From IMG/VR virus record IMGVR_UViG_3300046516_000964: a DNA stretch of 64,000 nucleotides; one strand, 5' to 3'. The position numbers and the translations under genes are program-made. Below the pieces are notes generated by a model that did not search any database, was not told where the DNA came from, and saw only the letters and a program-made list of their open reading frames with translations. Source of the stretch: a virus. Taxonomy: Duplodnaviria; Heunggongvirae; Uroviricota; Caudoviricetes. Shown here piece after piece: positions 1-64,000 of the stretch (position 1 is its first letter; the number at the start of each line of letters is the position of its first letter).

Positions 1-289
1 CGGTTCCGCCGGTGCCGACGTTGACTGTCAGCGTGTCAGGGAGCATCGCGGCGGTAAACCACCCGATGTTGCAGGCACCGCCCCCGCCCGCGCTGCCTCC
101 GGACGACGCGGCACCGTTCGCCGGGATCCCCCCGCCACCCCCTCCGCCCGCGCCGACAATGATCATCTGCACCCATTTCGGGTTCCCGGCAGGCTTCGTC
201 CACGTCTGCCCCGACCCGGCGTTGAACGTCTGCACGTCCACGGCCGAACCGGTTTTGACTGAACCATCAGAGGTGAAGAACCGCCACAT
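1..289 (-). CDS. Minor tail protein, glycine-rich. Start of the gene is in the window; the 3' end lies beyond position 1.
   Basis: ATG at 289 overlaps the TAA of the upstream gene (TAATG). Translation [54 protein letters not shown]... stays open to the window edge; resembles Gly-rich minor tail proteins of actinophages. Confidence 0.4.
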   Translation of the reverse strand, partial: MWRFFTSDGSVKTGSAVDVQTFNAGSGQTWTKPAGNPKWVQMIIVGAGGGGGGGIPANGAASSGGSAGGGGACNIGWFTAAMLPDTLTVNVGTGGT

Positions 290-611
290 TAGGACTGATC
301 CATCCCGGAGATCGTGATCGTGGCGCCAGACGACCCGGAAGTCATTTGAATCGTGTCCGCACCGGTTGCACCGGTGGCGCCAACGACTGTAAGAACTCCA
401 TCGAACTCAGCTGATTCACTCGCCCCGAGCGCGGTTGGAGGAAGGATCTGACTTGCGGCTCCGGTCCCGCCGATTCCGATTCCAACCGAAATCGTGCCGG
501 TCGTCCCGTTCACAAGTCTGATGTACTTGATTGTGTACGTGTGACCAGTAACACCAGTAAAAACCGTTCCGGTGGTATTCGTCGGACCCACGAGACGTTG
601 AAGAACATCGG

Positions 612-615
<4 letters not shown>
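289..615 (-). CDS. Minor tail protein (Thr/Gly-rich)
   Basis: 108-aa ORF directly downstream of the collagen-like gene on the minus strand, with a 4-nt overlap. Confidence 0.45.
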
Positions 616-2402
<1,787 letters not shown>

Positions 2403-2415
2403 CGCGGCCTACCTC

Positions 2416-2733
2416 CTAGCCGCCGGTAACGAGGACGCTGATGTTCATGTTCCCAGAAGTACCAACGACCCCGTAGATGGCCTCCTGGGGACCAAGGTAG
2501 AACGTGACCGGGAAAGTGGGAGTTAGTGCCATTGTCCCGGTAGCACCGGTACCAGTAGCACCAGTTGCGCTCCCACCCAGCCAGATCGCGGCCCCCGTTG
2601 ACCCGAGCACAACCGTGCGCGTGTTGGTCAACGTACGAGCAATCGTCTGATTGGCGTACCCAGTTACCGCAGCCGCAACAACCGCGGTAGGGCCAGTGGC
2701 ATTCAGAACAACATTGGAAGCGACGACAGCCAT
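2416..2733 (-). CDS. Hypothetical structural protein
   Basis: 105-aa ORF in the late operon; 1-nt overlap with the upstream gene. Confidence 0.45.
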   Translation of the reverse strand: MAVVASNVVLNATGPTAVVAAAVTGYANQTIARTLTNTRTVVLGSTGAAIWLGGSATGATGTGATGTMALTPTFPVTFYLGPQEAIYGVVGTSGNMNISVLVTGG

Positions 2734-3140
2734 TAGTCCTTAAGCTCAGCCTCGGCCTGATCAGCTGTCAGCTTCCCCTTGACCTTCTCGCCGTTCGACA
2801 GGAGATACCACGGGCCACCAACGTGACGCGGGAACTCCTGAGCGTAACTTGTTACGCGAGGAAGGGGTGCGGGGGAGTCCGGCAGCATGGACCCCCCCGC
2901 AGGGGAAGGAACTACAGGAGTGACCGTGCCCTGAGTATCGGACGCCACCGGCAGCAAGCGCCGGTACTCCACCATCGCCGACAGCTTGGACGGACGGAAA
3001 AACCGTGCGTCAACCTCGTCACCGGGGGCGTAGTTGATGAACACGTACTCCCCGGTCTCGTCGAGCACCGGTAGGTCACCGTCCATCTTCTGAACCTGGA
3101 TCGGCGACAGCGCCACATACTTCAGTTCGATCGTTGCCAT
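2733..3140 (-). CDS. Hypothetical capsid-associated protein
   Basis: The listed ORF runs to 3428, but the start MATIELK at 3140 has an RBS (GGAATCAGGG) and sits 14 nt after the major capsid protein stop. The rest of the listed ORF is Arg-rich wrong-frame sequence. Confidence 0.5.
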   Translation of the reverse strand: MATIELKYVALSPIQVQKMDGDLPVLDETGEYVFINYAPGDEVDARFFRPSKLSAMVEYRRLLPVASDTQGTVTPVVPSPAGGSMLPDSPAPLPRVTSYAQEFPRHVGGPWYLLSNGEKVKGKLTADQAEAELKD

Positions 3141-3153
3141 CCCTGATTCCTTT

Positions 3154-4140
3154 CTACGCAACCGCTCCGTGGAAGTAAGCACCGAGATCCGTACCGACGA
3201 TCTTCGTGGTGAACGCGAGCTCACCCTCGATCCGGACAGTACCGATCCCCATCCACGGCATCGGGATCTGGCTGATCCGGGAACCGAACGCGCCGGCGCC
3301 CAGAAGCGCAGTCCACGTGAAGATGTACACGGACGACGGAACCATGATCCCCGGCTGCGGCTCCGCGTACAGAAGCAGAGCGTCCTTCTCAGGAGCGATG
3401 AACGCGAAGCTGTCCGTCGCACCCTCAAGGGCGGTGTTCTCGATCGCCGCAGCGACGATCACCTGGAAGTCGTTCACACCCGGAGGGGCGATCAGAGAAG
3501 CGAGCAGCTCCGTCGTGACCACACCACGCTGGGTGTACTTGATGCGCTGAACGAGCTCATCGAGGTTCTTCAGGACCTGCCAGACCTTCGCGCCAAGCAC
3601 GAGCCGGTTCGGGAAACGCCCGGTCGTCTTCTTGATCGCCCAGATCTGAGCCTCGATGTCCTCCAGCGGTGTTCCGTTCGCCGCAGACCACAGCGGGGAC
3701 GGAACGATGTCTCCGCCCGTTGTGGAGCCAGTCCACGTCGAGGTCGCCATGACGGCGGTCACGACCTGGATCTCGCGGGAAAGCAGCAGACGGTGCGTGA
3801 TCCACAGGGTTGCGTCACGGTCCGCGTTCAGCGGGTCGTCCGTGTTCGCACGGATCTGCGGGTCCACCATCTTGTGCAGTGCGTACACCGGGCACTGGTA
3901 GCTGTCCGTGGTCACGTTGTAACCGGAACCAACAGACTCAGTACCAGGCGCGCGCTGCGCCGCCTCATCGCGGAACCAGTCGCCCTTCGTGTACCGGAAG
4001 TACAGATCCGACTGCTTCTGCACGGGCACAACAGGGGCGATCTTGTCAGCGATGTAGTCGTTCGAGTCCTGCATGTACGCGGTGCTGATGTTCGTCAGCG
4101 GCCGGTTTACATGGACTTGGGTAAGAGTTGGCTGAGGCAT
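3154..4140 (-). CDS. Major capsid protein
   Basis: 328 aa, encoded downstream of portal, protease and scaffold. Size and composition are typical of an HK97-fold major capsid protein; the 404-aa antisense ORF is spurious. Confidence 0.6.
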   Translation of the reverse strand: MPQPTLTQVHVNRPLTNISTAYMQDSNDYIADKIAPVVPVQKQSDLYFRYTKGDWFRDEAAQRAPGTESVGSGYNVTTDSYQCPVYALHKMVDPQIRANTDDPLNADRDATLWITHRLLLSREIQVVTAVMATSTWTGSTTGGDIVPSPLWSAANGTPLEDIEAQIWAIKKTTGRFPNRLVLGAKVWQVLKNLDELVQRIKYTQRGVVTTELLASLIAPPGVNDFQVIVAAAIENTALEGATDSFAFIAPEKDALLLYAEPQPGIMVPSSVYIFTWTALLGAGAFGSRISQIPMPWMGIGTVRIEGELAFTTKIVGTDLGAYFHGAVA

Positions 4141-4160
4141 TCGTCATCCCCCTTTCGTGC

Positions 4161-4577
4161 CTATGTAGACAGCCCGGACGGGCTGAAGATGATTGAGGAA
4201 GTGTCGCCGGTTACGCCCGCGAGAATGGCGAAACCGAGAACCTGGCTGCCGGTGCCGAACCCGGTTGAGTTCGCGGCAACCGTGTACTTCACGGCCTGGC
4301 CGGTGCTGTTCGAGGAAATCGGATCACCGATCGCGAACGAACCGCCGGCGATGACCTTGCTGATGCCTCCGTACCGGACCTGAGACCGGACAGGAGTGGC
4401 AGCCGTACCGTTCGGAGTGTCCTGCAGAACGCCTACCGCGCGGGGACCCGTCACGCCGCTGCCGGCAGTGGCCAGGAACCCGGACGAAGTCACCCGAACG
4501 AAGTAGAACTGGTTGCTCGACAGATCCGTGTTCGCGAGGAACGTGGTGTCGAGGCCGACATTGGTTTCGACTGCCAT
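4161..4577 (-). CDS. Hypothetical Ser/Thr/Gly-rich virion protein, possibly a decoration protein or a glycosylation substrate
   Basis: 138-aa ORF between the scaffold and major capsid genes; S/T-rich C-terminus SSIIFSPSGLST. Confidence 0.45.
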   Translation of the reverse strand: MAVETNVGLDTTFLANTDLSSNQFYFVRVTSSGFLATAGSGVTGPRAVGVLQDTPNGTAATPVRSQVRYGGISKVIAGGSFAIGDPISSNSTGQAVKYTVAANSTGFGTGSQVLGFAILAGVTGDTSSIIFSPSGLST

Positions 4578-5750
4578 TTAGCTCGCCCCCCCGAAACCCG
4601 TCATCGCCGCGGCGGAAGCCAGGTAGTCACGCTCGTAGCGGGTGTACAGCTCCTTGCCCTCCGCTGTCTTCAGCACCCGAGCGATCGCCTGCTCCTCCGT
4701 GAGCTCACCGGACTTCTCGACAAGGGTCTTGGCGAGCGCCTCGATCTGAGACCACGGGTCGCTCTTCGCGACCATCGAAGTCTCATCCTCCAGCGCGCGA
4801 GCCCCGAGCTCCTTGAACAGATCCCCGGTCTGGACGCGAGCCTGAGCAGAAGTGAGAACCTGCTCCAACTCAGCGAAACGATCAGCGTCCATCGTCTCCG
4901 CAGCATTCTTGAGCACTAGCCCGAGCTTGTCAGCGGGGGCGAGCGTGTCCAACTTCTCCGCCTTCGCGATGTAATCGCGCTGCCGGAGCTCATCCTGAGA
5001 CTTGAGAAGCTGCTCACGCGTCTCACCAAGACTCTTCTCGATCTGATCGGCCTTCTCAGCCTTCTCGATCATCGTCTTGAAAAACGAATGGCTCTCCTCG
5101 GGGACATCGGAGTAGTCCCATGTCCCGTCCTCTTTCTGAACTGGCACTCGGAACTCCACCGTGCCTCCTTCGTCGTCGTCGTGATCATCGGACTTGCTAA
5201 CAGCCTTCTTCTTGCGGGACATCCAAGGTCTCTTCTTCTTGTCGTCCTCGTCGTCGTCAGGCTCCTCGGTGTCACCGTCAGAGTCAGCGGCAACTTTCGC
5301 TCCGCTACCGCGACCCTCCAAGGAACTCCCGCTCGCGCCACCAGACAACTCGCCATCAGTGGCGGAAGCACTCAGTGACTCGTCCCCGCTCGCACTACCA
5401 GACAGCTCTCCTGGGCTCGCAACCTTCGTCGAGTTAAGTGGGTTGTTCTGAACGGGGTACATCTCACGCCCGAGCTTCTCGATCAGCTCCGGCGAAAACT
5501 CACCCTCGATTCCCTTGAGAAGACGGACAGCGGTGACGAAAGCTTTCTCTACGGTCTCGTCAACGACGCCGTCCTTACGGAGCTCGTCCAGCATCGCGCC
5601 TTCGCGCTCCCAGGGGACATCGAGAATGTCAGACAGCTCTGAGTCCACGTCTTGGTCCCCTTTCAGCAGCAGAAAACGCCGCCGGTTAGCGGCACGCCTC
5701 ACGAGGGATACCTCGTCCCCGTCAACATCCGTTAGATTCGAGATCCTCAC
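4578..5750 (-). CDS. Capsid scaffolding protein
   Basis: 390 aa with highly acidic, low-complexity D/E/S stretches plus a C-terminal coiled coil; position between the protease and major capsid genes. Confidence 0.55.
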   Translation of the reverse strand: MRISNLTDVDGDEVSLVRRAANRRRFLLLKGDQDVDSELSDILDVPWEREGAMLDELRKDGVVDETVEKAFVTAVRLLKGIEGEFSPELIEKLGREMYPVQNNPLNSTKVASPGELSGSASGDESLSASATDGELSGGASGSSLEGRGSGAKVAADSDGDTEEPDDDEDDKKKRPWMSRKKKAVSKSDDHDDDEGGTVEFRVPVQKEDGTWDYSDVPEESHSFFKTMIEKAEKADQIEKSLGETREQLLKSQDELRQRDYIAKAEKLDTLAPADKLGLVLKNAAETMDADRFAELEQVLTSAQARVQTGDLFKELGARALEDETSMVAKSDPWSQIEALAKTLVEKSGELTEEQAIARVLKTAEGKELYTRYERDYLASAAAMTGFGGAS

Positions 5751-5782
5751 CTTCGAGGATGCTCTATCGGCTTATAGACGAG

Positions 5783-8194
5783 TTATTCGTTTGAAGCGAC
5801 GTTACCGCCGCTCGTAAACCAGTCGGACGCCTGAGGGTTCGCGATAAAGCTGCGCTCAAGAACGTCCGGTGGTACGTGCATAGACCGACGGATACCCGAG
5901 CCACCGATCGAGAACCCCGTGTACTTGCCGGCAAGAACGTCCTGCCACACGTCATGGTCCTCAACGTGGACGCACATCACCCACGTCCCTTTCTTCACCA
6001 TCTCTTTCCCGTCCAGGGTGAAATCCACCGGTGCGATATAGGACTCCACCGGAACCACCCCGGGCTTGTCGCGGAAGAAACTCTTCGCCTGATGCTGCAG
6101 CTTCGTCACCGTTGCTTTCCCGCGAGCAACCTTCTTCAGATAACCGTGTGCGGCTTTCTCCACCTGGTCGGGAAGCATGAAATCGTCCTGACTGTCGAGA
6201 GCGTTCGGTTCGAGCACAACCCCGTAGACGAGCTGCTTGTACCCGTCAGCTTTATGAACACGGAGCTTCACGTTCGCGTTCATATACGCGACAGACAGGT
6301 CCTTCAACGGCTTGTTGCGATGCACCGACTGCAGCGTTGGTCCCATGCTGCCAACCGGAACTTCGCTCGTAGCAGCGGGTGTCATCGCGGCGAGAGTCCC
6401 CGCTGACGGCATCTCCGAGGAGCCCATCGGTGAGTCGCCCGCCGGCGGAGCACCAGCACCAGGAGCAAAGTCCTTGACGAGGCGTCCGCCGGCAAGGGCC
6501 TCCAACTCTTTCCACGAATGAGCTGCGTCAGTGTAAGCACCCGCGACGTTCGGGTTCAGCCAGCGGTAATCGCCGTCAGCGTCCTGCGCGAAATCAGCAG
6601 CCTGGACTTTCAGGATGTCGCCCTTCTTCGCTTTCATCCTGCTGCTGTTCGTGCGACCCACGTAGTGACCGTCACGGGTGACCATCCGGTACACGTTCCC
6701 TCCGTCTGGGTGGCGCAACACACCGTTCACGCGCAAATGCAGTATGGCGGCGTGCGCCTGTCCTTTCGTGACGACCTCCTTCACGCTCATCTTCTTGCCG
6801 GCGTCGATCTTGAACACCGTCGCCGGATCGATCTTGTCAGCCTCGATCGCAGACGTGTCGATCTTCGAACGCGGGCCCTTCCCGCCGATCCATCCTTGGG
6901 CGAGCTCGACGTTGCGCGAGTGAGTGACGAGCGCGATCGTTTTCCCGCCATCGGCCTGCTTGAGTAGTTTCTCCAACGCCGGCACGAACCTGCCCTTGTA
7001 CTCGTTGAAGGACTCACCACCATCAACGGGCTCATCGGCTTTCGTGGTCATGTACGGCGTCAGCTTCGGGATCACGTCAGCGGACGAATGCCCGGCGAAC
7101 GAACCAAGATTCCACGGCCGGTAGCTGCGATCAGCTTTCACGGAGGCACCGCACTCACGCGCAGCTATGTCCGCTGTCTGCTTCGCGCGCTTCAAATCGG
7201 ACGCGTAGATCTCCTCCACCCCAGCGTCCTTGAAGAACTTGCCGAGCTTCTTCGCCTGCACCTTGCCGGTGTTGTCGAGCGGAATATCTCTCCACCCTTG
7301 CACCACATCATGTGGCTGCCCCGGGCGGTTGTACCGCGTTTTCGCGTGCGAGACCATGTACAGGGAACCGTTCGCTTTCTGCACCTTGTCCCAGGCGCGT
7401 GAATCATGGAGCTCCCAACGCACAGCACGGGAGCGCTTCATGTGATCCGGGTCCCACCAGGCGGCAACCTCAACCCCGTCACCGTCAGGATCGTCGGGGT
7501 TCATCACCTTGCGCTCGCCGTTGATCTTCACATTCGCCTCGGAAGGGACCTCGTGCACGAAACCCTGGTAGATGCCTGACTGCCATTGCCCCACGTGCCG
7601 TCCTCGCGGCAGGCGGACGCCCATTTCCTCCTGCCACTCGCGCTTCGCGCCCACATAGGGATGTTCGCCATCGTTCAGGCACCCACCGGGAAACTCCCAG
7701 CAACCAGCCGCCGGGTCCTTCGCGTTGTTGCTCGCGCGCTGAATCATCAGGACTCTGCCTGTGTCCGCAGCACGAACAGCCATACCAGCGGCCGTTACGC
7801 CAGCCTTCCAAATGAACCCCTCCGGGTCCGGTTCCAAGGCTCCGAGAAGATCCCTCAGCCCCTCGGGTGTGTCGGGCGGGGCCGGTGCCGGCGCGGTGTA
7901 CATCGGCGCGATTGCCGGATCCTCCTTCGTGACTATTCCCTCCCAGGCGTCGCACGTGTCATCAGCACCCACGGGAGTGTCGTCAAACATCGTGCAAACA
8001 CCATGGTGGAACCAGTCACATGTTCCGCACGACACGTCACTAAACTCCGCTTCGCGCAAGTTCGCCCACCCGGGGATCTCCTTCTCGACGTGCTCTGGCA
8101 GCTTCCCCTCGTTGTCGAAGTGGTGCTCCTTAACCCAGTCATGCCCGAAACGGGCGTTCAGAAAGGCGCGCTGAGCTTGACTACGTGCGGGCAC
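5783..8194 (-). CDS. Multidomain virion protein: Cys-cluster N-terminus, NUDIX hydrolase, histidine-phosphatase (PGM-like) domain and XkdF-like prohead protease
   Basis: Perfect Nudix box GGCLNDGEHPYVGAKREWQEEMGV. Histidine-phosphatase-like segments VSHAKTRYN...GWRDIPL...IYASDLKRAKQTA...LVTHSRN. C-terminus LVYGVVLEPNALDSQDD...GTWV...GKYTGFSIGG matches the XkdF-type phage protease. GTG start. Confidence 0.75.
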   Translation of the reverse strand: MPARSQAQRAFLNARFGHDWVKEHHFDNEGKLPEHVEKEIPGWANLREAEFSDVSCGTCDWFHHGVCTMFDDTPVGADDTCDAWEGIVTKEDPAIAPMYTAPAPAPPDTPEGLRDLLGALEPDPEGFIWKAGVTAAGMAVRAADTGRVLMIQRASNNAKDPAAGCWEFPGGCLNDGEHPYVGAKREWQEEMGVRLPRGRHVGQWQSGIYQGFVHEVPSEANVKINGERKVMNPDDPDGDGVEVAAWWDPDHMKRSRAVRWELHDSRAWDKVQKANGSLYMVSHAKTRYNRPGQPHDVVQGWRDIPLDNTGKVQAKKLGKFFKDAGVEEIYASDLKRAKQTADIAARECGASVKADRSYRPWNLGSFAGHSSADVIPKLTPYMTTKADEPVDGGESFNEYKGRFVPALEKLLKQADGGKTIALVTHSRNVELAQGWIGGKGPRSKIDTSAIEADKIDPATVFKIDAGKKMSVKEVVTKGQAHAAILHLRVNGVLRHPDGGNVYRMVTRDGHYVGRTNSSRMKAKKGDILKVQAADFAQDADGDYRWLNPNVAGAYTDAAHSWKELEALAGGRLVKDFAPGAGAPPAGDSPMGSSEMPSAGTLAAMTPAATSEVPVGSMGPTLQSVHRNKPLKDLSVAYMNANVKLRVHKADGYKQLVYGVVLEPNALDSQDDFMLPDQVEKAAHGYLKKVARGKATVTKLQHQAKSFFRDKPGVVPVESYIAPVDFTLDGKEMVKKGTWVMCVHVEDHDVWQDVLAGKYTGFSIGGSGIRRSMHVPPDVLERSFIANPQASDWFTSGGNVASNE

Positions 8195-8357
8195 TCGCGG
8201 GTCTCTTCGCCAACGCCTCGGCGATTCGGTCGGCTAGCTCATCGAGACTCACCCATTCCGGAATCAAATCCTCGTTGAGGACGAGCATGTCTCCGGGCTG
8301 AGCGTCGAGCGCGTAGACCATGTCTCCTAGTGTCACCACTCTTGGGCTTGCAGGCAT
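8181..8357 (-). CDS. Small hypothetical protein (58 aa)
   Basis: Not in the ORF track (<60 aa). ATG at 8357 preceded by GGAGGAAAC and a copy of the palindrome; MPASPRVVTLGDMVYALDAQPGDMLVLNEDLIPEWVSLDELADRIAEALAKRPASART. Confidence 0.35.
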   Translation of the reverse strand: MPASPRVVTLGDMVYALDAQPGDMLVLNEDLIPEWVSLDELADRIAEALAKRPASART

Positions 8358-8375
8358 CGTTTCCTCCGTAACTTG

Positions 8376-9803
8376 TTACGCGTGTTCGCCTTTGGATCCG
8401 GATGCTTCGGCGTCTGACGCCGACTGACCGGTCCCAGAGAGGGAACGCGGACTGAAATCGTGGCCCTTCGTGACCTTCGGCATGCCTGCCTGCTCGTTCA
8501 TCCACGGGAGAGCGGTCTCCCAGTCGATCGGGGCGCCCGCGCGACCGATCCGGTTGATGAAGTTACCGAGGGTGTCGAGGTCAATCGTCTCCGGGTTGCC
8601 GTGGCAGAGCTTCGGCATCTCGTCCTTGCGACCGTTCAGCTCCCACAGTTTCGGGATCACCTGGGTGTTGAACCCCTCACTCATGATGTCGAGGAACGCG
8701 CCGATTCCTACCGTCAGCAGATCTTTCTTCGTGATCGCGAGCGCGTAGGAACCAACCTTGTCCTGCCCCATCATCACCACGTCGGAGAGAACGCTCATCG
8801 CCATCCGTGTCTCGTACCTGGTGATCACCTGGGTGGTGTCGAACTGTCTTGAACCGGCGGAAGCCATCAGGGTGAGCTCCCACCCGAACGGCAGGATCAC
8901 TCCTTCCTGCTCGTCGCGGCGGATCGAAGAAACCACGTTCTTGGCCTGCTGGAACATTGCGGCCATCGCCGGGTCGTTCAGATCCCAGATGTCCACGCCC
9001 TCCGGCGGGATGAGAACAGGCAGGCCGGCCAGGTCGCGCTCGATCCCGATCGCCTCGATCTGCTGAATGTTCTTCACGAACCACCAGGAGCGGTACGCGT
9101 TGCGCAGGACGCTACGCCCCTCCGGGTTATCCTTGAAGATCGTGGTGCGCAAATGCAGCGCTTTTTCACGTGGAATGAACCGGAGCAGATAGTCGGGCGG
9201 GGGGTTCTGGATCATCCCGAGAATGTCACCGGTCTCATCGAACACCCATTTCCACAGTGAGTCCTGCGCCCTCAGGGCGATCTTCGCGAGCCCGATCTGC
9301 CCGTCGGTGAACTTGCTGTTCTGCGCTGGGTTCCGCGAAGTACCCTCGCGGCGCTTGTAGCAGAGCTCGTTGTAGCTGTACCCGTACGGGAGGAACGACA
9401 TCAGTTCGCTGATCGTGTCGGGCCACGAGAACTGCATGTCGTTGATGACCTCGTTCATCCACTTCGAGCCCGGCGTGTCCTGCTCCTCGAACCACCAGGT
9501 GACGCGCCGCATAAGCATCTGAATCGCGTACAGGATCGCCCCGATGATCGGGTCCTGATCCGACATTTCGCGGTAAACCTCGGCTGCGCGACGCCCCTGC
9601 TGGAGCTGCTGCAGCCACTCCTCGAAAACAAAGCCGCCCCAGTGGCGGAGACCGGAGCGGCCGTACTCCTCAAAGATGTTGGCGCCGTACCCCATCGTCT
9701 GCGCCGAGGCGGCTTTCGTCAGGACGATAGGGTCGCGAGGGCCGAAATCCCCCCGGAAAACCTTGATCGCGGGGACCCCGCCGTTCTGTTCGGCGATCAG
9801 CAT
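8376..9803 (-). CDS. Portal protein
   Basis: 475 aa, encoded upstream of the protease, scaffold and major capsid genes; size and composition consistent with a phage portal. Confidence 0.65.
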   Translation of the reverse strand: MLIAEQNGGVPAIKVFRGDFGPRDPIVLTKAASAQTMGYGANIFEEYGRSGLRHWGGFVFEEWLQQLQQGRRAAEVYREMSDQDPIIGAILYAIQMLMRRVTWWFEEQDTPGSKWMNEVINDMQFSWPDTISELMSFLPYGYSYNELCYKRREGTSRNPAQNSKFTDGQIGLAKIALRAQDSLWKWVFDETGDILGMIQNPPPDYLLRFIPREKALHLRTTIFKDNPEGRSVLRNAYRSWWFVKNIQQIEAIGIERDLAGLPVLIPPEGVDIWDLNDPAMAAMFQQAKNVVSSIRRDEQEGVILPFGWELTLMASAGSRQFDTTQVITRYETRMAMSVLSDVVMMGQDKVGSYALAITKKDLLTVGIGAFLDIMSEGFNTQVIPKLWELNGRKDEMPKLCHGNPETIDLDTLGNFINRIGRAGAPIDWETALPWMNEQAGMPKVTKGHDFSPRSLSGTGQSASDAEASGSKGEHA

Positions 9804-9815
9804 GATCCCCGGAGG

Positions 9816-10601
9816 CTATCGGCAGCGGTGATGGCGTCTCATTTCATCGACGAGAATGCCTTTGTTTCGCTCCGCCCGCAGGAGCATGCTGTCGGCTTTC
9901 GTGGTGTAGTTGAGGAGGGTCTCGTTCACGCACGCGAACCGCGCTTTCCGACGGGTCAGGTCGATCCACATGTCCCAGTCCTCGTACCCGCCGCTGATAC
10001 CGGGCCAGCCGGCCATCGCTGGGTGGTACCCGCCGATCTCACGGAGAAGCTCGGTCCGCATCAAAGCACAGTAGAAGTACCTGTTCATCGTCCACAGGAG
10101 TTTCTCCGTCACATTCGCGAGAGGCATGTCGTAGCCCGGCATGTAGTCGCGGTTCCGTGGGGCATCCCCATGCTCCTGCAGTCCGACCAGGACAACGTCA
10201 GCACCCGCCTTGATCACCGGTAGGGTGAGCTCGATGTAGCGCGAGTCGATCCAGTCGTCGGAGTCGAGCGGGAGGAAGAACTCCCCTTTCGCGAGCATCA
10301 GAGCGGTGTTCCGCGCTGCCGGCAAACCCCTGTTGGTGATCTTGGTCGTGCGGATTAGAGGGGAGTACTCCGTCATGAGCACCGGGATATGGGGCTGCTC
10401 CGAACCGTCGTCGACGATGATGATCTCGCGCGGTTTAACGGTCTGGTCGAGCGCGGACTGGACCGCTCTCTCGATGGTCTCCTGCGACTCGTTGAAGTAC
10501 GGGATGCACACCGTGACGCCGTGCGCTCTCGCTTCATCCCGCTCCACGATGTGCTTGTACATCTCGCCGGTGACGAGAGGCTGGGTGGTGCTCATCCCCA
10601 C
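9816..10601 (-). CDS. Glycosyltransferase family 2
   Basis: VCIPYFNESQ...IIIVDDGSEQ and DSDD (DXD): canonical GT-A / GT2 N-terminal signature. Confidence 0.75.
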   Translation of the reverse strand: MGMSTTQPLVTGEMYKHIVERDEARAHGVTVCIPYFNESQETIERAVQSALDQTVKPREIIIVDDGSEQPHIPVLMTEYSPLIRTTKITNRGLPAARNTALMLAKGEFFLPLDSDDWIDSRYIELTLPVIKAGADVVLVGLQEHGDAPRNRDYMPGYDMPLANVTEKLLWTMNRYFYCALMRTELLREIGGYHPAMAGWPGISGGYEDWDMWIDLTRRKARFACVNETLLNYTTKADSMLLRAERNKGILVDEMRRHHRCR

Positions 10602-11620
10602 CCCAGGCTCGAGAAATCATCGTGGTAGATCATGTTCGTCCAGTCTCGCTGCTTCTCCCAGACCTCCCTGCGCCCCTCCGGGATCGCTCTGTACATCTCA
10701 CCGATCGACCTATTCGGGTCGGCCTGGGTGCCGGCACCATGCTGGTGAGCCCAGGAGAGCATGAAGCTGTTGTTGCAGAAATCGTTGTTCTGGTCCCTGG
10801 GCTGCGCGTTCAGAAACTCGAAGGCTTCCGTGGGATTCACCTGGAATCTCCGCCAGTAGTCAGCGATCCAGTTGCGCCCCCATGATCCTGCCGCCTCACG
10901 GTTGTTGATGTACACGTAGTTCTCCCTGGTTGGATGCCAGAAATCGATGTACCAGTCGAGGTGCATCGCGTCGCACGGAGGACCGACCCTGGCGGTGTTC
11001 ATGCGCAACCGGTTGAACACCCTTTCCCTCCGGAACAAATGGAAGGTCGTGTCGATCTGCCAGCACGAGTAGGGGATCTCACCCCACCACGACATCGTGT
11101 CCTTGTAGAGCAACCTCGATTCGAGAGCGCACACGCGGCTGCGGAGCGGGTACCCGTGCGACAGGCCAGCGTCGACGCTGGTGTGCGGTCCGACCGCGAG
11201 CTCTGTTTCTTGCGCGATCTCCACGTACACCCGAAACGAGTCAGGGTTCGATTTCTCGAAGCAGATGTCGGCGTCCGTAACCGCGTACCAGTCGCCGCTA
11301 GTGGAACGTGAGTTCTTCGCGAAAGCCTCGTTGAAATGAGCGGTGAGTTCGTCGTAGTCGCTGATCTTCGGGAAGCGCTCCACGATCAGGACCTCCGGGT
11401 AGCTGTCGACCTCGTCGAGCGCGTTCAGCGCCTGAGGGTCGTCGCTGCCGTTGTCGATCACGATTACCTCGTAAGGGTGCGTCTGCTCCCTGAAAGAGAG
11501 AATGGTCCTGGTGAGAGTCTCGATCCGGTTGTAGGTGGAGAGGAAGATCGTGATCACAGGGCCGCGATCATTTCTGCGGTCAGCCTGTCGCGCTCCTCCG
11601 GATCCGGGACCTGCATCCAA
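10592..11620 (-). CDS. Glycosyltransferase (GT2-like)
   Basis: ITIFLSTYNRIETLTRTILSFREQTHPYEVIVIDNGSDD. Confidence 0.7.
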   Translation of the reverse strand: MDAGPGSGGARQADRRNDRGPVITIFLSTYNRIETLTRTILSFREQTHPYEVIVIDNGSDDPQALNALDEVDSYPEVLIVERFPKISDYDELTAHFNEAFAKNSRSTSGDWYAVTDADICFEKSNPDSFRVYVEIAQETELAVGPHTSVDAGLSHGYPLRSRVCALESRLLYKDTMSWWGEIPYSCWQIDTTFHLFRRERVFNRLRMNTARVGPPCDAMHLDWYIDFWHPTRENYVYINNREAAGSWGRNWIADYWRRFQVNPTEAFEFLNAQPRDQNNDFCNNSFMLSWAHQHGAGTQADPNRSIGEMYRAIPEGRREVWEKQRDWTNMIYHDDFSSLGWG

Positions 11621-12258
11621 TGAGATCCGTTCGTGAGATGGAGCCAGTCACCGATGATCTCAACCCCGGATGACTGCAGGCCGTAGTCGTCTGGCTCGCG
11701 GATAAACCTGTAGCCGTGCTCCATCGGCCACATGTTCTCCCACACCTCGTGTTCGAACAACGGCCAGTTCGCTGAGCCACAGTCCCCGTCGTCTCGTTTG
11801 TCTATCCCCCTGATCCCGTCGAAGTTCGGGCGACGACCATCAAGCCAGGAGCGGCTGAAGAAACAGAACCCGGGCCATAGGTAGAGAGCTCCGGTGGGAG
11901 CGTGACGCTGCCCGATCCCGTAGAACCCTGTTTTCTCGATCTTCTCGATCAGGGTTGTCTCCTGTCGAGGGAAAATGTCGTGGTCGAGGAACCCGAAGAA
12001 CTCGGCATCGGTGCTGTCGAGCGCGTGTTCACACGCGAAATCGAGAGCTTCGCTGTGGAGGTGATCCTCGGAAGGTGAGCGCATGTACCCCATCTGGCTC
12101 CCCTGGCAGATCAGCTCCATTTCTGGGACCGCCTCCGGTGTGTTGTCGATGACGGTGACCCCAGCGCTGTCACGCAGGTTCTTCCTGATCAGCCTGATCT
12201 GATGCCTAAGCAGGTCGGGGCGTCCGAACGCGACTATGTAGAGGTCGATTGAGGCCAC
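11554..12258 (-). CDS. Putative glycosyltransferase (GT-A-like)
   Basis: IDLYIVAFGRP...VTVIDNTPE N-terminal beta-alpha motif as in the neighbouring glycosyltransferases. Confidence 0.5.
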   Translation of the reverse strand: MASIDLYIVAFGRPDLLRHQIRLIRKNLRDSAGVTVIDNTPEAVPEMELICQGSQMGYMRSPSEDHLHSEALDFACEHALDSTDAEFFGFLDHDIFPRQETTLIEKIEKTGFYGIGQRHAPTGALYLWPGFCFFSRSWLDGRRPNFDGIRGIDKRDDGDCGSANWPLFEHEVWENMWPMEHGYRFIREPDDYGLQSSGVEIIGDWLHLTNGSHWMQVPDPEERDRLTAEMIAAL

Positions 12259-12803
12259 AACCTCACCAGTCCGTGTTCGCTCGGGGCTTCACGCATGTCG
12301 TAGCCTCCGCAATGCTTCAGGTAGTTGCGTACCGCAGTGCTCGCCTCGCTGATCCCGGCGCCAGCATCATGGATGAGGATGACAGCATGCTTGCGGCGCT
12401 CGCGGAGAGCAACCAGGTTGTCGTAGGTGTCCTGGTAGACGTGGTGGTCGTCGATCAGGATGAGTGGACGTTCTTTGCCGTGAGTGAGCGCCATCGTGAT
12501 CGTAAGCCCGTTCCCGTGGTGGAGAGTGATATCGAGGCCCTCAAGCAGGGGCGGTGTCCCCTGGTCAGCGTTCTCGATCGAATGCACCGGGCATGGGCTC
12601 AATGTGGACGCCTCGTAGAGGAGCCGGGCACTGTTACCTGCGTTTGTCCCCCACTCGCAAATGATGTCGGGTCGCAACCTAACGACGGTGTCGCAGACAA
12701 GCTGGACGTGGTCGTGCGGGAACCCGTTCAGGCGGAGCTCGTCGATCCTGTCGATCGCCTGATTAGCGGTCTCCACGCTGCTCCTTGGTTTTGTCAAGCG
12801 CAA
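12234..12803 (-). CDS. SAM-dependent O-methyltransferase (TylF/MycF / CmcI-like)
   Basis: ICEWGTNAGNSARLL (SAM motif I, ExGxxxGxS) and LILIDDHHVYQDTYDNL, as in sugar O-methyltransferases. Confidence 0.55.
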   Translation of the reverse strand: MRLTKPRSSVETANQAIDRIDELRLNGFPHDHVQLVCDTVVRLRPDIICEWGTNAGNSARLLYEASTLSPCPVHSIENADQGTPPLLEGLDITLHHGNGLTITMALTHGKERPLILIDDHHVYQDTYDNLVALRERRKHAVILIHDAGAGISEASTAVRNYLKHCGGYDMREAPSEHGLVRLWPQSTST

Positions 12804-13416
12804 CTAGCCGGCGCTCATATTTCTTCTCCCACTGGGTGAGATACCACGTGTCGTCGTCCGGGTAGCAGTAGCTGGGATCGAGCACGACTTCGGGCAGGTT
12901 GTGCGCGAAGCAGGCGTTCAGTGCGGACTCGTCATGCCACACCGGTGTGCGCCCTCTCTTGACGTCGTGGTCGATGAACTTCGCGATTAGCGTGGAGAGG
13001 GACCGCATCGCAAGCGAACACCCGCCAACGAAACCACCGCAGAAGTAGCGTTCGCCTTTCGCAACCCGAGTCCACATTCCTTCCCTGGTCTCATAGGGAA
13101 AGTCGGTGCGATTGACGTAACCGGGATGAAGAGTCGCGGTGCAACCATGCTTGGGGAGAATCTCGGGCCCGACTTCAGCTTCGAACAGCATGTCGGCGTC
13201 GCTGAGAAACACGTAGTCGGTTTCCGGGTAGTTCTTGATCAGATGGTGATGTCGGTACATGGTCGCCGCCGGCCAACCAGGACTCCCGTACAACATCAGG
13301 AGCTCGACTGTTTCCGTGGGGTGGAAGAACTTCTCGGCTGAACTGAAAAGACTCTCGGCGAAATTCTCGTACGCGGAGCCACTGACGACACACACGAGGG
13401 TCGTTGTCTCAGCCAT
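12763..13416 (-). CDS. Putative nucleotide-sugar glycosyltransferase (GT-A fold)
   Basis: VCVVSGSAYENF... and YVFLSDADMLF (DXD). Confidence 0.5.
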   Translation of the reverse strand: MAETTTLVCVVSGSAYENFAESLFSSAEKFFHPTETVELLMLYGSPGWPAATMYRHHHLIKNYPETDYVFLSDADMLFEAEVGPEILPKHGCTATLHPGYVNRTDFPYETREGMWTRVAKGERYFCGGFVGGCSLAMRSLSTLIAKFIDHDVKRGRTPVWHDESALNACFAHNLPEVVLDPSYCYPDDDTWYLTQWEKKYERRLVALDKTKEQRGDR

Positions 13417-14308
13417 CCCTTCCCTCCGCGAGCGCGAACTCGATCGTGTTCAGCGACTCCCTGTAGGTGAACTCCGCCGTGATTTTCTGCTGAGCCCTGA
13501 CACGGTCGAGGAAATCGTTGTGACGGACTGACAGAGCCTGGGAGAGCATCTCTGACACGTCGGTGGTGGCGCTCGGATCATCGAACAACGCGTTGACGAC
13601 CTTGCTGTTTGAGAACACGAGCGTCCCGTAAGCAGAGTTCTTGAACGCCCGGCAGGGGATGTAGTCGTGGTCGCACTGCCACTGACCGACCACGGTTGGG
13701 GCGAGTCTCGCCCCACGGATCGCGTCGATCATTTCCCGCTCGCTGATCTGAGTGAGATGCTTGAACGTGAGCCCATTCTCCTTGCACGCAGCACGGAGCT
13801 CCCTGATCGCGTCCTCGTTCCCCATCTCGACCCCGCTGTGCTGGTCCGACCAGATGGCCCCGACGAACACAACCTCGCGACTCATCGAGCTGAACGTTGG
13901 GTCTTCGAACTCCTCGGCGAGAAGATCAACACCCCAGGGCTGAAACAGGGTTCTCGCCTCCCTGTCGAGCTTTCGGTACGGGGCGATCATCTCCCCGGTC
14001 GCGTCGTTCGTCCACACTTGCAACCGAAGGAGACGCTCGGGTGTCTCTTGGAGCGACTGGCAGAGAGGGTGGTCCCCGGAGAAGTTGTGGAGAACGTAAT
14101 CCACGTTGGGCACGTAGGGAATGTGTTGCCCATAGATGTCGGCTGAGATGACCGTGTCTCCGGCCTGAATGGTGTCGAGAGGGTCTGGTGCGTCGGGCAA
14201 CCACCTGACGGTGACCCCCATTTTCCGGGCGGCGTTCACGAAGCCGAAGTGGATCCAGCGATGGCTTTCAGCCCCCCTGGTCCCGCCCCACACGATCAAC
14301 CTGTCCAT
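13409..14308 (-). CDS. Hypothetical protein in the glycosylation island (possible GT-B-like C-terminal domain)
   Basis: 299-aa ORF with coding-type GC3 bias, embedded among glycosyltransferase genes. Confidence 0.45.
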   Translation of the reverse strand: MDRLIVWGGTRGAESHRWIHFGFVNAARKMGVTVRWLPDAPDPLDTIQAGDTVISADIYGQHIPYVPNVDYVLHNFSGDHPLCQSLQETPERLLRLQVWTNDATGEMIAPYRKLDREARTLFQPWGVDLLAEEFEDPTFSSMSREVVFVGAIWSDQHSGVEMGNEDAIRELRAACKENGLTFKHLTQISEREMIDAIRGARLAPTVVGQWQCDHDYIPCRAFKNSAYGTLVFSNSKVVNALFDDPSATTDVSEMLSQALSVRHNDFLDRVRAQQKITAEFTYRESLNTIEFALAEGRDG

Positions 14309-14592
14309 GGCGTCACCCCCGATCGTCTAAAGAGATCCTCGGCGCGAGCAATAAACGTGCGGAGAGGGAGATCGCATTCGTCTTCCGCAAACGGGAGAGC
14401 CTCCACCAGCCCCTGCTGGAGTTCCCAGATGATGTCGATCAGGTCGTCTTCACGCTCCTTCGCTTGCGCCCGAGTTTGTTCGAGCTCGGTCGTGAGTCTC
14501 AATCGTGTCTGGTGTTCCCTCTCAGCGTTCTCCAACCGCTCTGACTCGTAACTTGTTACGAGGTTTCTCATCTGTTGACGAAGATCATTCAC
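14296..14592 (-). CDS. Hypothetical coiled-coil protein
   Basis: 98-aa ORF that fills a gap in the operon; GTG start; contains a palindrome copy read in frame as LVTSYE. Confidence 0.35.
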   Translation of the reverse strand: MNDLRQQMRNLVTSYESERLENAEREHQTRLRLTTELEQTRAQAKEREDDLIDIIWELQQGLVEALPFAEDECDLPLRTFIARAEDLFRRSGVTPWTG

Positions 14593-15497
14593 GCGAAGCA
14601 GAGAGGGAGCTCGACATGGGCAGCGTTGATCCCCTCATGCTCGGGGAGAACAAGTCGTTTTCCTTCCATGTACTCCCTGTTGAGAGTGGTTGTGAGGACT
14701 GGGTGCGTTTCGCCGTTACGGTTCGGAAACCCGTCCTGAACAACGTTGATGGGGACACCGGTGATTAGGCTTCTCTCGTAGGACGCCATCATCGGATGAG
14801 TGTCATCACGCCCGAAGCATCGGTTTGTGAACGTGTCCTCAAGCCTGTTGGGCCCGGTGTAGTCCCGGCCTGCGAGTAGCTCTATCACTTGGTGGCGCCG
14901 GAACACGTGCCCGTCGAGGGAGCCCGGGTAACCCCAGTCGCCCATCGCGTTCGGCCACGACCACATGATCGTGTCGCGGAACCGCTCATGAATGATCGGC
15001 TGTTGCTGCTCGCAATCGTGCGGGTAACAGAACGTGGTGTTGTATCCAAGCCTGAGACTGAAACAGAGAATCTCCGGTGACTCTTGCAAAAGAACCTGTG
15101 GGGCCGGGTAGTCGTTGTATTCGCGCATGACGATGTCGTCGTCGCAGAGAAAGGAGACGAACGGCTCACTCGTTTTGTCGAGCATGTCTCCCACCTGTGT
15201 TTGGAAGCTGTGCTCATACCGGAACCCAACCTCCGTCCATTCGTTGATGAGCTGCTGGTATCCGTGCATGTAGTCGCTGTTGGTGGCGACCCAAAGCACC
15301 TCGATGCTGCTGAACAGCTTGGGTGCGCGCTCACGGATTGATCGGAGCAGCAGGTCCAGTTGTGCCGCGCGGTTGCGGCTGAACACGATCGCGCTGATCA
15401 AGGAGAACCATCCTCTCGTGGAGCTCATGGATTTTCTGGTGGTGCGCTTCCATCTTCTGGAGCCAAGCTCGGCCTTTCCAGAAGTAGAGCGCAACAC
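14589..15497 (-). CDS. Putative glycosyltransferase (GT-A); true start probably near 15428
   Basis: WFSLISAIVFSRNRAAQ...CDDDIV (DXD); the N-terminal 23 aa of the listed ORF are Arg-rich and unlikely to be coding. Confidence 0.5.
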   Translation of the reverse strand: MLRSTSGKAELGSRRWKRTTRKSMSSTRGWFSLISAIVFSRNRAAQLDLLLRSIRERAPKLFSSIEVLWVATNSDYMHGYQQLINEWTEVGFRYEHSFQTQVGDMLDKTSEPFVSFLCDDDIVMREYNDYPAPQVLLQESPEILCFSLRLGYNTTFCYPHDCEQQQPIIHERFRDTIMWSWPNAMGDWGYPGSLDGHVFRRHQVIELLAGRDYTGPNRLEDTFTNRCFGRDDTHPMMASYERSLITGVPINVVQDGFPNRNGETHPVLTTTLNREYMEGKRLVLPEHEGINAAHVELPLCFA

Positions 15498-15591
15498 CGA
15501 CCATAACGGACGCGAGGATGTTTGAATAGACCCCTCCGTCGGGCCAGTGGAACATGGTGTGCCAGAAGCTCATCGTTTGGGGCGTTCCCAC
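15331..15591 (-). CDS. Hypothetical small membrane protein
   Basis: One predicted TM helix (ILASVMVGVALYFW); overlaps the neighbouring gene, so weak. Confidence 0.25.
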   Translation of the reverse strand: MGTPQTMSFWHTMFHWPDGGVYSNILASVMVGVALYFWKGRAWLQKMEAHHQKIHELHERMVLLDQRDRVQPQPRGTTGPAAPINP

Positions 15592-15776
15592 CCAACCATG
15601 GCAGCGAGGCGCTCGTGGGTTGTTGGTGGGAGCAGGTAGTTGTCGAGGATCTCCTCGATCTCCGAGAGGAGAGCACGGAAAGCAACGGAAGCCTCCGTGT
15701 CCTCGAAGGGGAGGTTCCCGTCGAGGCGAGCGAGCTCATCAGCGACGCTCACCCGGGTAGTGCTTCCTGGTCCCAT
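15570..15776 (-). CDS. Hypothetical small acidic protein
   Basis: 68-aa ORF that fills a gap in the operon. Confidence 0.25.
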   Translation of the reverse strand: MGPGSTTRVSVADELARLDGNLPFEDTEASVAFRALLSEIEEILDNYLLPPTTHERLAAMVGWERPKR

Positions 15777-16045
15777 TCGATCAGGTCGTGCTCCCAGAGC
15801 TTCCGAACGACCCCGTTGTGCATGACCTCGAACACTCGCTCGGGCGGGAGAGCCGGGTTCAGCTTGTCGAGCGTTTTCACGACGTCACGGGGGTTCGCGA
15901 GGATAGTGGTCCCGTCGCGAAGCTTAAACCGGTATCGGTAGTCAGGCTGCGGGAACCGCATCGGGTTGGATAATCGCAATGGTTTCGGACGCCCACACCG
16001 GTTCACCGAGTTCCGAGTACAGGGCTTGAGCGTAGTCGAGATCAC
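15749..16045 (-). CDS. Hypothetical protein (start probably near 15960)
   Basis: The C-terminal 70 aa look protein-like (MRFPQPDYRYRFKLRDGTTILANPRDVVKTL...). Confidence 0.3.
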   Translation of the reverse strand: MISTTLKPCTRNSVNRCGRPKPLRLSNPMRFPQPDYRYRFKLRDGTTILANPRDVVKTLDKLNPALPPERVFEVMHNGVVRKLWEHDLIEWDQEALPG

Positions 16046-16541
16046 CGGAGTAGTGGTGTCCGAACCTGGCTTGCGTCCACGGGGCGAAGATCATGGGGGT
16101 ACCGATGTTCCCCCACCGGATCTGGTGACTGTTTGGGAGGGTGAGCCCAGAGGCTGGGTGGCCGGCGCCGAAGTGCATCCGGAAGATCGTCCACGGGTCT
16201 CCCATGTGATCGCGCATCGCCGGGATCGCCCCGAGTGCCGCAATGTCGTCATCGTCGATCGTCCACACATGTGTGGTCTCGACATGGTGTTCTAATGCCT
16301 TGTTCCTTAAGGGGTGGCCCCAGTGTCCGAGAGGTTCTTTCCGCTCCAGGTACCTGACCCCTGTGTTGGTACCAAGAGCGAAGGAGCTCGCAACGTTCCG
16401 AGCGCTGTGGCTTGGTCCGTCCGCGAGCACGATCACGTCGTCGGCTGCCGTAAGGTCATAGATGAACGAGCGAATCGTGTCAGCGAGGGCCACCCGTCCG
16501 ATGGTGGGGATGATCACAGTGATTCCCTCGCGCAAGCTCAC
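15942..16541 (-). CDS. Glycosyltransferase (GT2-like)
   Basis: ITVIIPTIGRVALADTIRSFIYDL...DDVIVLADGPS. Confidence 0.6.
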   Translation of the reverse strand: MSLREGITVIIPTIGRVALADTIRSFIYDLTAADDVIVLADGPSHSARNVASSFALGTNTGVRYLERKEPLGHWGHPLRNKALEHHVETTHVWTIDDDDIAALGAIPAMRDHMGDPWTIFRMHFGAGHPASGLTLPNSHQIRWGNIGTPMIFAPWTQARFGHHYSGDLDYAQALYSELGEPVWASETIAIIQPDAVPAA

Positions 16542-17065
16542 CTTGTGGGAACTTTCATCATCACGGTCGGGTCAGCGCCCTCCTGGAGTTGCTTGCGAGG
16601 GTTTAGATGCTCAACAGGGGGAAGATGGACGTGTGGCTGCTCACCGCGCGCAGCGAGTATATGCCGCATGAGAACCACGTCCTGCTGCTGCCACCCGACA
16701 CGAGAGGACTGGACGTAGTGCATCGCGTCCTGATGACGTTCAAGGATGGGTGCACGGAACCATGTGCATCCGAGGGCGGGCCCGACGTTGGTAAGCCACG
16801 AGTACGGGTAGCAACCGTAGTCGCATCCACAGGACTGGACGGCTTCGACAACGTCCTCCCGGATCACGATGTCGGGTTCGACGATCCAGAAGTCCTCACC
16901 GACAGCCCAGTAGGCGGTGAGGATACGCGTGTAGTGGGTGGGATCTCGTTTATCGATCAGGTGGGTGTGCCATTCGCCCGACCAGTGCCGCTCGATTGAC
17001 TGTTTCGTGTCGATGTGAATGACACCGGTGTGGCAGGTGACGATCTTCACCCGCCGCCAGACCAC
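16538..17065 (-). CDS. Hypothetical protein in the glycosylation island
   Basis: 175-aa ORF immediately after the terminase gene with a 19-nt overlap. Confidence 0.4.
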   Translation of the reverse strand: MVWRRVKIVTCHTGVIHIDTKQSIERHWSGEWHTHLIDKRDPTHYTRILTAYWAVGEDFWIVEPDIVIREDVVEAVQSCGCDYGCYPYSWLTNVGPALGCTWFRAPILERHQDAMHYVQSSRVGWQQQDVVLMRHILAARGEQPHVHLPPVEHLNPRKQLQEGADPTVMMKVPTR

Positions 17066-18507
17066 CGGTTAGAACCAGCCCCGCCACCGCCGATCACGAC
17101 AGGAAGAGCTGCCTGTGGCAGGTCCTGGTCTTTCTGCTCGGAAAGAACCGGGTTCTTGGGTTTCGTGTGGATCCTCCACGCCTCCGCCCCGTCCACGTCT
17201 GAGTGCCAGGGGGTTCCGTCGGCGGGGAGCGCAACCGGATCCATTTTTGCTGTTCTCCGCCACGGCATCCGTTTCACGGCGAGCGCCAATGCCATCGCGA
17301 GGTCGTCGGATCCGGACGGGACCTCGTAGCGGACACCCTTGATGCTGTAGGTGAACTCGAACGATTCGAGCTCCTCGCGGAGGGAGCCTTTCCCGTCGCT
17401 TGTCCGTAGGTCGGGAAAACGGATGCTTCCCTCCTGAATCGCGAGCGCTAGTCCTTCGAGGAGATCCTGCCGGCTCCGATCGGTAAACGTGTAGCCGAGG
17501 ACGCGCATGTCACCGCGGCGCTGGAGGTCCTCAACGAGGGCATCGCCGGTGCCGGTCGAGTCGATCAGGCACATGGTCCGTTTCACCCGTTTCGTGACTT
17601 CGGTCATGGTTTCTCGGTGCGGCTTGCGGAACCGATCAACGTGGGTGGCGTTCCCTTTCCTGTCCAAGCAGACGATCGCGGTCCAGTCACGTGACTCAGC
17701 GTCACCAACTTTCTCGATGTTGATCGCTCCGCGCCCCGCAAGGTCGACGCCGGCAGCGAGAGCCATTTCCTCTGAGTAACCTGTTACGCCCTCGCAGCAG
17801 GAGGCGATCGCCGCGATTCCGAACGGGTTGGTGCCGTCGTCGAGCGCTTCCGCCATGTACAGCTGCCGGAACACTTCCTCCTGTCCGAGGCGGTCGAAGT
17901 CCCGTTTCGCGGATTCGATCTCGCCACGGTCGAGAACACCAGCCTGAACAGCGTCCCAAGCTGTAAGACGGTGAAACGCCATGTTGTCGGCGCCGGATTC
18001 AGCGAGACGGGAAAGGCGGTAAAACCAGTTTTTGCGCCCTCGCACGTTCCCGATGATCCTTACGGGCCCCTGTGTGTAGGTGAGGGTGGAACGAACAGCG
18101 TGCCATGATTCCTCGCGCATGCGGGAGGCTTCGTCGAGAACAGCCCCGTACACATCCTCGCCGTAAAGGTCGTCAGGGCGCTCCCCGGATTTGAACCAGA
18201 TGCGGGTCCCGTTCGGCATGGTGATGTACATGCTCGACTGGTTGCGTTTGCACATCGTTTTGATGGGTGTGACCATCGCCCAGCAGCGACGGAACGCGAT
18301 CTCCGCCTGCCCGAACACGGGGGCAACCCACCAGTAGTTCCAACCCGACCGTCCTTTCAGTGACTGCTCGACGATCCAGGCGAGACACCCAACGGTTTTC
18401 CCGGCTTTGGTGGACGCCTCAATGCAGCTGATCCGGTTTTCGTCGTAGATCGCCGCGCGCTGTTTCGGGTAGAGGGGAGCACCTTCGAAACGGATGGTGC
18501 GGGCCAC
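17047..18507 (-). CDS. Terminase large subunit
   Basis: 486 aa; Walker A-like IEASTKAGKTVG near the N-terminus; GTG start; first gene of the minus-strand late operon. Confidence 0.85.
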   Translation of the reverse strand: MARTIRFEGAPLYPKQRAAIYDENRISCIEASTKAGKTVGCLAWIVEQSLKGRSGWNYWWVAPVFGQAEIAFRRCWAMVTPIKTMCKRNQSSMYITMPNGTRIWFKSGERPDDLYGEDVYGAVLDEASRMREESWHAVRSTLTYTQGPVRIIGNVRGRKNWFYRLSRLAESGADNMAFHRLTAWDAVQAGVLDRGEIESAKRDFDRLGQEEVFRQLYMAEALDDGTNPFGIAAIASCCEGVTGYSEEMALAAGVDLAGRGAINIEKVGDAESRDWTAIVCLDRKGNATHVDRFRKPHRETMTEVTKRVKRTMCLIDSTGTGDALVEDLQRRGDMRVLGYTFTDRSRQDLLEGLALAIQEGSIRFPDLRTSDGKGSLREELESFEFTYSIKGVRYEVPSGSDDLAMALALAVKRMPWRRTAKMDPVALPADGTPWHSDVDGAEAWRIHTKPKNPVLSEQKDQDLPQAALPVVIGGGGAGSNRWSGGG

Positions 18508-18526
18508 GCGCGGGAGCGTAGCACGC

Positions 18527-18560
18527 CCTAGACACTCCTACCCGTTGGTTGGTATACTTA
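18527..18560 (+). promoter_or_regulatory. SigA-like promoter P1
   Basis: -35 TAGACA (18529-18534), 18-nt spacer, extended -10 tgGTATACT (18553-18558). It is one of four near-identical copies. Confidence 0.5.
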
Positions 18561-18641
18561 TAGTGTGGGTTGATGGGCATGGTGCCTCGGGAGATCCGGG
18601 GACGGGCCGTCGGGTGCTCGTTGAAACAAACCTCACCCACA

Positions 18642-18655
18642 CGTAACTTGTTACG
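18642..18655. repeat. Palindrome CGTAACTTGTTACG
   Basis: Lies in the P1 leader, 20 nt upstream of the ATG at 18676; followed by an RBS, GAGAGGAGGG. Confidence 0.6.
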
Positions 18656-18675
18656 GAATCTATGAGAGGAGGGCC

Positions 18676-18930
18676 ATGAGCGCAGCCGACCCGCATACCA
18701 CTACTTCGCTGAGCGCCCGTGGGCTGCTTCTGCGAATCCACCGCGACGATCAGGGTCAGGGCTTCATCGCTGCCGACGTAACAGGACTGCGATACGGCTT
18801 CGGAGACTCTCTACGCGAGGCGGTCAATGCGTGGGTCGATCAGTTGGACGACATTCTCGAGATGCCGGAGTCGGAGTTGGGCGAGCCGTTGCGGTCAGAA
18901 GTCGCGGCGTACAGAAGGGCGCTGGCGTGA
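18676..18930 (+). CDS. Hypothetical protein (HicB-like fold possible)
   Basis: 84 aa; strong RBS; first gene downstream of P1. Confidence 0.45.
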   Translation: MSAADPHTTTSLSARGLLLRIHRDDQGQGFIAADVTGLRYGFGDSLREAVNAWVDQLDDILEMPESELGEPLRSEVAAYRRALA

Positions 18931-19520
18931 GCGCAGCCGACCACGAGGCAGCTATCCGCGAGGCGCTCGGCACAGCTAACGACGATTGCGAGCCAATCGA
19001 CACGCCGTTGTACGTGGCCGCCCTCGCCGCTCTTGACGCCCTGGTGGGGCTGCTACAGCAGGCCGAGCAGGCGGCGGGGGCGGAGGCGCAGTTGGCGGAC
19101 GAGTCGCAGCGGTTCGCACGAGAGCAGCGGGCGCGGGCTGAGCGGGCCGAGCAGGACGCAGTGAAGTGGCAGGAGTACGGGCTAAAGATGAGCGACACGG
19201 CGGGCGTGCTCGAAGAAGCACTCCGCGAGATCGCCGAGCTTGATTACGACCGGCACGGGCTACGGCAAGTCGCCGATGCTGCGTACGAGATAGCGCGGGC
19301 GGCGCTTGCCGCTGCTGCTGCCCCGCCCGAGGCGGAAGGTCTTGGCGGCATCGCGCCGTTCCTACCGATGGTTGTCGATATGGCGGCCCCGCCCAAGGAG
19401 GTGAGCGAGCCGCCAGCCGAAGTCTCTGGACGCGACGACCAGCGCGTTGGTCAACCAGACAAAGTAAGCGGCGGCTCGCTGACTTCCCCGGCTGCTGCCC
19501 CGCCGAGCGAGACGCCATGA
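18927..19520 (+). CDS. Hypothetical Ala/Glu-rich protein
   Basis: GTG start in a GTGA overlap with the upstream stop; the listed ORF begins at 18831. Confidence 0.45.
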   Translation: MSAADHEAAIREALGTANDDCEPIDTPLYVAALAALDALVGLLQQAEQAAGAEAQLADESQRFAREQRARAERAEQDAVKWQEYGLKMSDTAGVLEEALREIAELDYDRHGLRQVADAAYEIARAALAAAAAPPEAEGLGGIAPFLPMVVDMAAPPKEVSEPPAEVSGRDDQRVGQPDKVSGGSLTSPAAAPPSETP

Positions 19521-19529
19521 AGTGTTGTT

Positions 19530-19543
19530 CGTAACACGTTACG
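19530..19543. repeat. Palindrome CGTAACACGTTACG
   Basis: 22 nt upstream of the ATG at 19566, before the RBS AGAGGAG. Confidence 0.6.
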
Positions 19544-19565
19544 TCTAGCGAGAGGAGATGTTCGA

Positions 19566-20063
19566 ATGGATCCAATGTTGGAAGTGAGGGTGTTGGAGGC
19601 CGCGGTCGCCTGGTTCGAGGAGGACGAGTCCCATTACACCCCGGAGGTGTATCTACGGACGGAGAGCGGGGACGAGACGCCGGGTCGCGAGGTGGTGGCG
19701 GCGTGCGCGATCGGCGGGGTGGAGCAGGCGGTGTGGATGGTGACCGGGAAGAGCGTGATCGCGGAGCGCTCACGGCTCGCGTACATCGGCAAGGGCGGGG
19801 AGGAGCGCCAGACCCCGGGGGACGCGGACACGCTAAACGAGCAGCACGAGGTGTACTGGCGGGTGATGCGCCGGCTGAACCTGGAAGCGGTCTCGCAGAG
19901 GAAGGAAGGGGTGTTCGCTGAGTTCGAGGATGAGGGTTACGAGATCAACGACGTGGAGGACGTGACGGAGCTCGGGGACCATTCGCGCGAGCTGATGCTG
20001 GACGTGTTCCGAGCGGCGCTTGCGCAGGCAAAGGCCGCAACAAGAAACCTGGTGTCGGCGTGA
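19566..20063 (+). CDS. Hypothetical protein
   Basis: 165 aa; RBS AGAGGAG. Confidence 0.55.
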   Translation: MDPMLEVRVLEAAVAWFEEDESHYTPEVYLRTESGDETPGREVVAACAIGGVEQAVWMVTGKSVIAERSRLAYIGKGGEERQTPGDADTLNEQHEVYWRVMRRLNLEAVSQRKEGVFAEFEDEGYEINDVEDVTELGDHSRELMLDVFRAALAQAKAATRNLVSA

Positions 20064-20287
20064 GAACCTATTACGCGACCGGTGAGGCGTCGGGGTTCAG
20101 CCTCGGCTTGTTCGGGACCCTGGTGTTCGGCCCGTTTCTGCTTCTCGGCTGGTTGTTCACGCTGCCGTTCCGGTTGGGGCGGAGCAGGGAGCTTCCGGTG
20201 CTGGTGGTTGATCACCGCTATCAGCGGGAGATCGATCCGGCGCAGCTGGAGTTCTGGCGGGAGTACTTCGAGCGGGAGGGACGGTGA
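20060..20287 (+). CDS. Hypothetical membrane protein
   Basis: 75 aa with two hydrophobic helices; 4-nt overlap with the upstream gene. Confidence 0.5.
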   Translation: MRTYYATGEASGFSLGLFGTLVFGPFLLLGWLFTLPFRLGRSRELPVLVVDHRYQREIDPAQLEFWREYFEREGR

Positions 20288-20904
20288 TGGCTAAAAAACG
20301 GATCTTGGAGTTCGTGCGTGAGCGCGGCAACCGTGTGGTGTCCGGGAACGGCGGGCGGGGGATGTGGGCTTTCATTGGGGCCGCGGACGGCTACCGGTTG
20401 GACGTTGTTCCGGAAGCGACACCGCTCGTGGGGTTCCGGGCGTGGTCGTGTGACACGAACGGCACGTTGAAGGCGGTGACGATGCATTGGCCGTGGGACC
20501 GTGACGGAAGACCGGCGTCGTGTATGAGCGTTCAGACCCGCCATCGAATGAAGAAGCTGCTTTACTCGTATTCAGGGGAACTGGAGGAGCTGGGGGAGCA
20601 TGGTGAGTCGCCGTGCCCGGAGTGCGGTTGCGGGTTTTGGGCGTTCCGTGAGCCGATCATGGACCGGTATCAGCGTTCGATGTTGATGGACTGGGCCAGC
20701 CAGAACGGCCAGTTTTTCGTGACCGGTCAGGTGGAGCTGTGGGGACGGGTGGTGTCGCACTCGGACGGGTTCCGGGCGCAGTTCGCGCGCCCGGCGGGTG
20801 AGCTCACGATCGAGAAGGCCTCTAGTTACGTTAGTAACGTGGAGCAGTTCGTGGTGGATGCGTTGGAGCGGAGATACGGTTTGGTGGTGTCCACCAAGTT
20901 TTAG
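20284..20904 (+). CDS. Hypothetical Cys-motif protein (paralogue A)
   Basis: CPECGCGFWAFREP...VELWGRVVSHSDGFRAQFARP; paralogous to the gene at 21143..21859. Confidence 0.55.
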   Translation: MMAKKRILEFVRERGNRVVSGNGGRGMWAFIGAADGYRLDVVPEATPLVGFRAWSCDTNGTLKAVTMHWPWDRDGRPASCMSVQTRHRMKKLLYSYSGELEELGEHGESPCPECGCGFWAFREPIMDRYQRSMLMDWASQNGQFFVTGQVELWGRVVSHSDGFRAQFARPAGELTIEKASSYVSNVEQFVVDALERRYGLVVSTKF

Positions 20905-21004
20905 AGCTGTGGCGGCTGACCAGGGTTGAGCCTCAACCTCCTCCCCTGGTTTGCTTGGCTAGGCGTCCCCGAGGGTGGGCGTGCCACGAAAAACCCTCGC
21001 TAAC

Positions 21005-21018
21005 CGTAACGTGTTACG
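21005..21018. repeat. Palindrome CGTAACGTGTTACG
   Basis: 9 nt upstream of the ATG at 21028. Confidence 0.55.
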
Positions 21019-21027
21019 ACTGAAAGG

Positions 21028-21162
21028 ATGTGGTGTTCGATGGAGATTGGTGTTCCTGAACGTGAGATTGACGCGCAGCCGGCGGAGGAGCCGGTGCCGT
21101 CGCGTGAACCGGTCCCGGAGGAAACCCCGGCGGAGGTTCCCGGTGAGCCAGTGGGGGTCTAG
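21028..21162 (+). CDS. Small acidic Pro/Glu-rich protein (44 aa)
   Basis: Not in the ORF track. Palindrome-RBS-ATG architecture; GC3 about 66 %. Confidence 0.3.
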   Translation: MWCSMEIGVPEREIDAQPAEEPVPSREPVPEETPAEVPGEPVGV

Positions 21163-21859
21163 GAAACATCAGGAGGAGGAGCGGCGGAAAGCGTTGGAGC
21201 AGCGCGCTCGGCAGCTGGAGGAGTACAGGAAGAAGTTCATGGCGATGAAAATCCCGAGCCAGCCCTGGTCCTGGCAGGGCGGGTATTGGATATTGAGCGG
21301 GGGGGGTGGTGGTGGTGGTGGTGGTGGGCAGGGCGGTGGCGCGGCCTCGATCGTTAAGGCGTCTCTCGAGATGACGACCGCTCCGTTGCCGGAGCTCCCG
21401 TTGGTGTTCCAGACGGAGGTGGTGGTTGGGTGGAGGGCGTGGCACACCGGCTCGTTTTTGTCGAGGCACGGCGTGGAGACGACGGTGCTGATCCCGGTCG
21501 CTCCGGGCCACCGGATGCCGTTCTTCTACCCGCCGTTCCGTCGTTTCGAGGCGCTCTGCACGACCTCGCGTCATGAGGCACCGTTCCGGTCGTGCGCGTG
21601 CGGGGTGTGGGCGTTGAAGAACGAGGGTGATGTTTCCGCGGGAGCCGGGCACTATGGGCCGGAGGCGTGGGGCGAGGTGTCGTTGTGGGGACGCGTCCTG
21701 GAAACGAAGCTCGGTTACAGAGCGCAGTTCGCGTACCCGAAGTCTTTGCGGTGCGCGACCCCGGGGCTCGCTGAGGCGCTCAGTGCCACGTACGGGGTTC
21801 CGGCGGTTCACGACCGGAGCATCAACGAGATTTTCGATCGACCGGAGGGAGATGAATGA
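21143..21859 (+). CDS. Hypothetical Cys-motif protein (paralogue B) with a poly-Gly tract
   Basis: GTG at 21143 preceded by GGAGG (an alternative ATG is at 21239). RSCACGVWALKNEG...VSLWGRVLETKLGYRAQFAYP; (GGT)n encodes Gly10. The listed ORF starts at 20975 in Arg-rich sequence that is probably non-coding. Confidence 0.5.
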   Translation: MSQWGSRKHQEEERRKALEQRARQLEEYRKKFMAMKIPSQPWSWQGGYWILSGGGGGGGGGGQGGGAASIVKASLEMTTAPLPELPLVFQTEVVVGWRAWHTGSFLSRHGVETTVLIPVAPGHRMPFFYPPFRRFEALCTTSRHEAPFRSCACGVWALKNEGDVSAGAGHYGPEAWGEVSLWGRVLETKLGYRAQFAYPKSLRCATPGLAEALSATYGVPAVHDRSINEIFDRPEGDE

Positions 21860-22221
21860 GCTCAGCACTGACATACGGTGAGATGAGGTCGGAGGAGGAG
21901 CAGGCGGTTGACCGCGTCGTGTTGGCGCGGGTCCGGAAGGGGATCGAGCTTCTGAAGGAGAAGCACGGGGACGACTGGGTGGAGAAGATCGACCTGCGGA
22001 AACTGAAGCTTTCGAACAGCTCGTGTTGCGTGCTCGGGCAACTGTACGGGAAGTATGAGAACGGCTGCTACCAGATCTGGGGCCGGGGCACGTCCCGCAG
22101 TGATCAGCCGGTCGAGCATGGGTTCATGGCTCACGACTGGAGGATGTACAACCAAGAGTCGTGGCTGGAGCTGCAACGGGCGTGGGTGCAGGAGCTCCGT
22201 GAGATCGTGGGATCACGGTGA
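21856..22221 (+). CDS. Hypothetical protein
   Basis: 121 aa; ATGA overlap with the upstream gene. Confidence 0.55.
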   Translation: MSSALTYGEMRSEEEQAVDRVVLARVRKGIELLKEKHGDDWVEKIDLRKLKLSNSSCCVLGQLYGKYENGCYQIWGRGTSRSDQPVEHGFMAHDWRMYNQESWLELQRAWVQELREIVGSR

Positions 22222-22301
22222 GCGTCTGGACGCTCGTCCTCATCTACCTGGCGGGCGCCGCAACCGTGATCGCCGTCCAGTACGCCCGGCACCGCCCGTA
22301 A
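22218..22301 (+). CDS. Small membrane peptide (27 aa)
   Basis: Not in the ORF track. GTGA overlap with the upstream stop; VSVWTLVLIYLAGAATVIAVQYARHRP; its TAA stop lies inside a palindrome copy, as for many other genes. Confidence 0.4.
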   Translation: MSVWTLVLIYLAGAATVIAVQYARHRP

Positions 22302-22310
22302 CACGTTACG
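22297..22310. repeat. Palindrome CGTAACACGTTACG
   Basis: 21 nt upstream of the GTG at 22332. Confidence 0.6.
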
Positions 22311-22331
22311 TCAACGGAAAAGAGGTGGGGC

Positions 22332-22580
22332 GTGGAAGTGAGGTTCACGGAAACAGTCGATGAGCGGATGCCAACGTTCATCGGTGAGTACGACACCGAC
22401 CTCGACATCAACGGTAAAACCGTCAAGGTCAGCGGGGAGATAGCACGGGTCGGGAGCGGGGAAGCGTTCCTGCACAGCCTCACGATCGACTGTCAGGAAG
22501 GCATCACCGACCAGGAGCTCGCCGCGCTCCCCATCGAGGAGATCTCCAAGCTCGCCAAAACACACTTCAAACCCACGTAA
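22332..22580 (+). CDS. Hypothetical protein
   Basis: 82 aa; GTG start. Confidence 0.5.
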   Translation: MEVRFTETVDERMPTFIGEYDTDLDINGKTVKVSGEIARVGSGEAFLHSLTIDCQEGITDQELAALPIEEISKLAKTHFKPT

Positions 22581-22589
22581 CAAGTTACG
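22576..22589. repeat. Palindrome CGTAACAAGTTACG
   Basis: Contains the TAA stop of the 22332..22580 gene. No gene follows; an intrinsic terminator does. Confidence 0.55.
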
Positions 22590-22617
22590 CCCGAAATCCG
22601 CGACGGGCGTAAACACG

Positions 22618-22646
22618 GAGGGCCCCGAAAGGGGCCCTCTTTTTTG
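22618..22646 (+). terminator. Rho-independent terminator
   Basis: GAGGGCCCC-GAAA-GGGGCCCTC hairpin followed by TTTTTT. Confidence 0.7.
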
Positions 22647-22655
22647 TGCCCTAAA

Positions 22656-22907
22656 TCAGTACGGGTGCGCGCACTCCCCCAGCTCGTACGCGTGAAACCG
22701 CCATCTCGCGTAATCCTCCGCGCGTTTCACCGCAGCAGCCCGTAACGCGTTACGTTCCCGCTCCGTCGGCGGTCGCAGCCCTTTCCCGTCCATGTCCATC
22801 ATTCCGGGCGGCTCCAAAACATGGAGGCGAGCTCTTCTCAAGCACTCCTCCAACGGGGTCGGGTGCTCACGCATACGTCGACCCTCCGCACCCATTGCAC
22901 AGCACAC
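22656..22907 (-). CDS. Hypothetical protein
   Basis: 83-aa ORF convergent with the plus-strand block; contains an in-frame palindrome copy near 22741. Confidence 0.4.
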   Translation of the reverse strand: MCCAMGAEGRRMREHPTPLEECLRRARLHVLEPPGMMDMDGKGLRPPTERERNALRAAAVKRAEDYARWRFHAYELGECAHPY

Positions 22908-23235
22908 CAGGTCGGTGCAGATCAGCGTCCAAACACGCTCGATCGAACACCCTCGGAGGCACCGCCGGCCCGCCGACCAAAAGACCCTCCTGCAATCTCG
23001 GTAGAAGCTCCTCCGCGATCCGAGCGGCCATCACTCTCGACGAACGAGACGAAACAGCCTCGTCCACCGCGACCTTCAAAAATCCGGTCAAACTCATTCC
23101 TCTCGTATGGGCCGCGTCCCTCCATCTCGCGTTCTCGCTCTCAGACAAACGCACCGTCACCCTGTGTACAGCATTGTTCGTTTCCATGAGCAGCATTGTA
23201 CCACCAAGAGAGCAGCATTGTTCGTACGAGAACAT
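22867..23235 (-). CDS. Ribbon-helix-helix (CopG/Arc-like) DNA-binding protein
   Basis: HRVTVRLSESENARWRDAAHTRGMSLTGFLKVAVDEAV is an RHH signature. Start is probably the internal Met (MLLMETNN). Confidence 0.5.
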   Translation of the reverse strand: MFSYEQCCSLGGTMLLMETNNAVHRVTVRLSESENARWRDAAHTRGMSLTGFLKVAVDEAVSSRSSRVMAARIAEELLPRLQEGLLVGGPAVPPRVFDRACLDADLHRPGVLCNGCGGSTYA

Positions 23236-24069
23236 TTCCAGGGGGACGCAAAAATAGTAGGCGCGAGTCGCGCGAGCACGGGGCCACCTTGGCGCGTAAT
23301 CCGTGGGTAGGCGCGGGGTCGGATCCGGGGTGGAGGCGGCTCAGCGTGGCTCACGCGGGCACGCACGGGGCATCGGGTGGCAGGGTGCCGGGCGCGGGAA
23401 CGGGGGTTGGGTAGTCGCGCGGTGACCTAGACCTTTGGGGGGGGAATACCTAGACCTTTGGGGGGGGCGTAACGGGGTGACGGCAGGCATTCTGTGTAGG
23501 CGCAACGGTTTCCATAGGGGTTGCGTGGGTGGCCCGGGCGGGCGCGAGCTATAGCCCGGATCGGGTCGCATCACAATCGGCGATAGGCTCCGCAGCCTCG
23601 ACAACGGCTCGGGCAGGTCGTGCGCCGAACGGACAGTAGACGGCCATCCTGCGAGGGATAGCAAGAGTCTACCTACGGCCCTTCTCTGAGGGGTTATATG
23701 CCGAACCCTTGCGCGGTTGCCTATCGTGCGCTCCGAGGACCCTGAGTAGCGGCGTCCATGACTCCAGCTAGGTGCGTAACGGCGAAACGCTTGGGCATAA
23801 GGCTAGGTACTGCGCTTCGTCAAGCGGTCGGCTGCCCTCATTGGCTACCCGGTCATGTTGACTGAATCCCGGGCTGATAGTTGCCACCGGGATGGCGCAC
23901 CATACGCACACCCTCTCTCCGATCTCTCACAAGCTGACCTGGCTACCGGCCGGAGTCCACGGCAGATCGTTGAGCGAGAAGGACGTGACGCAGGTGTGGC
24001 GGCTGACCGCTGGCCGAAGCGCAGTACCTGAGGCTACTTCCTGATCGAGCAGCGCGGGAAGGAGACACC

Positions 24070-24204
24070 ATGTCTGCATCCCTGATCGCGCTCATAACGA
24101 TCGTGTCCGCCCTCGTGCTTGGCTTCGTCCCGGTCTACTGGGTCGCGAGAGCACAGAAGCGCGCAGCACGTATCAAGCTGATCCGGTCGTACACCGAGCG
24201 GTGA
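24070..24204 (+). CDS. Small membrane protein (44 aa)
   Basis: Not in the ORF track. RBS GGGAAGGAGAC; MSASLIALITIVSALVLGFVPVYWVARAQKRAARIKLIRSYTER. Confidence 0.45.
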   Translation: MSASLIALITIVSALVLGFVPVYWVARAQKRAARIKLIRSYTER

Positions 24205-24467
24205 TGGACAACGTCGAACGTCATCTACGTGACGCGGTGACCAGCGCCGACCGAGCCCTCGATCTCTACCGCCGCCAGGAATGGGAACGTGCTAACGCTC
24301 CACGCCTGCGACGGGAACGGATGGAAGCGAACTACCGCGAGCTCTACTGGCATCTCAACGAGCTCCAGGTCATCGAGTCCAGCCCTGAGATCGACCACCA
24401 GATCCGCCGCATCACCTGCAACATGCGGGTACTCGTGCACCGGCTCGGCTACACCCCATCCACCTAA
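24201..24467 (+). CDS. Hypothetical protein
   Basis: 88 aa; GTGATG overlap with the upstream stop. Confidence 0.5.
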   Translation: MMDNVERHLRDAVTSADRALDLYRRQEWERANAPRLRRERMEANYRELYWHLNELQVIESSPEIDHQIRRITCNMRVLVHRLGYTPST

Positions 24468-24703
24468 CCCTGCTACCTGCGCTGCTGGCTCAGGGAGTAG
24501 CCTCGAACCGGGAACGGGTTTGACTCTCCTACGTCACGAGTGCGACAATGTACTTATGACTAGACGAGAACAACCTAGTCCCATCTGGTGATGGGTTGCG
24601 TACCTAGCGTGGGTACCGCGTCCCTGGGTTTTCCACCAATCAGATCCCGACACCGTAACGGCGAAACGCCCGACACGGTAGAGGTCAGAGAAACGGAGAA
24701 CCC

Positions 24704-25732
24704 ATGAACGCTTCAACCACCGTAGTGGACCCGTTCGAAGCTCTCGGCATCGACACGTCCGAGATCGACGACGGAACCCAGGTGCTGAACCTGGAGGCGG
24801 CTGCCGAGGAGATCGGCATCCTCTCCAAGACCTTCAAGTCCCTCTCTGCCACGCTGAAGAAGGCTGGCAAGGAGAACAAGACGGTCGCGTACCACCTGCT
24901 CAAGTTGGCGATGAACGTCGTCAACGCTGCCGGATACCCCGTCATGTCGATGGAGACCGGCAAGGCATCGGAGTACGTCAAGCGGGTCAGCGCCGCGCTC
25001 TACGACACCTACTTCCCCATCCCGTCCGGCGAGAACGTGTCGGACGCGGAGAAGGCAGAGGCACGCAAGATGCGCAGCAACAGCCTCACCGCCGTCCGCC
25101 TCTGGTGGGGCGGTCGGAAGGGCGTCGGCGGGATGCGGGAATGCTTCGCCACCGCATACGTCATGGACAACATCGGGAACTACAAGCTTCACGCAGACGA
25201 CCTCCAGTCCCTGCAGAAGCCCGGTTTCCTGAAGTGGTCCGACCCCGACCCCGACTTCCCCGACCTGTTCTACCTGAAGACCGTGCCTCAGTTCCTCAAG
25301 GCGCCCATCGCGGAGCTCTACAAGCAGTCCGGCCTCGATGTGCCCGAGAAGTTCGGCGGTCCGAAGAAGGGCGGCAACGACAAGGACACCAAGTCGAAGA
25401 AGGTCACGGCGACCCAGTTCCAGACCACCGTCGCCGAAGGCATCGTCCGCTTCAACCCGCTCGTCATCGAGCAGTCCATCGAAGCGGCAGTCAAGGCCGG
25501 AGTTCGGCAGGTCCTGTCCGTCGGCGGCGAGATCGAGGGCCGCGAGGAGATCCGCGTGCTCAACGCCGCGATCATCAAGACCCTCGAGCTGTACCAGGCG
25601 CACCTCGACTCGAAGATCACGCCCGAGCAGCGCGAGCAGCTCGACGCGATCGTCGCGGTGCCCGACATCATGGCCGTCCTCAAGGACGAGGTCGAGCCCA
25701 AGGTCAAGACCACGGAGAAGGTCGCCGCCTAA
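24704..25732 (+). CDS. Hypothetical early protein (342 aa)
   Basis: Clean ORF with a strong RBS (GAAACGGAGAA); the 358-aa antisense ORF is spurious. Confidence 0.6.
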   Translation: MNASTTVVDPFEALGIDTSEIDDGTQVLNLEAAAEEIGILSKTFKSLSATLKKAGKENKTVAYHLLKLAMNVVNAAGYPVMSMETGKASEYVKRVSAALYDTYFPIPSGENVSDAEKAEARKMRSNSLTAVRLWWGGRKGVGGMRECFATAYVMDNIGNYKLHADDLQSLQKPGFLKWSDPDPDFPDLFYLKTVPQFLKAPIAELYKQSGLDVPEKFGGPKKGGNDKDTKSKKVTATQFQTTVAEGIVRFNPLVIEQSIEAAVKAGVRQVLSVGGEIEGREEIRVLNAAIIKTLELYQAHLDSKITPEQREQLDAIVAVPDIMAVLKDEVEPKVKTTEKVAA

Positions 25733-25828
25733 CCAGCCCGGCCGCTCCAACCCAGGGTCGCGGCCCGCGCTAGCTACGCAACTCGTCACCAGACGACACC
25801 GTAACGCCGAAACGGAGGTCTAACCCCG

Positions 25829-26044
25829 ATGCTGCAAGCACGCATCAAGGCGACCAACGACGAGACCAGCGAAACCCTCACCGTCGAGATCTACATCGGC
25901 GGGCGGAAAATCGCCGAACTCATCTCCGCGCACTGCTACGGAGACGACGACGTCACCGTCGATGCTCTCGCCTACGGTTTGGACGGGAAACCATTCGCCG
26001 AGGAGAACTTCCTCGCCCCGAAAGAACCACTCCCCGTCACCTAA
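25829..26044 (+). CDS. Hypothetical protein
   Basis: 71 aa; RBS AACGGAGG. Confidence 0.5.
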   Translation: MLQARIKATNDETSETLTVEIYIGGRKIAELISAHCYGDDDVTVDALAYGLDGKPFAEENFLAPKEPLPVT

Positions 26045-26086
26045 CCACCTAGCCCGCGCAGCATGCTGCGCGGGCTAACCCGTCGC

Positions 26087-26101
26087 CGTAACCGCGTTAC
26101 G
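26087..26101. repeat. Palindrome CGTAAC-CGC-GTTACG (3-nt spacer variant)
   Basis: 27 nt upstream of the GTG at 26129. Confidence 0.5.
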
Positions 26102-26128
26102 CTCCACCACTAGAAAAGGAGATCAGCC

Positions 26129-26563
26129 GTGATAGAACCGGCATCAGTCCGGCAAGCGGCCGAGAACCTCATCGTGCAGCACGGGCTCACAGGCTGGACG
26201 TTCGAGTGGGACGACACACTCACCACCGTCGGACGGTGCTTCCACAAGCGGAAGCAGATCACCGTCTCCCACCATTTCCTCGACAGCCCCGTGAAAGTCA
26301 TCGCGAACACGCTGCTCCACGAGGTGTCACACGCGATCGCCGGACCAAACCACGGTCACGACGACCACTGGTACCGGATCGCGCTCAAACTCGGCTGCAC
26401 CGGCACAACCTGCGCCGAAGGCGCCGTGCGCTCAGGTGACAAGCGTTACCTGCTCACCTGCCGCACCTGTAAGCGCACCTGGAAGCGTCACAAGCTCACC
26501 TACCGCTTCCCGCTCTGCCCGTACTGCAAGAAGATGCTCCACATCCACGACAACCACGCGTAA
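26129..26563 (+). CDS. SprT-like zinc metallopeptidase
   Basis: WTFEWDDTLTTVGRCFHKRKQITVSHHF...LLHEVSHAI (HExxH) plus a C-terminal CxxC...CxxC zinc ribbon. Confidence 0.7.
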   Translation: MIEPASVRQAAENLIVQHGLTGWTFEWDDTLTTVGRCFHKRKQITVSHHFLDSPVKVIANTLLHEVSHAIAGPNHGHDDHWYRIALKLGCTGTTCAEGAVRSGDKRYLLTCRTCKRTWKRHKLTYRFPLCPYCKKMLHIHDNHA

Positions 26564-26572
26564 CGAGTTACG
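26559..26572. repeat. Palindrome CGTAACGAGTTACG
   Basis: Contains the SprT TAA stop; 21 nt upstream of the GTG at 26594. Confidence 0.6.
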
Positions 26573-26593
26573 CGTTCTAGAAGGAGAAACACC

Positions 26594-26881
26594 GTGACCG
26601 GCGAACGCCGCTACCGGATCATCGTCATGACCCCGTGGTTTGCACCACCAGGGGACAACGTGATGGTGATCCGCACCGCAGACGAGACCCAGGTAGTCGC
26701 GACCAGCTGCAACGCGCTGTGCGACTACCTGAAAGCCAACTTCCATCCGCTCCACGAGTGGAAGTTCGAGTACCTGAGCCCCAGCCCGCAGATCGGCTGG
26801 CAGCCCATGACACGCTTCGCGTTCGAGAACGAGATGAAACGCGAACGCAGAGAGGACATCCTGAGCCGGCTCAGGCGCTGA
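26594..26881 (+). CDS. Hypothetical protein
   Basis: 95 aa; RBS GAAGGAG. Confidence 0.5.
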   Translation: MTGERRYRIIVMTPWFAPPGDNVMVIRTADETQVVATSCNALCDYLKANFHPLHEWKFEYLSPSPQIGWQPMTRFAFENEMKRERREDILSRLRR

Positions 26882-26897
26882 ACTGCAACACCCGACA

Positions 26898-26928
26898 AAG
26901 ACCCCGCTCACCACGGGGTCTTTTTTTA
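26898..26928 (+). terminator. Rho-independent terminator
   Basis: AAGACCCCG-CTCACCA-CGGGGTCTT hairpin followed by TTTTTTT. Confidence 0.7.
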
Positions 26929-27056
26929 TGCCCAGAAGCTCACAGCGCGGCGCGTGACGCACCGCAACCCCGTTACGCGAACACCACGTTGGGTTCTGCG
27001 TCCTGCGGGCTTACAGCGCGTCACGCTTAAGCGAATCTAGGTTGTCAAGGATCGGG

Positions 27057-27179
27057 CTAGCGAAGACGACCGAACAACCAGAACAGACCGATCACGATGA
27101 AAATCACGAGAGCGATCACTTCCAACGTGCCCGTGCTTATGTGCAAACCACCAGCGAGGATGTTCGCGAGAGTATTCAT
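27057..27179 (-). CDS. Small hydrophobic peptide (40 aa)
   Basis: Not in the ORF track. ATGA overlap with the stop of the 27176..27508 gene; MNTLANILAGGLHISTGTLEVIALVIFIVIGLFWLFGRLR. Confidence 0.4.
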   Translation of the reverse strand: MNTLANILAGGLHISTGTLEVIALVIFIVIGLFWLFGRLR

Positions 27180-27508
27180 GCGCTCTTCTTACCCCTCTCC
27201 TGTTCGTCGCGAAACAGTGGGTGCTCAACCAACACAGGCTTACGCGCCATCCGCTTCGGATGAATCGGCGTTGGTGAACCCTTCCGGTCTGGGCGCTCTC
27301 TCGCAACAAGCAACGAGAGCCCGTGCAAATCGTTCGGGTCCTTCTTCTGCGACTGCATCGTGTACGTCAACCCACGATGCTTCGCCATCTCCGCAAGCCT
27401 GTCAAGAAGCTCGTCCAGCTCGATGTTCTGCTCACGCTTAATCTCCGTGAGCACGAGCTCCGTCACGATCCTCAACTGCCTGTTGCTGAGCCGTAAACCC
27501 ATGCTCAA
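27176..27508 (-). CDS. Hypothetical protein, possibly a DNA-binding regulator
   Basis: 110 aa; the only minus-strand gene between two terminators, divergent from P2; TTG start. Confidence 0.45.
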   Translation of the reverse strand: MSMGLRLSNRQLRIVTELVLTEIKREQNIELDELLDRLAEMAKHRGLTYTMQSQKKDPNDLHGLSLLVARERPDRKGSPTPIHPKRMARKPVLVEHPLFRDEQERGKKSA

Positions 27509-27546
27509 AGCATATCGGATTTTCCCCTCGCGCGCACGAGGGGAGC

Positions 27547-27580
27547 CCTAGCCATTCCTACCCAGAAGGGGGTATACTTG
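27547..27580 (+). promoter_or_regulatory. SigA-like promoter P2
   Basis: -35 TAGCCA (27549-27554), 18-nt spacer, -10 ggGTATACT (27573-27578). Confidence 0.5.
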
Positions 27581-27678
27581 TAGTAGGGAGTAGCTCGTGG
27601 GCATTGAGGGCAGCTCCCTTTCCAACGGCGAACCTGCACGGCGGCGGGAAACCTTGTCCGGGTCCCGCCGCCGTTCGC

Positions 27679-27692
27679 CGTAACCAGTTACG
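27679..27692. repeat. Palindrome CGTAACCAGTTACG
   Basis: Lies in the P2 leader, 22 nt upstream of the ATG at 27715. Confidence 0.6.
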
Positions 27693-27714
27693 CAACCTAG
27701 AAGAAGGAGACCAA

Positions 27715-28038
27715 ATGGCCACCCATCAGGCAGCCAAAGTCATCGACGAATACGTCCGCGAACGCAAGGAACCCTACCCGTCCGAGGGACGCGGGCCCTA
27801 CCTCCACGTCGAGATCGAAGCGGACTACGACGAGCGCCTTACCGGAGAGCAGAAAACCGAGATTCTCCTGCAGATCTCCCACTGGATGCAGGAAGCTGTC
27901 GCGATCCTCAGCTTCGACAAGGCAACCGCCGTCACCAACAAGGTGCGCAACCAGGTACCCGGACAGCGATGGCGCAACATGACACCCGAGCAGCGCGAGA
28001 AGGTGTCCACACTGAGCGACGACATGGACCAGTCATGA
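27715..28038 (+). CDS. Hypothetical protein
   Basis: 107 aa; start MATHQAAKV with RBS GAAGGAGACC (the listed ORF begins at 27604). Confidence 0.55.
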   Translation: MATHQAAKVIDEYVRERKEPYPSEGRGPYLHVEIEADYDERLTGEQKTEILLQISHWMQEAVAILSFDKATAVTNKVRNQVPGQRWRNMTPEQREKVSTLSDDMDQS

Positions 28039-28247
28039 TCACACCAGCTGATCTGAAACTCGCCCGTGAGTACGACATCGAGCTCTCCGACAACGTGACG
28101 GGCGCCGGCGGACTCACGCTCCGAAACGCGATGTACTGCGGGCCCGCCAACTTCGGCACGATGCGTTTCGACGCGGACGACGGCAACACCTACTGGCTCC
28201 TGCCGAAGGAGATCAAGAGTGTGCGCGGGAAAAACGATGCCGCGTGA
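28035..28247 (+). CDS. Hypothetical protein
   Basis: ATGA overlap with the upstream stop; MITPADLKLAREYD... Confidence 0.45.
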   Translation: MITPADLKLAREYDIELSDNVTGAGGLTLRNAMYCGPANFGTMRFDADDGNTYWLLPKEIKSVRGKNDAA

Positions 28248-28435
28248 GGGGCGGCACCACAGGTTGTTTCTACATCGTCATCAGGCGTTTACCGGACGGC
28301 GTTGTCGAGCATAAACGCTGGCCGATGGTAGACCCGCATGACCCCGGCACGTGTATGTCAGCACGGATGAGCGCAAAAGCAGTAAGCGGGGAAGTATGGA
28401 TGGTGACACCCGCTATTTGCGCACCGCTGCCGTAA
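28244..28435 (+). CDS. Hypothetical protein
   Basis: GTGA overlap with the upstream stop; its TAA stop lies inside the next palindrome copy. Confidence 0.4.
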   Translation: MRGGTTGCFYIVIRRLPDGVVEHKRWPMVDPHDPGTCMSARMSAKAVSGEVWMVTPAICAPLP

Positions 28436-28444
28436 CTTGTTACG
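28431..28444. repeat. Palindrome CGTAACTTGTTACG
   Basis: 27 nt upstream of the ATG at 28472. Confidence 0.6.
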
Positions 28445-28471
28445 CTTCACTCCTAAGAAAGCGAGAACGAA

Positions 28472-28654
28472 ATGTCTACGACACTTATCAAGCAGTCGGA
28501 TGAAGAGCTGATCGAGCTCATCACCGAGCACATTCGCAACTGGAACCTCCTGCTCGAAGAGGCGTTCCTGGTTGAGGATGAGGCAACGATCGAGCAGATC
28601 CAGGCTCGGCTGCGCGAAGATCGCGAACAGCTTGCGGCGCTTCGGCGCGCATAG
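28472..28654 (+). CDS. Hypothetical acidic protein
   Basis: 60 aa; RBS AAGAAAGCGAGAAC. Confidence 0.5.
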   Translation: MSTTLIKQSDEELIELITEHIRNWNLLLEEAFLVEDEATIEQIQARLREDREQLAALRRA

Positions 28655-28660
28655 AAGGTA

Positions 28661-28729
28661 AGCCTCGTAGCTCAACGGAAGAGTAACGGCCCAATGAGGG
28701 AGATCCCGGTTCAACTCCGGGCGAGGCTT
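28661..28729 (+). other. tRNA-like element, possibly degenerate
   Basis: 7-bp acceptor pairing (AGCCTCG / CGAGGCT), U8, D-arm (GCTC-AACGGAA-GAGT) and T-arm (CCCGG-TTCAACT-CCGGG) are present, but I could not fold a canonical anticodon arm by eye. Confidence 0.3.
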
Positions 28730-28775
28730 TAGCCAGCCCGCCCCGCCTAAGCAGCTCGCGGGCTGGCTTATTCAG
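28729..28775 (+). terminator. Terminator-like hairpin
   Basis: AGCCAGCCCG...CGGGCTGGCT stem followed by a weak U-tract, TATTC. Confidence 0.4.
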
Positions 28776-28806
28776 CAGTCGATACCTAGAAAAGGAGACT
28801 CACGTT

Positions 28807-29037
28807 ATGTCCACCATCCCCCAGGTGGCTTTCACAGCACCCATCAAGATCGACAAAGAACAGGTGTGGAACGAGTTCTTGTCAGAGCTTCTCTCGCACC
28901 AGTTGCACCGCGTCCTTCACAACGAGCTCGAACTGCATGACGCATACATCTCGGGCGAACGTCAGCTGATGGACATTTTCGCGTCCGTCGCTGAAGAGGA
29001 CGACGACCCGCCACAGCTGTTCGACAGCTTCAGCTAA
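28807..29037 (+). CDS. Hypothetical protein
   Basis: 76 aa; RBS AAAGGAGAC. Confidence 0.5.
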   Translation: MSTIPQVAFTAPIKIDKEQVWNEFLSELLSHQLHRVLHNELELHDAYISGERQLMDIFASVAEEDDDPPQLFDSFS

Positions 29038-29089
29038 AAACCACGATCAGGCCCGCATCATGCGGGCTTTGGTCGTTACGGGAGAAACC

Positions 29090-29311
29090 ATGAGGAAGCT
29101 CTACTGCTACGACGGTCCCCGAGGGACAGACCCGCACGCCATCATCATCGAGCTGAACGACCCCGACGCGTTGCGATGGGAACAAGCAAAAGAACACAGG
29201 GTCTCAGTTGTTGTCACGGATCAGGCAACACACAAGTACTGGATTGTTTCATCAGCACCATGCGGAGCGTCGTGTCATTGCGCCGCGATGGCCGTCAGAT
29301 ATTCAACGTAA
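29090..29311 (+). CDS. Hypothetical protein
   Basis: Start MRKLYCYDG after the RBS GGAGAAACC. The ATG at 29060 listed in the track lies inside a hairpin (GCCCGCAT-CAT-GCGGGC). Confidence 0.45.
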   Translation: MRKLYCYDGPRGTDPHAIIIELNDPDALRWEQAKEHRVSVVVTDQATHKYWIVSSAPCGASCHCAAMAVRYST

Positions 29312-29320
29312 CTTGTTACG
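29307..29320. repeat. Palindrome CGTAACTTGTTACG
   Basis: Contains the TAA stop of the upstream gene; 15 nt upstream of the GTG at 29336. Confidence 0.6.
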
Positions 29321-29335
29321 GAGAAAGGAGAAAAG

Positions 29336-29883
29336 TGAGCACGTTCACGACTAGACGCACGGTCAAGAAGTGCACCACCCCGGCGGAGGTGATCCACGAG
29401 TGCCTCCTCGACATCCGCGACGGGCTCTGGGTTTGCGGGACCCTCAGCAAGAACAACACCACGTGCACCCATGTGGAGAAGCCGCTCGGTTGCGCGGTTG
29501 GGATGGTCGGGATCAACACCGGCCATTGCGAGTGGGAACTGCTCCGCAACGACACCTTCCAGTTCCTTATCAAGGAAACATGGGAGAACGAGGACGGCTA
29601 CATGTGGGATGACCCTCTTGCGAAGAAGTGCATCGAGATTCTCGCAGAGGCTTCGCTCACGATCAGCGACTGGCATCGCGAGAACTACGTCGACAGCATG
29701 GACCTGTGGGTCTACGACAACGACGGCAATACCAACATCCCGTCTCTCGAAAAGATCGTTGCGTACATGCTGGAGAGTGACCCGCAGGACTGCGTGATCA
29801 CCTACAACGACGGCAACATCGATCGCGAGCAGGCGACGGCGTGGTTCCAGCTAGCCCTCGAAATGGCGCAATCGGGGCGATGA
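29336..29883 (+). CDS. Hypothetical protein
   Basis: 182 aa; GTG start after the RBS AAAGGAGAAAA. Confidence 0.55.
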
Positions 29884-30569
29884 GCAGCGAACGCGTTTGG
29901 GACGTCCACGCGCCGAACGTCGAGCCGCGCGAATGCAAGTACTGCGGACTGATCTTCTACCCGGAGAAACCGCAGTTCCTGTACTGCCCCGAGCATCGAG
30001 AATCGAAGTACGTCATGCGCGTAAGACACAGGGAGAGACTGCCGGCGCCGCGCAAGATGATCACTCGCACCTGCTTCTCCTGCAAGCAGAAGTTCACGTT
30101 CAAGAGCGGGAAGGGAACGGGGACGAGGGCCACGTGTGACGCGTGCCGCGAAGCAAAGAACATCGGTCATTCCGCCGTTATTTTCGCGCAGAACGAGGGG
30201 ATGAGCATGTTCGACCCGGACAGGGAGATGGCTCTCAAGGCGACCACCTGGGACAGTGAGTACGCGCGCATAGAGGGTGAGTTTCTCGTAGAGGAGCAGG
30301 ACGTTCTTCAATACCTGGAGGCGAACGAGATCGTGTACGGGCGCAGCATCACCGAGCACCATCAGAGCCTGCGGGTGCTCGATCGGTTGGAGCTCGCAAT
30401 CGAGCGTGTCAACCCGAAAAAGGTCGAGGAAATGAGGTTCTGGGCCCGTCATGCGCTCAGAGAACACAAACCGCAGCAAACGGTCGAGTCGGTTTGGTCT
30501 GAGCCAGCGCGCTCAGCGAAAGAACAGTGGGTTATCAACTTCATCAACAAGAAGAGGAGCGGGTGGTGA
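29880..30569 (+). CDS. Hypothetical Cys-rich (zinc-finger-like) protein
   Basis: ATGA overlap with the upstream stop; several CxxC pairs (CKYCG, CFSCKQ, CDAC). Confidence 0.55.
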   Translation: MSSERVWDVHAPNVEPRECKYCGLIFYPEKPQFLYCPEHRESKYVMRVRHRERLPAPRKMITRTCFSCKQKFTFKSGKGTGTRATCDACREAKNIGHSAVIFAQNEGMSMFDPDREMALKATTWDSEYARIEGEFLVEEQDVLQYLEANEIVYGRSITEHHQSLRVLDRLELAIERVNPKKVEEMRFWARHALREHKPQQTVESVWSEPARSAKEQWVINFINKKRSGW

Positions 30570-30772
30570 TACGCCTCGGAATCATTCTTGTGTTCCTGAT
30601 CGTGTTCTTCTTCATGTTCCGCTGGTTCTACCGTAACGTCGTTACACCCGCTCTTCACGACAGACACCAGAAGAGCGTTCAGGAGATCGAGAAGGAAAAC
30701 AGCGAGCTCGACGAAGCTCTTGCTCGCATGCATACCGAAAAATCAACGTTCGCTAAGGAAAAGGAGAAATAG
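30566..30772 (+). CDS. Small membrane protein
   Basis: GTGA overlap with the upstream stop; one TM helix (LGIILVFLIVFFFMF) followed by a coiled coil. Confidence 0.45.
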   Translation: MIRLGIILVFLIVFFFMFRWFYRNVVTPALHDRHQKSVQEIEKENSELDEALARMHTEKSTFAKEKEK

Positions 30773-30775
30773 AAT

Positions 30776-31700
30776 GCTCTGGCTCATCCTCACCATCATC
30801 TTCGGTGTCATTGGCATAGGTGCTCTCGTCGTCGGTATGGGCAGCGCAGGTAGAGACAGGCCGGGGCCGTACGCTGTCTCAGCTCTCTGCGGCGTCGCCT
30901 GGTTCATCCTCACGCTCTTCCTCTGCATCCACACAGTCGGGCAGACCCAGGTCGGGGTCGTCTACAACTTCTCCGGCACGATCGCCGGAAAGAGGTCGCC
31001 GGGTGTTGTCTGGACGATGCCGTGGCAGCACATCAAGACGGAGAGCGTCGCGGTCACGAAGGAGCAGTTCGTCTTCGATCAACAGAACTCGGCGGTCTCG
31101 AAAGACCAGCAGCCGATCACCGCAACGATCGTCGTCAACTACCAGGTCTCTCCACAGGACGTGATCGACCTGTTCAAAACAGTGGGGACGAACTGGCAGG
31201 CGACGCTGCTCGACGGCCGCGTGCCGCAGGACTTCAAGGAAACGACCGCGCTGTTCACCTCTCCGCAGATCACGCTCAACCGTTCTCTGCTACACGACGA
31301 CGTGGTTAAACGTTTGAAGACGGAGATGTGCCCGAACACAACGGCGAAACCGTGGTGCGTGAGCATCGTCGATGTGTTCATCTCGAACGTTGGCTACTCG
31401 CAGGCGTACACGAACGCGATCGAGCAGAAGCAGGTCCAGGTGCAGCAGGCCGAGCAGGCGCAGGCGAAAGTCGCTCAGTCGCGTGCTGAAGCCGAGCAGA
31501 ACGTCGCGATCGCTCGCGGCAAGGCAGAGGCTGTTGTGCTCGCCGCGAAGGCTCAGGCGCAGTCTCTCGCGCTTAAGGGCAAGGCGCTGCGTGACAACCC
31601 GCAGATCCTGCAACTGGAAGCGATCGACAAGATCAACCCGAACGCGACGATCATCTGCCAGAGCAAGTGCCCGTCGTTCATCACCGCGGCCGGCAAGTAG
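30776..31700 (+). CDS. SPFH / band-7 (prohibitin / HflK-like) membrane protein
   Basis: N-terminal TM helices, an SPFH core (VGVVYNFSGTIAGKRSPGVVWTMPWQ...) and an Ala/Gln-rich coiled coil, AEQAQAKVAQSRAEAEQNVAIARGKAEA... Confidence 0.75.
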
Positions 31701-31702
31701 TC

Positions 31703-31716
31703 CGTAACTAGTTACG
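31703..31716. repeat. Palindrome CGTAACTAGTTACG
   Basis: 17 nt upstream of the ATG at 31734. Confidence 0.6.
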
Positions 31717-31733
31717 CTCTAAGAGAGGAGAAC

Positions 31734-32051
31734 ATGACCGCTTTCGACAGCAACGACCCGGACGAACACGATGAGCCAACTAGGCGCGGGCTGCGCGTTC
31801 GTATCGCACCGAACCTCCCGTCCGCGGACGAGCACGCACAGCAGATGCTCAGGATGCAGGCACGGCATCAGGGCCAGCCGCCGATCATCCCCGCTCGTGA
31901 TCAGGCGGTCGCGCCGACCGTGTGTGATGAGTGCGGCGAGCAGATGTGGGCTTCGATCATCTCGCGGAGAGACATCTGCTCGGTGTGCCGCGCAAAAGAG
32001 GAGACGACCCGGTCGACGATCCTCGGGCAGATCATGGACCGGTTTAGTTGA
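31734..32051 (+). CDS. Hypothetical zinc-ribbon protein
   Basis: CDECGEQ...CSVCRAKEE. Confidence 0.5.
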   Translation: MTAFDSNDPDEHDEPTRRGLRVRIAPNLPSADEHAQQMLRMQARHQGQPPIIPARDQAVAPTVCDECGEQMWASIISRRDICSVCRAKEETTRSTILGQIMDRFS

Positions 32052-32293
32052 CGAACGTTGCGGCGCACGAGAACATCGAGCGATCACTTGCGCGCGACCG
32101 GTGGTCGTTGACGGAGCGAGAGATAGAGATCATCGACCACGCCGCCAAAGGGCTCACGGCCGATGAGACAGGAATGTTGATGTTTCTATCAACGCCGACG
32201 GTGAAGTGGCATCGAAGGAACGCGACGGGGAAGCTTCGCGCCCGCAACCTCACGCACGCCGTATCACTGGCCCATCAACTCGGGATCATCTAA
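32048..32293 (+). CDS. LuxR/GerE-family HTH transcriptional regulator
   Basis: LTEREIEIIDHAAKGLTADETGMLMFLSTPTVKWHRRNATGKL matches the GerE-type HTH pattern; TTG start overlapping the upstream stop. Confidence 0.6.
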   Translation: MTNVAAHENIERSLARDRWSLTEREIEIIDHAAKGLTADETGMLMFLSTPTVKWHRRNATGKLRARNLTHAVSLAHQLGII

Positions 32294-32409
32294 TGAAGGG
32301 AGCTGTCGTGTTCTTCCTAGTCGTCTCGGCGATCGTCTTTCTTCTTGCGGCGTTCTGGTTTGTTGTGGCCTACGCGAAAGGAGGGAGTGATGAAGGAAGC
32401 GAACGGTGA
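32293..32409 (+). CDS. Small membrane peptide (38 aa)
   Basis: TAATGA junction with the upstream gene; MKGAVVFFLVVSAIVFLLAAFWFVVAYAKGG... Confidence 0.35.
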   Translation: MKGAVVFFLVVSAIVFLLAAFWFVVAYAKGGSDEGSER

Positions 32410-32857
32410 CCTGTGGGGAATGCGCGTCGACGCTGTATGCATCACCACAAACGGCGTCGTGGTTGGCAACGAGGCAGCGATGGGCGGCGGGTGCGCGCTC
32501 GAAGCACGACACATGTTCCCGGGTATCGCGCGAGAGCTCGGATCGCTGATCACAGCGCACGGAAACCATGTTTTCCATCTCGCCACTCCGCGTCACGGCT
32601 GGTACGACGGGGAGAACGGGGAAGAACACACAACAGAAGTGATCGCTTTCCCCGTTAAGCAACATTGGCGGCAAGCTGCCAACCTTGATCTGATCGAACA
32701 GTCCGCTGAGGAGCTGGTGAAACTCACCGAGGACTGGAGTTGGGAGTCGGTCGCGATCCCACGACCGGGGTGTGGTCTCGGTCGGCTCAAGTGGGAGGAA
32801 GTGAAACCACTGATCGAACCGATCCTGGACGACCGCTTCATCGTGGTGACGTTCTGA
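32390..32857 (+). CDS. Macro-domain (ADP-ribose-binding / processing) protein
   Basis: GDLWGMRVDAVCITTNGVVVGNEAAMGGGCALEA...HVFHLATP...VIAFPVKQ follows the macro-domain motif order (N-x6-GGG, ...H..P, AFP). RBS AAAGGAGGGA. Confidence 0.55.
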   Translation: MKEANGDLWGMRVDAVCITTNGVVVGNEAAMGGGCALEARHMFPGIARELGSLITAHGNHVFHLATPRHGWYDGENGEEHTTEVIAFPVKQHWRQAANLDLIEQSAEELVKLTEDWSWESVAIPRPGCGLGRLKWEEVKPLIEPILDDRFIVVTF

Positions 32858-33177
32858 TGGCCCGCCTGAACATCATCAACGGGGAGAAAACTACGGTCGA
32901 AGTGTTGCTATCTCGCCGGAACCTGCTCACGCTCCTGCAGAAACTCGAAATGCGTGGTTCGTACTGCGGGATCACGAACAACGACACGTTCGAGGACGGC
33001 GAGCCCACGACCGGCGTGGAGCTTGTCCTAATCGCCGAAGAGGATGAGCCACACTACGCCAGGAGAGAGCTAGGTCCCGGCGAGATGCACCCAACAACGG
33101 AGATGGTGATCCAGGCGCAAGGAGCGAAACCTCCGACGGAGATCATTCTTCGTCTTCCTTCTGTCCGCCAGGGTTGA
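32857..33177 (+). CDS. Hypothetical protein
   Basis: TGATG overlap with the upstream stop; 106 aa. Confidence 0.45.
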   Translation: MARLNIINGEKTTVEVLLSRRNLLTLLQKLEMRGSYCGITNNDTFEDGEPTTGVELVLIAEEDEPHYARRELGPGEMHPTTEMVIQAQGAKPPTEIILRLPSVRQG

Positions 33178-33589
33178 GCTCCAACTTAAAGTTCAGCACC
33201 CCCTCGCCGTCGCCGGCGAACTCGATCCGAGTGGGAATGTGGTACCGCTCTGGCATCCGTCGTTCAAGCAACCACTCAAGGTGCTTGGTGTCGTACTCCT
33301 TGATCACACCGACCATCTCACCGCGCTGGAATACGGGGCGTTCGTTCGGCTCAACGGCCCTGCGCATTGCCTCGTATTCCAGAGCATCGTTCATCATGCG
33401 GTACGCCTGCTCCAACATCATTTTGAACGTGGGCTCTGCTTTCGCTCGCTCTTTGACGACGTTCTCGTGAATGCCTGCAACATCACAGGCCTTGCCGAGA
33501 ATGCCGTATTCAGTCAGAAGAGCATCGAAGAACTTCTTCTCCCACGGTTCCGGCGAATAGCCGCCATCTTCGTAACTTGTTACGCTCAT
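33143..33589 (-). CDS. HTH DNA-binding protein (terminase small-subunit-like N-terminus)
   Basis: N-terminal helical, DNA-binding-like region (WEKKFFDALLTEYGILGKACDVAGIHENVV). Its start codons ATG AGC GTA ACA AGT TAC GAA are a palindrome copy. Confidence 0.45.
   Translation of the reverse strand: MSVTSYEDGGYSPEPWEKKFFDALLTEYGILGKACDVAGIHENVVKERAKAEPTFKMMLEQAYRMMNDALEYEAMRRAVEPNERPVFQRGEMVGVIKEYDTKHLEWLLERRMPERYHIPTRIEFAGDGEGVLNFKLELNPGGQKEDEE
33571..33584. repeat. Palindrome CGTAACTTGTTACG
   Basis: Embedded in the start of the 33143..33589 gene and the end of the ParB-like gene. Confidence 0.5.
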
Positions 33590-34530
33590 TTGTCGTGGTC
33601 GTATCGGAGGTACACCCCGTCGAGGTTCTGGAAGATCGTCAGCATCGAACCGCAGTTCGGGCAGGCGCTGTGACCAATGTCCTCCCGAGATGTAGAACGG
33701 ACAGCTGGTTTCACTTCGAACTCACGACCGCGACGGTCCACACGAATCTCCGGCTCACGTACGAGCTGAACTGATTTCGACTTCCCTGCTGCAACGACCT
33801 GATCTGTTGACGGCTGGTACTCCTGCTCGCGGCGGAGCTCCTCGCGAATCCGTCCGATCGTCGGGGCTGACACACCACAAGAGGTGGCGAGACTGCGATC
33901 GCTTTTCTGCCAGTTTGCGAGCAGTTCGCGGCGGACGATCTCGTGCTTCTGCTTCTGGGACATCTGCCGGCGGACCGTGTTGACCGCCAAAGCGATCTCA
34001 TGCTCCTGCTCCAACGTGAGCCCCTGGATGAAGATCGCTGGAACCTCAATATCGAGTTCTTGCGCGACGACGCAGCGATGCCGGCCGTCGATGATCGAAT
34101 GGTCGCCGATCAGTACAGGCGTCTGAATCCCATGCTCTTTGACGCTGTCTTTGAGGGAGTCGATCTCGTCACGCGACAAGGGGTAGACGTGATTGTCTCC
34201 GTGCGTCAGCATGATCTCCCGACGCAGTTCCGCCAGTCGATCCGAGACCCAGGATGGCGTCTGCCCTAGCTCGTTTGCGATCGTAGTCAGGTTGTAGCCA
34301 TCGAGCATCTCGTCCACTATTCTGAACTTGATCGCTTTGCCTCTCTCCGAGATCTTCGACCAGTCGATCTCCGACGGAGGTTTCCAAGTCGTCGAAGACG
34401 TAGTCGTTGATTCTTGATCCGTTCCGTCCGAGTATTCGCCTTGGTCCGACGTCGACGGCTCTTGCTGAGACGATCCAGCGTGCGTAGATGTCAAATCTGT
34501 CGGTCCTTTCCGGGTCGAAGCTTGACTCAA
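33586..34530 (-). CDS. ParB-like nuclease domain protein (start uncertain)
   Basis: ParB N-terminal domain motif PVLIGDHSIIDGRHRCVVAQELDIEVPAIFI, an HTH and a C-terminal CxxC...CPNC. The N-terminal ~70 aa of the listed ORF are S/T-rich with low GC3. Confidence 0.6.
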   Translation of the reverse strand: MSQASTRKGPTDLTSTHAGSSQQEPSTSDQGEYSDGTDQESTTTSSTTWKPPSEIDWSKISERGKAIKFRIVDEMLDGYNLTTIANELGQTPSWVSDRLAELRREIMLTHGDNHVYPLSRDEIDSLKDSVKEHGIQTPVLIGDHSIIDGRHRCVVAQELDIEVPAIFIQGLTLEQEHEIALAVNTVRRQMSQKQKHEIVRRELLANWQKSDRSLATSCGVSAPTIGRIREELRREQEYQPSTDQVVAAGKSKSVQLVREPEIRVDRRGREFEVKPAVRSTSREDIGHSACPNCGSMLTIFQNLDGVYLRYDHDK

Positions 34531-34705
34531 GCCCCCACAAGATAGCGACGAGCTCCATCAGGGAGTCATCGTAGAACTCGGGGCGAAGAAACATCCCCCA
34601 GCGCGCAAAAGCCTCGTCGAGATGCTTTCGACAGAAAGATTCAGCGTCGTGTACGGGCCCGCGGAACTGGGCCCCAACACTGAACGGACGCTGGTAGAGG
34701 CGCAT
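34169..34705 (-). CDS. Hypothetical protein overlapping the ParB-like gene in another frame
   Basis: The first ~75 aa look protein-like with high GC3; the downstream part degenerates where the ParB frame becomes coding-like. Confidence 0.3.
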   Translation of the reverse strand: MRLYQRPFSVGAQFRGPVHDAESFCRKHLDEAFARWGMFLRPEFYDDSLMELVAILWGLESSFDPERTDRFDIYARWIVSARAVDVGPRRILGRNGSRINDYVFDDLETSVGDRLVEDLGERQSDQVQNSGRDARWLQPDYDRKRARADAILGLGSTGGTASGDHADARRQSRLPLVA

Positions 34706-34738
34706 CGGCCGCAGGATAGCGTCTGTGGTTGACGTACG

Positions 34739-34772
34739 CCTAGCTATATCTACCCGAAGAGGGGTATACTGT
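34739..34772 (+). promoter_or_regulatory. SigA-like promoter P3
   Basis: -35 TAGCTA (34741-34746), 18-nt spacer, -10 ggGTATACT (34765-34770). Confidence 0.5.
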
Positions 34773-34881
34773 AGTTAGCGGGCCGAATGCTTCTATCCAA
34801 AGCCGTGGGGCGGCGCATGGTGCGCGGGGAGAACCCGCGACAGGGTTGTTTCTCCTTCCCTTAGGAAACAGAGCCGCCCCA

Positions 34882-34895
34882 CGTAACTCGTTACG
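34882..34895. repeat. Palindrome CGTAACTCGTTACG
   Basis: Lies in the P3 leader, 20 nt upstream of the ATG at 34916. Confidence 0.6.
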
Positions 34896-34915
34896 GACGC
34901 TAAAGAAGGAGAGCG

Positions 34916-35164
34916 ATGAGTGACGAACGCCGTGAGCAGATGGTCAGAGCCGCCGCGCACGCTCGCAAAGCGCATGAGGAGAATGCCAGGAGGTATCACG
35001 AGACTCACACGTACATCCATCTCTCGATCAAGAACGAAGTGAGGGATGCTCTGACAGCGGAAGCGAGTAAACGTGGGATTACACGAGCAGAGCTGATACG
35101 CGAAGCGATCGACGCGCACGTGAAGACATTTCGTAAACCAGTCAAACGAGGAGGATGGTCATGA
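34916..35164 (+). CDS. Ribbon-helix-helix DNA-binding protein
   Basis: THTYIHLSIKNEVRDALTAEASKRGITRAELIREAIDAHV is an RHH signature. Confidence 0.5.
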   Translation: MSDERREQMVRAAAHARKAHEENARRYHETHTYIHLSIKNEVRDALTAEASKRGITRAELIREAIDAHVKTFRKPVKRGGWS

Positions 35165-35364
35165 GTAAGGTGGTGGAAGGATTCATGTTCGAACCTCCGA
35201 TCCCGAGTGACGAGCCCGCGCGGGAGGGGACTGTGTGTCAGATCGTCGAGAGAGAGGAGAGCAACAACACTCTCGAAACAGGGCCGGCGTTCCTAGTTCG
35301 ATTCGGGGATGGGTTCGAGATGGAGGCGTACTCTGCGGAACTACGTCCGTGGTACGCGACGTAG
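35155..35364 (+). CDS. Hypothetical protein
   Basis: 69 aa; ATGA overlap with the upstream stop. Confidence 0.45.
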   Translation: MVMSKVVEGFMFEPPIPSDEPAREGTVCQIVEREESNNTLETGPAFLVRFGDGFEMEAYSAELRPWYAT

Positions 35365-35547
35365 ATGACGAAACGGGAAACAGATCTCTGTCTCCGCATC
35401 ACGTGGGATGACGAACTCACGGACCATCCGACCGGGTGGGAGTGGCAGGAGCTCGTGAACGGGCCTTTCGAGGGCGCTCAGGACTCTCAGGTGTCGGTGG
35501 TCTCGTTCACTGATGAAGACGAGCGCGGCGACCCAGTCCTCGTCTAA
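35365..35547 (+). CDS. Hypothetical acidic protein
   Basis: 60 aa; TAGATG junction with the upstream gene. Confidence 0.4.
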   Translation: MTKRETDLCLRITWDDELTDHPTGWEWQELVNGPFEGAQDSQVSVVSFTDEDERGDPVLV

Positions 35548-35771
35548 TGGGAGCACCACAAAAAGAAACTCGGGTAACTCAGCGAGCGCGGAGAGGAATC
35601 ACCGCGAAGGGGACTTCCACGTCCGTCTATCTGCTGCCCGGTGACGAAGAACAACTGAAGATCATTCAGGACGAACTCGGATCGAGTATGTCAGATGCAA
35701 TCCGTACCTCAATCCGTGTGTACGCCGCGATCATCACTCAGATGAAGCGGACAAGACCACCGCGTAACTAG
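35547..35771 (+). CDS. RHH-like DNA-binding protein
   Basis: TSVYLLPGDEEQLKIIQDELGSSMSDAIRTSIRVYA. Confidence 0.45.
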   Translation: MGAPQKETRVTQRARRGITAKGTSTSVYLLPGDEEQLKIIQDELGSSMSDAIRTSIRVYAAIITQMKRTRPPRN

Positions 35772-35776
35772 TTACG
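35763..35776. repeat. Palindrome CGTAACTAGTTACG
   Basis: Contains the TAG stop of the upstream gene; 24 nt upstream of the ATG at 35801. Confidence 0.6.
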
Positions 35777-35800
35777 CGTCTAAAAGAGAGGAGATCGACA

Positions 35801-36571
35801 ATGCACGTGTCCAGAAAAGCTGGGCTCCGATTCGGCTCCCCCGCACTCAACCCCGAGGAACGGGACGTTGTGCAAGTGGGCCTCGCAGGAGCGGTGTCTT
35901 CGAAGGACAAGAAGTTCCGCACCATGCACGAAGGGTGCGGAGGCACGATCAAGGAACCGAAAACGTGCTCGAAGTGCGAGAAAACCGTCGAGCAGGAGGA
36001 CCTCGTCTCCGGGTACGAGTACGCGAAAGACGAGTTCATCGTCTTCACGCGACCTGAGCTCGACGCGCTCGACGTGGAGAAGACGCCGTTCATCGACGTG
36101 ACGAAGTTCGTTCTCTACGAGGAGCTCGACCTGACGATGCTCGCGAGCCAGTATTACCTTGTTCCCGACAAGGTGGTTCCTGGAAGGTACGGGGTGCTGT
36201 ATCAGGTGCTCACCACGATGAGAGCGGCCGGGATCGGGTCAACGACCATCTGGGGGAAAGAGCATCCGATCGCGGTCTACCCTCACGGCGGCGTGCTGAT
36301 GCTCGCGACCTTGAACCTGCACGAGGACCTCGTCGAGCCTGATTTCACGGCACCGGTACCGTCGAAGGCGGCGCTGGCGGAGTTCAAGCCTCGGGTCCTG
36401 GCCCTAATGGGACATCTGGACCCGGAGGACCTGGAGTCGGAGTCCCGCCGGCGTAAGAACGATCTGATCGCAGCCAGATCGGATGGGCCCACGACCGACC
36501 CTCCGAACCTGGTGGAGGAGCTGAAGAAGACGGTGAAGGCGCGAAGGCCGAAGGCGAAGGCGAAGGCGTGA
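35801..36571 (+). CDS. ku: Ku-like DNA end-binding protein (NHEJ)
   Basis: Aligns to bacterial Ku (FRTMHEGCGGTIKEPKTCSKCEKTVEQEDLVSGYEYAKDEFIVFTRPELDAL against Mtb Ku FHQVHAKDNGRIRYKRVCEACGEVV...); Lys-rich tail RRPKAKAKA as in mycobacterial Ku. Confidence 0.8.
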   Translation: MHVSRKAGLRFGSPALNPEERDVVQVGLAGAVSSKDKKFRTMHEGCGGTIKEPKTCSKCEKTVEQEDLVSGYEYAKDEFIVFTRPELDALDVEKTPFIDVTKFVLYEELDLTMLASQYYLVPDKVVPGRYGVLYQVLTTMRAAGIGSTTIWGKEHPIAVYPHGGVLMLATLNLHEDLVEPDFTAPVPSKAALAEFKPRVLALMGHLDPEDLESESRRRKNDLIAARSDGPTTDPPNLVEELKKTVKARRPKAKAKA

Positions 36572-36572
36572 C

Positions 36573-36770
36573 ATGAAAAAAAAGGCGAGGGATCTCGTTC
36601 CTGGAGATGTGATCGCTGTTTCGGAGAAACATCCGCATACAGCCTTTGCGTTTGGCTCAGGATGGAAAGCTGAGGTTCTCGAAATACATGAAACAATCGA
36701 TGTCGTATTCATCGGTCATGAAGTTCTCAGCATGCGTCCTGATGACCAAGTGGAGGTGGTCGAGCCATGA
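36573..36770 (+). CDS. Hypothetical protein
   Basis: 65 aa; starts 2 nt after the ku stop. Confidence 0.45.
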   Translation: MKKKARDLVPGDVIAVSEKHPHTAFAFGSGWKAEVLEIHETIDVVFIGHEVLSMRPDDQVEVVEP

Positions 36771-37198
36771 CCTCATCCTGGGAGGATCTAATCAAGAGGC
36801 CCTACAAGCGCTGGTACCAGTTCGGCCTGGGCTCGCCGAAGGTTCTCTACAGGCGATTCCAGAGCAAGCATTACTGGATCGGCCGTCCCATCTGGCGAAC
36901 GAAGATGTCGTGGCAGCGCGTCGCCAGGGGCTACTCCGATGAGGACTGCTGGGGTCTCGACCATCATCTCGCGAGAGTGATCGTCGGTGGTGTCCAGAAC
37001 CTCCGGAAGTGGCAGACCGGGTATCCGTCCGAGTTCGACTCCTGGGAGGATTGGGACGTGATCCTCGCGCAGATCGAGGAGGGCTTCCAGGCGTGGTGGG
37101 ACGAGGGAGGGTACTTCCACGAACGCCCAGACCTGGAAGCGAAGTTCACTCGGGGCATGGATCTGCTCGGTGAGTGGTTCGGCGCTCTCTGGGATTAG
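36767..37198 (+). CDS. Hypothetical Trp-rich protein
   Basis: 143 aa; ATGA overlap with the upstream stop. Confidence 0.5.
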   Translation: MTSSWEDLIKRPYKRWYQFGLGSPKVLYRRFQSKHYWIGRPIWRTKMSWQRVARGYSDEDCWGLDHHLARVIVGGVQNLRKWQTGYPSEFDSWEDWDVILAQIEEGFQAWWDEGGYFHERPDLEAKFTRGMDLLGEWFGALWD

Positions 37199-37207
37199 CA
37201 TGAGGTT

Positions 37208-37278
37208 GGGTCGGTGGCTCAGTGGTGAGCGTGGGCCTTTTAAGCCCGACGGTGCAGGTTCGACTCCTGCCCGGCCCA
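37208..37278 (+). tRNA. tRNA-Lys(TTT): tRNA-Lys (anticodon TTT)
   Basis: Cloverleaf GGGTCGG / CCGGCCC acceptor (one G-U pair), D-arm GCTC-AGTGGT-GAGC, anticodon stem TGGGC / GCCCG with loop CTTTTAA, T-arm GCAGG-TTCGACT-CCTGC, discriminator A. The 163-aa antisense ORF across it is spurious. Confidence 0.75.
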
Positions 37279-37296
37279 TGAAAGGGGTGATGATCG

Positions 37297-37557
37297 GTGC
37301 CGATCACTGATCCTGAGAGAAAGCGAGAAGTCACGAAGGCGTGGCGTGAGAAGAAGATGAAAGAGGGGTACGGAAAAGCCCTGTGGCGGCGGCGAGCTCA
37401 CATCTACAAGAACGAAGAGACACTGAGGATGGGATTGGAAAACGTTCTTCACTCGGCCCGTGAAGCCTCAGAAACACCCACATGGATCATCCAACGTTTG
37501 GAGCGACTCCTGGAGTCCGCGCCGGCAGTGGGAAAACCGGCCGACTATATGGAGTAA
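37297..37557 (+). CDS. Hypothetical basic protein
   Basis: 86 aa; GTG start; its TAA stop lies inside a palindrome copy. Confidence 0.45.
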   Translation: MPITDPERKREVTKAWREKKMKEGYGKALWRRRAHIYKNEETLRMGLENVLHSAREASETPTWIIQRLERLLESAPAVGKPADYME

Positions 37558-37566
37558 CTCGTTACG
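37553..37566. repeat. Palindrome variant AGTAACTCGTTACG
   Basis: 9 nt upstream of the GTG at 37576. Confidence 0.5.
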
Positions 37567-37575
37567 GAGGCTGAT

Positions 37576-38004
37576 GTGAAAATCGAGAGTTTCGAAGGGG
37601 AATACCGGTTTCTCTCCAACTTCTACGAGTCCGTGATCGAACGCGAAGGGATTAGGTTCGCGACAGCGGAAGCCGCATATGCAGCCGCCAAAACTGACGA
37701 TCCGACTTGGAAAGCCCGGATCGCTCTCGCTTCATCCCCTAACGCGGCTAAGAAGCTCGGCAGGGGTGCTCCTTTGCGCCCAACGTGGGAGTCGGAGAAG
37801 CTGGTAGTGATGGAGGAGATCCTTCGAATGAAGTTCGCTGACGAGCGGCTGCGAGACAAACTCACTTCGACTGCTCCGGTGGAGCTGGTCGAGGGGAACT
37901 GGTGGGGCGACACGTTCTGGGGTGTCTGTAAGGGAGTTGGGGAAAACCATCTCGGGCGTTTGCTGATGAAAATCAGGGACGAAGGGAGGCGATTTGCCGC
38001 TTAA
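37576..38004 (+). CDS. NADAR-domain (YbiA-like, DUF1768) protein
   Basis: FEGEYRFLSNFY...FATAEAAYAAAK...SSPNAAKKLGRG...RPTWESEKLVVMEEILRMKF...APVELVEG...WGDTFWG...GENHLGRLLMKIR matches E. coli YbiA block for block. Confidence 0.8.
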   Translation: MKIESFEGEYRFLSNFYESVIEREGIRFATAEAAYAAAKTDDPTWKARIALASSPNAAKKLGRGAPLRPTWESEKLVVMEEILRMKFADERLRDKLTSTAPVELVEGNWWGDTFWGVCKGVGENHLGRLLMKIRDEGRRFAA

Positions 38005-38524
38005 AATGGTGATTTCAGGTTTGCAGGATGGGGCGGACATCGCCGGCCTGCGAGCAGCAAAAGCGTGCGGGATCGACACGTTCGGCTATATGCCGAAAGG
38101 GTTCCGTACATTGCACGGCCCGCTCGACTACGAGACGGTGCGGGAGTTCAACGCGGTCGAAACCGAGAGCACCGGATACCCGCTGCGCACCAGGAAGAAC
38201 GTGCAGATGGCGGACGCAACGATCAGGTTGGCGCACAACTGGCGATCCGCCGGTGAGCGCGCGACCCTGAGGTTCATCGAGCAGTACAAGAAGCCTCATT
38301 TCGATGTTCCTCTCGCGCGGAACGACAACGACAGTTGGTCTGTGGGGGGGAAAGGGCTCGGGTATCAGTACTCGTACGCAAAAACGGTGGCCCAGTGGCT
38401 CGTCGATCGTCAGGTGATGGTGGTGAACGTCGCTGGAAACGGGGACGAGTCGATCGAATCGTTCGTGGAGTGGTTCCTCACCTTGGTGTTCTCAGCGGAA
38501 GCGAAGCTGGAAGGTGAGTCGTGA
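37994..38524 (+). CDS. SLOG-superfamily (YpsA / 'MoCo-carrier'-like) nucleotide-binding protein
   Basis: N-terminal VISGLQDGADIAGLRAAKACGIDTFGYMPKG resembles the ISGGQTGxDxAAL...G motif of SLOG / YpsA-type Rossmann proteins; 11-nt overlap with the NADAR gene. Confidence 0.5.
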   Translation: MPLKMVISGLQDGADIAGLRAAKACGIDTFGYMPKGFRTLHGPLDYETVREFNAVETESTGYPLRTRKNVQMADATIRLAHNWRSAGERATLRFIEQYKKPHFDVPLARNDNDSWSVGGKGLGYQYSYAKTVAQWLVDRQVMVVNVAGNGDESIESFVEWFLTLVFSAEAKLEGES

Positions 38525-38922
38525 TTCTCAGATGGTTCGGGTCGAATCCGTGGTCGGACAGCCTAGAACGACAGAACCGCGTGGAGACACCGATGGGGGA
38601 GCGGTGCGTCGAGTGCAACACCCCGATTCGGCCAACGGATCGCGGGGTTCTGACAGCCTGTAGCGAACGCATTTTCGGCGGGTTCGACCTTGACATTGGT
38701 GACCGTGTGATGCGAGTATGTGGGTATCACCTGTCGTGCTGGTTGGAGAGCGTGGTGGGTGGTGTCCCGTCGTTCGAGGTGCTGTCGCGGCTCCCGACCG
38801 GGAACGAGAGGGCCCGATCAACGACCGGAGAAGAGTCGGTGAGCGTGGTCGGGACTGGTTGGCACACAAGTGAGGATCTCGATGAACAAATCAACGAGGG
38901 AGTTTCTGAGGCGGGAGATTGA
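38521..38922 (+). CDS. Hypothetical Cys-containing protein
   Basis: GTGA overlap with the upstream stop; CVECNTP...C...CGYHLSC. Confidence 0.45.
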   Translation: MILRWFGSNPWSDSLERQNRVETPMGERCVECNTPIRPTDRGVLTACSERIFGGFDLDIGDRVMRVCGYHLSCWLESVVGGVPSFEVLSRLPTGNERARSTTGEESVSVVGTGWHTSEDLDEQINEGVSEAGD

Positions 38923-39088
38923 CGCCCGCCGAAGGGGGGTAGTGAAGCGCACCGATTCGGCTAACCGCGGGCTTATGCGTGACCTGGATCGGATGTGCGG
39001 GGGCTCTGAAACAAAGGGGGTAGTTCGTGACATCGGTAGAGACAACAAGAGTGGAGCGGGGGCCACCGTCCTCGTCGAGGGTGCCTAA
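38882..39088 (+). CDS. Hypothetical basic protein
   Basis: Start MNKSTREFL, internal to the listed ORF 38870; overlaps the upstream gene by 41 nt. Confidence 0.35.
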   Translation: MNKSTREFLRREIDARRRGVVKRTDSANRGLMRDLDRMCGGSETKGVVRDIGRDNKSGAGATVLVEGA

Positions 39089-39101
39089 GAAGGATCCTTC
39101 G

Positions 39102-39242
39102 ATGAGAAAGGACGGGAAGTGCTTCGTGTGTCAGAAGCCCCTACCGGGGGTTGCGGTCACGCACGGGGACCCGTTCTGTTCGACGCTTTGCGCGAGATCG
39201 TTCTACGAGCTGGACGTTCGTGCCAGCCCGACCGTCTCGTAG
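39102..39242 (+). CDS. Small zinc-ribbon protein (46 aa)
   Basis: MRKDGKCFVCQKPLPGVAVTHGDPFCSTLCARSFY; RBS AAGAAGGA. Confidence 0.35.
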   Translation: MRKDGKCFVCQKPLPGVAVTHGDPFCSTLCARSFYELDVRASPTVS

Positions 39243-39247
39243 CTTCG

Positions 39248-39261
39248 CGTAACAAGTTACG
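39248..39261. repeat. Palindrome CGTAACAAGTTACG
   Basis: 15 nt upstream of the GTG at 39277. Confidence 0.6.
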
Positions 39262-39276
39262 TCTAGAGAATAGGAG

Positions 39277-40611
39277 GTGTGGGTCTTGCAGATAGAGCAG
39301 GAGACCATGCTCGAAGGGTGGTGGCGCGAATCGAAGAAGAGCTTCGTGTACCCGCCCACCGAGTTTTTCTCGCGTCTCGTGAACCAGCCGAACAGGTACA
39401 CGACAGAATGGACGGATCTCCTGGAACAGGCTGGTGGGGACGAGAAACGAGCAATAGCGATGTGGCATCGGACGAACCCGGGGTTCGAGGTAAGAACGGG
39501 GCCGGAAGGGCAGTTGACGGTTCGCAGCATCGGACGCGGGGTGCAGCCGATCATTGAGCTCGCCCGAGTGGTGTGGCCGGCGTCGCGGAAGCTGGAACCG
39601 TTCGTACTTCTGAACGGGGATGGGTTCGAGGACCGGCTGCTGCAGAACGTGCAGGCGCAACTTCGAGCCCGGGTGCAGAACAGCTTCCCGAGAGTAGACA
39701 TGCGAATGGTGATCCCGTACGCGGCGATGAACGCGGCCCGCTTGGACCCATCCACGATCGAGCCGATCCACGTCAGCACAGACAGACAGGTCTCGAACCG
39801 TGTTGTGGTGCCGAAACCCAGCGAGGCGCTCATGGCCGCGAACAGGATCTCGGGGAAGAACGTTACGGGGACCGGACAAGAGTTCCTGTGGCGCGGCCGT
39901 CTGTACAGGTTCAGGTCCTGGTCCTGGCAGCCGCACCAAGCCCTGGAGATCATGCACCAACCCGATTTCGCTCCGATGGCTGCGTGGCATCAAATCGAGG
40001 ATCTCTCTCAGGAGACCTACTTGGTCGTGGAGCGCATGCACCGCCTGGGCGAGTCCGTGTTCTGGGCTGTGGACGGGAACGGGGAACGCCACCGGTGGCT
40101 GTCGGGGTTCGATCAGTTGGAGAACCCAGCCATGTACTTTCTCGCGCAGCTACCGGACAAGGGCGGGGTGCGTTACATCACCCACGCGATCCGCTTGCTG
40201 GCACCCCCGATCGTGCACAAAGCGCGAAAAGAGGGGAGGCGTGTTTTCCGCCAGGGGGACATCTTTGCCGTTGAAACAGACATGACCAGTGACGACCTGC
40301 GTGACCACCGTGCGTACTACCGCGCGGAGCTGTTCGGCACCGGGAATGGCGGGCTGTCCCCCTTCGCGAGCACGGACGCCGGGTACCGGCTCCGACAGAA
40401 ACTCATGATCTACGGGACCGGGCACACAGCCACGGAAGTGATCCCAACCCCGAGAGGAACGTTTGTGCGAGGGACGATGTTCCACGATCCGATCCTGGAG
40501 AACATTCGTGCGAACAGACCTCCGGAACACCGGCAGGTGGAGATGGACTCGAATGCGTGGTTCCTCGCGGTGCGCAACACGGTGCCGCGTTTGTCAGACA
40601 ACAACAGCTAG
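39277..40611 (+). CDS. Hypothetical protein (444 aa)
   Basis: RBS AATAGGAGG; consistently high GC3. The 311-aa antisense ORF is spurious. Confidence 0.6.
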   Translation: MWVLQIEQETMLEGWWRESKKSFVYPPTEFFSRLVNQPNRYTTEWTDLLEQAGGDEKRAIAMWHRTNPGFEVRTGPEGQLTVRSIGRGVQPIIELARVVWPASRKLEPFVLLNGDGFEDRLLQNVQAQLRARVQNSFPRVDMRMVIPYAAMNAARLDPSTIEPIHVSTDRQVSNRVVVPKPSEALMAANRISGKNVTGTGQEFLWRGRLYRFRSWSWQPHQALEIMHQPDFAPMAAWHQIEDLSQETYLVVERMHRLGESVFWAVDGNGERHRWLSGFDQLENPAMYFLAQLPDKGGVRYITHAIRLLAPPIVHKARKEGRRVFRQGDIFAVETDMTSDDLRDHRAYYRAELFGTGNGGLSPFASTDAGYRLRQKLMIYGTGHTATEVIPTPRGTFVRGTMFHDPILENIRANRPPEHRQVEMDSNAWFLAVRNTVPRLSDNNS

Positions 40612-40623
40612 AGGAGGAGAGAA

Positions 40624-40803
40624 ATGCCGAAGTCAGTAGAAGTGTGTGCGTGCGGCCACAACCTCGACATCGCCGGTGTGTGCCACAACGTGAACTGCCC
40701 GGAAGCGCAGAGAGCAGCAACGATGGACGCGTCCCGTTCGACCGCGAAGGCCACCGCAAGAACACGTCCGTCCGCGTTCACCGCCGGCGGCAGAGTCGAC
40801 TAG
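40624..40803 (+). CDS. Small Cys/His-rich protein (59 aa)
   Basis: Not in the ORF track. RBS AGAGGAGGAGAGAA; MPKSVEVCACGHNLDIAGVCHNVNCPEAQ... Confidence 0.4.
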   Translation: MPKSVEVCACGHNLDIAGVCHNVNCPEAQRAATMDASRSTAKATARTRPSAFTAGGRVD

Positions 40804-40805
40804 CG

Positions 40806-40819
40806 CGTAACTTGTTACG
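40806..40819. repeat. Palindrome CGTAACTTGTTACG
   Basis: 25 nt upstream of the GTG at 40844. Confidence 0.6.
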
Positions 40820-40843
40820 CCAACCAGGAAAGGAGAAACGTGA

Positions 40844-41329
40844 GTGCACTACTTCATTCTGATCGGACCGCTGGTGGAGCTCACAACAGTGGCAGCGATA
40901 CTGGTGTGGAGACACCGAGCGTACCGGAGGTACAGACAGTCGTACCTCTCGATCCAAGCCCAGAGCAGCGCGCTCTCCAGTTCTGTATCGACGCCGTTGA
41001 TACTGACGTATGGACACGCGGAGAGTGGGCATCACCTCAAGGCCGATCTTGCGTCCGCGGGCTACTCGCACAATGTTTCTAGCTGGATCAATGAAGTCCT
41101 AGACCGGGACGCTCAGCTCGTGATCCACGAGGTCGGCGGATCGGAGTACGAGAGAACCGTTGATCTACTCCTGCGCGCCACGAAGTGGTTTGAGAACGGA
41201 AGTCTCTCTCCAGAGAGGATTGAGACTCTCGGTGGCAAAGCCTCCGTTCTCATGAGCTACAACGACTCGCTCAAAAGTCCAGCAGAAGCAAAAGTGTGGT
41301 TCCAGCGCGCGCTCGAACTCAGCTACTGA
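40844..41329 (+). CDS. Hypothetical protein (N-terminal TM helix, helical C-terminus)
   Basis: Its frame has far higher GC3 than the overlapping 40840 frame; RBS GGAAAGGAGAAAC. Confidence 0.5.
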   Translation: MHYFILIGPLVELTTVAAILVWRHRAYRRYRQSYLSIQAQSSALSSSVSTPLILTYGHAESGHHLKADLASAGYSHNVSSWINEVLDRDAQLVIHEVGGSEYERTVDLLLRATKWFENGSLSPERIETLGGKASVLMSYNDSLKSPAEAKVWFQRALELSY

Positions 41330-41351
41330 GCTTGCGGCCCAACACCGCAGA

Positions 41352-41390
41352 GAAGAGCCCCAGGCCCCCCTGGGGCTCTTTCTTCTTAAG
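41352..41390 (+). terminator. Rho-independent terminator
   Basis: AGAGCCCCAGG-CCCC-CCTGGGGCTCT hairpin followed by TTCTTCTT. Confidence 0.6.
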
Positions 41391-41737
41391 CGGAAACGTT
41401 TTGAAAAAGTCAGCAAAACCCAATTGCGAAAAACGGAGCGCAGAGCGTTTGCGCCCCGGCTCTCAGAAGATCAAGTGCATCGCCGCTTCGCTTCGCTCAG
41501 CGCCTGTCTACATGCGAGCGGAAGATCCGCTCAGATCCCCACCCCCCGCCCCCTCCCAAGGAGGAAGCGAAGGGTGGAGCATGCGATCGGTGAGTCCGTC
41601 GTCACACCCACAGCGCGTCCCTAGGCGCGCTCAAGCCCGGTCGTTCTTGCACGAAAAGAAAGGCGGCTCTGACCCGCGACCAGAATAGGACTAGTTGGTG
41701 TGCTACCGTTCGTCCCGGTCGATCCGACACCGCAAGA

Positions 41738-41770
41738 CTAGCGCCCCCGTCAAGGGGGCGCTTTTTTTAT
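41738..41770 (+). terminator. Rho-independent terminator
   Basis: AGCGCCCCC-GTCAA-GGGGGCGCT hairpin followed by TTTTTTTA. Confidence 0.7.
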
Positions 41771-41834
41771 GTCTTGACACACCCGCGCACCCGTACTAGC
41801 TTAAGCGCTCCGATCCTTAAGAGAGGGGAGCGAG

Positions 41835-42524
41835 ATGCTGTACACCGCAACCGTGACGGGCGTGACAGGCCGCACCGTTACACGGAAGAAAGACAACAAG
41901 ACGATCACGATCTACGAGGTCACCGACTCCGCCGGCAACACGAACGCGACGAGTCGGAGGGACATCGCGAACGAAGCCAACAGGCTGCTCAACCAAGTCG
42001 CTGAGTTCCAGGTGCGGGTGGAGCAGAACGGCTCGTACGAGAACCGCTACCTCGATGACATCAAGGCGGCGACAGGGGCGCCGCAGCCGGGCGGTCTGCC
42101 GGCACCACCACCACCACAGCAGGAGGTTGTTGTGCGGCAGGAAGCGATCCCTGTGCAGCAGGCCGCTGTTTCGCCGCCACGCACAGACGATCCCGCGATC
42201 AAGCACGAGGGTGAGGGGACACAGAAGGACTGGTCGATCTGGCGTCAGACCTCCACGAAGGTGGCCGTGCATCTGTCTGCGACACCGCAGGAGTTCTGGT
42301 TCAACGTGCGCCAGCTGATGACGTTCTACGCGACCGGGCTCGAGCCCGACTTGCCTCAGGCAGGCGTAACTAGTTACGCTACCCAGACGCAGCCTTCACC
42401 GGCGGCGCAAGCGCAGAACGCACAGCAGAACCAGTTCATCCCGGATTCAGCGATCGAAGGGGACCCCGGGCCGGCAGGAGGGTGGCCGAGCGACGATGAC
42501 ATCCCGTTCGCTCCCACCTTTTGA
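41835..42524 (+). CDS. SSB-like protein with a C-terminal acidic DDDIPF motif
   Basis: Beta-rich N-terminal domain, a Pro/Gln-rich linker and ...SDDDIPFAPTF near the C-terminus, as in the SSB client-binding tail. Contains an in-frame palindrome copy (GVTSY). Confidence 0.45.
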   Translation: MLYTATVTGVTGRTVTRKKDNKTITIYEVTDSAGNTNATSRRDIANEANRLLNQVAEFQVRVEQNGSYENRYLDDIKAATGAPQPGGLPAPPPPQQEVVVRQEAIPVQQAAVSPPRTDDPAIKHEGEGTQKDWSIWRQTSTKVAVHLSATPQEFWFNVRQLMTFYATGLEPDLPQAGVTSYATQTQPSPAAQAQNAQQNQFIPDSAIEGDPGPAGGWPSDDDIPFAPTF

Positions 42525-42687
42525 CCACGTCTACGCGTGGGGGAACAACTCGGTGCGCGCGAAGCTGAAAGGGAGACGCTGCCGGGTGCTTGTACGAGGG
42601 AGAATGAACAGCATCCTGGTCGAGTTCGAGAATGGATACAAGACAGTGACCAGCAGATACGCGATCAGAGAGGATCGAAGTGCCTGA
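42496..42687 (+). CDS. Hypothetical protein
   Basis: 63 aa; overlaps the upstream gene by 29 nt. Confidence 0.4.
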   Translation: MTSRSLPPFDHVYAWGNNSVRAKLKGRRCRVLVRGRMNSILVEFENGYKTVTSRYAIREDRSA

Positions 42688-42746
42688 TGAGACACGCACC
42701 CTGCTCGTGGAGCAGGGACCTTGGACGACATGAACAAGGAGGGGTT

Positions 42747-43028
42747 GTGAGCCAGCAGGGGTTCGCTGAGGTTCTCGACTGGCTCGCGGAGGAGCGCGGC
42801 TACCAGACCACCAAGTTCAACTACGAGAAAGAGAAGGAACGCCCGGTTGAGTACTGGTTGCAGCAGTTCGCCTCGTATGAGCAGCGCCTACCGCTGTTCG
42901 GGTTGGACAACGCCTCCGGCATCCAGGCTGCGCTTAAGCTCGCGGCCACAGCGGTCGCTCTGTGCGAGCACCTGGCTGACCAGTACGAACTCCCGGCAGC
43001 GGGCTTGCCGTCCGGGTACTTCCAGTGA
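42747..43028 (+). CDS. Hypothetical protein
   Basis: GTG start after the RBS AAGGAGGGG (the listed ORF begins at 42537). Confidence 0.45.
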   Translation: MSQQGFAEVLDWLAEERGYQTTKFNYEKEKERPVEYWLQQFASYEQRLPLFGLDNASGIQAALKLAATAVALCEHLADQYELPAAGLPSGYFQ

Positions 43029-43321
43029 GCGGGCTCCGGGACACCACACTGGGGAACGTCGCCGACATTCCAATCCCGCTCACCCCGGAGCAGAGGGATG
43101 CGATCCGTCGATGCCGATTCTCGTACACCACCCAGTCGAGGGATCACGCGTGGCTGATCTTCGACGACCCGGAGATCATCAAGATCCTCGCGGGGGTGGT
43201 GCGACGCACTGAGACATACACACGTGACCACGTCACGAAGATCACCGAGCATGAAGCACTGATCGCGCACCCCGAAGCGGTCGCCCTGGTGTTGGAGATC
43301 ATGGCGGAGCGAGAGAAATGA
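43025..43321 (+). CDS. Hypothetical protein
   Basis: 98 aa; GTGA overlap with the upstream stop. Confidence 0.5.
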   Translation: MSGLRDTTLGNVADIPIPLTPEQRDAIRRCRFSYTTQSRDHAWLIFDDPEIIKILAGVVRRTETYTRDHVTKITEHEALIAHPEAVALVLEIMAEREK

Positions 43322-43503
43322 TGTGGCTGTGGGTGGTGCTCGCATTCGTGATCGGGGTGTGGTTCGGTGCTCGGATCTGGACGACCGTCGCGCGCAGCTT
43401 CCTCGGCAACAACCCTGATGGGGTTCTCGACAAGCTTGGATACGAGCAACTGAAGAAGCTCGAAGCGAGAGTCAGCGCAGAGATCGCGAAGCGACGAGCA
43501 TGA
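43318..43503 (+). CDS. Small membrane protein
   Basis: MMWLWVVLAFVIGVWFGARIW... TM helix; 4-nt overlap with the upstream gene. Confidence 0.45.
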   Translation: MMWLWVVLAFVIGVWFGARIWTTVARSFLGNNPDGVLDKLGYEQLKKLEARVSAEIAKRRA

Positions 43504-44315
43504 GACTCAGCGGCTTCCATGTCCCGGTCGAGCATCTGAGCGCGAGCTCACTCGCGATGCTGATCCAGTGCCCGGAGATGTACCGACTCAGGTACGTGAA
43601 GAAGATGCCGCAGACGTTCGGGCCCGACAGGTTCATCGGGATCGTCGACCACACCGTCCACGCTGAGAACTTCCAGCAGAAGATCAAGACGGACGAGGAC
43701 ATGGACAGCAACTACATGCTCGGGTTGTACCGCGCCAAATGGGACCTTGCGATCGACAAAGAGGGTGAACCCGAGTGGATGGCGGACGACCCGGACGCAC
43801 TCAAAGAGACCGGGCTGCAGATGATGTCTCTCTACCACGAGCGCGTATCCCCCACCATCCACCCGATCCGTGTGGAGGAGAGGTTCGAGGAGACCCTGCC
43901 CGGCCTGCCCGTTCCGATCATCGGCTACCCGGACGTGGAAACAAACGACAGGATCATCGAGCGGAAAACCTCGAAGAACCGTCTGACGAAACCGAAGTCA
44001 AGGTGGACACTGCAAGGAAGGATCTATTCGATGGTGCTCGACAAACCCGTTGAGTACCAGGTGATCACGAAGCAGAAAACACCGCAGGTGGTCACCGCTG
44101 AGGAGGCACCCGATCTAATGATCGCGAACGGGTACCGGGACGCCACCCTCGAAACACTGGGGCAGGCAGTCCACACCCTCAATGATCTGTGGGCTAGGTA
44201 CGGACCCGACGCAGCGTGGCCCACGAACGGTGTCCTGCACGACTGGCTGTGCGGCTACTGCTTCGCCGGCCCGAAGTACGGCAACCACTGCGTCGCATGG
44301 AAGGAGACAGCATGA
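43500..44315 (+). CDS. PD-(D/E)xK exonuclease (Cas4 / RecB-like)
   Basis: GYPDVETNDRIIERKTSK (D...E.K) plus a C-terminal Cys cluster, LCGYCFAGPKYGNHC. Confidence 0.6.
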   Translation: MRLSGFHVPVEHLSASSLAMLIQCPEMYRLRYVKKMPQTFGPDRFIGIVDHTVHAENFQQKIKTDEDMDSNYMLGLYRAKWDLAIDKEGEPEWMADDPDALKETGLQMMSLYHERVSPTIHPIRVEERFEETLPGLPVPIIGYPDVETNDRIIERKTSKNRLTKPKSRWTLQGRIYSMVLDKPVEYQVITKQKTPQVVTAEEAPDLMIANGYRDATLETLGQAVHTLNDLWARYGPDAAWPTNGVLHDWLCGYCFAGPKYGNHCVAWKETA

Positions 44316-44494
44316 ACATGGGCATGGCCGAAAACGAGATGAACGAGAAACTCGCGCGCCTCCACAATGAGTCGATTCATGACGACGGGTGCGCGACCAT
44401 GTATCCGGGAGGGAAGTGCAACTGCACACAGAAGGGTCTTCGTCGCGCCAACTTCACGTACCCGCACGTTCCTCTCAACCCAGCGTCGAAGTGA
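44312..44494 (+). CDS. Hypothetical protein
   Basis: ATGA overlap with the upstream stop; RBS GGAAGGAGAC. Confidence 0.4.
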   Translation: MNMGMAENEMNEKLARLHNESIHDDGCATMYPGGKCNCTQKGLRRANFTYPHVPLNPASK

Positions 44495-45135
44495 CCAAGC
44501 TTCCGACCGAGTCCTGGGATATGCAGGGGCTGGACGGACCTGCGTTCAAGGTGGGCCCGTACTGCAGTGTCCCCGGCTGCCACAAGATCTCTGAGCACGC
44601 CCACCACATCGTCCGTCGATCATTCCTTCCTGGTGACTTCCAGGACTGGGTGCGGATGCCCGACGGTGTCGAGGTGGGGAACCTCACCGGCATGTGCGTG
44701 AACCACCACCAGATGGTCACCGAGAACGTCGCGGCGATCACGTACGACAACGGGGTGTTCTACTGGTCGATGGGTGGTGCCGCGATCAACGTGCTCGCCT
44801 ACCAGCCCCCCAAGATGGGGGACACGAGCGAAGCCGACGTTCACACACGAGAACAGAAGCCCGTGTGCCCTGGTTGTGGGCGCGCCCTACCGAAACCGAA
44901 GATCGAAACCGCGACCGAGGAGAAGAAGAACCGTGCCACCTGGGCCATCTCAGTGCCGGCAGACGAGCGCGAGAACGGCTACGAGGTTCTCGACACCCTG
45001 CTCGAAGAGGTGCGTGACGAGCTCGACAAAGCAGGACTCCACTACGACAAAGGCAACAAGGTGCGGTACTACCCGCTCGCCACAGCCCTGGCTCTGTTCG
45101 TCCAGAACGCCGACCGAATCCTGAGCGATGAATAA
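44490..45135 (+). CDS. HNH endonuclease
   Basis: CSVPGCHKISEHAHHIVRRS...CVNHH...CPGCG: HNH core flanked by Cys pairs. Start is ambiguous (GTG 44490 or ATG 44521). Confidence 0.6.
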
Positions 45136-45319
45136 GACCTCACCGAACTGGGCTGACAAACCGGTAGGTCTCTGCCCGTCGTGCGGGTCGCAACTTGTCC
45201 GCGCCGGTCACGAGAACCGCGGGGAAGGCCCAACGGCTGGACGCTACTCGTGCATGAACCAGTCGTGCTCCGACCGTCGCTGGTTCAACCGCTCCGGTGA
45301 GCCGAGGTTCGGAGGGTGA
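45128..45319 (+). CDS. Small zinc-ribbon protein
   Basis: CPSCGSQ...CMNQSC. Confidence 0.4.
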   Translation: MNKTSPNWADKPVGLCPSCGSQLVRAGHENRGEGPTAGRYSCMNQSCSDRRWFNRSGEPRFGG

Positions 45320-45510
45320 AACTGATGAATAGGAGAGTCCCCAACGACGCTGTCGATGCGCTGACGATGGAGGCGTGGGTTTGGCCCCTGACTCGTTTTG
45401 AACTCATGCGACAAATCCTCTTCGGATACAAGCGCTGTGAGATCTGCTGCAACGGCGAACACACCACTGCTCAATGCTGGGTGCGCTACGTCACAGGACA
45501 ACGTCGTTGA
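45316..45510 (+). CDS. Hypothetical protein
   Basis: 64 aa; GTG or ATG start. Confidence 0.4.
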   Translation: MKLMNRRVPNDAVDALTMEAWVWPLTRFELMRQILFGYKRCEICCNGEHTTAQCWVRYVTGQRR

Positions 45511-46904
45511 AGCTCCTGCTGGGTGACTGCATCGAGAAGATGCGCGAGCTCCCAATGGAGTCTGTTGATGCTGTCGTGACCGACCCACCGTACGGGTTGG
45601 AGTTCATGGGCAAAGACTGGGACTCGTTCGGTGACATGCGCCAGCCGTTCAAGGACGATCTACAGGTATCGCCCGGCCCGATGGGACGGATGAAGGTGCG
45701 CCCATCAGGGACAGGCTCCTACGTGAAGGACCCTCGTCCTGCGATGCGCTCGTTTCAGTCGTGGTGCGAGACGTGGGGGACGGAGGCGTACCGATCGCTA
45801 AAGCCAGGCGGGTACCTGCTTTCGTTCGGAGGGACACGCACCTACCATCGTCTCACAGCAGGGTTGGAGGATGCCGGGTTTGAGATACGCGACTGTCTGA
45901 TGTGGCTGTACGGCTCCGGGTTCCCGAAGTCACTGAACCTCCCCGGTGGGTTGGGCACGGCACTGAAGCCAGCGTGGGAGCCGATCGTGATTGCACGCAA
46001 ACCACTGGACGGGACGGTGGAGCAGAACGTAACGCGTTACGGCACCGGAGCCATGAACATTGATGAGACCAGGGTCGGCGAGTCGAAACGAGCGCCCGCT
46101 TCCCCATCGCAGACGGACAGTACGCTCACCTACGGGGCGTACAAGACCGGGGAAGGAAGACTAGGCACCGGGTTCGACACAGACATTGGGCGCTGGCCCG
46201 CCAATCTGATCCTCTCCCACCACCCTGACTGTGTGTACGTGGGCACCTTCACGGGCCCGGGGAGAAAGATGAACCGGTATACGGACGGGCTGAAACCGTT
46301 CGGTGGCGGGAAGGGGCATCCGAGCACGCAGGAGACGACGCCTGACGAACCGTTCGAGTCTTGGGACTGCACCGACGACTGCCCGGTCAAGATCATGGAT
46401 CAACAGTCCGGTGACCGTCCGGCCGGCGGCAAGGTGAAAGGGACGGAGCCGTCACACACAGGCCAGGGAGGCATCTATGGCGTGTGGGAGCGTGTTGAGA
46501 ACAGCCCGTACAACGACACGGGTGGGGCGTCACGATTCTTCTACTGCGCCAAGACCACCAGGACGGAGCGCGGCGCCGGAGTTTCACGTGAAAACGATCA
46601 TCCCACGGTGAAGCCGATCGAGCTGATGCGCTACTTGGTCCGGCTAGTCACACCCGCCGACGGGGTTGTGCTCGACTGCTTCCTTGGCTCAGGAACCACC
46701 GCGGTCGCTGCTCTCCTGGAACACCGCACGTTCATCGGGATCGAACGGGAGCCCGACTACATGAAGATCGCGAAAGAGCGGGTGCAGTACTGGCAGCAGC
46801 ACGGTGAGGACGGCTGGCGCATCGCCGCCGAGAAGGAAGCATCGGAAGCACGGCAGGAGCGAGTCAAGTCGACAGGGCAGCTCAACCTGATGGACGCGCT
46901 GTGA
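45507..46904 (+). CDS. DNA N6-adenine / N4-cytosine methyltransferase (beta-class)
   Basis: DAVVTDPPYG (motif IV) near the N-terminus and VLDCFLGSGTT (motif I, FxGxG) near the C-terminus. TTGA overlap start (the listed ATG at 45474 is 37 nt inside the upstream gene). Confidence 0.75.
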   Translation: MKLLLGDCIEKMRELPMESVDAVVTDPPYGLEFMGKDWDSFGDMRQPFKDDLQVSPGPMGRMKVRPSGTGSYVKDPRPAMRSFQSWCETWGTEAYRSLKPGGYLLSFGGTRTYHRLTAGLEDAGFEIRDCLMWLYGSGFPKSLNLPGGLGTALKPAWEPIVIARKPLDGTVEQNVTRYGTGAMNIDETRVGESKRAPASPSQTDSTLTYGAYKTGEGRLGTGFDTDIGRWPANLILSHHPDCVYVGTFTGPGRKMNRYTDGLKPFGGGKGHPSTQETTPDEPFESWDCTDDCPVKIMDQQSGDRPAGGKVKGTEPSHTGQGGIYGVWERVENSPYNDTGGASRFFYCAKTTRTERGAGVSRENDHPTVKPIELMRYLVRLVTPADGVVLDCFLGSGTTAVAALLEHRTFIGIEREPDYMKIAKERVQYWQQHGEDGWRIAAEKEASEARQERVKSTGQLNLMDAL

Positions 46905-47266
46905 GGTTCACGATCCCAGGCGAACCAGTCGCCAAGGAACGCCCGCGCAGAGGACCTGCGGGGAACTGGTACACCCCACCCAAAACGAGAGCGTACGAAG
47001 AGCTGATTGGGTATGCAGCGAGGGCTGCCATGCACAGCAAGATCGAGGGTCCTGTTGTTCTCTCGCTCACGATCTACACCAACAACCACAAGCTCGACAC
47101 AGACAACGTCCTCAAGGCGATTTCGGATGGCCTCAACGGGCACGCCTACAACGATGACAGGCAGATCTGCGAGACGCATCTGTACCGGATCTGGTCGGAG
47201 AACCCCAGGGTTGTTGTTGAGATTGAAGAAACAGAAGCCGAAACAGAACATCCCACCGCCGCCTAA
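46901..47266 (+). CDS. rusA: RusA-like Holliday-junction resolvase
   Basis: PVAKERPR...WYTPPKTRAYEE...GPVVLSLTIY...DTDNVLKAISDGLNGHAYNDDRQI. Confidence 0.65.
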   Translation: MRFTIPGEPVAKERPRRGPAGNWYTPPKTRAYEELIGYAARAAMHSKIEGPVVLSLTIYTNNHKLDTDNVLKAISDGLNGHAYNDDRQICETHLYRIWSENPRVVVEIEETEAETEHPTAA

Positions 47267-47267
47267 G

Positions 47268-47414
47268 GTGCAACGAAGATGCGTCTACTGCGGGGGCGCG
47301 GCGAACGCAAACTCTCAGCTGCGCACTTGCGTTGGCCACTCCGATCTACCTAAGCTTGATCCCTACTACACGCGTTGGATGCGGACGAAGGAGATAGAAA
47401 CCCCCGAATGGTGA
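47268..47414 (+). CDS. Small zinc-finger protein (48 aa)
   Basis: GTG start 2 nt after the rusA stop; CVYCGG...C..H. Confidence 0.3.
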   Translation: MQRRCVYCGGAANANSQLRTCVGHSDLPKLDPYYTRWMRTKEIETPEW

Positions 47415-47423
47415 AGAGAGAAA

Positions 47424-47606
47424 ATGGCTAAGAGGAAGTGCGCGCGATGTGGTGCCGATGTTCCAATAGGAAAACACATTTACTCGAAGTACACTCAGAG
47501 CTATTACTGCTGGGATCTCGATGCTTGTGACAAGCGGGCGAAGAGGAGCCAGAAAGCCCTCCGCGATTTCGCGGACAACGTGAGAAAGGAACTCGAAAAT
47601 GAGTAG
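47424..47606 (+). CDS. Zinc-ribbon protein
   Basis: CARCGADVPIGKHIYSKYTQSYYCWDLDACDKR; RBS GAAGAGAGAAA. Confidence 0.45.
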   Translation: MAKRKCARCGADVPIGKHIYSKYTQSYYCWDLDACDKRAKRSQKALRDFADNVRKELENE

Positions 47607-47997
47607 CTTGAAGCTGTTCGAGTATGCCGTCATTCAGCAGCCCCTCAAGGAGAAGGGGAAGACGGTCGAGGAAGGAAAGGTTCTCGTGGGTGTGAACACC
47701 GTGCTCGCCGAGGACGAGACACAGGTGCAGCTGCTCGCGGCGCGCGAGGTGCCGGAGGACGCGATGAGCGACCTGTCCAGGCTCGAAGTGGTGGTGCGCC
47801 CTTTTGACCGTGAGCGCGTCCTAGGGATCCTCCAAGGCCAGTCGGGAGCCAGGGGGCCGAGCGGTCCGGTCGGTGCTGTGGGGGCCAGGGGAGCTGACTT
47901 CACCGCGTTCTCTATGGTGCCGTCCACGTCCTCTTCGACGTACACGAGCCTGTCGAATCTGAGCTCAGGCACGCCAGTCATCCAACTGAACACCTGA
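47599..47997 (+). CDS. Hypothetical protein with a short collagen-like snippet
   Basis: GARGPSGPVGAVGARGAD within a 132-aa ORF. Confidence 0.45.
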   Translation: MSSLKLFEYAVIQQPLKEKGKTVEEGKVLVGVNTVLAEDETQVQLLAAREVPEDAMSDLSRLEVVVRPFDRERVLGILQGQSGARGPSGPVGAVGARGADFTAFSMVPSTSSSTYTSLSNLSSGTPVIQLNT

Positions 47998-48188
47998 TGG
48001 CGAAGATCAAGGAGGGCCCGCCCTTCAACACCGGTTCGAAGCATGTTGCTCTTCACGCGAGCCTGCTCCCGAGAGACCAGGATCTGCTGGTCTGGATCAC
48101 GGAGTATTTGGGATGCAATCGTTCGGAGGCCGTGCGCACATCCATCCGTATGGCTGCTGGAATGCTTGCGAAAACCCAGCGCGACTAA
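47997..48188 (+). CDS. Hypothetical protein (possible RHH)
   Basis: 63 aa; ATGA overlap with the upstream stop. Confidence 0.4.
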   Translation: MAKIKEGPPFNTGSKHVALHASLLPRDQDLLVWITEYLGCNRSEAVRTSIRMAAGMLAKTQRD

Positions 48189-48246
48189 TGGACTTTGGTA
48201 GGTGCCATCTGTTAGAGTATAGGTAGGCGATTATAGAGGAGGTGAT

Positions 48247-48447
48247 TTGAACCCTCTAACGGATCGGCAACTACAGGTTGCTCGCCTCATATCGGAAGGT
48301 CTCTCGGACCTGGAGATAGCGGAACGATTGGGGATCATGGAACGCACCGTCAGGTCCCACGCTGACACGATCAAGGCAAAGCTTGGCGTGAGCAGGAAAC
48401 GAGAGATCCCCGCGGCGATGCGACGGTTCGGGCTCCTAGAGCCGTAA
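48247..48447 (+). CDS. LuxR/GerE-family HTH regulator
   Basis: LTDRQLQVARLISEGLSDLEIAERLGIMERTVRSHADTIKAKLGV; TTG start after the RBS GAGGAGGTG. Confidence 0.55.
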   Translation: MNPLTDRQLQVARLISEGLSDLEIAERLGIMERTVRSHADTIKAKLGVSRKREIPAAMRRFGLLEP

Positions 48448-48456
48448 CTAGTTACG
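48443..48456. repeat. Palindrome CGTAACTAGTTACG
   Basis: Contains the LuxR gene's TAA stop; 14 nt upstream of the TTG at 48471. Confidence 0.6.
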
Positions 48457-48470
48457 CAGAGAGGAGAGCA

Positions 48471-48833
48471 TTGACTTCGAATGCGACGAAGAACAAAGCC
48501 GAGCGAGGTATCTACACCTTAGTGGACCCTCTCGACTACATGCTGCTCGGTTTGCTCCCGAAAGAAGGTGAGCTTGTGTTCGGGCTCTACCCGCTCGGCG
48601 AGACAGTGACAGCGCTGGTGAAGAAGTTCACACCGGAGCAGCAGAAGCACCTGAAGACCTCCATGGTCTCCGGGCGGCTTGTCGCGATGCACGTCCAGGG
48701 TCTTGTTGCCAACTCCCCCGGTCGTGCAAGTGATCGGAAGATCTGGCAGCGGACAGCAGCTGGTGAGGAGGCCTTCAACAAATGGAAGGGAGCAAATGGT
48801 GGTAGCACAAGCGGAGGCACCGGTGGCAGCTGA
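48471..48833 (+). CDS. Hypothetical protein
   Basis: 120 aa; RBS GAGAGGAGAGCA. Confidence 0.45.
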   Translation: MTSNATKNKAERGIYTLVDPLDYMLLGLLPKEGELVFGLYPLGETVTALVKKFTPEQQKHLKTSMVSGRLVAMHVQGLVANSPGRASDRKIWQRTAAGEEAFNKWKGANGGSTSGGTGGS

Positions 48834-49716
48834 ACCGGACGAGACCGAAGTGGAGAGCATCCACGCGAACTCGAAGATCGAGGAGGTTCTCCTGAGCCGC
48901 CTGCAGATCGACTGGTCCTACCAGCGCGACATCTCTGAAGCGGTTGTGGATGAAATCGCGGCCGACTGGGATATCGTTGCTTCCGAGCTGATCCTGGTCT
49001 CGAACCGCGGTACGCGTCCAGCTGACGGAGAAATCAAGGGCGGTCTGTTCGTTGTGAACGGGCAGCACCGTTCGAAGGCAGCGCAGAAGAAAGGCATGAC
49101 GAAGATCTGGGCTCGCGTGATCGACTTGCGCAAGCACGAAGACCCGGGTTCCGTCGAGGCCGGCTTCCGTCTCAAGACGAACAAGCGTCTCGGTGACCGC
49201 CCGTTGGAGCGGTTCAAGGCGCAGCTGCGCTCCGGGAACGAGGAGTCCCTGGCGATCGTGAAGATCCTGAAGAAGCTCGAAACGGAGATCAACCAGGCGG
49301 CGCAGCCCGAGACCGGGATCAACTGCGTAGCGACGATCGAGCAGGTGTACCGCTACGACGACGGCCAGCTCCTTAGCGACACCGGGAAGCTGATCGTCGA
49401 CACGTTCAAGTACTTCGGCGGCAAGAACGCGCACTCCGCGTTCATCAAGGGTACCGCGTGGTTCATCGACAAGCACGCCGAGGAAGCGAACCGCGAACGG
49501 TTCATCGGTCGGCTGCAGTCGCTCGGTCAGGGAACGCTCGTCACTCGCGCCCGCGCCACAGGCCTGACGATGGGTGGCTCGCTGTGGCTGAACTACTACC
49601 GTGCGATGGTGGAGCTCTACAACGAGGGCCTGCGCGAACGGAACCGGCTGCACTGGAAGTACCGTGGCTCCGGCTCGCTCGAAAGCGCGAAGGCAGGCGC
49701 TGTTAACCGTTCGTGA
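48796..49716 (+). CDS. ParB-like nuclease domain protein
   Basis: ELILVSNRGTRPADGEIKGGLFVVNGQHRSKAAQKKGMTKIWARVIDL (ParB N-terminal domain motif). Start ATG at 48796 after GGAAGGGAGCAA (the listed ORF begins at 48679 inside the upstream gene). Confidence 0.55.
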   Translation: MVVAQAEAPVAAEPDETEVESIHANSKIEEVLLSRLQIDWSYQRDISEAVVDEIAADWDIVASELILVSNRGTRPADGEIKGGLFVVNGQHRSKAAQKKGMTKIWARVIDLRKHEDPGSVEAGFRLKTNKRLGDRPLERFKAQLRSGNEESLAIVKILKKLETEINQAAQPETGINCVATIEQVYRYDDGQLLSDTGKLIVDTFKYFGGKNAHSAFIKGTAWFIDKHAEEANRERFIGRLQSLGQGTLVTRARATGLTMGGSLWLNYYRAMVELYNEGLRERNRLHWKYRGSGSLESAKAGAVNRS

Positions 49717-49946
49717 GCAAGCAAGGGCATGACATAGGGAAGATCAAGAGCTCCCGACCTCCGAGCTTCCCTTCCAAGTCGAAGCAAGACAAGAGGAAAG
49801 CGAAGTCGGTCAGAACCGCGGTCGCCTACAACAGGGCCGAAGCACGATTTCACGAGATGGAGAACACGCGTCGGAAAGCTGCCCGCCCCGAACAGGGGGC
49901 GGGCAGTTCTGGCGCCACCCCATCACAAACCGATAACACTCCATAA
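49713..49946 (+). CDS. Hypothetical basic protein
   Basis: 77 aa; GTGA overlap with the upstream stop. Confidence 0.4.
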   Translation: MSKQGHDIGKIKSSRPPSFPSKSKQDKRKAKSVRTAVAYNRAEARFHEMENTRRKAARPEQGAGSSGATPSQTDNTP

Positions 49947-50008
49947 CGAAACATCCGCCAGCCTCCTTCGTGTCCACGCCGAGGAGGAACCACTAGGACC
50001 GGAGGCAT

Positions 50009-50500
50009 GTGAGGAGATTCGCTCTCATATGGTTTGTTCTGTACTGCATCGCCATCGCTGCCTCGTCAGCAACAGCCAATGCAGCGTCGACGATCACCAG
50101 GCACGATCGGGACGTGATCAGGTTCTTCCACCACCACCCTCAACTCGCGGCAACACCGGCGGGTGCCAAGGTGCTGGCGGAGCTTCTACCACGGGTAGTT
50201 CGTTCGTTGCAGGCAGCAGAGCAACCAGCATGGCCAGCCCACCACCAACTCTGGCTGTGCATCAACGACAACGAGTCCAAAGACAACTGGGCGGGAGTTA
50301 ACCCCAATGGTCATTACGGCGGATTGCAGATGCACGAGTACTGGGGGTACGGGACCAGCCGTTATGCGAGTGATGATTCGCAGCTCGTTCAGGAGCAGGC
50401 AGCCGAGAGGGCGTACGCCGCCTCGGGGTATTCGAGCTCGTTTCTGTACGATCAATGGTTCGATTACGACTACGCGAGTTACTGCCTGAAGTACGCCTAG
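50009..50500 (+). CDS. Secreted transglycosylase-like (Rpf / SLT-like) protein
   Basis: Signal peptide (FALIWFVLYCIAIASSATANA) plus CINDNESKDNWAGVNPNGHYGGLQM...W...C. Confidence 0.5.
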   Translation: MRRFALIWFVLYCIAIAASSATANAASTITRHDRDVIRFFHHHPQLAATPAGAKVLAELLPRVVRSLQAAEQPAWPAHHQLWLCINDNESKDNWAGVNPNGHYGGLQMHEYWGYGTSRYASDDSQLVQEQAAERAYAASGYSSSFLYDQWFDYDYASYCLKYA

Positions 50501-50529
50501 ACATACATACCTATAGGTTGGTATACTAT
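50496..50529 (+). promoter_or_regulatory. SigA-like promoter P4
   Basis: -35 TAGACA (50498-50503; the TAG is the stop codon of the upstream gene), 18-nt spacer, -10 tgGTATACT (50522-50527). Confidence 0.5.
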
Positions 50530-50644
50530 AGGTGTGGGGTTGCGTGGCTCCCTGACAGGCCGCGCAGCACCAAGCGACCATTTCCCTCCTCATGGGAGCC
50601 CGCCGGGGGCCGGGCGTCGCGAAGCCCCCACTGAAACCCCGCCG

Positions 50645-50658
50645 CGTAACTGGTTACG
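50645..50658. repeat. Palindrome CGTAACTGGTTACG
   Basis: Lies in the P4 leader, 26 nt upstream of the ATG at 50685. Confidence 0.6.
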
Positions 50659-50684
50659 GCGGGCCTCAAAAGAGAGGAGAAGCA

Positions 50685-51017
50685 ATGCCAAGGGACTACG
50701 ACCTGGGAGACACACTCGCCCAGGTGAACGCAGTACGAGCAGCGTTCGGGCACCAGCAACTGCACGACCTGCCCACCTCCCGCACCGGTGACTCCACCAG
50801 CTGCCTGTTCTACCGGGCCCTGTCGGACGTCGGCTGCACCGGTGTCGGATCGAGCACCATCTCTTTCAAGGACGAGCGGATGGCTCGTGCTGTCGCAGAG
50901 ATGTGGGGCGTCGACTACCACGGTGGTACCGAGCTCGTTCAGCCCAGCCAGATGAGTAGGGTGGTGAACGCGTTCGACGGTCACAAGCTGCGCCACTACG
51001 AGGAAAGTAGCTACTAA
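50685..51017 (+). CDS. Hypothetical protein
   Basis: 110 aa; RBS AGAGAGGAGAAGCA (the listed ORF begins at 50592). Confidence 0.5.
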   Translation: MPRDYDLGDTLAQVNAVRAAFGHQQLHDLPTSRTGDSTSCLFYRALSDVGCTGVGSSTISFKDERMARAVAEMWGVDYHGGTELVQPSQMSRVVNAFDGHKLRHYEESSY

Positions 51018-51018
51018 C

Positions 51019-51621
51019 GTGGCCGGCGAGAAAGCACCAACACCCATCCACCCAGGCGAGGCTGCGAAGAAGCTCCGCTTCATCGCAGGAGAACTGCGTA
51101 CGCTCCTCCAAAACTTTCCCGCTACATCAGGGGGGGGCGGCGGAGCGGGTAGTGACGCTAACTCCTACAGGGTCACAGCTGACGAAAACCAGGGGCGGCT
51201 AGATATCGCCCTGGGTTCTCTACAGGTGGCGATCGAAAGTCGCAGAGCGGCAGAAGGCAGGGATGCTCTCGACACGGTGCGAATGTACATTCGCAGGGAG
51301 CGCGAATACCGCGTTTACGCATACAACACTGCAGTTGGCAGCGGCAGCAGTTCTCCCCCTGTTTCGACAATGGCCGCGATCAAGAAGAACGTCGGCCTGA
51401 TCTACGATCTCGCTCAGCAGTTCCCGACTAGCTCCGACCTTCCGACCGGGAACATGCAGAACATGCTCCGCGCGATCATGGCGATCCTCCGCACCGGAGG
51501 ATACCCGGGCGCGGAGACACTCATCTGGGAGGAGGTGATCAAGGATGCCAAGGCCAAGGAGACCAAGAACAACGGCAGCGAAGCCGAAGCCGCAATCGCA
51601 GCAGCAGTCGCAGGGGGCTGA
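51019..51621 (+). CDS. Hypothetical protein
   Basis: 200 aa; GTG start 1 nt after the upstream stop. Confidence 0.5.
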   Translation: MAGEKAPTPIHPGEAAKKLRFIAGELRTLLQNFPATSGGGGGAGSDANSYRVTADENQGRLDIALGSLQVAIESRRAAEGRDALDTVRMYIRREREYRVYAYNTAVGSGSSSPPVSTMAAIKKNVGLIYDLAQQFPTSSDLPTGNMQNMLRAIMAILRTGGYPGAETLIWEEVIKDAKAKETKNNGSEAEAAIAAAVAGG

Positions 51622-51649
51622 CCAAACCGCCCTCGACGAAGAAAAAACC

Positions 51650-52498
51650 ATGATGCCCGGGTACGTGTTCCCCGGGAAGATGTGGGAGAGCAAGACGCCG
51701 TTCGATTACGTGACCGACAAGTCGACCGGCAAGCGACCGAACATGGCGATCGCACCGACCGGCGCGATCGTGCACGACCTCCGGCCGGGGATCGAAGGGG
51801 CCGTGATCCCGCCGAAGCCGATCTGGAACGCCGGGAAGTACTTCCCGGAGCTGAAAAAGGAGGCCCAGGAGGCCCTCGAAGAGAGGGTCGCCGAGAAGGA
51901 TCGGTACAACTCGTGGGTGGTGACCGGGGAGTACAGTCCCGGGAACTACATCGCACGGATCTACATCCTTCCGAACATCGAGGCGAACCAACCAGACCCC
52001 GACCATCCTCTCGACTGGTCGGAATGGATGCGGAAGGGTAACTCCGTTACGTCCCACTACGCTGATCAACGCGGCGGCAGAGGGAACGGATTCGGTTTCG
52101 GTGGGTTCGGTTCTCCCCCTCCTGCTGTAGCCAGGGGAGCCTCGACCGAAACCAAGCCGGCAACTCCCCCTCCCCCAGCCAAACCAGCGGTCCCGATGAG
52201 CATTCGCATCAGGTGCGGCGGGTGCGGGCACTGGTTCAAGATGGACAGCCTCGGGTCGCACGCCGAGTATTGCTGCCCCGGTATCAACGGACCCGAGTCC
52301 GACTGGGCAATGCAGTGCGAGTGCTGCGAAGAGCTCGACCAGGTGCAGACGCTCAAGCCGGGGTTCCCTCGCCCCAAGAAGGTCGAACCCAAGAAGAAGG
52401 AGGTGAAGAAAAGTGACGCTGACACATCCGATGCTGCCGCAGAGCCTGCGGGAGCTGGAGCCGACGCAGCGGCGAAAGCTGTGGCAAGCGGTGACTGA
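51650..52498 (+). CDS. Hypothetical Cys-rich protein
   Basis: CGGCGHWFKMDSLGSHAEYCCPG...CECCEELD. Start is probably the ATGATG at 51650 (the listed ORF begins at 51545 inside the upstream gene). Confidence 0.45.
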   Translation: MMPGYVFPGKMWESKTPFDYVTDKSTGKRPNMAIAPTGAIVHDLRPGIEGAVIPPKPIWNAGKYFPELKKEAQEALEERVAEKDRYNSWVVTGEYSPGNYIARIYILPNIEANQPDPDHPLDWSEWMRKGNSVTSHYADQRGGRGNGFGFGGFGSPPPAVARGASTETKPATPPPPAKPAVPMSIRIRCGGCGHWFKMDSLGSHAEYCCPGINGPESDWAMQCECCEELDQVQTLKPGFPRPKKVEPKKKEVKKSDADTSDAAAEPAGAGADAAAKAVASGD

Positions 52499-52859
52499 CT
52501 CGATTGGGATGATCCGGTCGGGAAGGTGGTGCCGAAACACAACAAGGAGCAACGAAGGGGCTCATTGCGCCCTCGGTCTTATCAGCGCGTCATGCCAGGG
52601 TGACTGGGTGGTCTCTGACGCGATGAAAGAGCTGCTCGACGCTGCGATTCCACAAGAAGAGTTCCATGCTTTGGAGGCTCGCGTCAGTGCAGCCAGAGGT
52701 CGGCGAGACAGCTACATGGAGCACAGTGGGTACTGGCGTGGGGGCGATTCCAAGACCGGAAGGATCGCCAGCTTCAACAACACTCGCCCCACCGAGAGGG
52801 AAGTGGCGGCCTGGTTCGAGGACGCGCGAGAGCTACTCGAACAAACACCGACCGCGTAA
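52431..52859 (+). CDS. Hypothetical protein
   Basis: Start is ambiguous (GTG 52413 or ATG 52431); its TAA stop lies inside a palindrome copy. Confidence 0.4.
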   Translation: MLPQSLRELEPTQRRKLWQAVTDSIGMIRSGRWCRNTTRSNEGAHCALGLISASCQGDWVVSDAMKELLDAAIPQEEFHALEARVSAARGRRDSYMEHSGYWRGGDSKTGRIASFNNTRPTEREVAAWFEDARELLEQTPTA

Positions 52860-52868
52860 CTAGTTACG
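52855..52868. repeat. Palindrome CGTAACTAGTTACG
   Basis: 21 nt upstream of the TTG at 52890. Confidence 0.6.
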
Positions 52869-52889
52869 CCCCGCAGAGAGGAGAGACAG

Positions 52890-53561
52890 TTGGCCCACTA
52901 CGAAGACGAGTACTGGGTTCAGATCAAGTCACCCGGCTGGCGCAAGATCAAAACCGGCTGGTCGGGAGTATGGGACGTCACCTGCTACTTCGACGACCTC
53001 GACTCCGCCATGGAGGGCCTGGACGAGTGTCTTGCAGCCAATACGGGCGGCAAGAACTACTCGTACCGCATCATCGGTGCCAGCGGCACCGTGTACGCCA
53101 CCTATCAGAACGGTGGGTGGGACAACCCCGCAGATGAGAGAGGAGCAACACAGATGGGCACAGTTCACGTCAACCTCCCGGTGCACCTGGAGAAGCCGCT
53201 CAACCTCAAGACCAACAAGGTCATCGAGAAGCTGAAGGCGAACCTCAAGAAGGAGCAGGACGACCGCGCCGCCGCCGAGAAGAAGGAGGCCGACGCCCGC
53301 GCCGACTTCAAGACCTTCGTCGACGAGCACGAGGACCAGATCATCAACTACCTCCGCTCGGCGATCTACGGCCGGGACGGCTCCTGGAAGGCGACGCTCG
53401 ACGCCGCCGAGGAGGCCTTCAAGGACGACAACTGGGCGACGAAGGAGTCCAAGCCGGGCCGGCTGGAGTCCGAGCTGGAGAAGTTCGTCCGGGTCCTCGA
53501 GATGAGCGGCGACGAGACCGTCGAGGTCGCACCCACCAAGGAGCTCTACGATCTGCTGTAG
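52890..53561 (+). CDS. Hypothetical protein
   Basis: 223 aa; TTG start after the RBS AGAGAGGAGAGACAG. Confidence 0.55.
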   Translation: MAHYEDEYWVQIKSPGWRKIKTGWSGVWDVTCYFDDLDSAMEGLDECLAANTGGKNYSYRIIGASGTVYATYQNGGWDNPADERGATQMGTVHVNLPVHLEKPLNLKTNKVIEKLKANLKKEQDDRAAAEKKEADARADFKTFVDEHEDQIINYLRSAIYGRDGSWKATLDAAEEAFKDDNWATKESKPGRLESELEKFVRVLEMSGDETVEVAPTKELYDLL

Positions 53562-53629
53562 GCCCTCGCGGCCGGCAAGCTAGCCTCCTCCTCTGCGGGG
53601 GAGCGCGCTGCCGGTTGTCGCAGGGCGGT

Positions 53630-53674
53630 AGCGCGGGCGGGGGATGCTTTGGCGTCCCCCGCCGCTTCTTATTC
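53630..53674 (+). terminator. Terminator-like hairpin
   Basis: GCGGGCGGGGGATGC...GCGTCCCCCGCCGC stem followed by TTCTTATTC. Confidence 0.5.
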
Positions 53675-53690
53675 TCAGCAAAGGAGAGCT

Positions 53691-54398
53691 ATGTCCGTCA
53701 TGCAGGAAGTCTCCAAGCATGTCGCGGTCCCGACACTCGACCCCGACGCGCTCAAGAAGGAGATCGTGATGCTCGGAGAGCGGCGCGAAAGTCTTCTTCC
53801 CGGCGAAACCGTTCTGCGGGAATGGATCGACCGTAGGGCCGAGAATCTCAAGATCGTCGCGAACTCGTATCACCTGAGCACTCGCGAAGGCAGGTCGCTA
53901 CCAGTGCTCGACCCCGTCGTGCTCGACTGGCGTCACGCTCGGAGACCGCACCGCGTTCCCGTCCCGAAGCTCGCGCTCGTCCCAGTCATGGAGAGCGACA
54001 CGATGCTTTTCCGGACAGACGGTCAGCAAACTGGTCCGGCGATCAAGGGCTACCACTACAGGGACGTCAACGAAGCACTCCACAACTGGCGTCGACGCGA
54101 CGATCGCAGCAGGGTCGGGCTCGAATGGAAGTTCAACGGCACAATCCCGAACGAGGAGCGTGAGCTGATCACCAGGGAGGCCGGCAACTACGAGCAGATC
54201 TTCCTGCTCGCGGACGCCCCGCCAGAGAGCTGGAAGTGGGTTATCGGGGACAAGATCGAGCGCCCCAAGGTCGCCCGCTGGGATCCGATCATCCTCGGGT
54301 ATCACAGCGGCGTGTTCGTCGTGCTCGGACAGTTCGACCCGACCCCGCTGGAGCTCTACGTGGCGGCGGAGTTCACGCACCGCCAGCTAGGAGCATGA
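53691..54398 (+). CDS. Hypothetical protein
   Basis: 235 aa; RBS AAAGGAGAGCT (the listed ORF begins at 53649). Confidence 0.55.
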   Translation: MSVMQEVSKHVAVPTLDPDALKKEIVMLGERRESLLPGETVLREWIDRRAENLKIVANSYHLSTREGRSLPVLDPVVLDWRHARRPHRVPVPKLALVPVMESDTMLFRTDGQQTGPAIKGYHYRDVNEALHNWRRRDDRSRVGLEWKFNGTIPNEERELITREAGNYEQIFLLADAPPESWKWVIGDKIERPKVARWDPIILGYHSGVFVVLGQFDPTPLELYVAAEFTHRQLGA

Positions 54399-54700
54399 CC
54401 GCCCTCACGAGGATCTGGCCGTGGCACATCAGGTTCGGGCAGATCGTGGCCCTGATCCTCACCGTCGGGCTGCTCGGAGCGGCAGGAGCGCTTCTCTCAG
54501 CCTGGCCGTACGGATATGCGACTCAGGTCCCGCACGACCCGATCGTCCACTACACAACAACCGCGAAAACGGTCGGGTACCACACCTTCCACCACGGGAC
54601 CCCGGCGATCATGCTGATCGGAGGGTTCATGGCCCTCATCTTCGGCGGTCTGTGTGTCGTCGCCTTCATCGTGCTCAAAGAAACGTGGGAGGACATCTAG
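54395..54700 (+). CDS. Membrane protein
   Basis: ATGA overlap with the upstream stop; two TM helices (IVALILTVGLLGAAGALL, IMLIGGFMALIFGGLCVVAFIVL). Confidence 0.5.
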   Translation: MTALTRIWPWHIRFGQIVALILTVGLLGAAGALLSAWPYGYATQVPHDPIVHYTTTAKTVGYHTFHHGTPAIMLIGGFMALIFGGLCVVAFIVLKETWEDI

Positions 54701-54715
54701 CACCGTAAGAGGTAG

Positions 54716-54729
54716 CGTAACTTGTTACT
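54716..54729. repeat. Palindrome variant CGTAACTTGTTACT
   Basis: Lies after the last plus-strand gene and before the terminators. Confidence 0.4.
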
Positions 54730-54757
54730 CTACTTTCGGTCAGCAGACCGGCACGCA

Positions 54758-54790
54758 GAGAGCCCCGGGAAACCGGGGCTCTTCTTGTTT
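54758..54790 (+). terminator. Rho-independent terminator at the end of the plus-strand block
   Basis: AGAGCCCCGG-GAAA-CCGGGGCTCT hairpin followed by TCTTGTTT. Confidence 0.65.
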
Positions 54791-54822
54791 AACGAAACGG
54801 GGCCCGCGAGGACCCCGTTTCC
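54791..54822 (-). terminator. Convergent terminator for the minus-strand lysis / tail operon
   Basis: AAACGGGG...CCCCGTTT hairpin; on the minus strand it is followed by a UUUCGUU tract. Confidence 0.45.
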
Positions 54823-54876
54823 GTCAGAGAGGAGATAGTGCAGCACAACCCCACGTGCCGTCCCGAATACTACACC

Positions 54877-55536
54877 CTACGTGGACGGCCCATTGCCTTT
54901 CTTCCTGTTCGCCAGGAACCGCGCGTACCGCGCCCACCACGTCGGGGGGATCAGCGATGGGACATTCGGACGCACCGCCTTCGCAGCGGAGCCGTACGGC
55001 AGCCAGTCACCCTCGCCCAACTTCCACGAGACCCACGAGAACCAGCCAGTCTTCGCTCGCAACTTGTCCTGCTTGGTTGGGACGTAGTTGGGTAACGGGT
55101 TACGCAGGTACTGCGCCTGTCTGGCGTCCTGGGAAAGCCGGTAGCTGTTCGGAGCGCCCTGGTGCCCGAAGCTCCACAGGAGCGGGTCAGGACCGGGTGC
55201 CATCACCATCGCCGCGTGGTCGTTCCCGTCGAACCCGAACGTGATGATGTCACCGATCAGCAGGTCGGCCGGTGAGTCAACGTCCTGCAGGTGCTGCCAG
55301 AGCGTGTAGCTGTTCCCATACGGGCCGTACTCCATCCCCATCGGGTCCTTGCAGCCAGCCCACTTGCACAGATACTGCACGCCCTTGCTGCAATCCCCGG
55401 TTACGTGCTGGCCAGCGTGCCACGTTGCTGGTGGGGTGGCGGGACGAACTGCACGGTACGTCCATGTGTGGTTCGCGTCCTCGTCAGCGAGCGTCGCTGT
55501 CATGAGCTTCAACAGGGCTGCGCGATAGTCGGGCAT
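54877..55536 (-). CDS. Cysteine peptidase (NlpC/P60 / CHAP-like), lysin-A-type endolysin candidate
   Basis: Candidate catalytic Cys in HVTGDCSKGVQYLCK and a downstream His (GNDHAAMV); last gene of the late operon, after three membrane proteins. Confidence 0.5.
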   Translation of the reverse strand: MPDYRAALLKLMTATLADEDANHTWTYRAVRPATPPATWHAGQHVTGDCSKGVQYLCKWAGCKDPMGMEYGPYGNSYTLWQHLQDVDSPADLLIGDIITFGFDGNDHAAMVMAPGPDPLLWSFGHQGAPNSYRLSQDARQAQYLRNPLPNYVPTKQDKLRAKTGWFSWVSWKLGEGDWLPYGSAAKAVRPNVPSLIPPTWWARYARFLANRKKGNGPST

Positions 55537-55802
55537 CAGCAGCGAGCCTCCTGAATGTCCTGGTAGGTCGACGTGTAGAACTTCATTACACGGTCGCGCT
55601 GGTCTGGTGGCATCTGCTCGATCTCTTGAAGTGATGGTTGCGATCGTTGGAGGGTGCGCTCAATCACATCGAGGATCTTACCGCGGGAAGCGCACGCCTC
55701 CTGGTGTGACGAGTACCACGACCATCCGATGATGAAGATCGAAAAGACATACAACGCCGAGAGAACAGCTACGGCAACTTTTGTCGAGCGATCCGACCTC
55801 AT
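55536..55802 (-). CDS. Membrane-anchored protein of the lysis cassette
   Basis: N-terminal TM helix (VAVAVLSALYVFSIFIIGWSW). Confidence 0.4.
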   Translation of the reverse strand: MRSDRSTKVAVAVLSALYVFSIFIIGWSWYSSHQEACASRGKILDVIERTLQRSQPSLQEIEQMPPDQRDRVMKFYTSTYQDIQEARC

Positions 55803-56035
55803 GGATGCTTACCGAGAAGCGCGAACACGGTGAACGCGAAGGTGACCGACGAAGCCACCACCGCGAGCGCGAAGGTGTAGAACGCTCGTTTCAAGGACCT
55901 GACATCATCCCCCAGGTCTTTGAGCTGCTGAGCCATTGTCTCAGGCTTCGTCGATTCGATCGCATCGAGTCGTCTCCAAACACTACGGAAGCGTTCAAGT
56001 GTGATCCCATTCGGTTCTGCCCCGTATTCTCCCAC
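55799..56035 (-). CDS. Holin-like membrane protein
   Basis: 78 aa with a C-terminal TM helix (FYTFALAVVASSVTFAFTVFALLG). Confidence 0.45.
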   Translation of the reverse strand: MGEYGAEPNGITLERFRSVWRRLDAIESTKPETMAQQLKDLGDDVRSLKRAFYTFALAVVASSVTFAFTVFALLGKHP

Positions 56036-56051
56036 TGCTCACCCGGGCAAA

Positions 56052-56312
56052 CTACGGTGTCTTCGGTCCGAGCTCGCGCTGGATTAGCGGAGCAAGCCAG
56101 GCTCCGAAGCTGCTGAGCACACCAACGATCGCGCCCGCGACCACCGGGTCGACCGCGACATGAGCGAGCCCGAGCAGCCAAACAACGATCACGCCAGCAC
56201 CACCTGAGACCCCGGCGGCTGCTGTCTTCGGGTGAAGCGTCAGAGCCGATCCCATCAGTCCCTCCCGGTAGCTTGCCAGGAGTATCGGCTCTAGTGCAGG
56301 GAAAACTGACAA
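56052..56312 (-). CDS. Holin-like membrane protein (two TM helices)
   Basis: 86 aa; GAGVIVVWLLGLAHVAV and VVAGAIVGVLSSFGAWLAPLI. Confidence 0.45.
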   Translation of the reverse strand: MSVFPALEPILLASYREGLMGSALTLHPKTAAAGVSGGAGVIVVWLLGLAHVAVDPVVAGAIVGVLSSFGAWLAPLIQRELGPKTP

Positions 56313-58300
56313 TAGAGCGTTGGGTGATCTACCAAGGCATCTGTCGTGAAGCTCACTGGATCACCGAAAAACACCGGAGACCCCGAGGATGACCCGGTGA
56401 GCCGGTAGAAGTACGTCGTAGATGGGGTGAGACCGGTGAGGTTCTCACTGACGCTTTGAGTGCCGGAAGAAGCCGTTCCACCAGCAGTGGTGTTTCCGTA
56501 GGTCCTGTCTGTGCCCCATTCGAACTGCCATGTCACGCTATCGAGTCCGAGTGTGGTCCCGTTCAAGGTAGTCCCCGAGAAGAATGTTCCAGAGGCGGCG
56601 TTGGTAGTGAGAGTCGGGCTATAGAAGAACTGCCAAGGATCACGAGGATTGTATTGGGCGAATGAACCGGTATTAGACTCGTCGAAGAGCGAGAAGAGGA
56701 ACGCGGATCCAGCGAGTCCCGAACTGTGTGCATTAGGGGGCGAGCCGGTACCGACTGCTGGCGGCGAAAGTCTGGTCGTCAACGGAAGAACCTGCGCCCA
56801 GTTCGTTCCGTTCCAGACAAACGTCGGATTCTGATTCTGCGTAGGACCAGTCGTGACCCGAGCCGAGTTGAGGAGCATCACCACTCCGTGAGCATTATCC
56901 GACCAGGCAATGCCGATGTTCTGATTTCCTGGCACGAGGCCCGGGGATAGCTTCGTCCACGATGTCCCATCCCACGTCCAAGTCTCGTTGCTATCCCCGG
57001 TGCTTGAAGTGCCGCCATACGCGACGACCTTCTGGCGGATCTTGTCGTACGCCATTCCAGGATCGGCGGTTGCGGAGGGGCAGGTTGTGCCTCGTACACC
57101 GATGTTTGCGAGTGTCCAGTCGGTTCCATCCCAGGTGTAGGTGTTTCCCTGTTGGACGTTGGTGTTTAGGTTCGCGCCACCGAAGAGAACGAGGTTCCCT
57201 CTGGCAAGGTCGTACGCCATCCCGTAGCCGTAGAGTGGCTGAGGAGGGGTGGCGACTGTAAGTTGCGTCCAATCGGAGCCATCGTACTTCCAGGTTTCTG
57301 ATGCCCACACTCCCGCTGTCTGGAGGTTCGCGAGCGTCAACAGATAGCCGTTGACTGGATCGTAACCGAGCGACCAGATGCCAGGAGGAGTGTGCGCGGG
57401 GGCCTCCAACGTCCAGTCGGAACCGTCATACGACCACAGTTCCGGCGTGGTGCCTCCGCCTGGGTTGAGGAGCCAGCGATAGACTTTACTGTTGCCGCTG
57501 TCCAACACAAGACTGAAGGTGCCATCAAGCGTCGGCGCTGTAGTGGCGTATTCGTGAACCCAGGTCGGCCCGTTGAACGCGGGAACGTAGGCAGGCGGCT
57601 GGTTCCATGAGAGTGCGTCGAGCGGCGGTCCCGCCAACGTCGGGCCGATCACCCCGAGCGTTCCACGCGCCAGGTTGACCTGCGCGAGATCGACAGGTGA
57701 ACCGAAATCGTTTGCGGAGACGTAGACGATCCCGTCCTCGCCGATAGCTGCCGCCGCAACGGAGTAGTTCAGGGCCGATAGATCGTCGATCTCGCAGTAG
57801 ATAGTCGCGGCGCCCGTTACCTTGTCGAGCGTGTAGGCAAACCCGCCGGTGCCATTCGGGAACACGTAGAGGACATCATGTCCGTCGATCGCGAGCCCAC
57901 CCCCAGATGTGGAAGTGATTCCAGACACGCCGACCGCGGCTGCCGCGCCCGTGCTCTTGTTGATTGTGTAGAGCTTGTGATCTATCGGGTTGAACCCGTA
58001 GAGCTGCCCGGTCGAGTCGCAGACGATATCGCCGAAGTTCACCCCGCCGCCAAATGACCCGATAAACGTCCCGGCCCCTGTTGAGAGATTCACGCTGATC
58101 AAGCTCTTAGAGTGCGCGGTGCTGTTGTTGCTCGTCGCGCCGTACATCGTGGTGCCGCCGATGTCGTAGGCGAGCCCGGTCAGCGCGAACCCGCACGCGC
58201 CGATCGAGGTTGCCGTGCCCGAGCGCGGGTCGATCGTGTACAGATCGGAAGTAGTGGCTGAACCGCCAACGGCGCCGTAGAGGATCGCGTCAGTTGTCAT
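56291..58300 (-). CDS. Minor tail protein with Kelch-type beta-propeller repeats and an FN3-like C-terminus
   Basis: Recurrent ...TWDGTxWTxL... blades (NTYTWDGTDWTL, ETWTWDGTSWTKL) and YFYRLTGSSSGSPVFFGDPVSFTT. Confidence 0.6.
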   Translation of the reverse strand: MTTDAILYGAVGGSATTSDLYTIDPRSGTATSIGACGFALTGLAYDIGGTTMYGATSNNSTAHSKSLISVNLSTGAGTFIGSFGGGVNFGDIVCDSTGQLYGFNPIDHKLYTINKSTGAAAAVGVSGITSTSGGGLAIDGHDVLYVFPNGTGGFAYTLDKVTGAATIYCEIDDLSALNYSVAAAAIGEDGIVYVSANDFGSPVDLAQVNLARGTLGVIGPTLAGPPLDALSWNQPPAYVPAFNGPTWVHEYATTAPTLDGTFSLVLDSGNSKVYRWLLNPGGGTTPELWSYDGSDWTLEAPAHTPPGIWSLGYDPVNGYLLTLANLQTAGVWASETWKYDGSDWTQLTVATPPQPLYGYGMAYDLARGNLVLFGGANLNTNVQQGNTYTWDGTDWTLANIGVRGTTCPSATADPGMAYDKIRQKVVAYGGTSSTGDSNETWTWDGTSWTKLSPGLVPGNQNIGIAWSDNAHGVVMLLNSARVTTGPTQNQNPTFVWNGTNWAQVLPLTTRLSPPAVGTGSPPNAHSSGLAGSAFLFSLFDESNTGSFAQYNPRDPWQFFYSPTLTTNAASGTFFSGTTLNGTTLGLDSVTWQFEWGTDRTYGNTTAGGTASSGTQSVSENLTGLTPSTTYFYRLTGSSSGSPVFFGDPVSFTTDALVDHPTLYCQFSLH

Positions 58301-58481
58301 GAGCGCCTATGCAGAACGATGTTGCAGTACACCTCGACCTCGCCCGTTGTCATCGCGACGCCGAGACCGTTCGTCGCCTGCGCGCTATTCACCCAGTATT
58401 GGAGCTCGATGTTCTTGCTCGCGCCGAAGTTGTAACGAGGTCCCGGATAGTGCGTCGGGGTGAGCTGGGTCCAGTCGATCG

Positions 58482-58485
<4 letters not shown>
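58297..58485 (-). CDS. Small hypothetical tail-associated protein
   Basis: 62 aa; 4-nt overlaps on both sides. Confidence 0.35.
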
Positions 58486-59713
<1,228 letters not shown>

Positions 59714-59717
<4 letters not shown>

Positions 59718-61132
59718 TGCCAGGGAGCCGTGTTGAAGAAGGCGCGCGGGGATACGTCCAAGGTCATTGTCACATCAACGATGGACGAGTTCAGAAGCGG
59801 CTGCACCTGGTAGTGGATTCCCTCCACAAAGAACTCTGCTGGGGTGAGCCCGTCGGTCTCCTTGCCGAACCCGCCACCACCGGGGCCGCTCGTGAACACG
59901 TTCACGATGTCACCGATCTCCACCCCGCATAGGAACTGCCATGTCTGGCTGTCACCAGGGAGCCGAGAATGGAACTCCAACCGTGAGATCCGAATCTGCG
60001 GGAGTTTGTAGTTGTCGACGTAATACTGGGAGTAGTACACGCAGACAGCGTTCGCGCCGGACTGAGTGAAGGGCTGCGGTGTCTGCGCCGAAGATCCGGA
60101 CCCAGCGGGCTGACCGAACACAAGAATGTCCGGGAGCGTCAACGCTCGATACCCGTAGGCGGTCGCGGAAGCAGAGTTCGTGAACAGCTGGCCCTCGATA
60201 TCTGACTGCTGGATACCGGTGGGGTAGCAGAGGCACGCGTTGTACAGGTGCGTCTGGTCGATGTTCCATTCGATCACAGCGATCCTCGCAGCTCCGAACG
60301 TGTTCGCGGCGTTCGCGTCACCGACCTGCCAAAACTGCACGTCCTGAGGGAAGTTCGTCGGCTGGAACCGCGGGTAGCGCCCGTAGAACGTCAACGCCCC
60401 CGTCTTCGCGATGAACACGTTCGCGACCCCAGGAAACTCTGCGTCAGCACAATCCTGGATCGCGGAAAGGATGCTCGTGCCGGGGTTGTAAGCGACCCCC
60501 TGCAAAAAGATATTCCCGGTGTTCACGTTTCGCCACCGTGCCCCGGTCGGCCACGCCGCCGTGTCGAGAAGACCGTTGATCCTTGTCTGGCACGCGGTCC
60601 CGGCTGTGTCACCGACGATCACCGTGGTCCCGTTCCCGGCGTTCGAGTAGATCGCACCCGTGGTGTCCGGGACGAGCTCGGCCCGGGAGAGCGGCTCGAA
60701 CCCGTCGACGAGGCTGAGGGTCACGATCTCCAACCGCTCCTCCGTCGTGATCGTCCAGCTCCACGACTCCACAAACCCGGTGAACACCACCGTGTATGCG
60801 GTGTTCGCCGGGTTGAACAAGCTGATCGACACCGGGAGCATCGCCCCGATCTGCAAGTAGAATGGGCTGCTCGCGTTCGTCGGATCGAACAACCCGTTCG
60901 GGTCCTGCAACGTGATCGTCGCCGTGCCTGTCTGCGTCTTGTCGAGCTCATAGGAGCGCCCGCGATCCACAGACCAGTTCGACACAACATTGCAGTGATG
61001 CGGGGCCGCGACCTTGTACCCCCACACCGCGACTTTCGGATCGTCGAGACGAGTCCAGGTCGGAGAAGTGTCATTCCAGTTCGAACCGAACCCGATACAG
61101 ATCCCGTCGGGGGCATGGCCGTTGTCGGCCAC
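59714..61132 (-). CDS. Minor tail protein (distal tail protein position after the tape measure)
   Basis: 472 aa, encoded immediately after the tape measure gene. Confidence 0.55.
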
Positions 61133-61133
61133 G

Positions 61134-64000
61134 CTACGTCATCCCCAGGTTCTTGCCTGCGTTCGGTCCCCTCGTCTGGGTCGTGTTCCGCCGCTTTGTC
61201 TTCAGTAACGCGTTACGCACCTCGGCGGCGAGCACCTTCGGGTCCTTCTCGTACCCCTGGATCACGATCGTGGTATTTCCCTGCATGATCACGTTCTGAC
61301 CCGAGTGGCGCACCGGGATACCCGCAACAGCAGGGCCGATCGGGAGATGGCCACCGTAGATCTCCATCTCCATCAGCCGTTGCGCCGCAGCCTTGCGCTT
61401 CGCCGGGTCGTGGATCGCCGTCAGAGTCTTCATCACGTCCTTTACCGACGCGAGGTGGTAGCTCGGGATCGCCTGCTTCTTTGGGTCGGTGTTGTTCTTG
61501 ATCTGGGTCAGAAGATCAGTGATCTTCCCTCTGATCGCCGGGTCCATTTTTGCCCCCGAAGCCTTGATCTCAGCCAGGTACCCCCTGATGCGCTCGAAAT
61601 CTTTCAGCGCCTGCTTAGAGAAATGAACTCCGTGCGACTCCAAAGCTTTCACCTGCTGCTGCAAAGTCATGTTCGCAAACCCAGGGATCAGACTCATCGG
61701 GTTCACGCCCTTCGCGTGCGGAAGATGCCTCAAGATCTGCGTCAACGCACTGTGCTCCGCGCGAACAACACTCTCAATCGATGCCGTCTGCCCCGACCCG
61801 ATCCCGAAGATCTTCTCCCACTTCCTGTTGATCCCAGCCGCAACCTGGGCTTTCAGGGCTTTGGCCTGATCCTTCTGAGCTTTGTTGATGGTCTCCTGTG
61901 TCGCGTTGATCTCCTTCTGGACACGGTTCTCGTCGTTCTTAAGCTGAACCGTCTGCTTGTCCTGACCCAGAAGCTTGTCCTTCAACGTTTTCAGTTGAAC
62001 CATTTGGTTGCCTGCAGCACGGAGCGCATGATTGACGACAGCAAGCGCCGCGCTGGGGGTCGCGGCCGCACTGAACCCGCTAGTGAGGTTCGAACGGATA
62101 GAGCTGATCGCCGTCTGGTGCTGAGTGATCTGCAACTTACGAGAGTCCTCAACCGCTTTCGCGAGAGCCTTCGCCTGATGGTCCAGGATGCGCGCAATGT
62201 CTCTCTCCGCTGAGGCCTGAGCGCGAGCAAGGGTTGTGAGCTCCGCTCTCTTCTTCGTCTGGTCCTTCAACGCCACCGTCTGGTTCTTCAAATGCTCGTA
62301 GGCTTTCGCCGCTGAACGCTCATACGCTCTCGCGAGCGCAAGCTGCTGACCAAAAGACGCTCCAGAGCCTGTCGTCATCGCCTGGGAAACAGCCTGCTGC
62401 GCGTTGAACACCGCGCCACCAGCGCTAGTCGGGCCGGCGAACCCGAGACCACCGGTTTGATCGAACGGAGACGGCTTCCCATGTCCAGGGCGAGCGCTCC
62501 CCTTCGGGTTGAACCCACCGATCGCGTCCCCGCCAAACGGGAGCCCCTTCCCAGCCTTGATCGCAGCGACAGACCTAGCCGTCTGCCCAGCTTTCCATCC
62601 CTGCACGTAGGCGGGGCTATTCGTGTTCCCATCCGGCGGGAGCATTCCCATGTACCCGGCCCTGTAATCGTCGTACCCCGAGGTCCCCTTCGGGTACCTG
62701 ACGAACCCATGAGTTTTCGACCCGGCAACACTCGGGTCAAATACCCTCACATCAGGCCAGTTCGGCGTTTTGATGTTGTCGACAGAGTTCGAGAAGTCAG
62801 GGAGAGAACCAATCGTTGCGCCACCGAAAAGCTTGTGCCAAATCGCCTCAACAGGACCTTTGATCGTGGACAAAATCACGACGGGAATGACAATCCTCAG
62901 GAGGGCGAGCTTCAACAGGCTCGCACGGACCGTCCCGACAGCCGCGACCGTCTTATCCAGAGCCCCGAGCCAGCCGACCACCCATCTAGTGGTGAGAAGT
63001 AGGAGGATGCTGTCGATCGCTCCGCGCACCCCAATGAGACCGCCTGTGAGCCTACTGAGCGGCTGGATGATGCTGTTGATCCCACTAAGAAGCGTGAGGA
63101 AAGCACCGATGAGACTCTTCAGAACAGCGAGAAGATCACCGGTGGCCTTGATCATCCCGTGAAGGAAGTTGTTGAACAACTGGCGATTGCCGTTCAGAAG
63201 ATCAGCCAGATCTTGGAACAACTTCGAGACGAGCCGGATCAGATCAATGCTGTTCTTCAGACTGATCGCGTTCCCGAGCGCACCGATCGCTCTCCCGATC
63301 GACCCTAGTAATCCCGCAATCGCTTGCAGTGACGACTTCGCACGATCGAAAAAGCTCGCAAGACCGCCTGTTGCCTGCTGTGTTTTGATGAACGCGTCAG
63401 CAGCTTTCGACGCTTTCACGCCAACATTCTCAAGCCAGTTCGTGAACGGGAGAGCAGCATTACCGATCCGCACAACCGCATCGAGGATGTGAGTGAACGC
63501 CGTCGCGAGCTTCTCGATACCGGCAGCGTCACCGATCATCATCTGCTGCAGCTGCCTGTCGAACCCAGAAGAACCGAGAAACTTCCCGATCGTCTTAGCG
63601 CCAGTACCCAAAGAGTTACTGAACGCGGTAACGATGCTCCCGGCCGCACCGATCGACGATGGGGTCAGGGCAGAGTTGATCGCTGAGGTGAGCTTCGGAA
63701 GTAGGTTGTTCTGAGCGAGACGCTCCAACGGCTTCGTGAACCCAACGTCGATCGAACGGAGATTCTGCACGAAGCTCCTCTGAACTGGAGTGAGTGCATC
63801 AAATGCAGCCTTGCTTGTGAACGCCGCAGCGCTGATATCAGCGAACGCAAGCTTCAGCGTGGCCCCGGCTCCAACCAAAGTCCCGAGCATGTTTGGCAGC
63901 GCACCAGCCAAACCACCAGCACCCACTCCGATGGCAGGCCCAGCGGCAGCAGCAAGACCAAGTCCGGTCAGAACCGCGCCGGCGCCGGCGCGACGACCAC
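61134..64000 (-). CDS. Tape measure protein (N-terminal part lies beyond the window)
   Basis: More than 950 codons, Ala/Gly/Leu-rich with a predicted helical coiled coil. The frame stays open upstream of the listed GTG at 63926 to the window edge. Confidence 0.65.
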   Translation of the reverse strand, partial: GRRAGAGAVLTGLGLAAAAGPAIGVGAGGLAGALPNMLGTLVGAGATLKLAFADISAAAFTSKAAFDALTPVQRSFVQNLRSIDVGFTKPLERLAQNNLLPKLTSAINSALTPSSIGAAGSIVTAFSNSLGTGAKTIGKFLGSSGFDRQLQQMMIGDAAGIEKLATAFTHILDAVVRIGNAALPFTNWLENVGVKASKAADAFIKTQQATGGLASFFDRAKSSLQAIAGLLGSIGRAIGALGNAISLKNSIDLIRLVSKLFQDLADLLNGNRQLFNNFLHGMIKATGDLLAVLKSLIGAFLTLLSGINSIIQPLSRLTGGLIGVRGAIDSILLLLTTRWVVGWLGALDKTVAAVGTVRASLLKLALLRIVIPVVILSTIKGPVEAIWHKLFGGATIGSLPDFSNSVDNIKTPNWPDVRVFDPSVAGSKTHGFVRYPKGTSGYDDYRAGYMGMLPPDGNTNSPAYVQGWKAGQTARSVAAIKAGKGLPFGGDAIGGFNPKGSARPGHGKPSPFDQTGGLGFAGPTSAGGAVFNAQQAVSQAMTTGSGASFGQQLALARAYERSAAKAYEHLKNQTVALKDQTKKRAELTTLARAQASAERDIARILDHQAKALAKAVEDSRKLQITQHQTAISSIRSNLTSGFSAAATPSAALAVVNHALRAAGNQMVQLKTLKDKLLGQDKQTVQLKNDENRVQKEINATQETINKAQKDQAKALKAQVAAGINRKWEKIFGIGSGQTASIESVVRAEHSALTQILRHLPHAKGVNPMSLIPGFANMTLQQQVKALESHGVHFSKQALKDFERIRGYLAEIKASGAKMDPAIRGKITDLLTQIKNNTDPKKQAIPSYHLASVKDVMKTLTAIHDPAKRKAAAQRLMEMEIYGGHLPIGPAVAGIPVRHSGQNVIMQGNTTIVIQGYEKDPKVLAAEVRNALLKTKRRNTTQTRGPNAGKNLGMT

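Follow-up and report, generated by a model that had tools for sequence, protein, structure and literature searches.

Accessory genes of the macrodomain, NADAR and SLOG families in the early region of an uncultured tailed phage

Described phage proteins of ADP-ribose chemistry

[quoted passage not shown] Single members have been linked to ADP-ribosylated DNA. AdfM (PhiKZ gp104), a stand-alone macrodomain of ~155–160 aa, is a validated anti-DarTG2 enzyme that removes the marks left by DarT2 (PMC13309987). NADAR-Bas32, a stand-alone early-region protein of T5-like phages (~140–150 aa), neutralises DarT1 and rescues phages from DarTG1 (PMC11257639). Every NADAR subtype tested so far cleaves guanine-ADP-ribose in vitro (PMC11125620, PMC11833690) and cytidine-ADP-ribose is also a substrate of YbiA-type enzymes (PMC12945103), yet in one study E. 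coli YbiA and T4 NADAR hydrolysed guanine-ADP-ribose without rescuing cells from DarT1 (PMC11125620). Within the SLOG superfamily, the circularly permuted YpsA (cpYpsA) proteins fall into the YpsA-like clade. They were formerly known as the “MoCo_carrier” family (PF12694), in which Syntrophus aciditrophicus provides the structure 3IMK; our literature search found no experiment on them.

The phage described here, an uncultured tailed phage with a genome of ~78 kb, has all four domain families and is a further example of this combination, not a new kind of system. As in the published network, macro, NADAR and cpYpsA are stand-alone proteins encoded in the early region, the SLOG protein is of the YpsA-like clade and adjoins NADAR, and a Nudix domain is found among the head-morphogenesis genes; these three early genes differ from that network in being neither fused nor conserved as a block. 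Domains were inventoried in the window (the whole stretch of DNA analysed, 64,000 nucleotides) and in 9.4 kb beyond its start, together ~73 of the ~78 kb. A sequence-only reading had assigned the four early genes to the LuxR, macro, NADAR and SLOG families, and profile searches bear out each assignment with significant scores at the coordinates given below. The same reading had described a NUDIX domain and a histidine phosphatase as virion cargo, and both domains are present in a protease fusion near the portal gene (gene order: portal, 58 aa, 803-aa fusion, 390 aa):

5783..8194, − strand, 803-aa fusion of NUDIX, His_Phos_1 and a C-terminal XkdF-type prohead protease (PF00293, 1.6e-14; PF00300, 5.9e-30; PF14550, 6e-29)

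The macro gene

The macro gene lies in a rightward gene string, preceded by the LuxR regulator and the short membrane peptide that had been placed ahead of it from the sequence:

32048..32293, + strand, LuxR/GerE-type helix-turn-helix regulator, 81 aa (PF00196 GerE, E = 4.3e-13, 49.1 bits, cutoff 23.5)
32293..32409, + strand, hydrophobic, single-transmembrane peptide of 38 aa, MKGAVVFFLVVSAIVFLLAAFWFVVAYAKGG... (from translation; the gene calls of the source contig also include it, L010 4288-4404)
32390..32857, + strand, stand-alone DarG2-type macrodomain, AdfM-like, 155 aa (PF01661, 8.4e-7, 29.4 bits, cutoff 22)
32857..33177, + strand, 106-aa protein (weak match to phrog_2702 only)

The last 20 nt of the peptide gene also belong to the macro gene, the macro stop and the start of the 106-aa gene share one base (32857), and a terminator-like hairpin lies in the region of the latter gene (33135-33154). 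The LuxR gene is lacking from the automated gene calls of the source contig.

Profiles specific for DarG (NCBIfam NF048014, 2.5e-22; PADLOC DarG, 9.8e-22) outscore the generic Macro profile by ~15 orders of magnitude; phrog_335 (6.9e-25) and, in profile comparisons, the DarG macrodomains of PDB 5m31 and 5m3i (2e-18 and 3e-19) also match. Residues N21 and K90, the first invariant and the second nearly invariant in a 44-member family alignment, align with N22 and K80 of Thermus aquaticus (Taq) DarG2, which have been named as active-site residues (PMC13309987, PMC11543638), and correspond to N23 and K78 of the PhiKZ protein. The motifs FP(T/V)K..W and PxxGCGxGGL are likewise common to this protein and the AdfM/DarG2 macrodomains (PDB 5M31, 5M3E, 5M3I). 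Identity to AdfM is only 26% (E 9e-10; hhalign 99.1%), and AdfM comes from a nucleus-forming jumbo phage, whereas no phage-nucleus genes were found in the parts examined of this 78-kb phage. The match to NF048014 covers only profile positions 2-137 of 338; unlike DarG2, the protein has neither the C-terminal DarT-binding domain nor a neighbouring DarT. It is an orphan DarG2-type macrodomain, with the catalytic half of the DarG antitoxin.

The NADAR and SLOG genes

The other two genes lie about 5 kb downstream and are adjacent:

37576..38004, + strand, stand-alone NADAR of the Glu type (YbiA family), 142 aa (PF08719, 3.6e-21, 76.5 bits, cutoff 35.1)
37994..38524, + strand, cpYpsA protein of the SLOG superfamily, 176 aa from a TTG start (PF12694, 1.5e-22, 80.3 bits, cutoff 26.2)

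The NADAR gene starts with GTG, with GGAGG ~3 nt upstream. That it encodes a YbiA/DUF1768 protein, as the sequence-only reading proposed, is clear from a PF08719 score above the cutoff and from matches to phrog_1017 (1.1e-41) and to the solved structures 2b3w (YbiA, 2.3e-17) and 8bau (2.4e-8). E32, K39, K59/K60, R63, W71, E106, D112 and W115 align with E43, K50, K75, R79, W89, E125, D130 and W133 of the Phytophthora nicotianae NADAR, positions that contact ADP-ribose or are catalytic (PMC11543638). Identity to NADAR-Bas32 (bas32_0066) is 47% over the full length (E 2e-42). AdfN (T4 gp30.3), another phage anti-DarTG1 factor, is more distant: in its last strand the T4 type has a His, and the phage protein described here a Glu (E106), as do the proteins of the YbiA family. 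In contrast to the DarT1-linked NADARs of DarG1, whose basic N-terminal extension is thought to bind single-stranded DNA (PMC11543638), the phage protein is a bare domain.

The SLOG protein has the motif VISGLQDGADIAGLRAA as written in the sequence-only reading, and PF12694 places it in the cpYpsA family. Its fold is compact, Rossmann-like and nucleotide-binding, with a strictly conserved polar pocket, and is akin to the SLOG sensor of ThsA, which recognizes 3'cADPR, and to the LOG N-glycosidases. The gene caller for the source contig placed the start at ATG 38006 (172 aa). We prefer the TTG at 37994 because the closest relative keeps this TTG four codons upstream of the ATG, together with its 6-nt spacing from GGGAGG. 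With this start the gene overlaps the end of the NADAR gene (TAA, 38002-38004) by 11 nt, in agreement with the overlap first noted; the two genes are tightly linked with either start.

Distribution of the three genes

The sequence-only reading took the three genes for a scattered toolkit that includes an overlapping NADAR–SLOG pair. Against a coordinated toolkit, or a dedicated pair, in this phage lineage speak the relatives, each of which has just one of the three in the stretches examined. The closest relative (L001) has SLOG, preceded by homologues of the 106-aa gene and of an 86-aa gene in that order; NADAR and a tRNA are missing between the same flanking genes. Six further relatives (L002-L007) have SLOG only, L094, with 20 kb of related early region and many genes in common, has macro only, and L095 has NADAR only. 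In this lineage macro, NADAR and SLOG have been gained and lost singly, and the translational linkage of SLOG to NADAR seen here would come only from recent juxtaposition.

On a wider scale the families do meet. Within 5 kb of cpYpsA and on the same strand, NADAR was found in 7 and macro in 9 of 80 IMG/VR loci (15 distinct loci), and Vibrio phage RYC has an overlapping pair of NADAR followed by a cpYpsA-like gene; by the same criterion 3 of 80 bacterial cpYpsA loci have NADAR or macro. As base rates, NADAR occurs in ~0.9% and this macro clade in ~0.24% of cultured phage records. We read this as a loose functional association.

Predicted functions and alternatives

The activities of these proteins, the DarT toxins they would counter in the host and the ligand of the SLOG protein are matters we infer. 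On balance we think it probable that the three are independently acquired accessory genes and not one system: a macrodomain directed against DarT2-type toxins, a NADAR against toxins of the DarT1 or pierisin/ScARP/YarT type, and a SLOG protein for a soluble ligand derived from NAD or ADP-ribose. Like AdfM, the macro protein, a predicted ADP-ribosylglycohydrolase for thymidine-linked ADP-ribose, most likely hydrolyses the ADP-ribose–thymine bond in single-stranded phage DNA, which would undo DarT2-type modification. NADAR, a predicted N-glycosidase, most likely releases the ADP-ribose attached to the exocyclic amine of guanine, and possibly also of cytosine, in DNA or RNA, and would reverse DarT1-type or pierisin/ScARP/YarT-type modification in the manner of NADAR-Bas32. 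Hydrolysis in vitro need not mean that cells are protected, as E. coli YbiA and T4 NADAR show (PMC11125620). Together the two would span both known base specificities of DarT toxins. For the SLOG protein our best guess is a soluble ligand or substrate: an adenine-ribose compound that originates from NAD or ADP-ribose and is either a signal used in immunity or the ADP-ribose freed by the other two. The counter-ADP-ribosylation role first proposed for these genes is strengthened by the homology of macro and NADAR to AdfM and NADAR-Bas32. A role against immunity that consumes NAD or signals through it finds no support beyond the family prediction for SLOG.

In the alternative put forward by Iyer, Burroughs and Aravind, macro, NADAR, SLOG and the virion NUDIX/phosphatase would share the work of degrading small NAD-derived immune molecules: cyclic ADP-ribose isomers of Thoeris/TIR systems, ADP-ribose-1''-phosphate or NAADP-like signals, with macro acting on substituents of the distal ribose, NADAR and SLOG on N-glycosidic bonds and NUDIX on the pyrophosphate. 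This model was proposed for exactly this phage domain set, with its location in the early region or packaged in the head (PMC9503650); our phage has all four domain types, NADAR and macro genes are enriched beside cpYpsA, and the SLOG fold resembles both a signal sensor and N-glycosidases. We nevertheless regard it as rather unlikely for this locus. In the DarG/TARG1 branch, to which the macro protein belongs, the members validated in bacteria and phages have ADP-ribose on DNA as their target (PMC13309987). DarT1-modified DNA is the substrate of the validated protein closest to the NADAR (PMC11257639), and the three genes are not co-inherited in this lineage. Our literature search found no experiment in which an immune signal is degraded by a SLOG, NADAR or DarG-type macro protein from a phage.

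In a housekeeping role, none of the three would be directed at host immunity: NADAR would be a YbiA-like N-glycosidase that clears reactive riboflavin-pathway intermediates, SLOG a LOG-like nucleotide phosphoribohydrolase or nucleotide-pool enzyme for the DNA metabolism of the phage, and macro would dispose of ADP-ribose-1''-phosphate or O-acetyl-ADP-ribose. In its favour, the NADAR matches E. coli YbiA best among solved structures and scores 69.9 bits with the riboflavin N-glycosidase model TIGR02464, and the cpYpsA genes of large phages often lie amid genes for replication and nucleotide metabolism (gyrase-like, DNA polymerase, thymidylate-synthase-like, aminotransferase). We consider it improbable. 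The TIGR02464 score is just below the cutoff of 73.7, riboflavin genes are absent from the 73 kb examined, and the genes come and go among close relatives as accessory genes do. Public annotations such as “riboflavin biosynthesis protein”, “GTP cyclohydrolase II” and “phosphatase” would agree with housekeeping, but they are transferred names; the validated NADAR-Bas32 is itself the product of a T5-like gene that goes under “GTP cyclohydrolase II” or “swarming motility protein”.

T4 carries the ADP-ribosyltransferases Alt, ModA and ModB. That macro and NADAR keep such an enzyme of the phage's own from modifying too much of its DNA, RNA or proteins as collateral is very hard to credit: phage ADP-ribosyltransferases, including head-packaged ones, are common (PMC9503650) and ~5 kb of the ~78-kb genome lies outside the domain searches, but no ORF in the window or the 9.4 kb beyond its start has an ART, Sir2 or related domain, nor were TIR or NAD-salvage domains found there.

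Genes flanking the NADAR–SLOG pair

Three further features adjoin the pair:

37207..37279, + strand, tRNA-Lys, anticodon UUU (ARAGORN; Rfam RF00005, 64.4 bits)
37297..37557, + strand, 86-aa protein (tblastn, 52% identity to L001 396-587; sub-threshold wHTH match only)
38521..38922, + strand, Cys-rich protein, 133 aa, or 109 aa from the gene caller's internal ATG (translation, gene call)

A functional tie of NADAR and SLOG to the tRNA, suggested by their proximity, finds no support: the tRNA is absent in all relatives checked, and its presence is sufficiently explained by codon usage, as AAA makes up 21–35% of the phage's Lys codons. In the closest relative the homologue of the 86-aa gene lies directly upstream of SLOG, and that of the 106-aa gene two genes upstream. 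The Cys-rich gene begins with GTG and shares 4 nt with the end of the SLOG gene; a Pfam search of its product gave no match, and homologues are encoded at other positions in L001, L002 and L094.

Genome and early-region organization

The window comes from a tailed phage and has a GC content of about 60%. Its genes include those for the portal, the terminase, a prohead protease and collagen-like fibres. A nucleotide search of the cultured-phage collection with positions 32000-39000 gave no match, and contigs of 78.3-78.5 kb assembled from metagenomes contain the same sequence. One public contig, of 78,353 bp, is circularly permuted with respect to the window: position 1 of the window maps past the contig end and wraps round. 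The genome is thus either terminally redundant or assembled as a circle, and at about 78.3 kb it is probably complete. The material examined covers approximately 73 of the 78 kb, the other 5 kb or so lying beyond window position 64000.

The early region (28.8-54 kb) consists for the most part of small genes. The features considered here are split over two strings of rightward genes, with a leftward pair between them:

32048-32293 (+), LuxR/GerE helix-turn-helix (HTH) regulator, string 1
32390-32857 (+), macro gene, string 1
33143-34530 (leftward), small-terminase-like HTH gene and ParB-like gene, between the strings
37207-37279 (+), tRNA-Lys(UUU), string 2
37576-38004 (+), NADAR gene, string 2
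37994-38524 (+), cpYpsA SLOG gene, string 2
38521-38922 (+), Cys-rich ORF, string 2
39286-40611 (+), 441-aa protein, some 360 bp beyond the Cys-rich ORF

String 1 ends with the LuxR/GerE gene, a gene for a 38-aa membrane peptide, the macro gene and a 106-aa gene, all of which overlap or abut and are followed by a hairpin. String 2 comprises an RHH regulator, Ku, the tRNA, an 86-aa gene, NADAR, the SLOG gene and the Cys-rich ORF. A LuxR-type regulator upstream of macro had been proposed from the sequence alone, and its product indeed matches PF00196 over profile positions 2-57 of 57 (4e-13; 49.1 bits against a cutoff of 23.5). This gene, which starts with a TTG and overlaps the stop of the gene upstream, was not among the genes predicted automatically for the public source contig. 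The 441-aa protein shares 43% identity with its counterpart in a 73-kb relative (L094) and has no match in Pfam, NCBIfam or PADLOC. A scan of 31500-39400 for promoters and terminators returned no more sites than shuffled sequence.

The macro protein

The family assignments of the sequence-only reading for macro, NADAR and SLOG likewise score above curated profile thresholds. The macro protein (155 aa) matches the generic PF01661 at 8e-7 (29.4 bits against a cutoff of 22) and the DarG profiles at 2.5e-22 (NF048014) and 9.8e-22 (PADLOC DarG), the DarG match being confined to the N-terminal part (positions 2-137 of 338 in NF048014). In profile searches of the PDB, DarG macrodomains match at 3e-19 and 2e-18; among solved structures the protein scores best against the DarG macrodomains from Thermus aquaticus and Mycobacterium tuberculosis and against a DarTG fusion, with human TARG1 next. 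The active-site residues of DarG2 are N22 and K80 in the Thermus aquaticus protein (PMC13309987, PMC11543638). Residues N21 (in ITTN) and K90 (in FPVK) of the macro protein pair with n32 and k90 in chain 5m31, whose numbering is offset by 10 residues, and in an alignment of 44 homologues, all of them short stand-alone proteins, N21 is invariant and K90 is at least 90% conserved. Both residues are also in register with those of AdfM (PhiKZ gp104), an experimentally validated anti-DarTG2 macro enzyme to which 151 residues align at 26% identity (E 9e-10, hhalign 99.1%).

A full DarG2 antitoxin (type II/IV) was rejected as the identity of this protein, which has no C-terminal DarT-binding domain and scores 79.6 bits against the NF048014 equivalog cutoff of 250; moreover, no ART or DarT domain was found in the window, and the gene has no darT neighbour. 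With the toxin-binding domain and the DarT neighbour both absent, the protein is an orphan DarG2/TARG1-type macrodomain that fits the AdfM pattern. AdfB of phage ICP1 was considered as the nearest analogue and rejected on its published description, according to which it probably neutralizes DarT by direct binding and shares little sequence identity with DarG.

The NADAR protein

The NADAR protein scores 76.5 bits against PF08719 (gathering cutoff 35.1), and its best PDB match is E. coli YbiA (2b3w, 2.3e-17), followed by the NADAR of Phytophthora nicotianae (Pn) (8bau, 2.4e-8). It is a bare 142-aa domain, with YbiA and Pfam alignments beginning at residues 7-9. The ADP-ribose-contacting or catalytic residues of the Pn enzyme, E43, K50, K75, R79, W89, E125, D130 and W133 (PMC11543638), have as aligned equivalents, in order, E32, K39, K59/K60, R63, W71, E106, D112 and W115. 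NADAR subfamilies are distinguished by a residue of the last strand, which is Glu in YbiA, Asp in BC4488/DarG1 and His in T4 gp30.3 (PMC11125620). E106 (in ELVEG) aligns with the Glu of YbiA LVEH and with Pn E125, so that the protein is of the Glu type and belongs to the broadly defined YbiA family. The same residue rules out the DarG1 type (Asp, DarT1-linked) and the T4 gp30.3/AdfN type (His), and identity with the DarG1 antitoxin itself was rejected on two further grounds: the YbiA core has no basic extension at its N terminus, and no darT1 lies next to the gene. Against the riboflavin N-glycosidase model TIGR02464 the protein scores 69.9 bits, just below the cutoff of 73.7, making an N-glycosidase activity on riboflavin intermediates a borderline assignment.

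NADAR homologues occur in 457 of 50,697 cultured-phage records, T5-like phages among them. The T5-like homologue is bas32_0066 of phage IrisVonRoten (Bas32), with 47% identity to the window's protein (E 2e-42). This enzyme, NADAR-Bas32, neutralizes DarT1, and with it sensitive phages regain growth on DarTG1, not on DarTG2 (PMC11257639). In vitro NADAR activity is general while protection in cells is specific (PMC11125620), and a protective role for the window's NADAR is to be read with the caveat that it has no putative single-stranded DNA-binding extension. In many T5-like phages the validated NADAR-Bas32 gene carries the label GTP cyclohydrolase II or swarming motility protein.

The cpYpsA SLOG protein

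The third protein scores 80.3 bits against PF12694 (cutoff 26.2), is small, is predicted with very high confidence and has the SLOG-type Rossmann-like fold. It retains all 16 columns that are invariant across 22 homologues (motifs SGxQxGxD, YxxRTxxN, GE..T and NxAGN). Automated annotation starts the gene at ATG 38006, one base past the NADAR stop. We accept instead, as the likely start, TTG 37994, four codons upstream, because it is kept in the closest relative and is ideally spaced there from GGGAGG; with this start the overlap with NADAR noticed in the sequence-only reading is 11 nt.

Viral YpsA-like SLOG domains have been predicted to sense or cleave ADP-ribose derivatives (PMC9503650), and the handling of a NAD- or ADP-ribose-derived nucleotide by cpYpsA proteins is a prediction only (PMC9503650, PMC6459960); our literature search for cpYpsA/PF12694 turned up no experimental activity or ligand for the family. 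A single-protein scan of IMG/VR with the SLOG protein gave no confirmed relative; cpYpsA relatives in IMG/VR were recovered by an alignment-based scan.

Gene-by-gene turnover among relatives

Genomic context was compared for the closest homologues of the three proteins. The closest relative (L001, SLOG identity 61%) has the order 106-aa homologue, 86-aa homologue, SLOG, a 123-aa gene and a homologue of the Cys-rich ORF, so that the 106-aa gene that follows macro in the window stands two genes before SLOG; NADAR, the tRNA and macro are all absent from the stretches of L001 examined. In two more relatives (SLOG identity 53% and 44%), SLOG is the first gene after a divergent ParB-like gene, and neither NADAR nor macro is present in the approximately 12 kb examined. 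The 73-kb relative L094 shares Ku, a PD-(D/E)XK nuclease, a methylase, RusA and the 441-aa protein with the window; its macro gene (61% identity) lies at a different place, and NADAR and SLOG were not found in the 20 kb of early region examined. The nearest long-contig relative of the NADAR is a different phage, in which NADAR occurs alone.

Among kin, the NADAR-SLOG pair is found only in near-identical copies of the same phage, being absent from the stretches examined of L001, L002-L007, L014/L015, L094 and L095. A conserved NADAR-SLOG operon, whose conservation in related phages the sequence-only reading had proposed to check, is thereby rejected, the closest relatives lacking NADAR between the same flanking genes; the junction in the window is a recent juxtaposition. 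Nor did the idea of a coordinated toolkit survive, as in the stretches examined relatives carry macro, NADAR and SLOG separately and none carries them as a block. From the gene orders in the relatives it therefore follows that the three genes have been gained, lost and moved singly and do not form one system, at least in this lineage.

A functional link of tRNA-Lys to the pair was likewise rejected, as none of the relatives and other NADAR/SLOG loci checked has this tRNA. AAA makes up 21-35% of the phage Lys codons, and the tRNAs near the NADAR and cpYpsA-like pair of Vibrio phage RYC serve other amino acids.

The accessory-gene content of the early region turns over quickly. The relatives L002, L005 and L094 have a DSPc dual-specificity phosphatase, a metallophosphatase and DUF6745 in the equivalent early region, and L094 also has DUF4406, a nucleoside deoxyribosyltransferase-like family; all of these are absent from the window.

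NADAR and macro genes near cpYpsA in other genomes

HMMs made from the homologue sets were run over the 5 kb flanking cpYpsA on either side at 80 IMG/VR loci. They detected NADAR at 7 and macro at 9 of the 80, giving 15 distinct loci (one has both), always on the same strand as SLOG. Among bacterial cpYpsA loci, 3 of 80 have a NADAR or macro neighbour, among them Zavarzinella formosa, where NADAR follows SLOG, and a Bacteroides MAG, where SLOG follows macro. With base rates per cultured-phage record of about 0.9% for NADAR and 0.24% for the macro clade, the enrichment next to cpYpsA is roughly 10-fold, a rough figure as the HMM and tblastn thresholds cannot be equated. No single constant partner emerged when cpYpsA neighbours were clustered without bias, although spurious ORFs from high-GC genomes contaminated part of the output. 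These co-occurrences agree with Iyer et al., who reported that DNA viruses combine Macro, NADAR, SLOG and Nudix more often than by chance, with SLOG accompanied by Macro and NADAR in early regions or among head genes (PMC9503650).

Cultured phages seldom carry cpYpsA, which occurs in 15 records. In Vibrio phage RYC (L179 2070-3070, AP014858.1 51930-52930) NADAR is nonetheless followed by an overlapping cpYpsA-like gene, the order found in the window. The RYC NADAR, mislabelled 'GTP cyclohydrolase II', matches Pfam at 1.3e-22 and the window's NADAR at 39% identity, and the cpYpsA-like gene overlaps it by 13 nt. The product of the latter matches cpYpsA profile positions 44-125 only and appears from its sequence to have no N-terminal SGGQTGAD motif. 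The NADAR-SLOG pair appears convergently in RYC and in locus L089, and the order is reversed in Zavarzinella formosa. Virus Rctr197k combines SLOG with a macro of the type found in the window.

A very different context is seen in the crAss-like IAS virus (NC_049978.1; L180 1700-4213), where the cpYpsA domain, instead of standing alone, occupies residues 268-415 of a larger protein. This protein has 837 aa, is annotated 'molybdenum carrier' and is encoded immediately upstream of the gene for the giant RNA polymerase.

Proposed roles and alternatives

We propose that macro and NADAR are expressed from the early region and act independently of each other as orphan, antitoxin-like hydrolases. The macro protein is predicted to remove thymine-linked ADP-ribose from phage DNA (DarT2-type modification), and NADAR to remove ADP-ribose linked to guanine, perhaps also to cytosine (modification of the DarT1, ScARP or YarT type). 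The SLOG protein is predicted to bind or cleave a soluble adenine-ribose compound of the same chemistry, either an immune signal or released ADP-ribose. We infer these activities, and the host systems targeted, from family membership, aligned active-site conservation and homology to validated enzymes, the three things established directly.

Three alternatives were weighed. The soluble-signal model of Iyer et al. is the closest rival, and the recurrence of NADAR and macro next to cpYpsA is the kind of neighbourhood those authors describe. Plain metabolic roles are a second rival, on which the borderline TIGR02464 score of NADAR bears. Self-protection of the phage from a transferase of its own is the weakest: no ART-like domain was found in about 73 of the 78 kb, and neither Pfam searches of 84 further ORFs nor the precomputed annotations of the source contig gave any ADP-ribosyltransferase, Sir2, TIR or NAD-salvage gene.

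The literature already covers the action of phage NADARs against DarTG1 (2024) and of DarG2-like phage macrodomains against DarTG2 (2026), as well as the Macro/NADAR/SLOG/Nudix network (2022). Apart from the SLOG protein, the locus confirms this genomic pattern and opens no new one. Its extra interest is modest and lies in the two hydrolase types occurring in one phage, together with relatives that differ gene by gene. AdfM and the phage NADARs were characterized separately, within the last few years, and no report of a single phage with both came up in literature searches made for other questions. If the predictions hold, one phage would cover both known DarT chemistries, thymine- and guanine-linked ADP-ribose, and would exemplify phages stacking orphan antitoxin-like enzymes. 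The lineage is a natural experiment, the presence or absence of each gene in close relatives offering ready comparisons for host range.

One tentative idea on the cpYpsA protein, which we think rather unlikely, is that it represents a new class of counter-defence, as an N-glycosidase or sponge for an ADP-ribose-derived messenger (e.g. the cyclic ADP-ribose isomers of Thoeris, or His-ADPR) or as a disposer of ADP-ribose freed by NADAR or macro. It would then be the most persistent of the three genes, with NADAR and macro as add-ons, because within this phage group it is present in more of the related lineages examined than either of the other two. Such a role would give a function to the whole PF12694 family, which is spread over phages, giant viruses and many bacteria. 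The practical value of the locus lies in this protein, a repeated neighbour of ADP-ribose hydrolases from a family with no assigned function and thus a tractable candidate for ligand screening.

Host indications and virion genes

Several further features were recorded in the window:

5783-8194 (-), 803-aa fusion of NUDIX, histidine phosphatase (branch 1) and C-terminal XkdF-type prohead protease
9816-11620 (-), glycosyltransferase genes
21419-21515 (+), ARAGORN call of a second tRNA-Lys(UUU)
61134-63926, 930-aa protein, for which a look-up gave no record with that start codon

The ARAGORN call is 97 nt long with its anticodon at position 39 and lies in a stretch of exceptionally high GC skew (0.244 at 20-22 kb); Rfam at the gathering threshold finds no tRNA at 21419-21515. 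It is probably either false or an intron-bearing or degenerate tRNA.

Hints as to the host conflict. The cellular SLOG homologues nearest to that of the window are overwhelmingly from Planctomycetota, especially Gemmataceae (Zavarzinella, Gemmata, Frigoriglobus), whereas two features of the window, Ku and an ORF with a match to the Rpf-like 'Transglycosylas' domain (PF06737), hint at Actinobacteria, in whose phages such features are commoner.

The NUDIX and histidine phosphatase that the sequence-only reading placed in the capsid are parts of the 803-aa fusion, encoded one small gene from portal. The fusion to the protease suggests that both enzymes are packaged in the procapsid and then cut free; the protein fits the published 'head-packaged' pattern. 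A glycosyltransferase cluster lies among the structural genes beside portal, at 9816-11620 and elsewhere in 9.8-16.5 kb, with three ORFs matching family 2 and one matching family 6; additional genes of glycosyltransferase- and WbqC-like type are found immediately beyond the start of the window. The cluster suggests that the virions are glycosylated.
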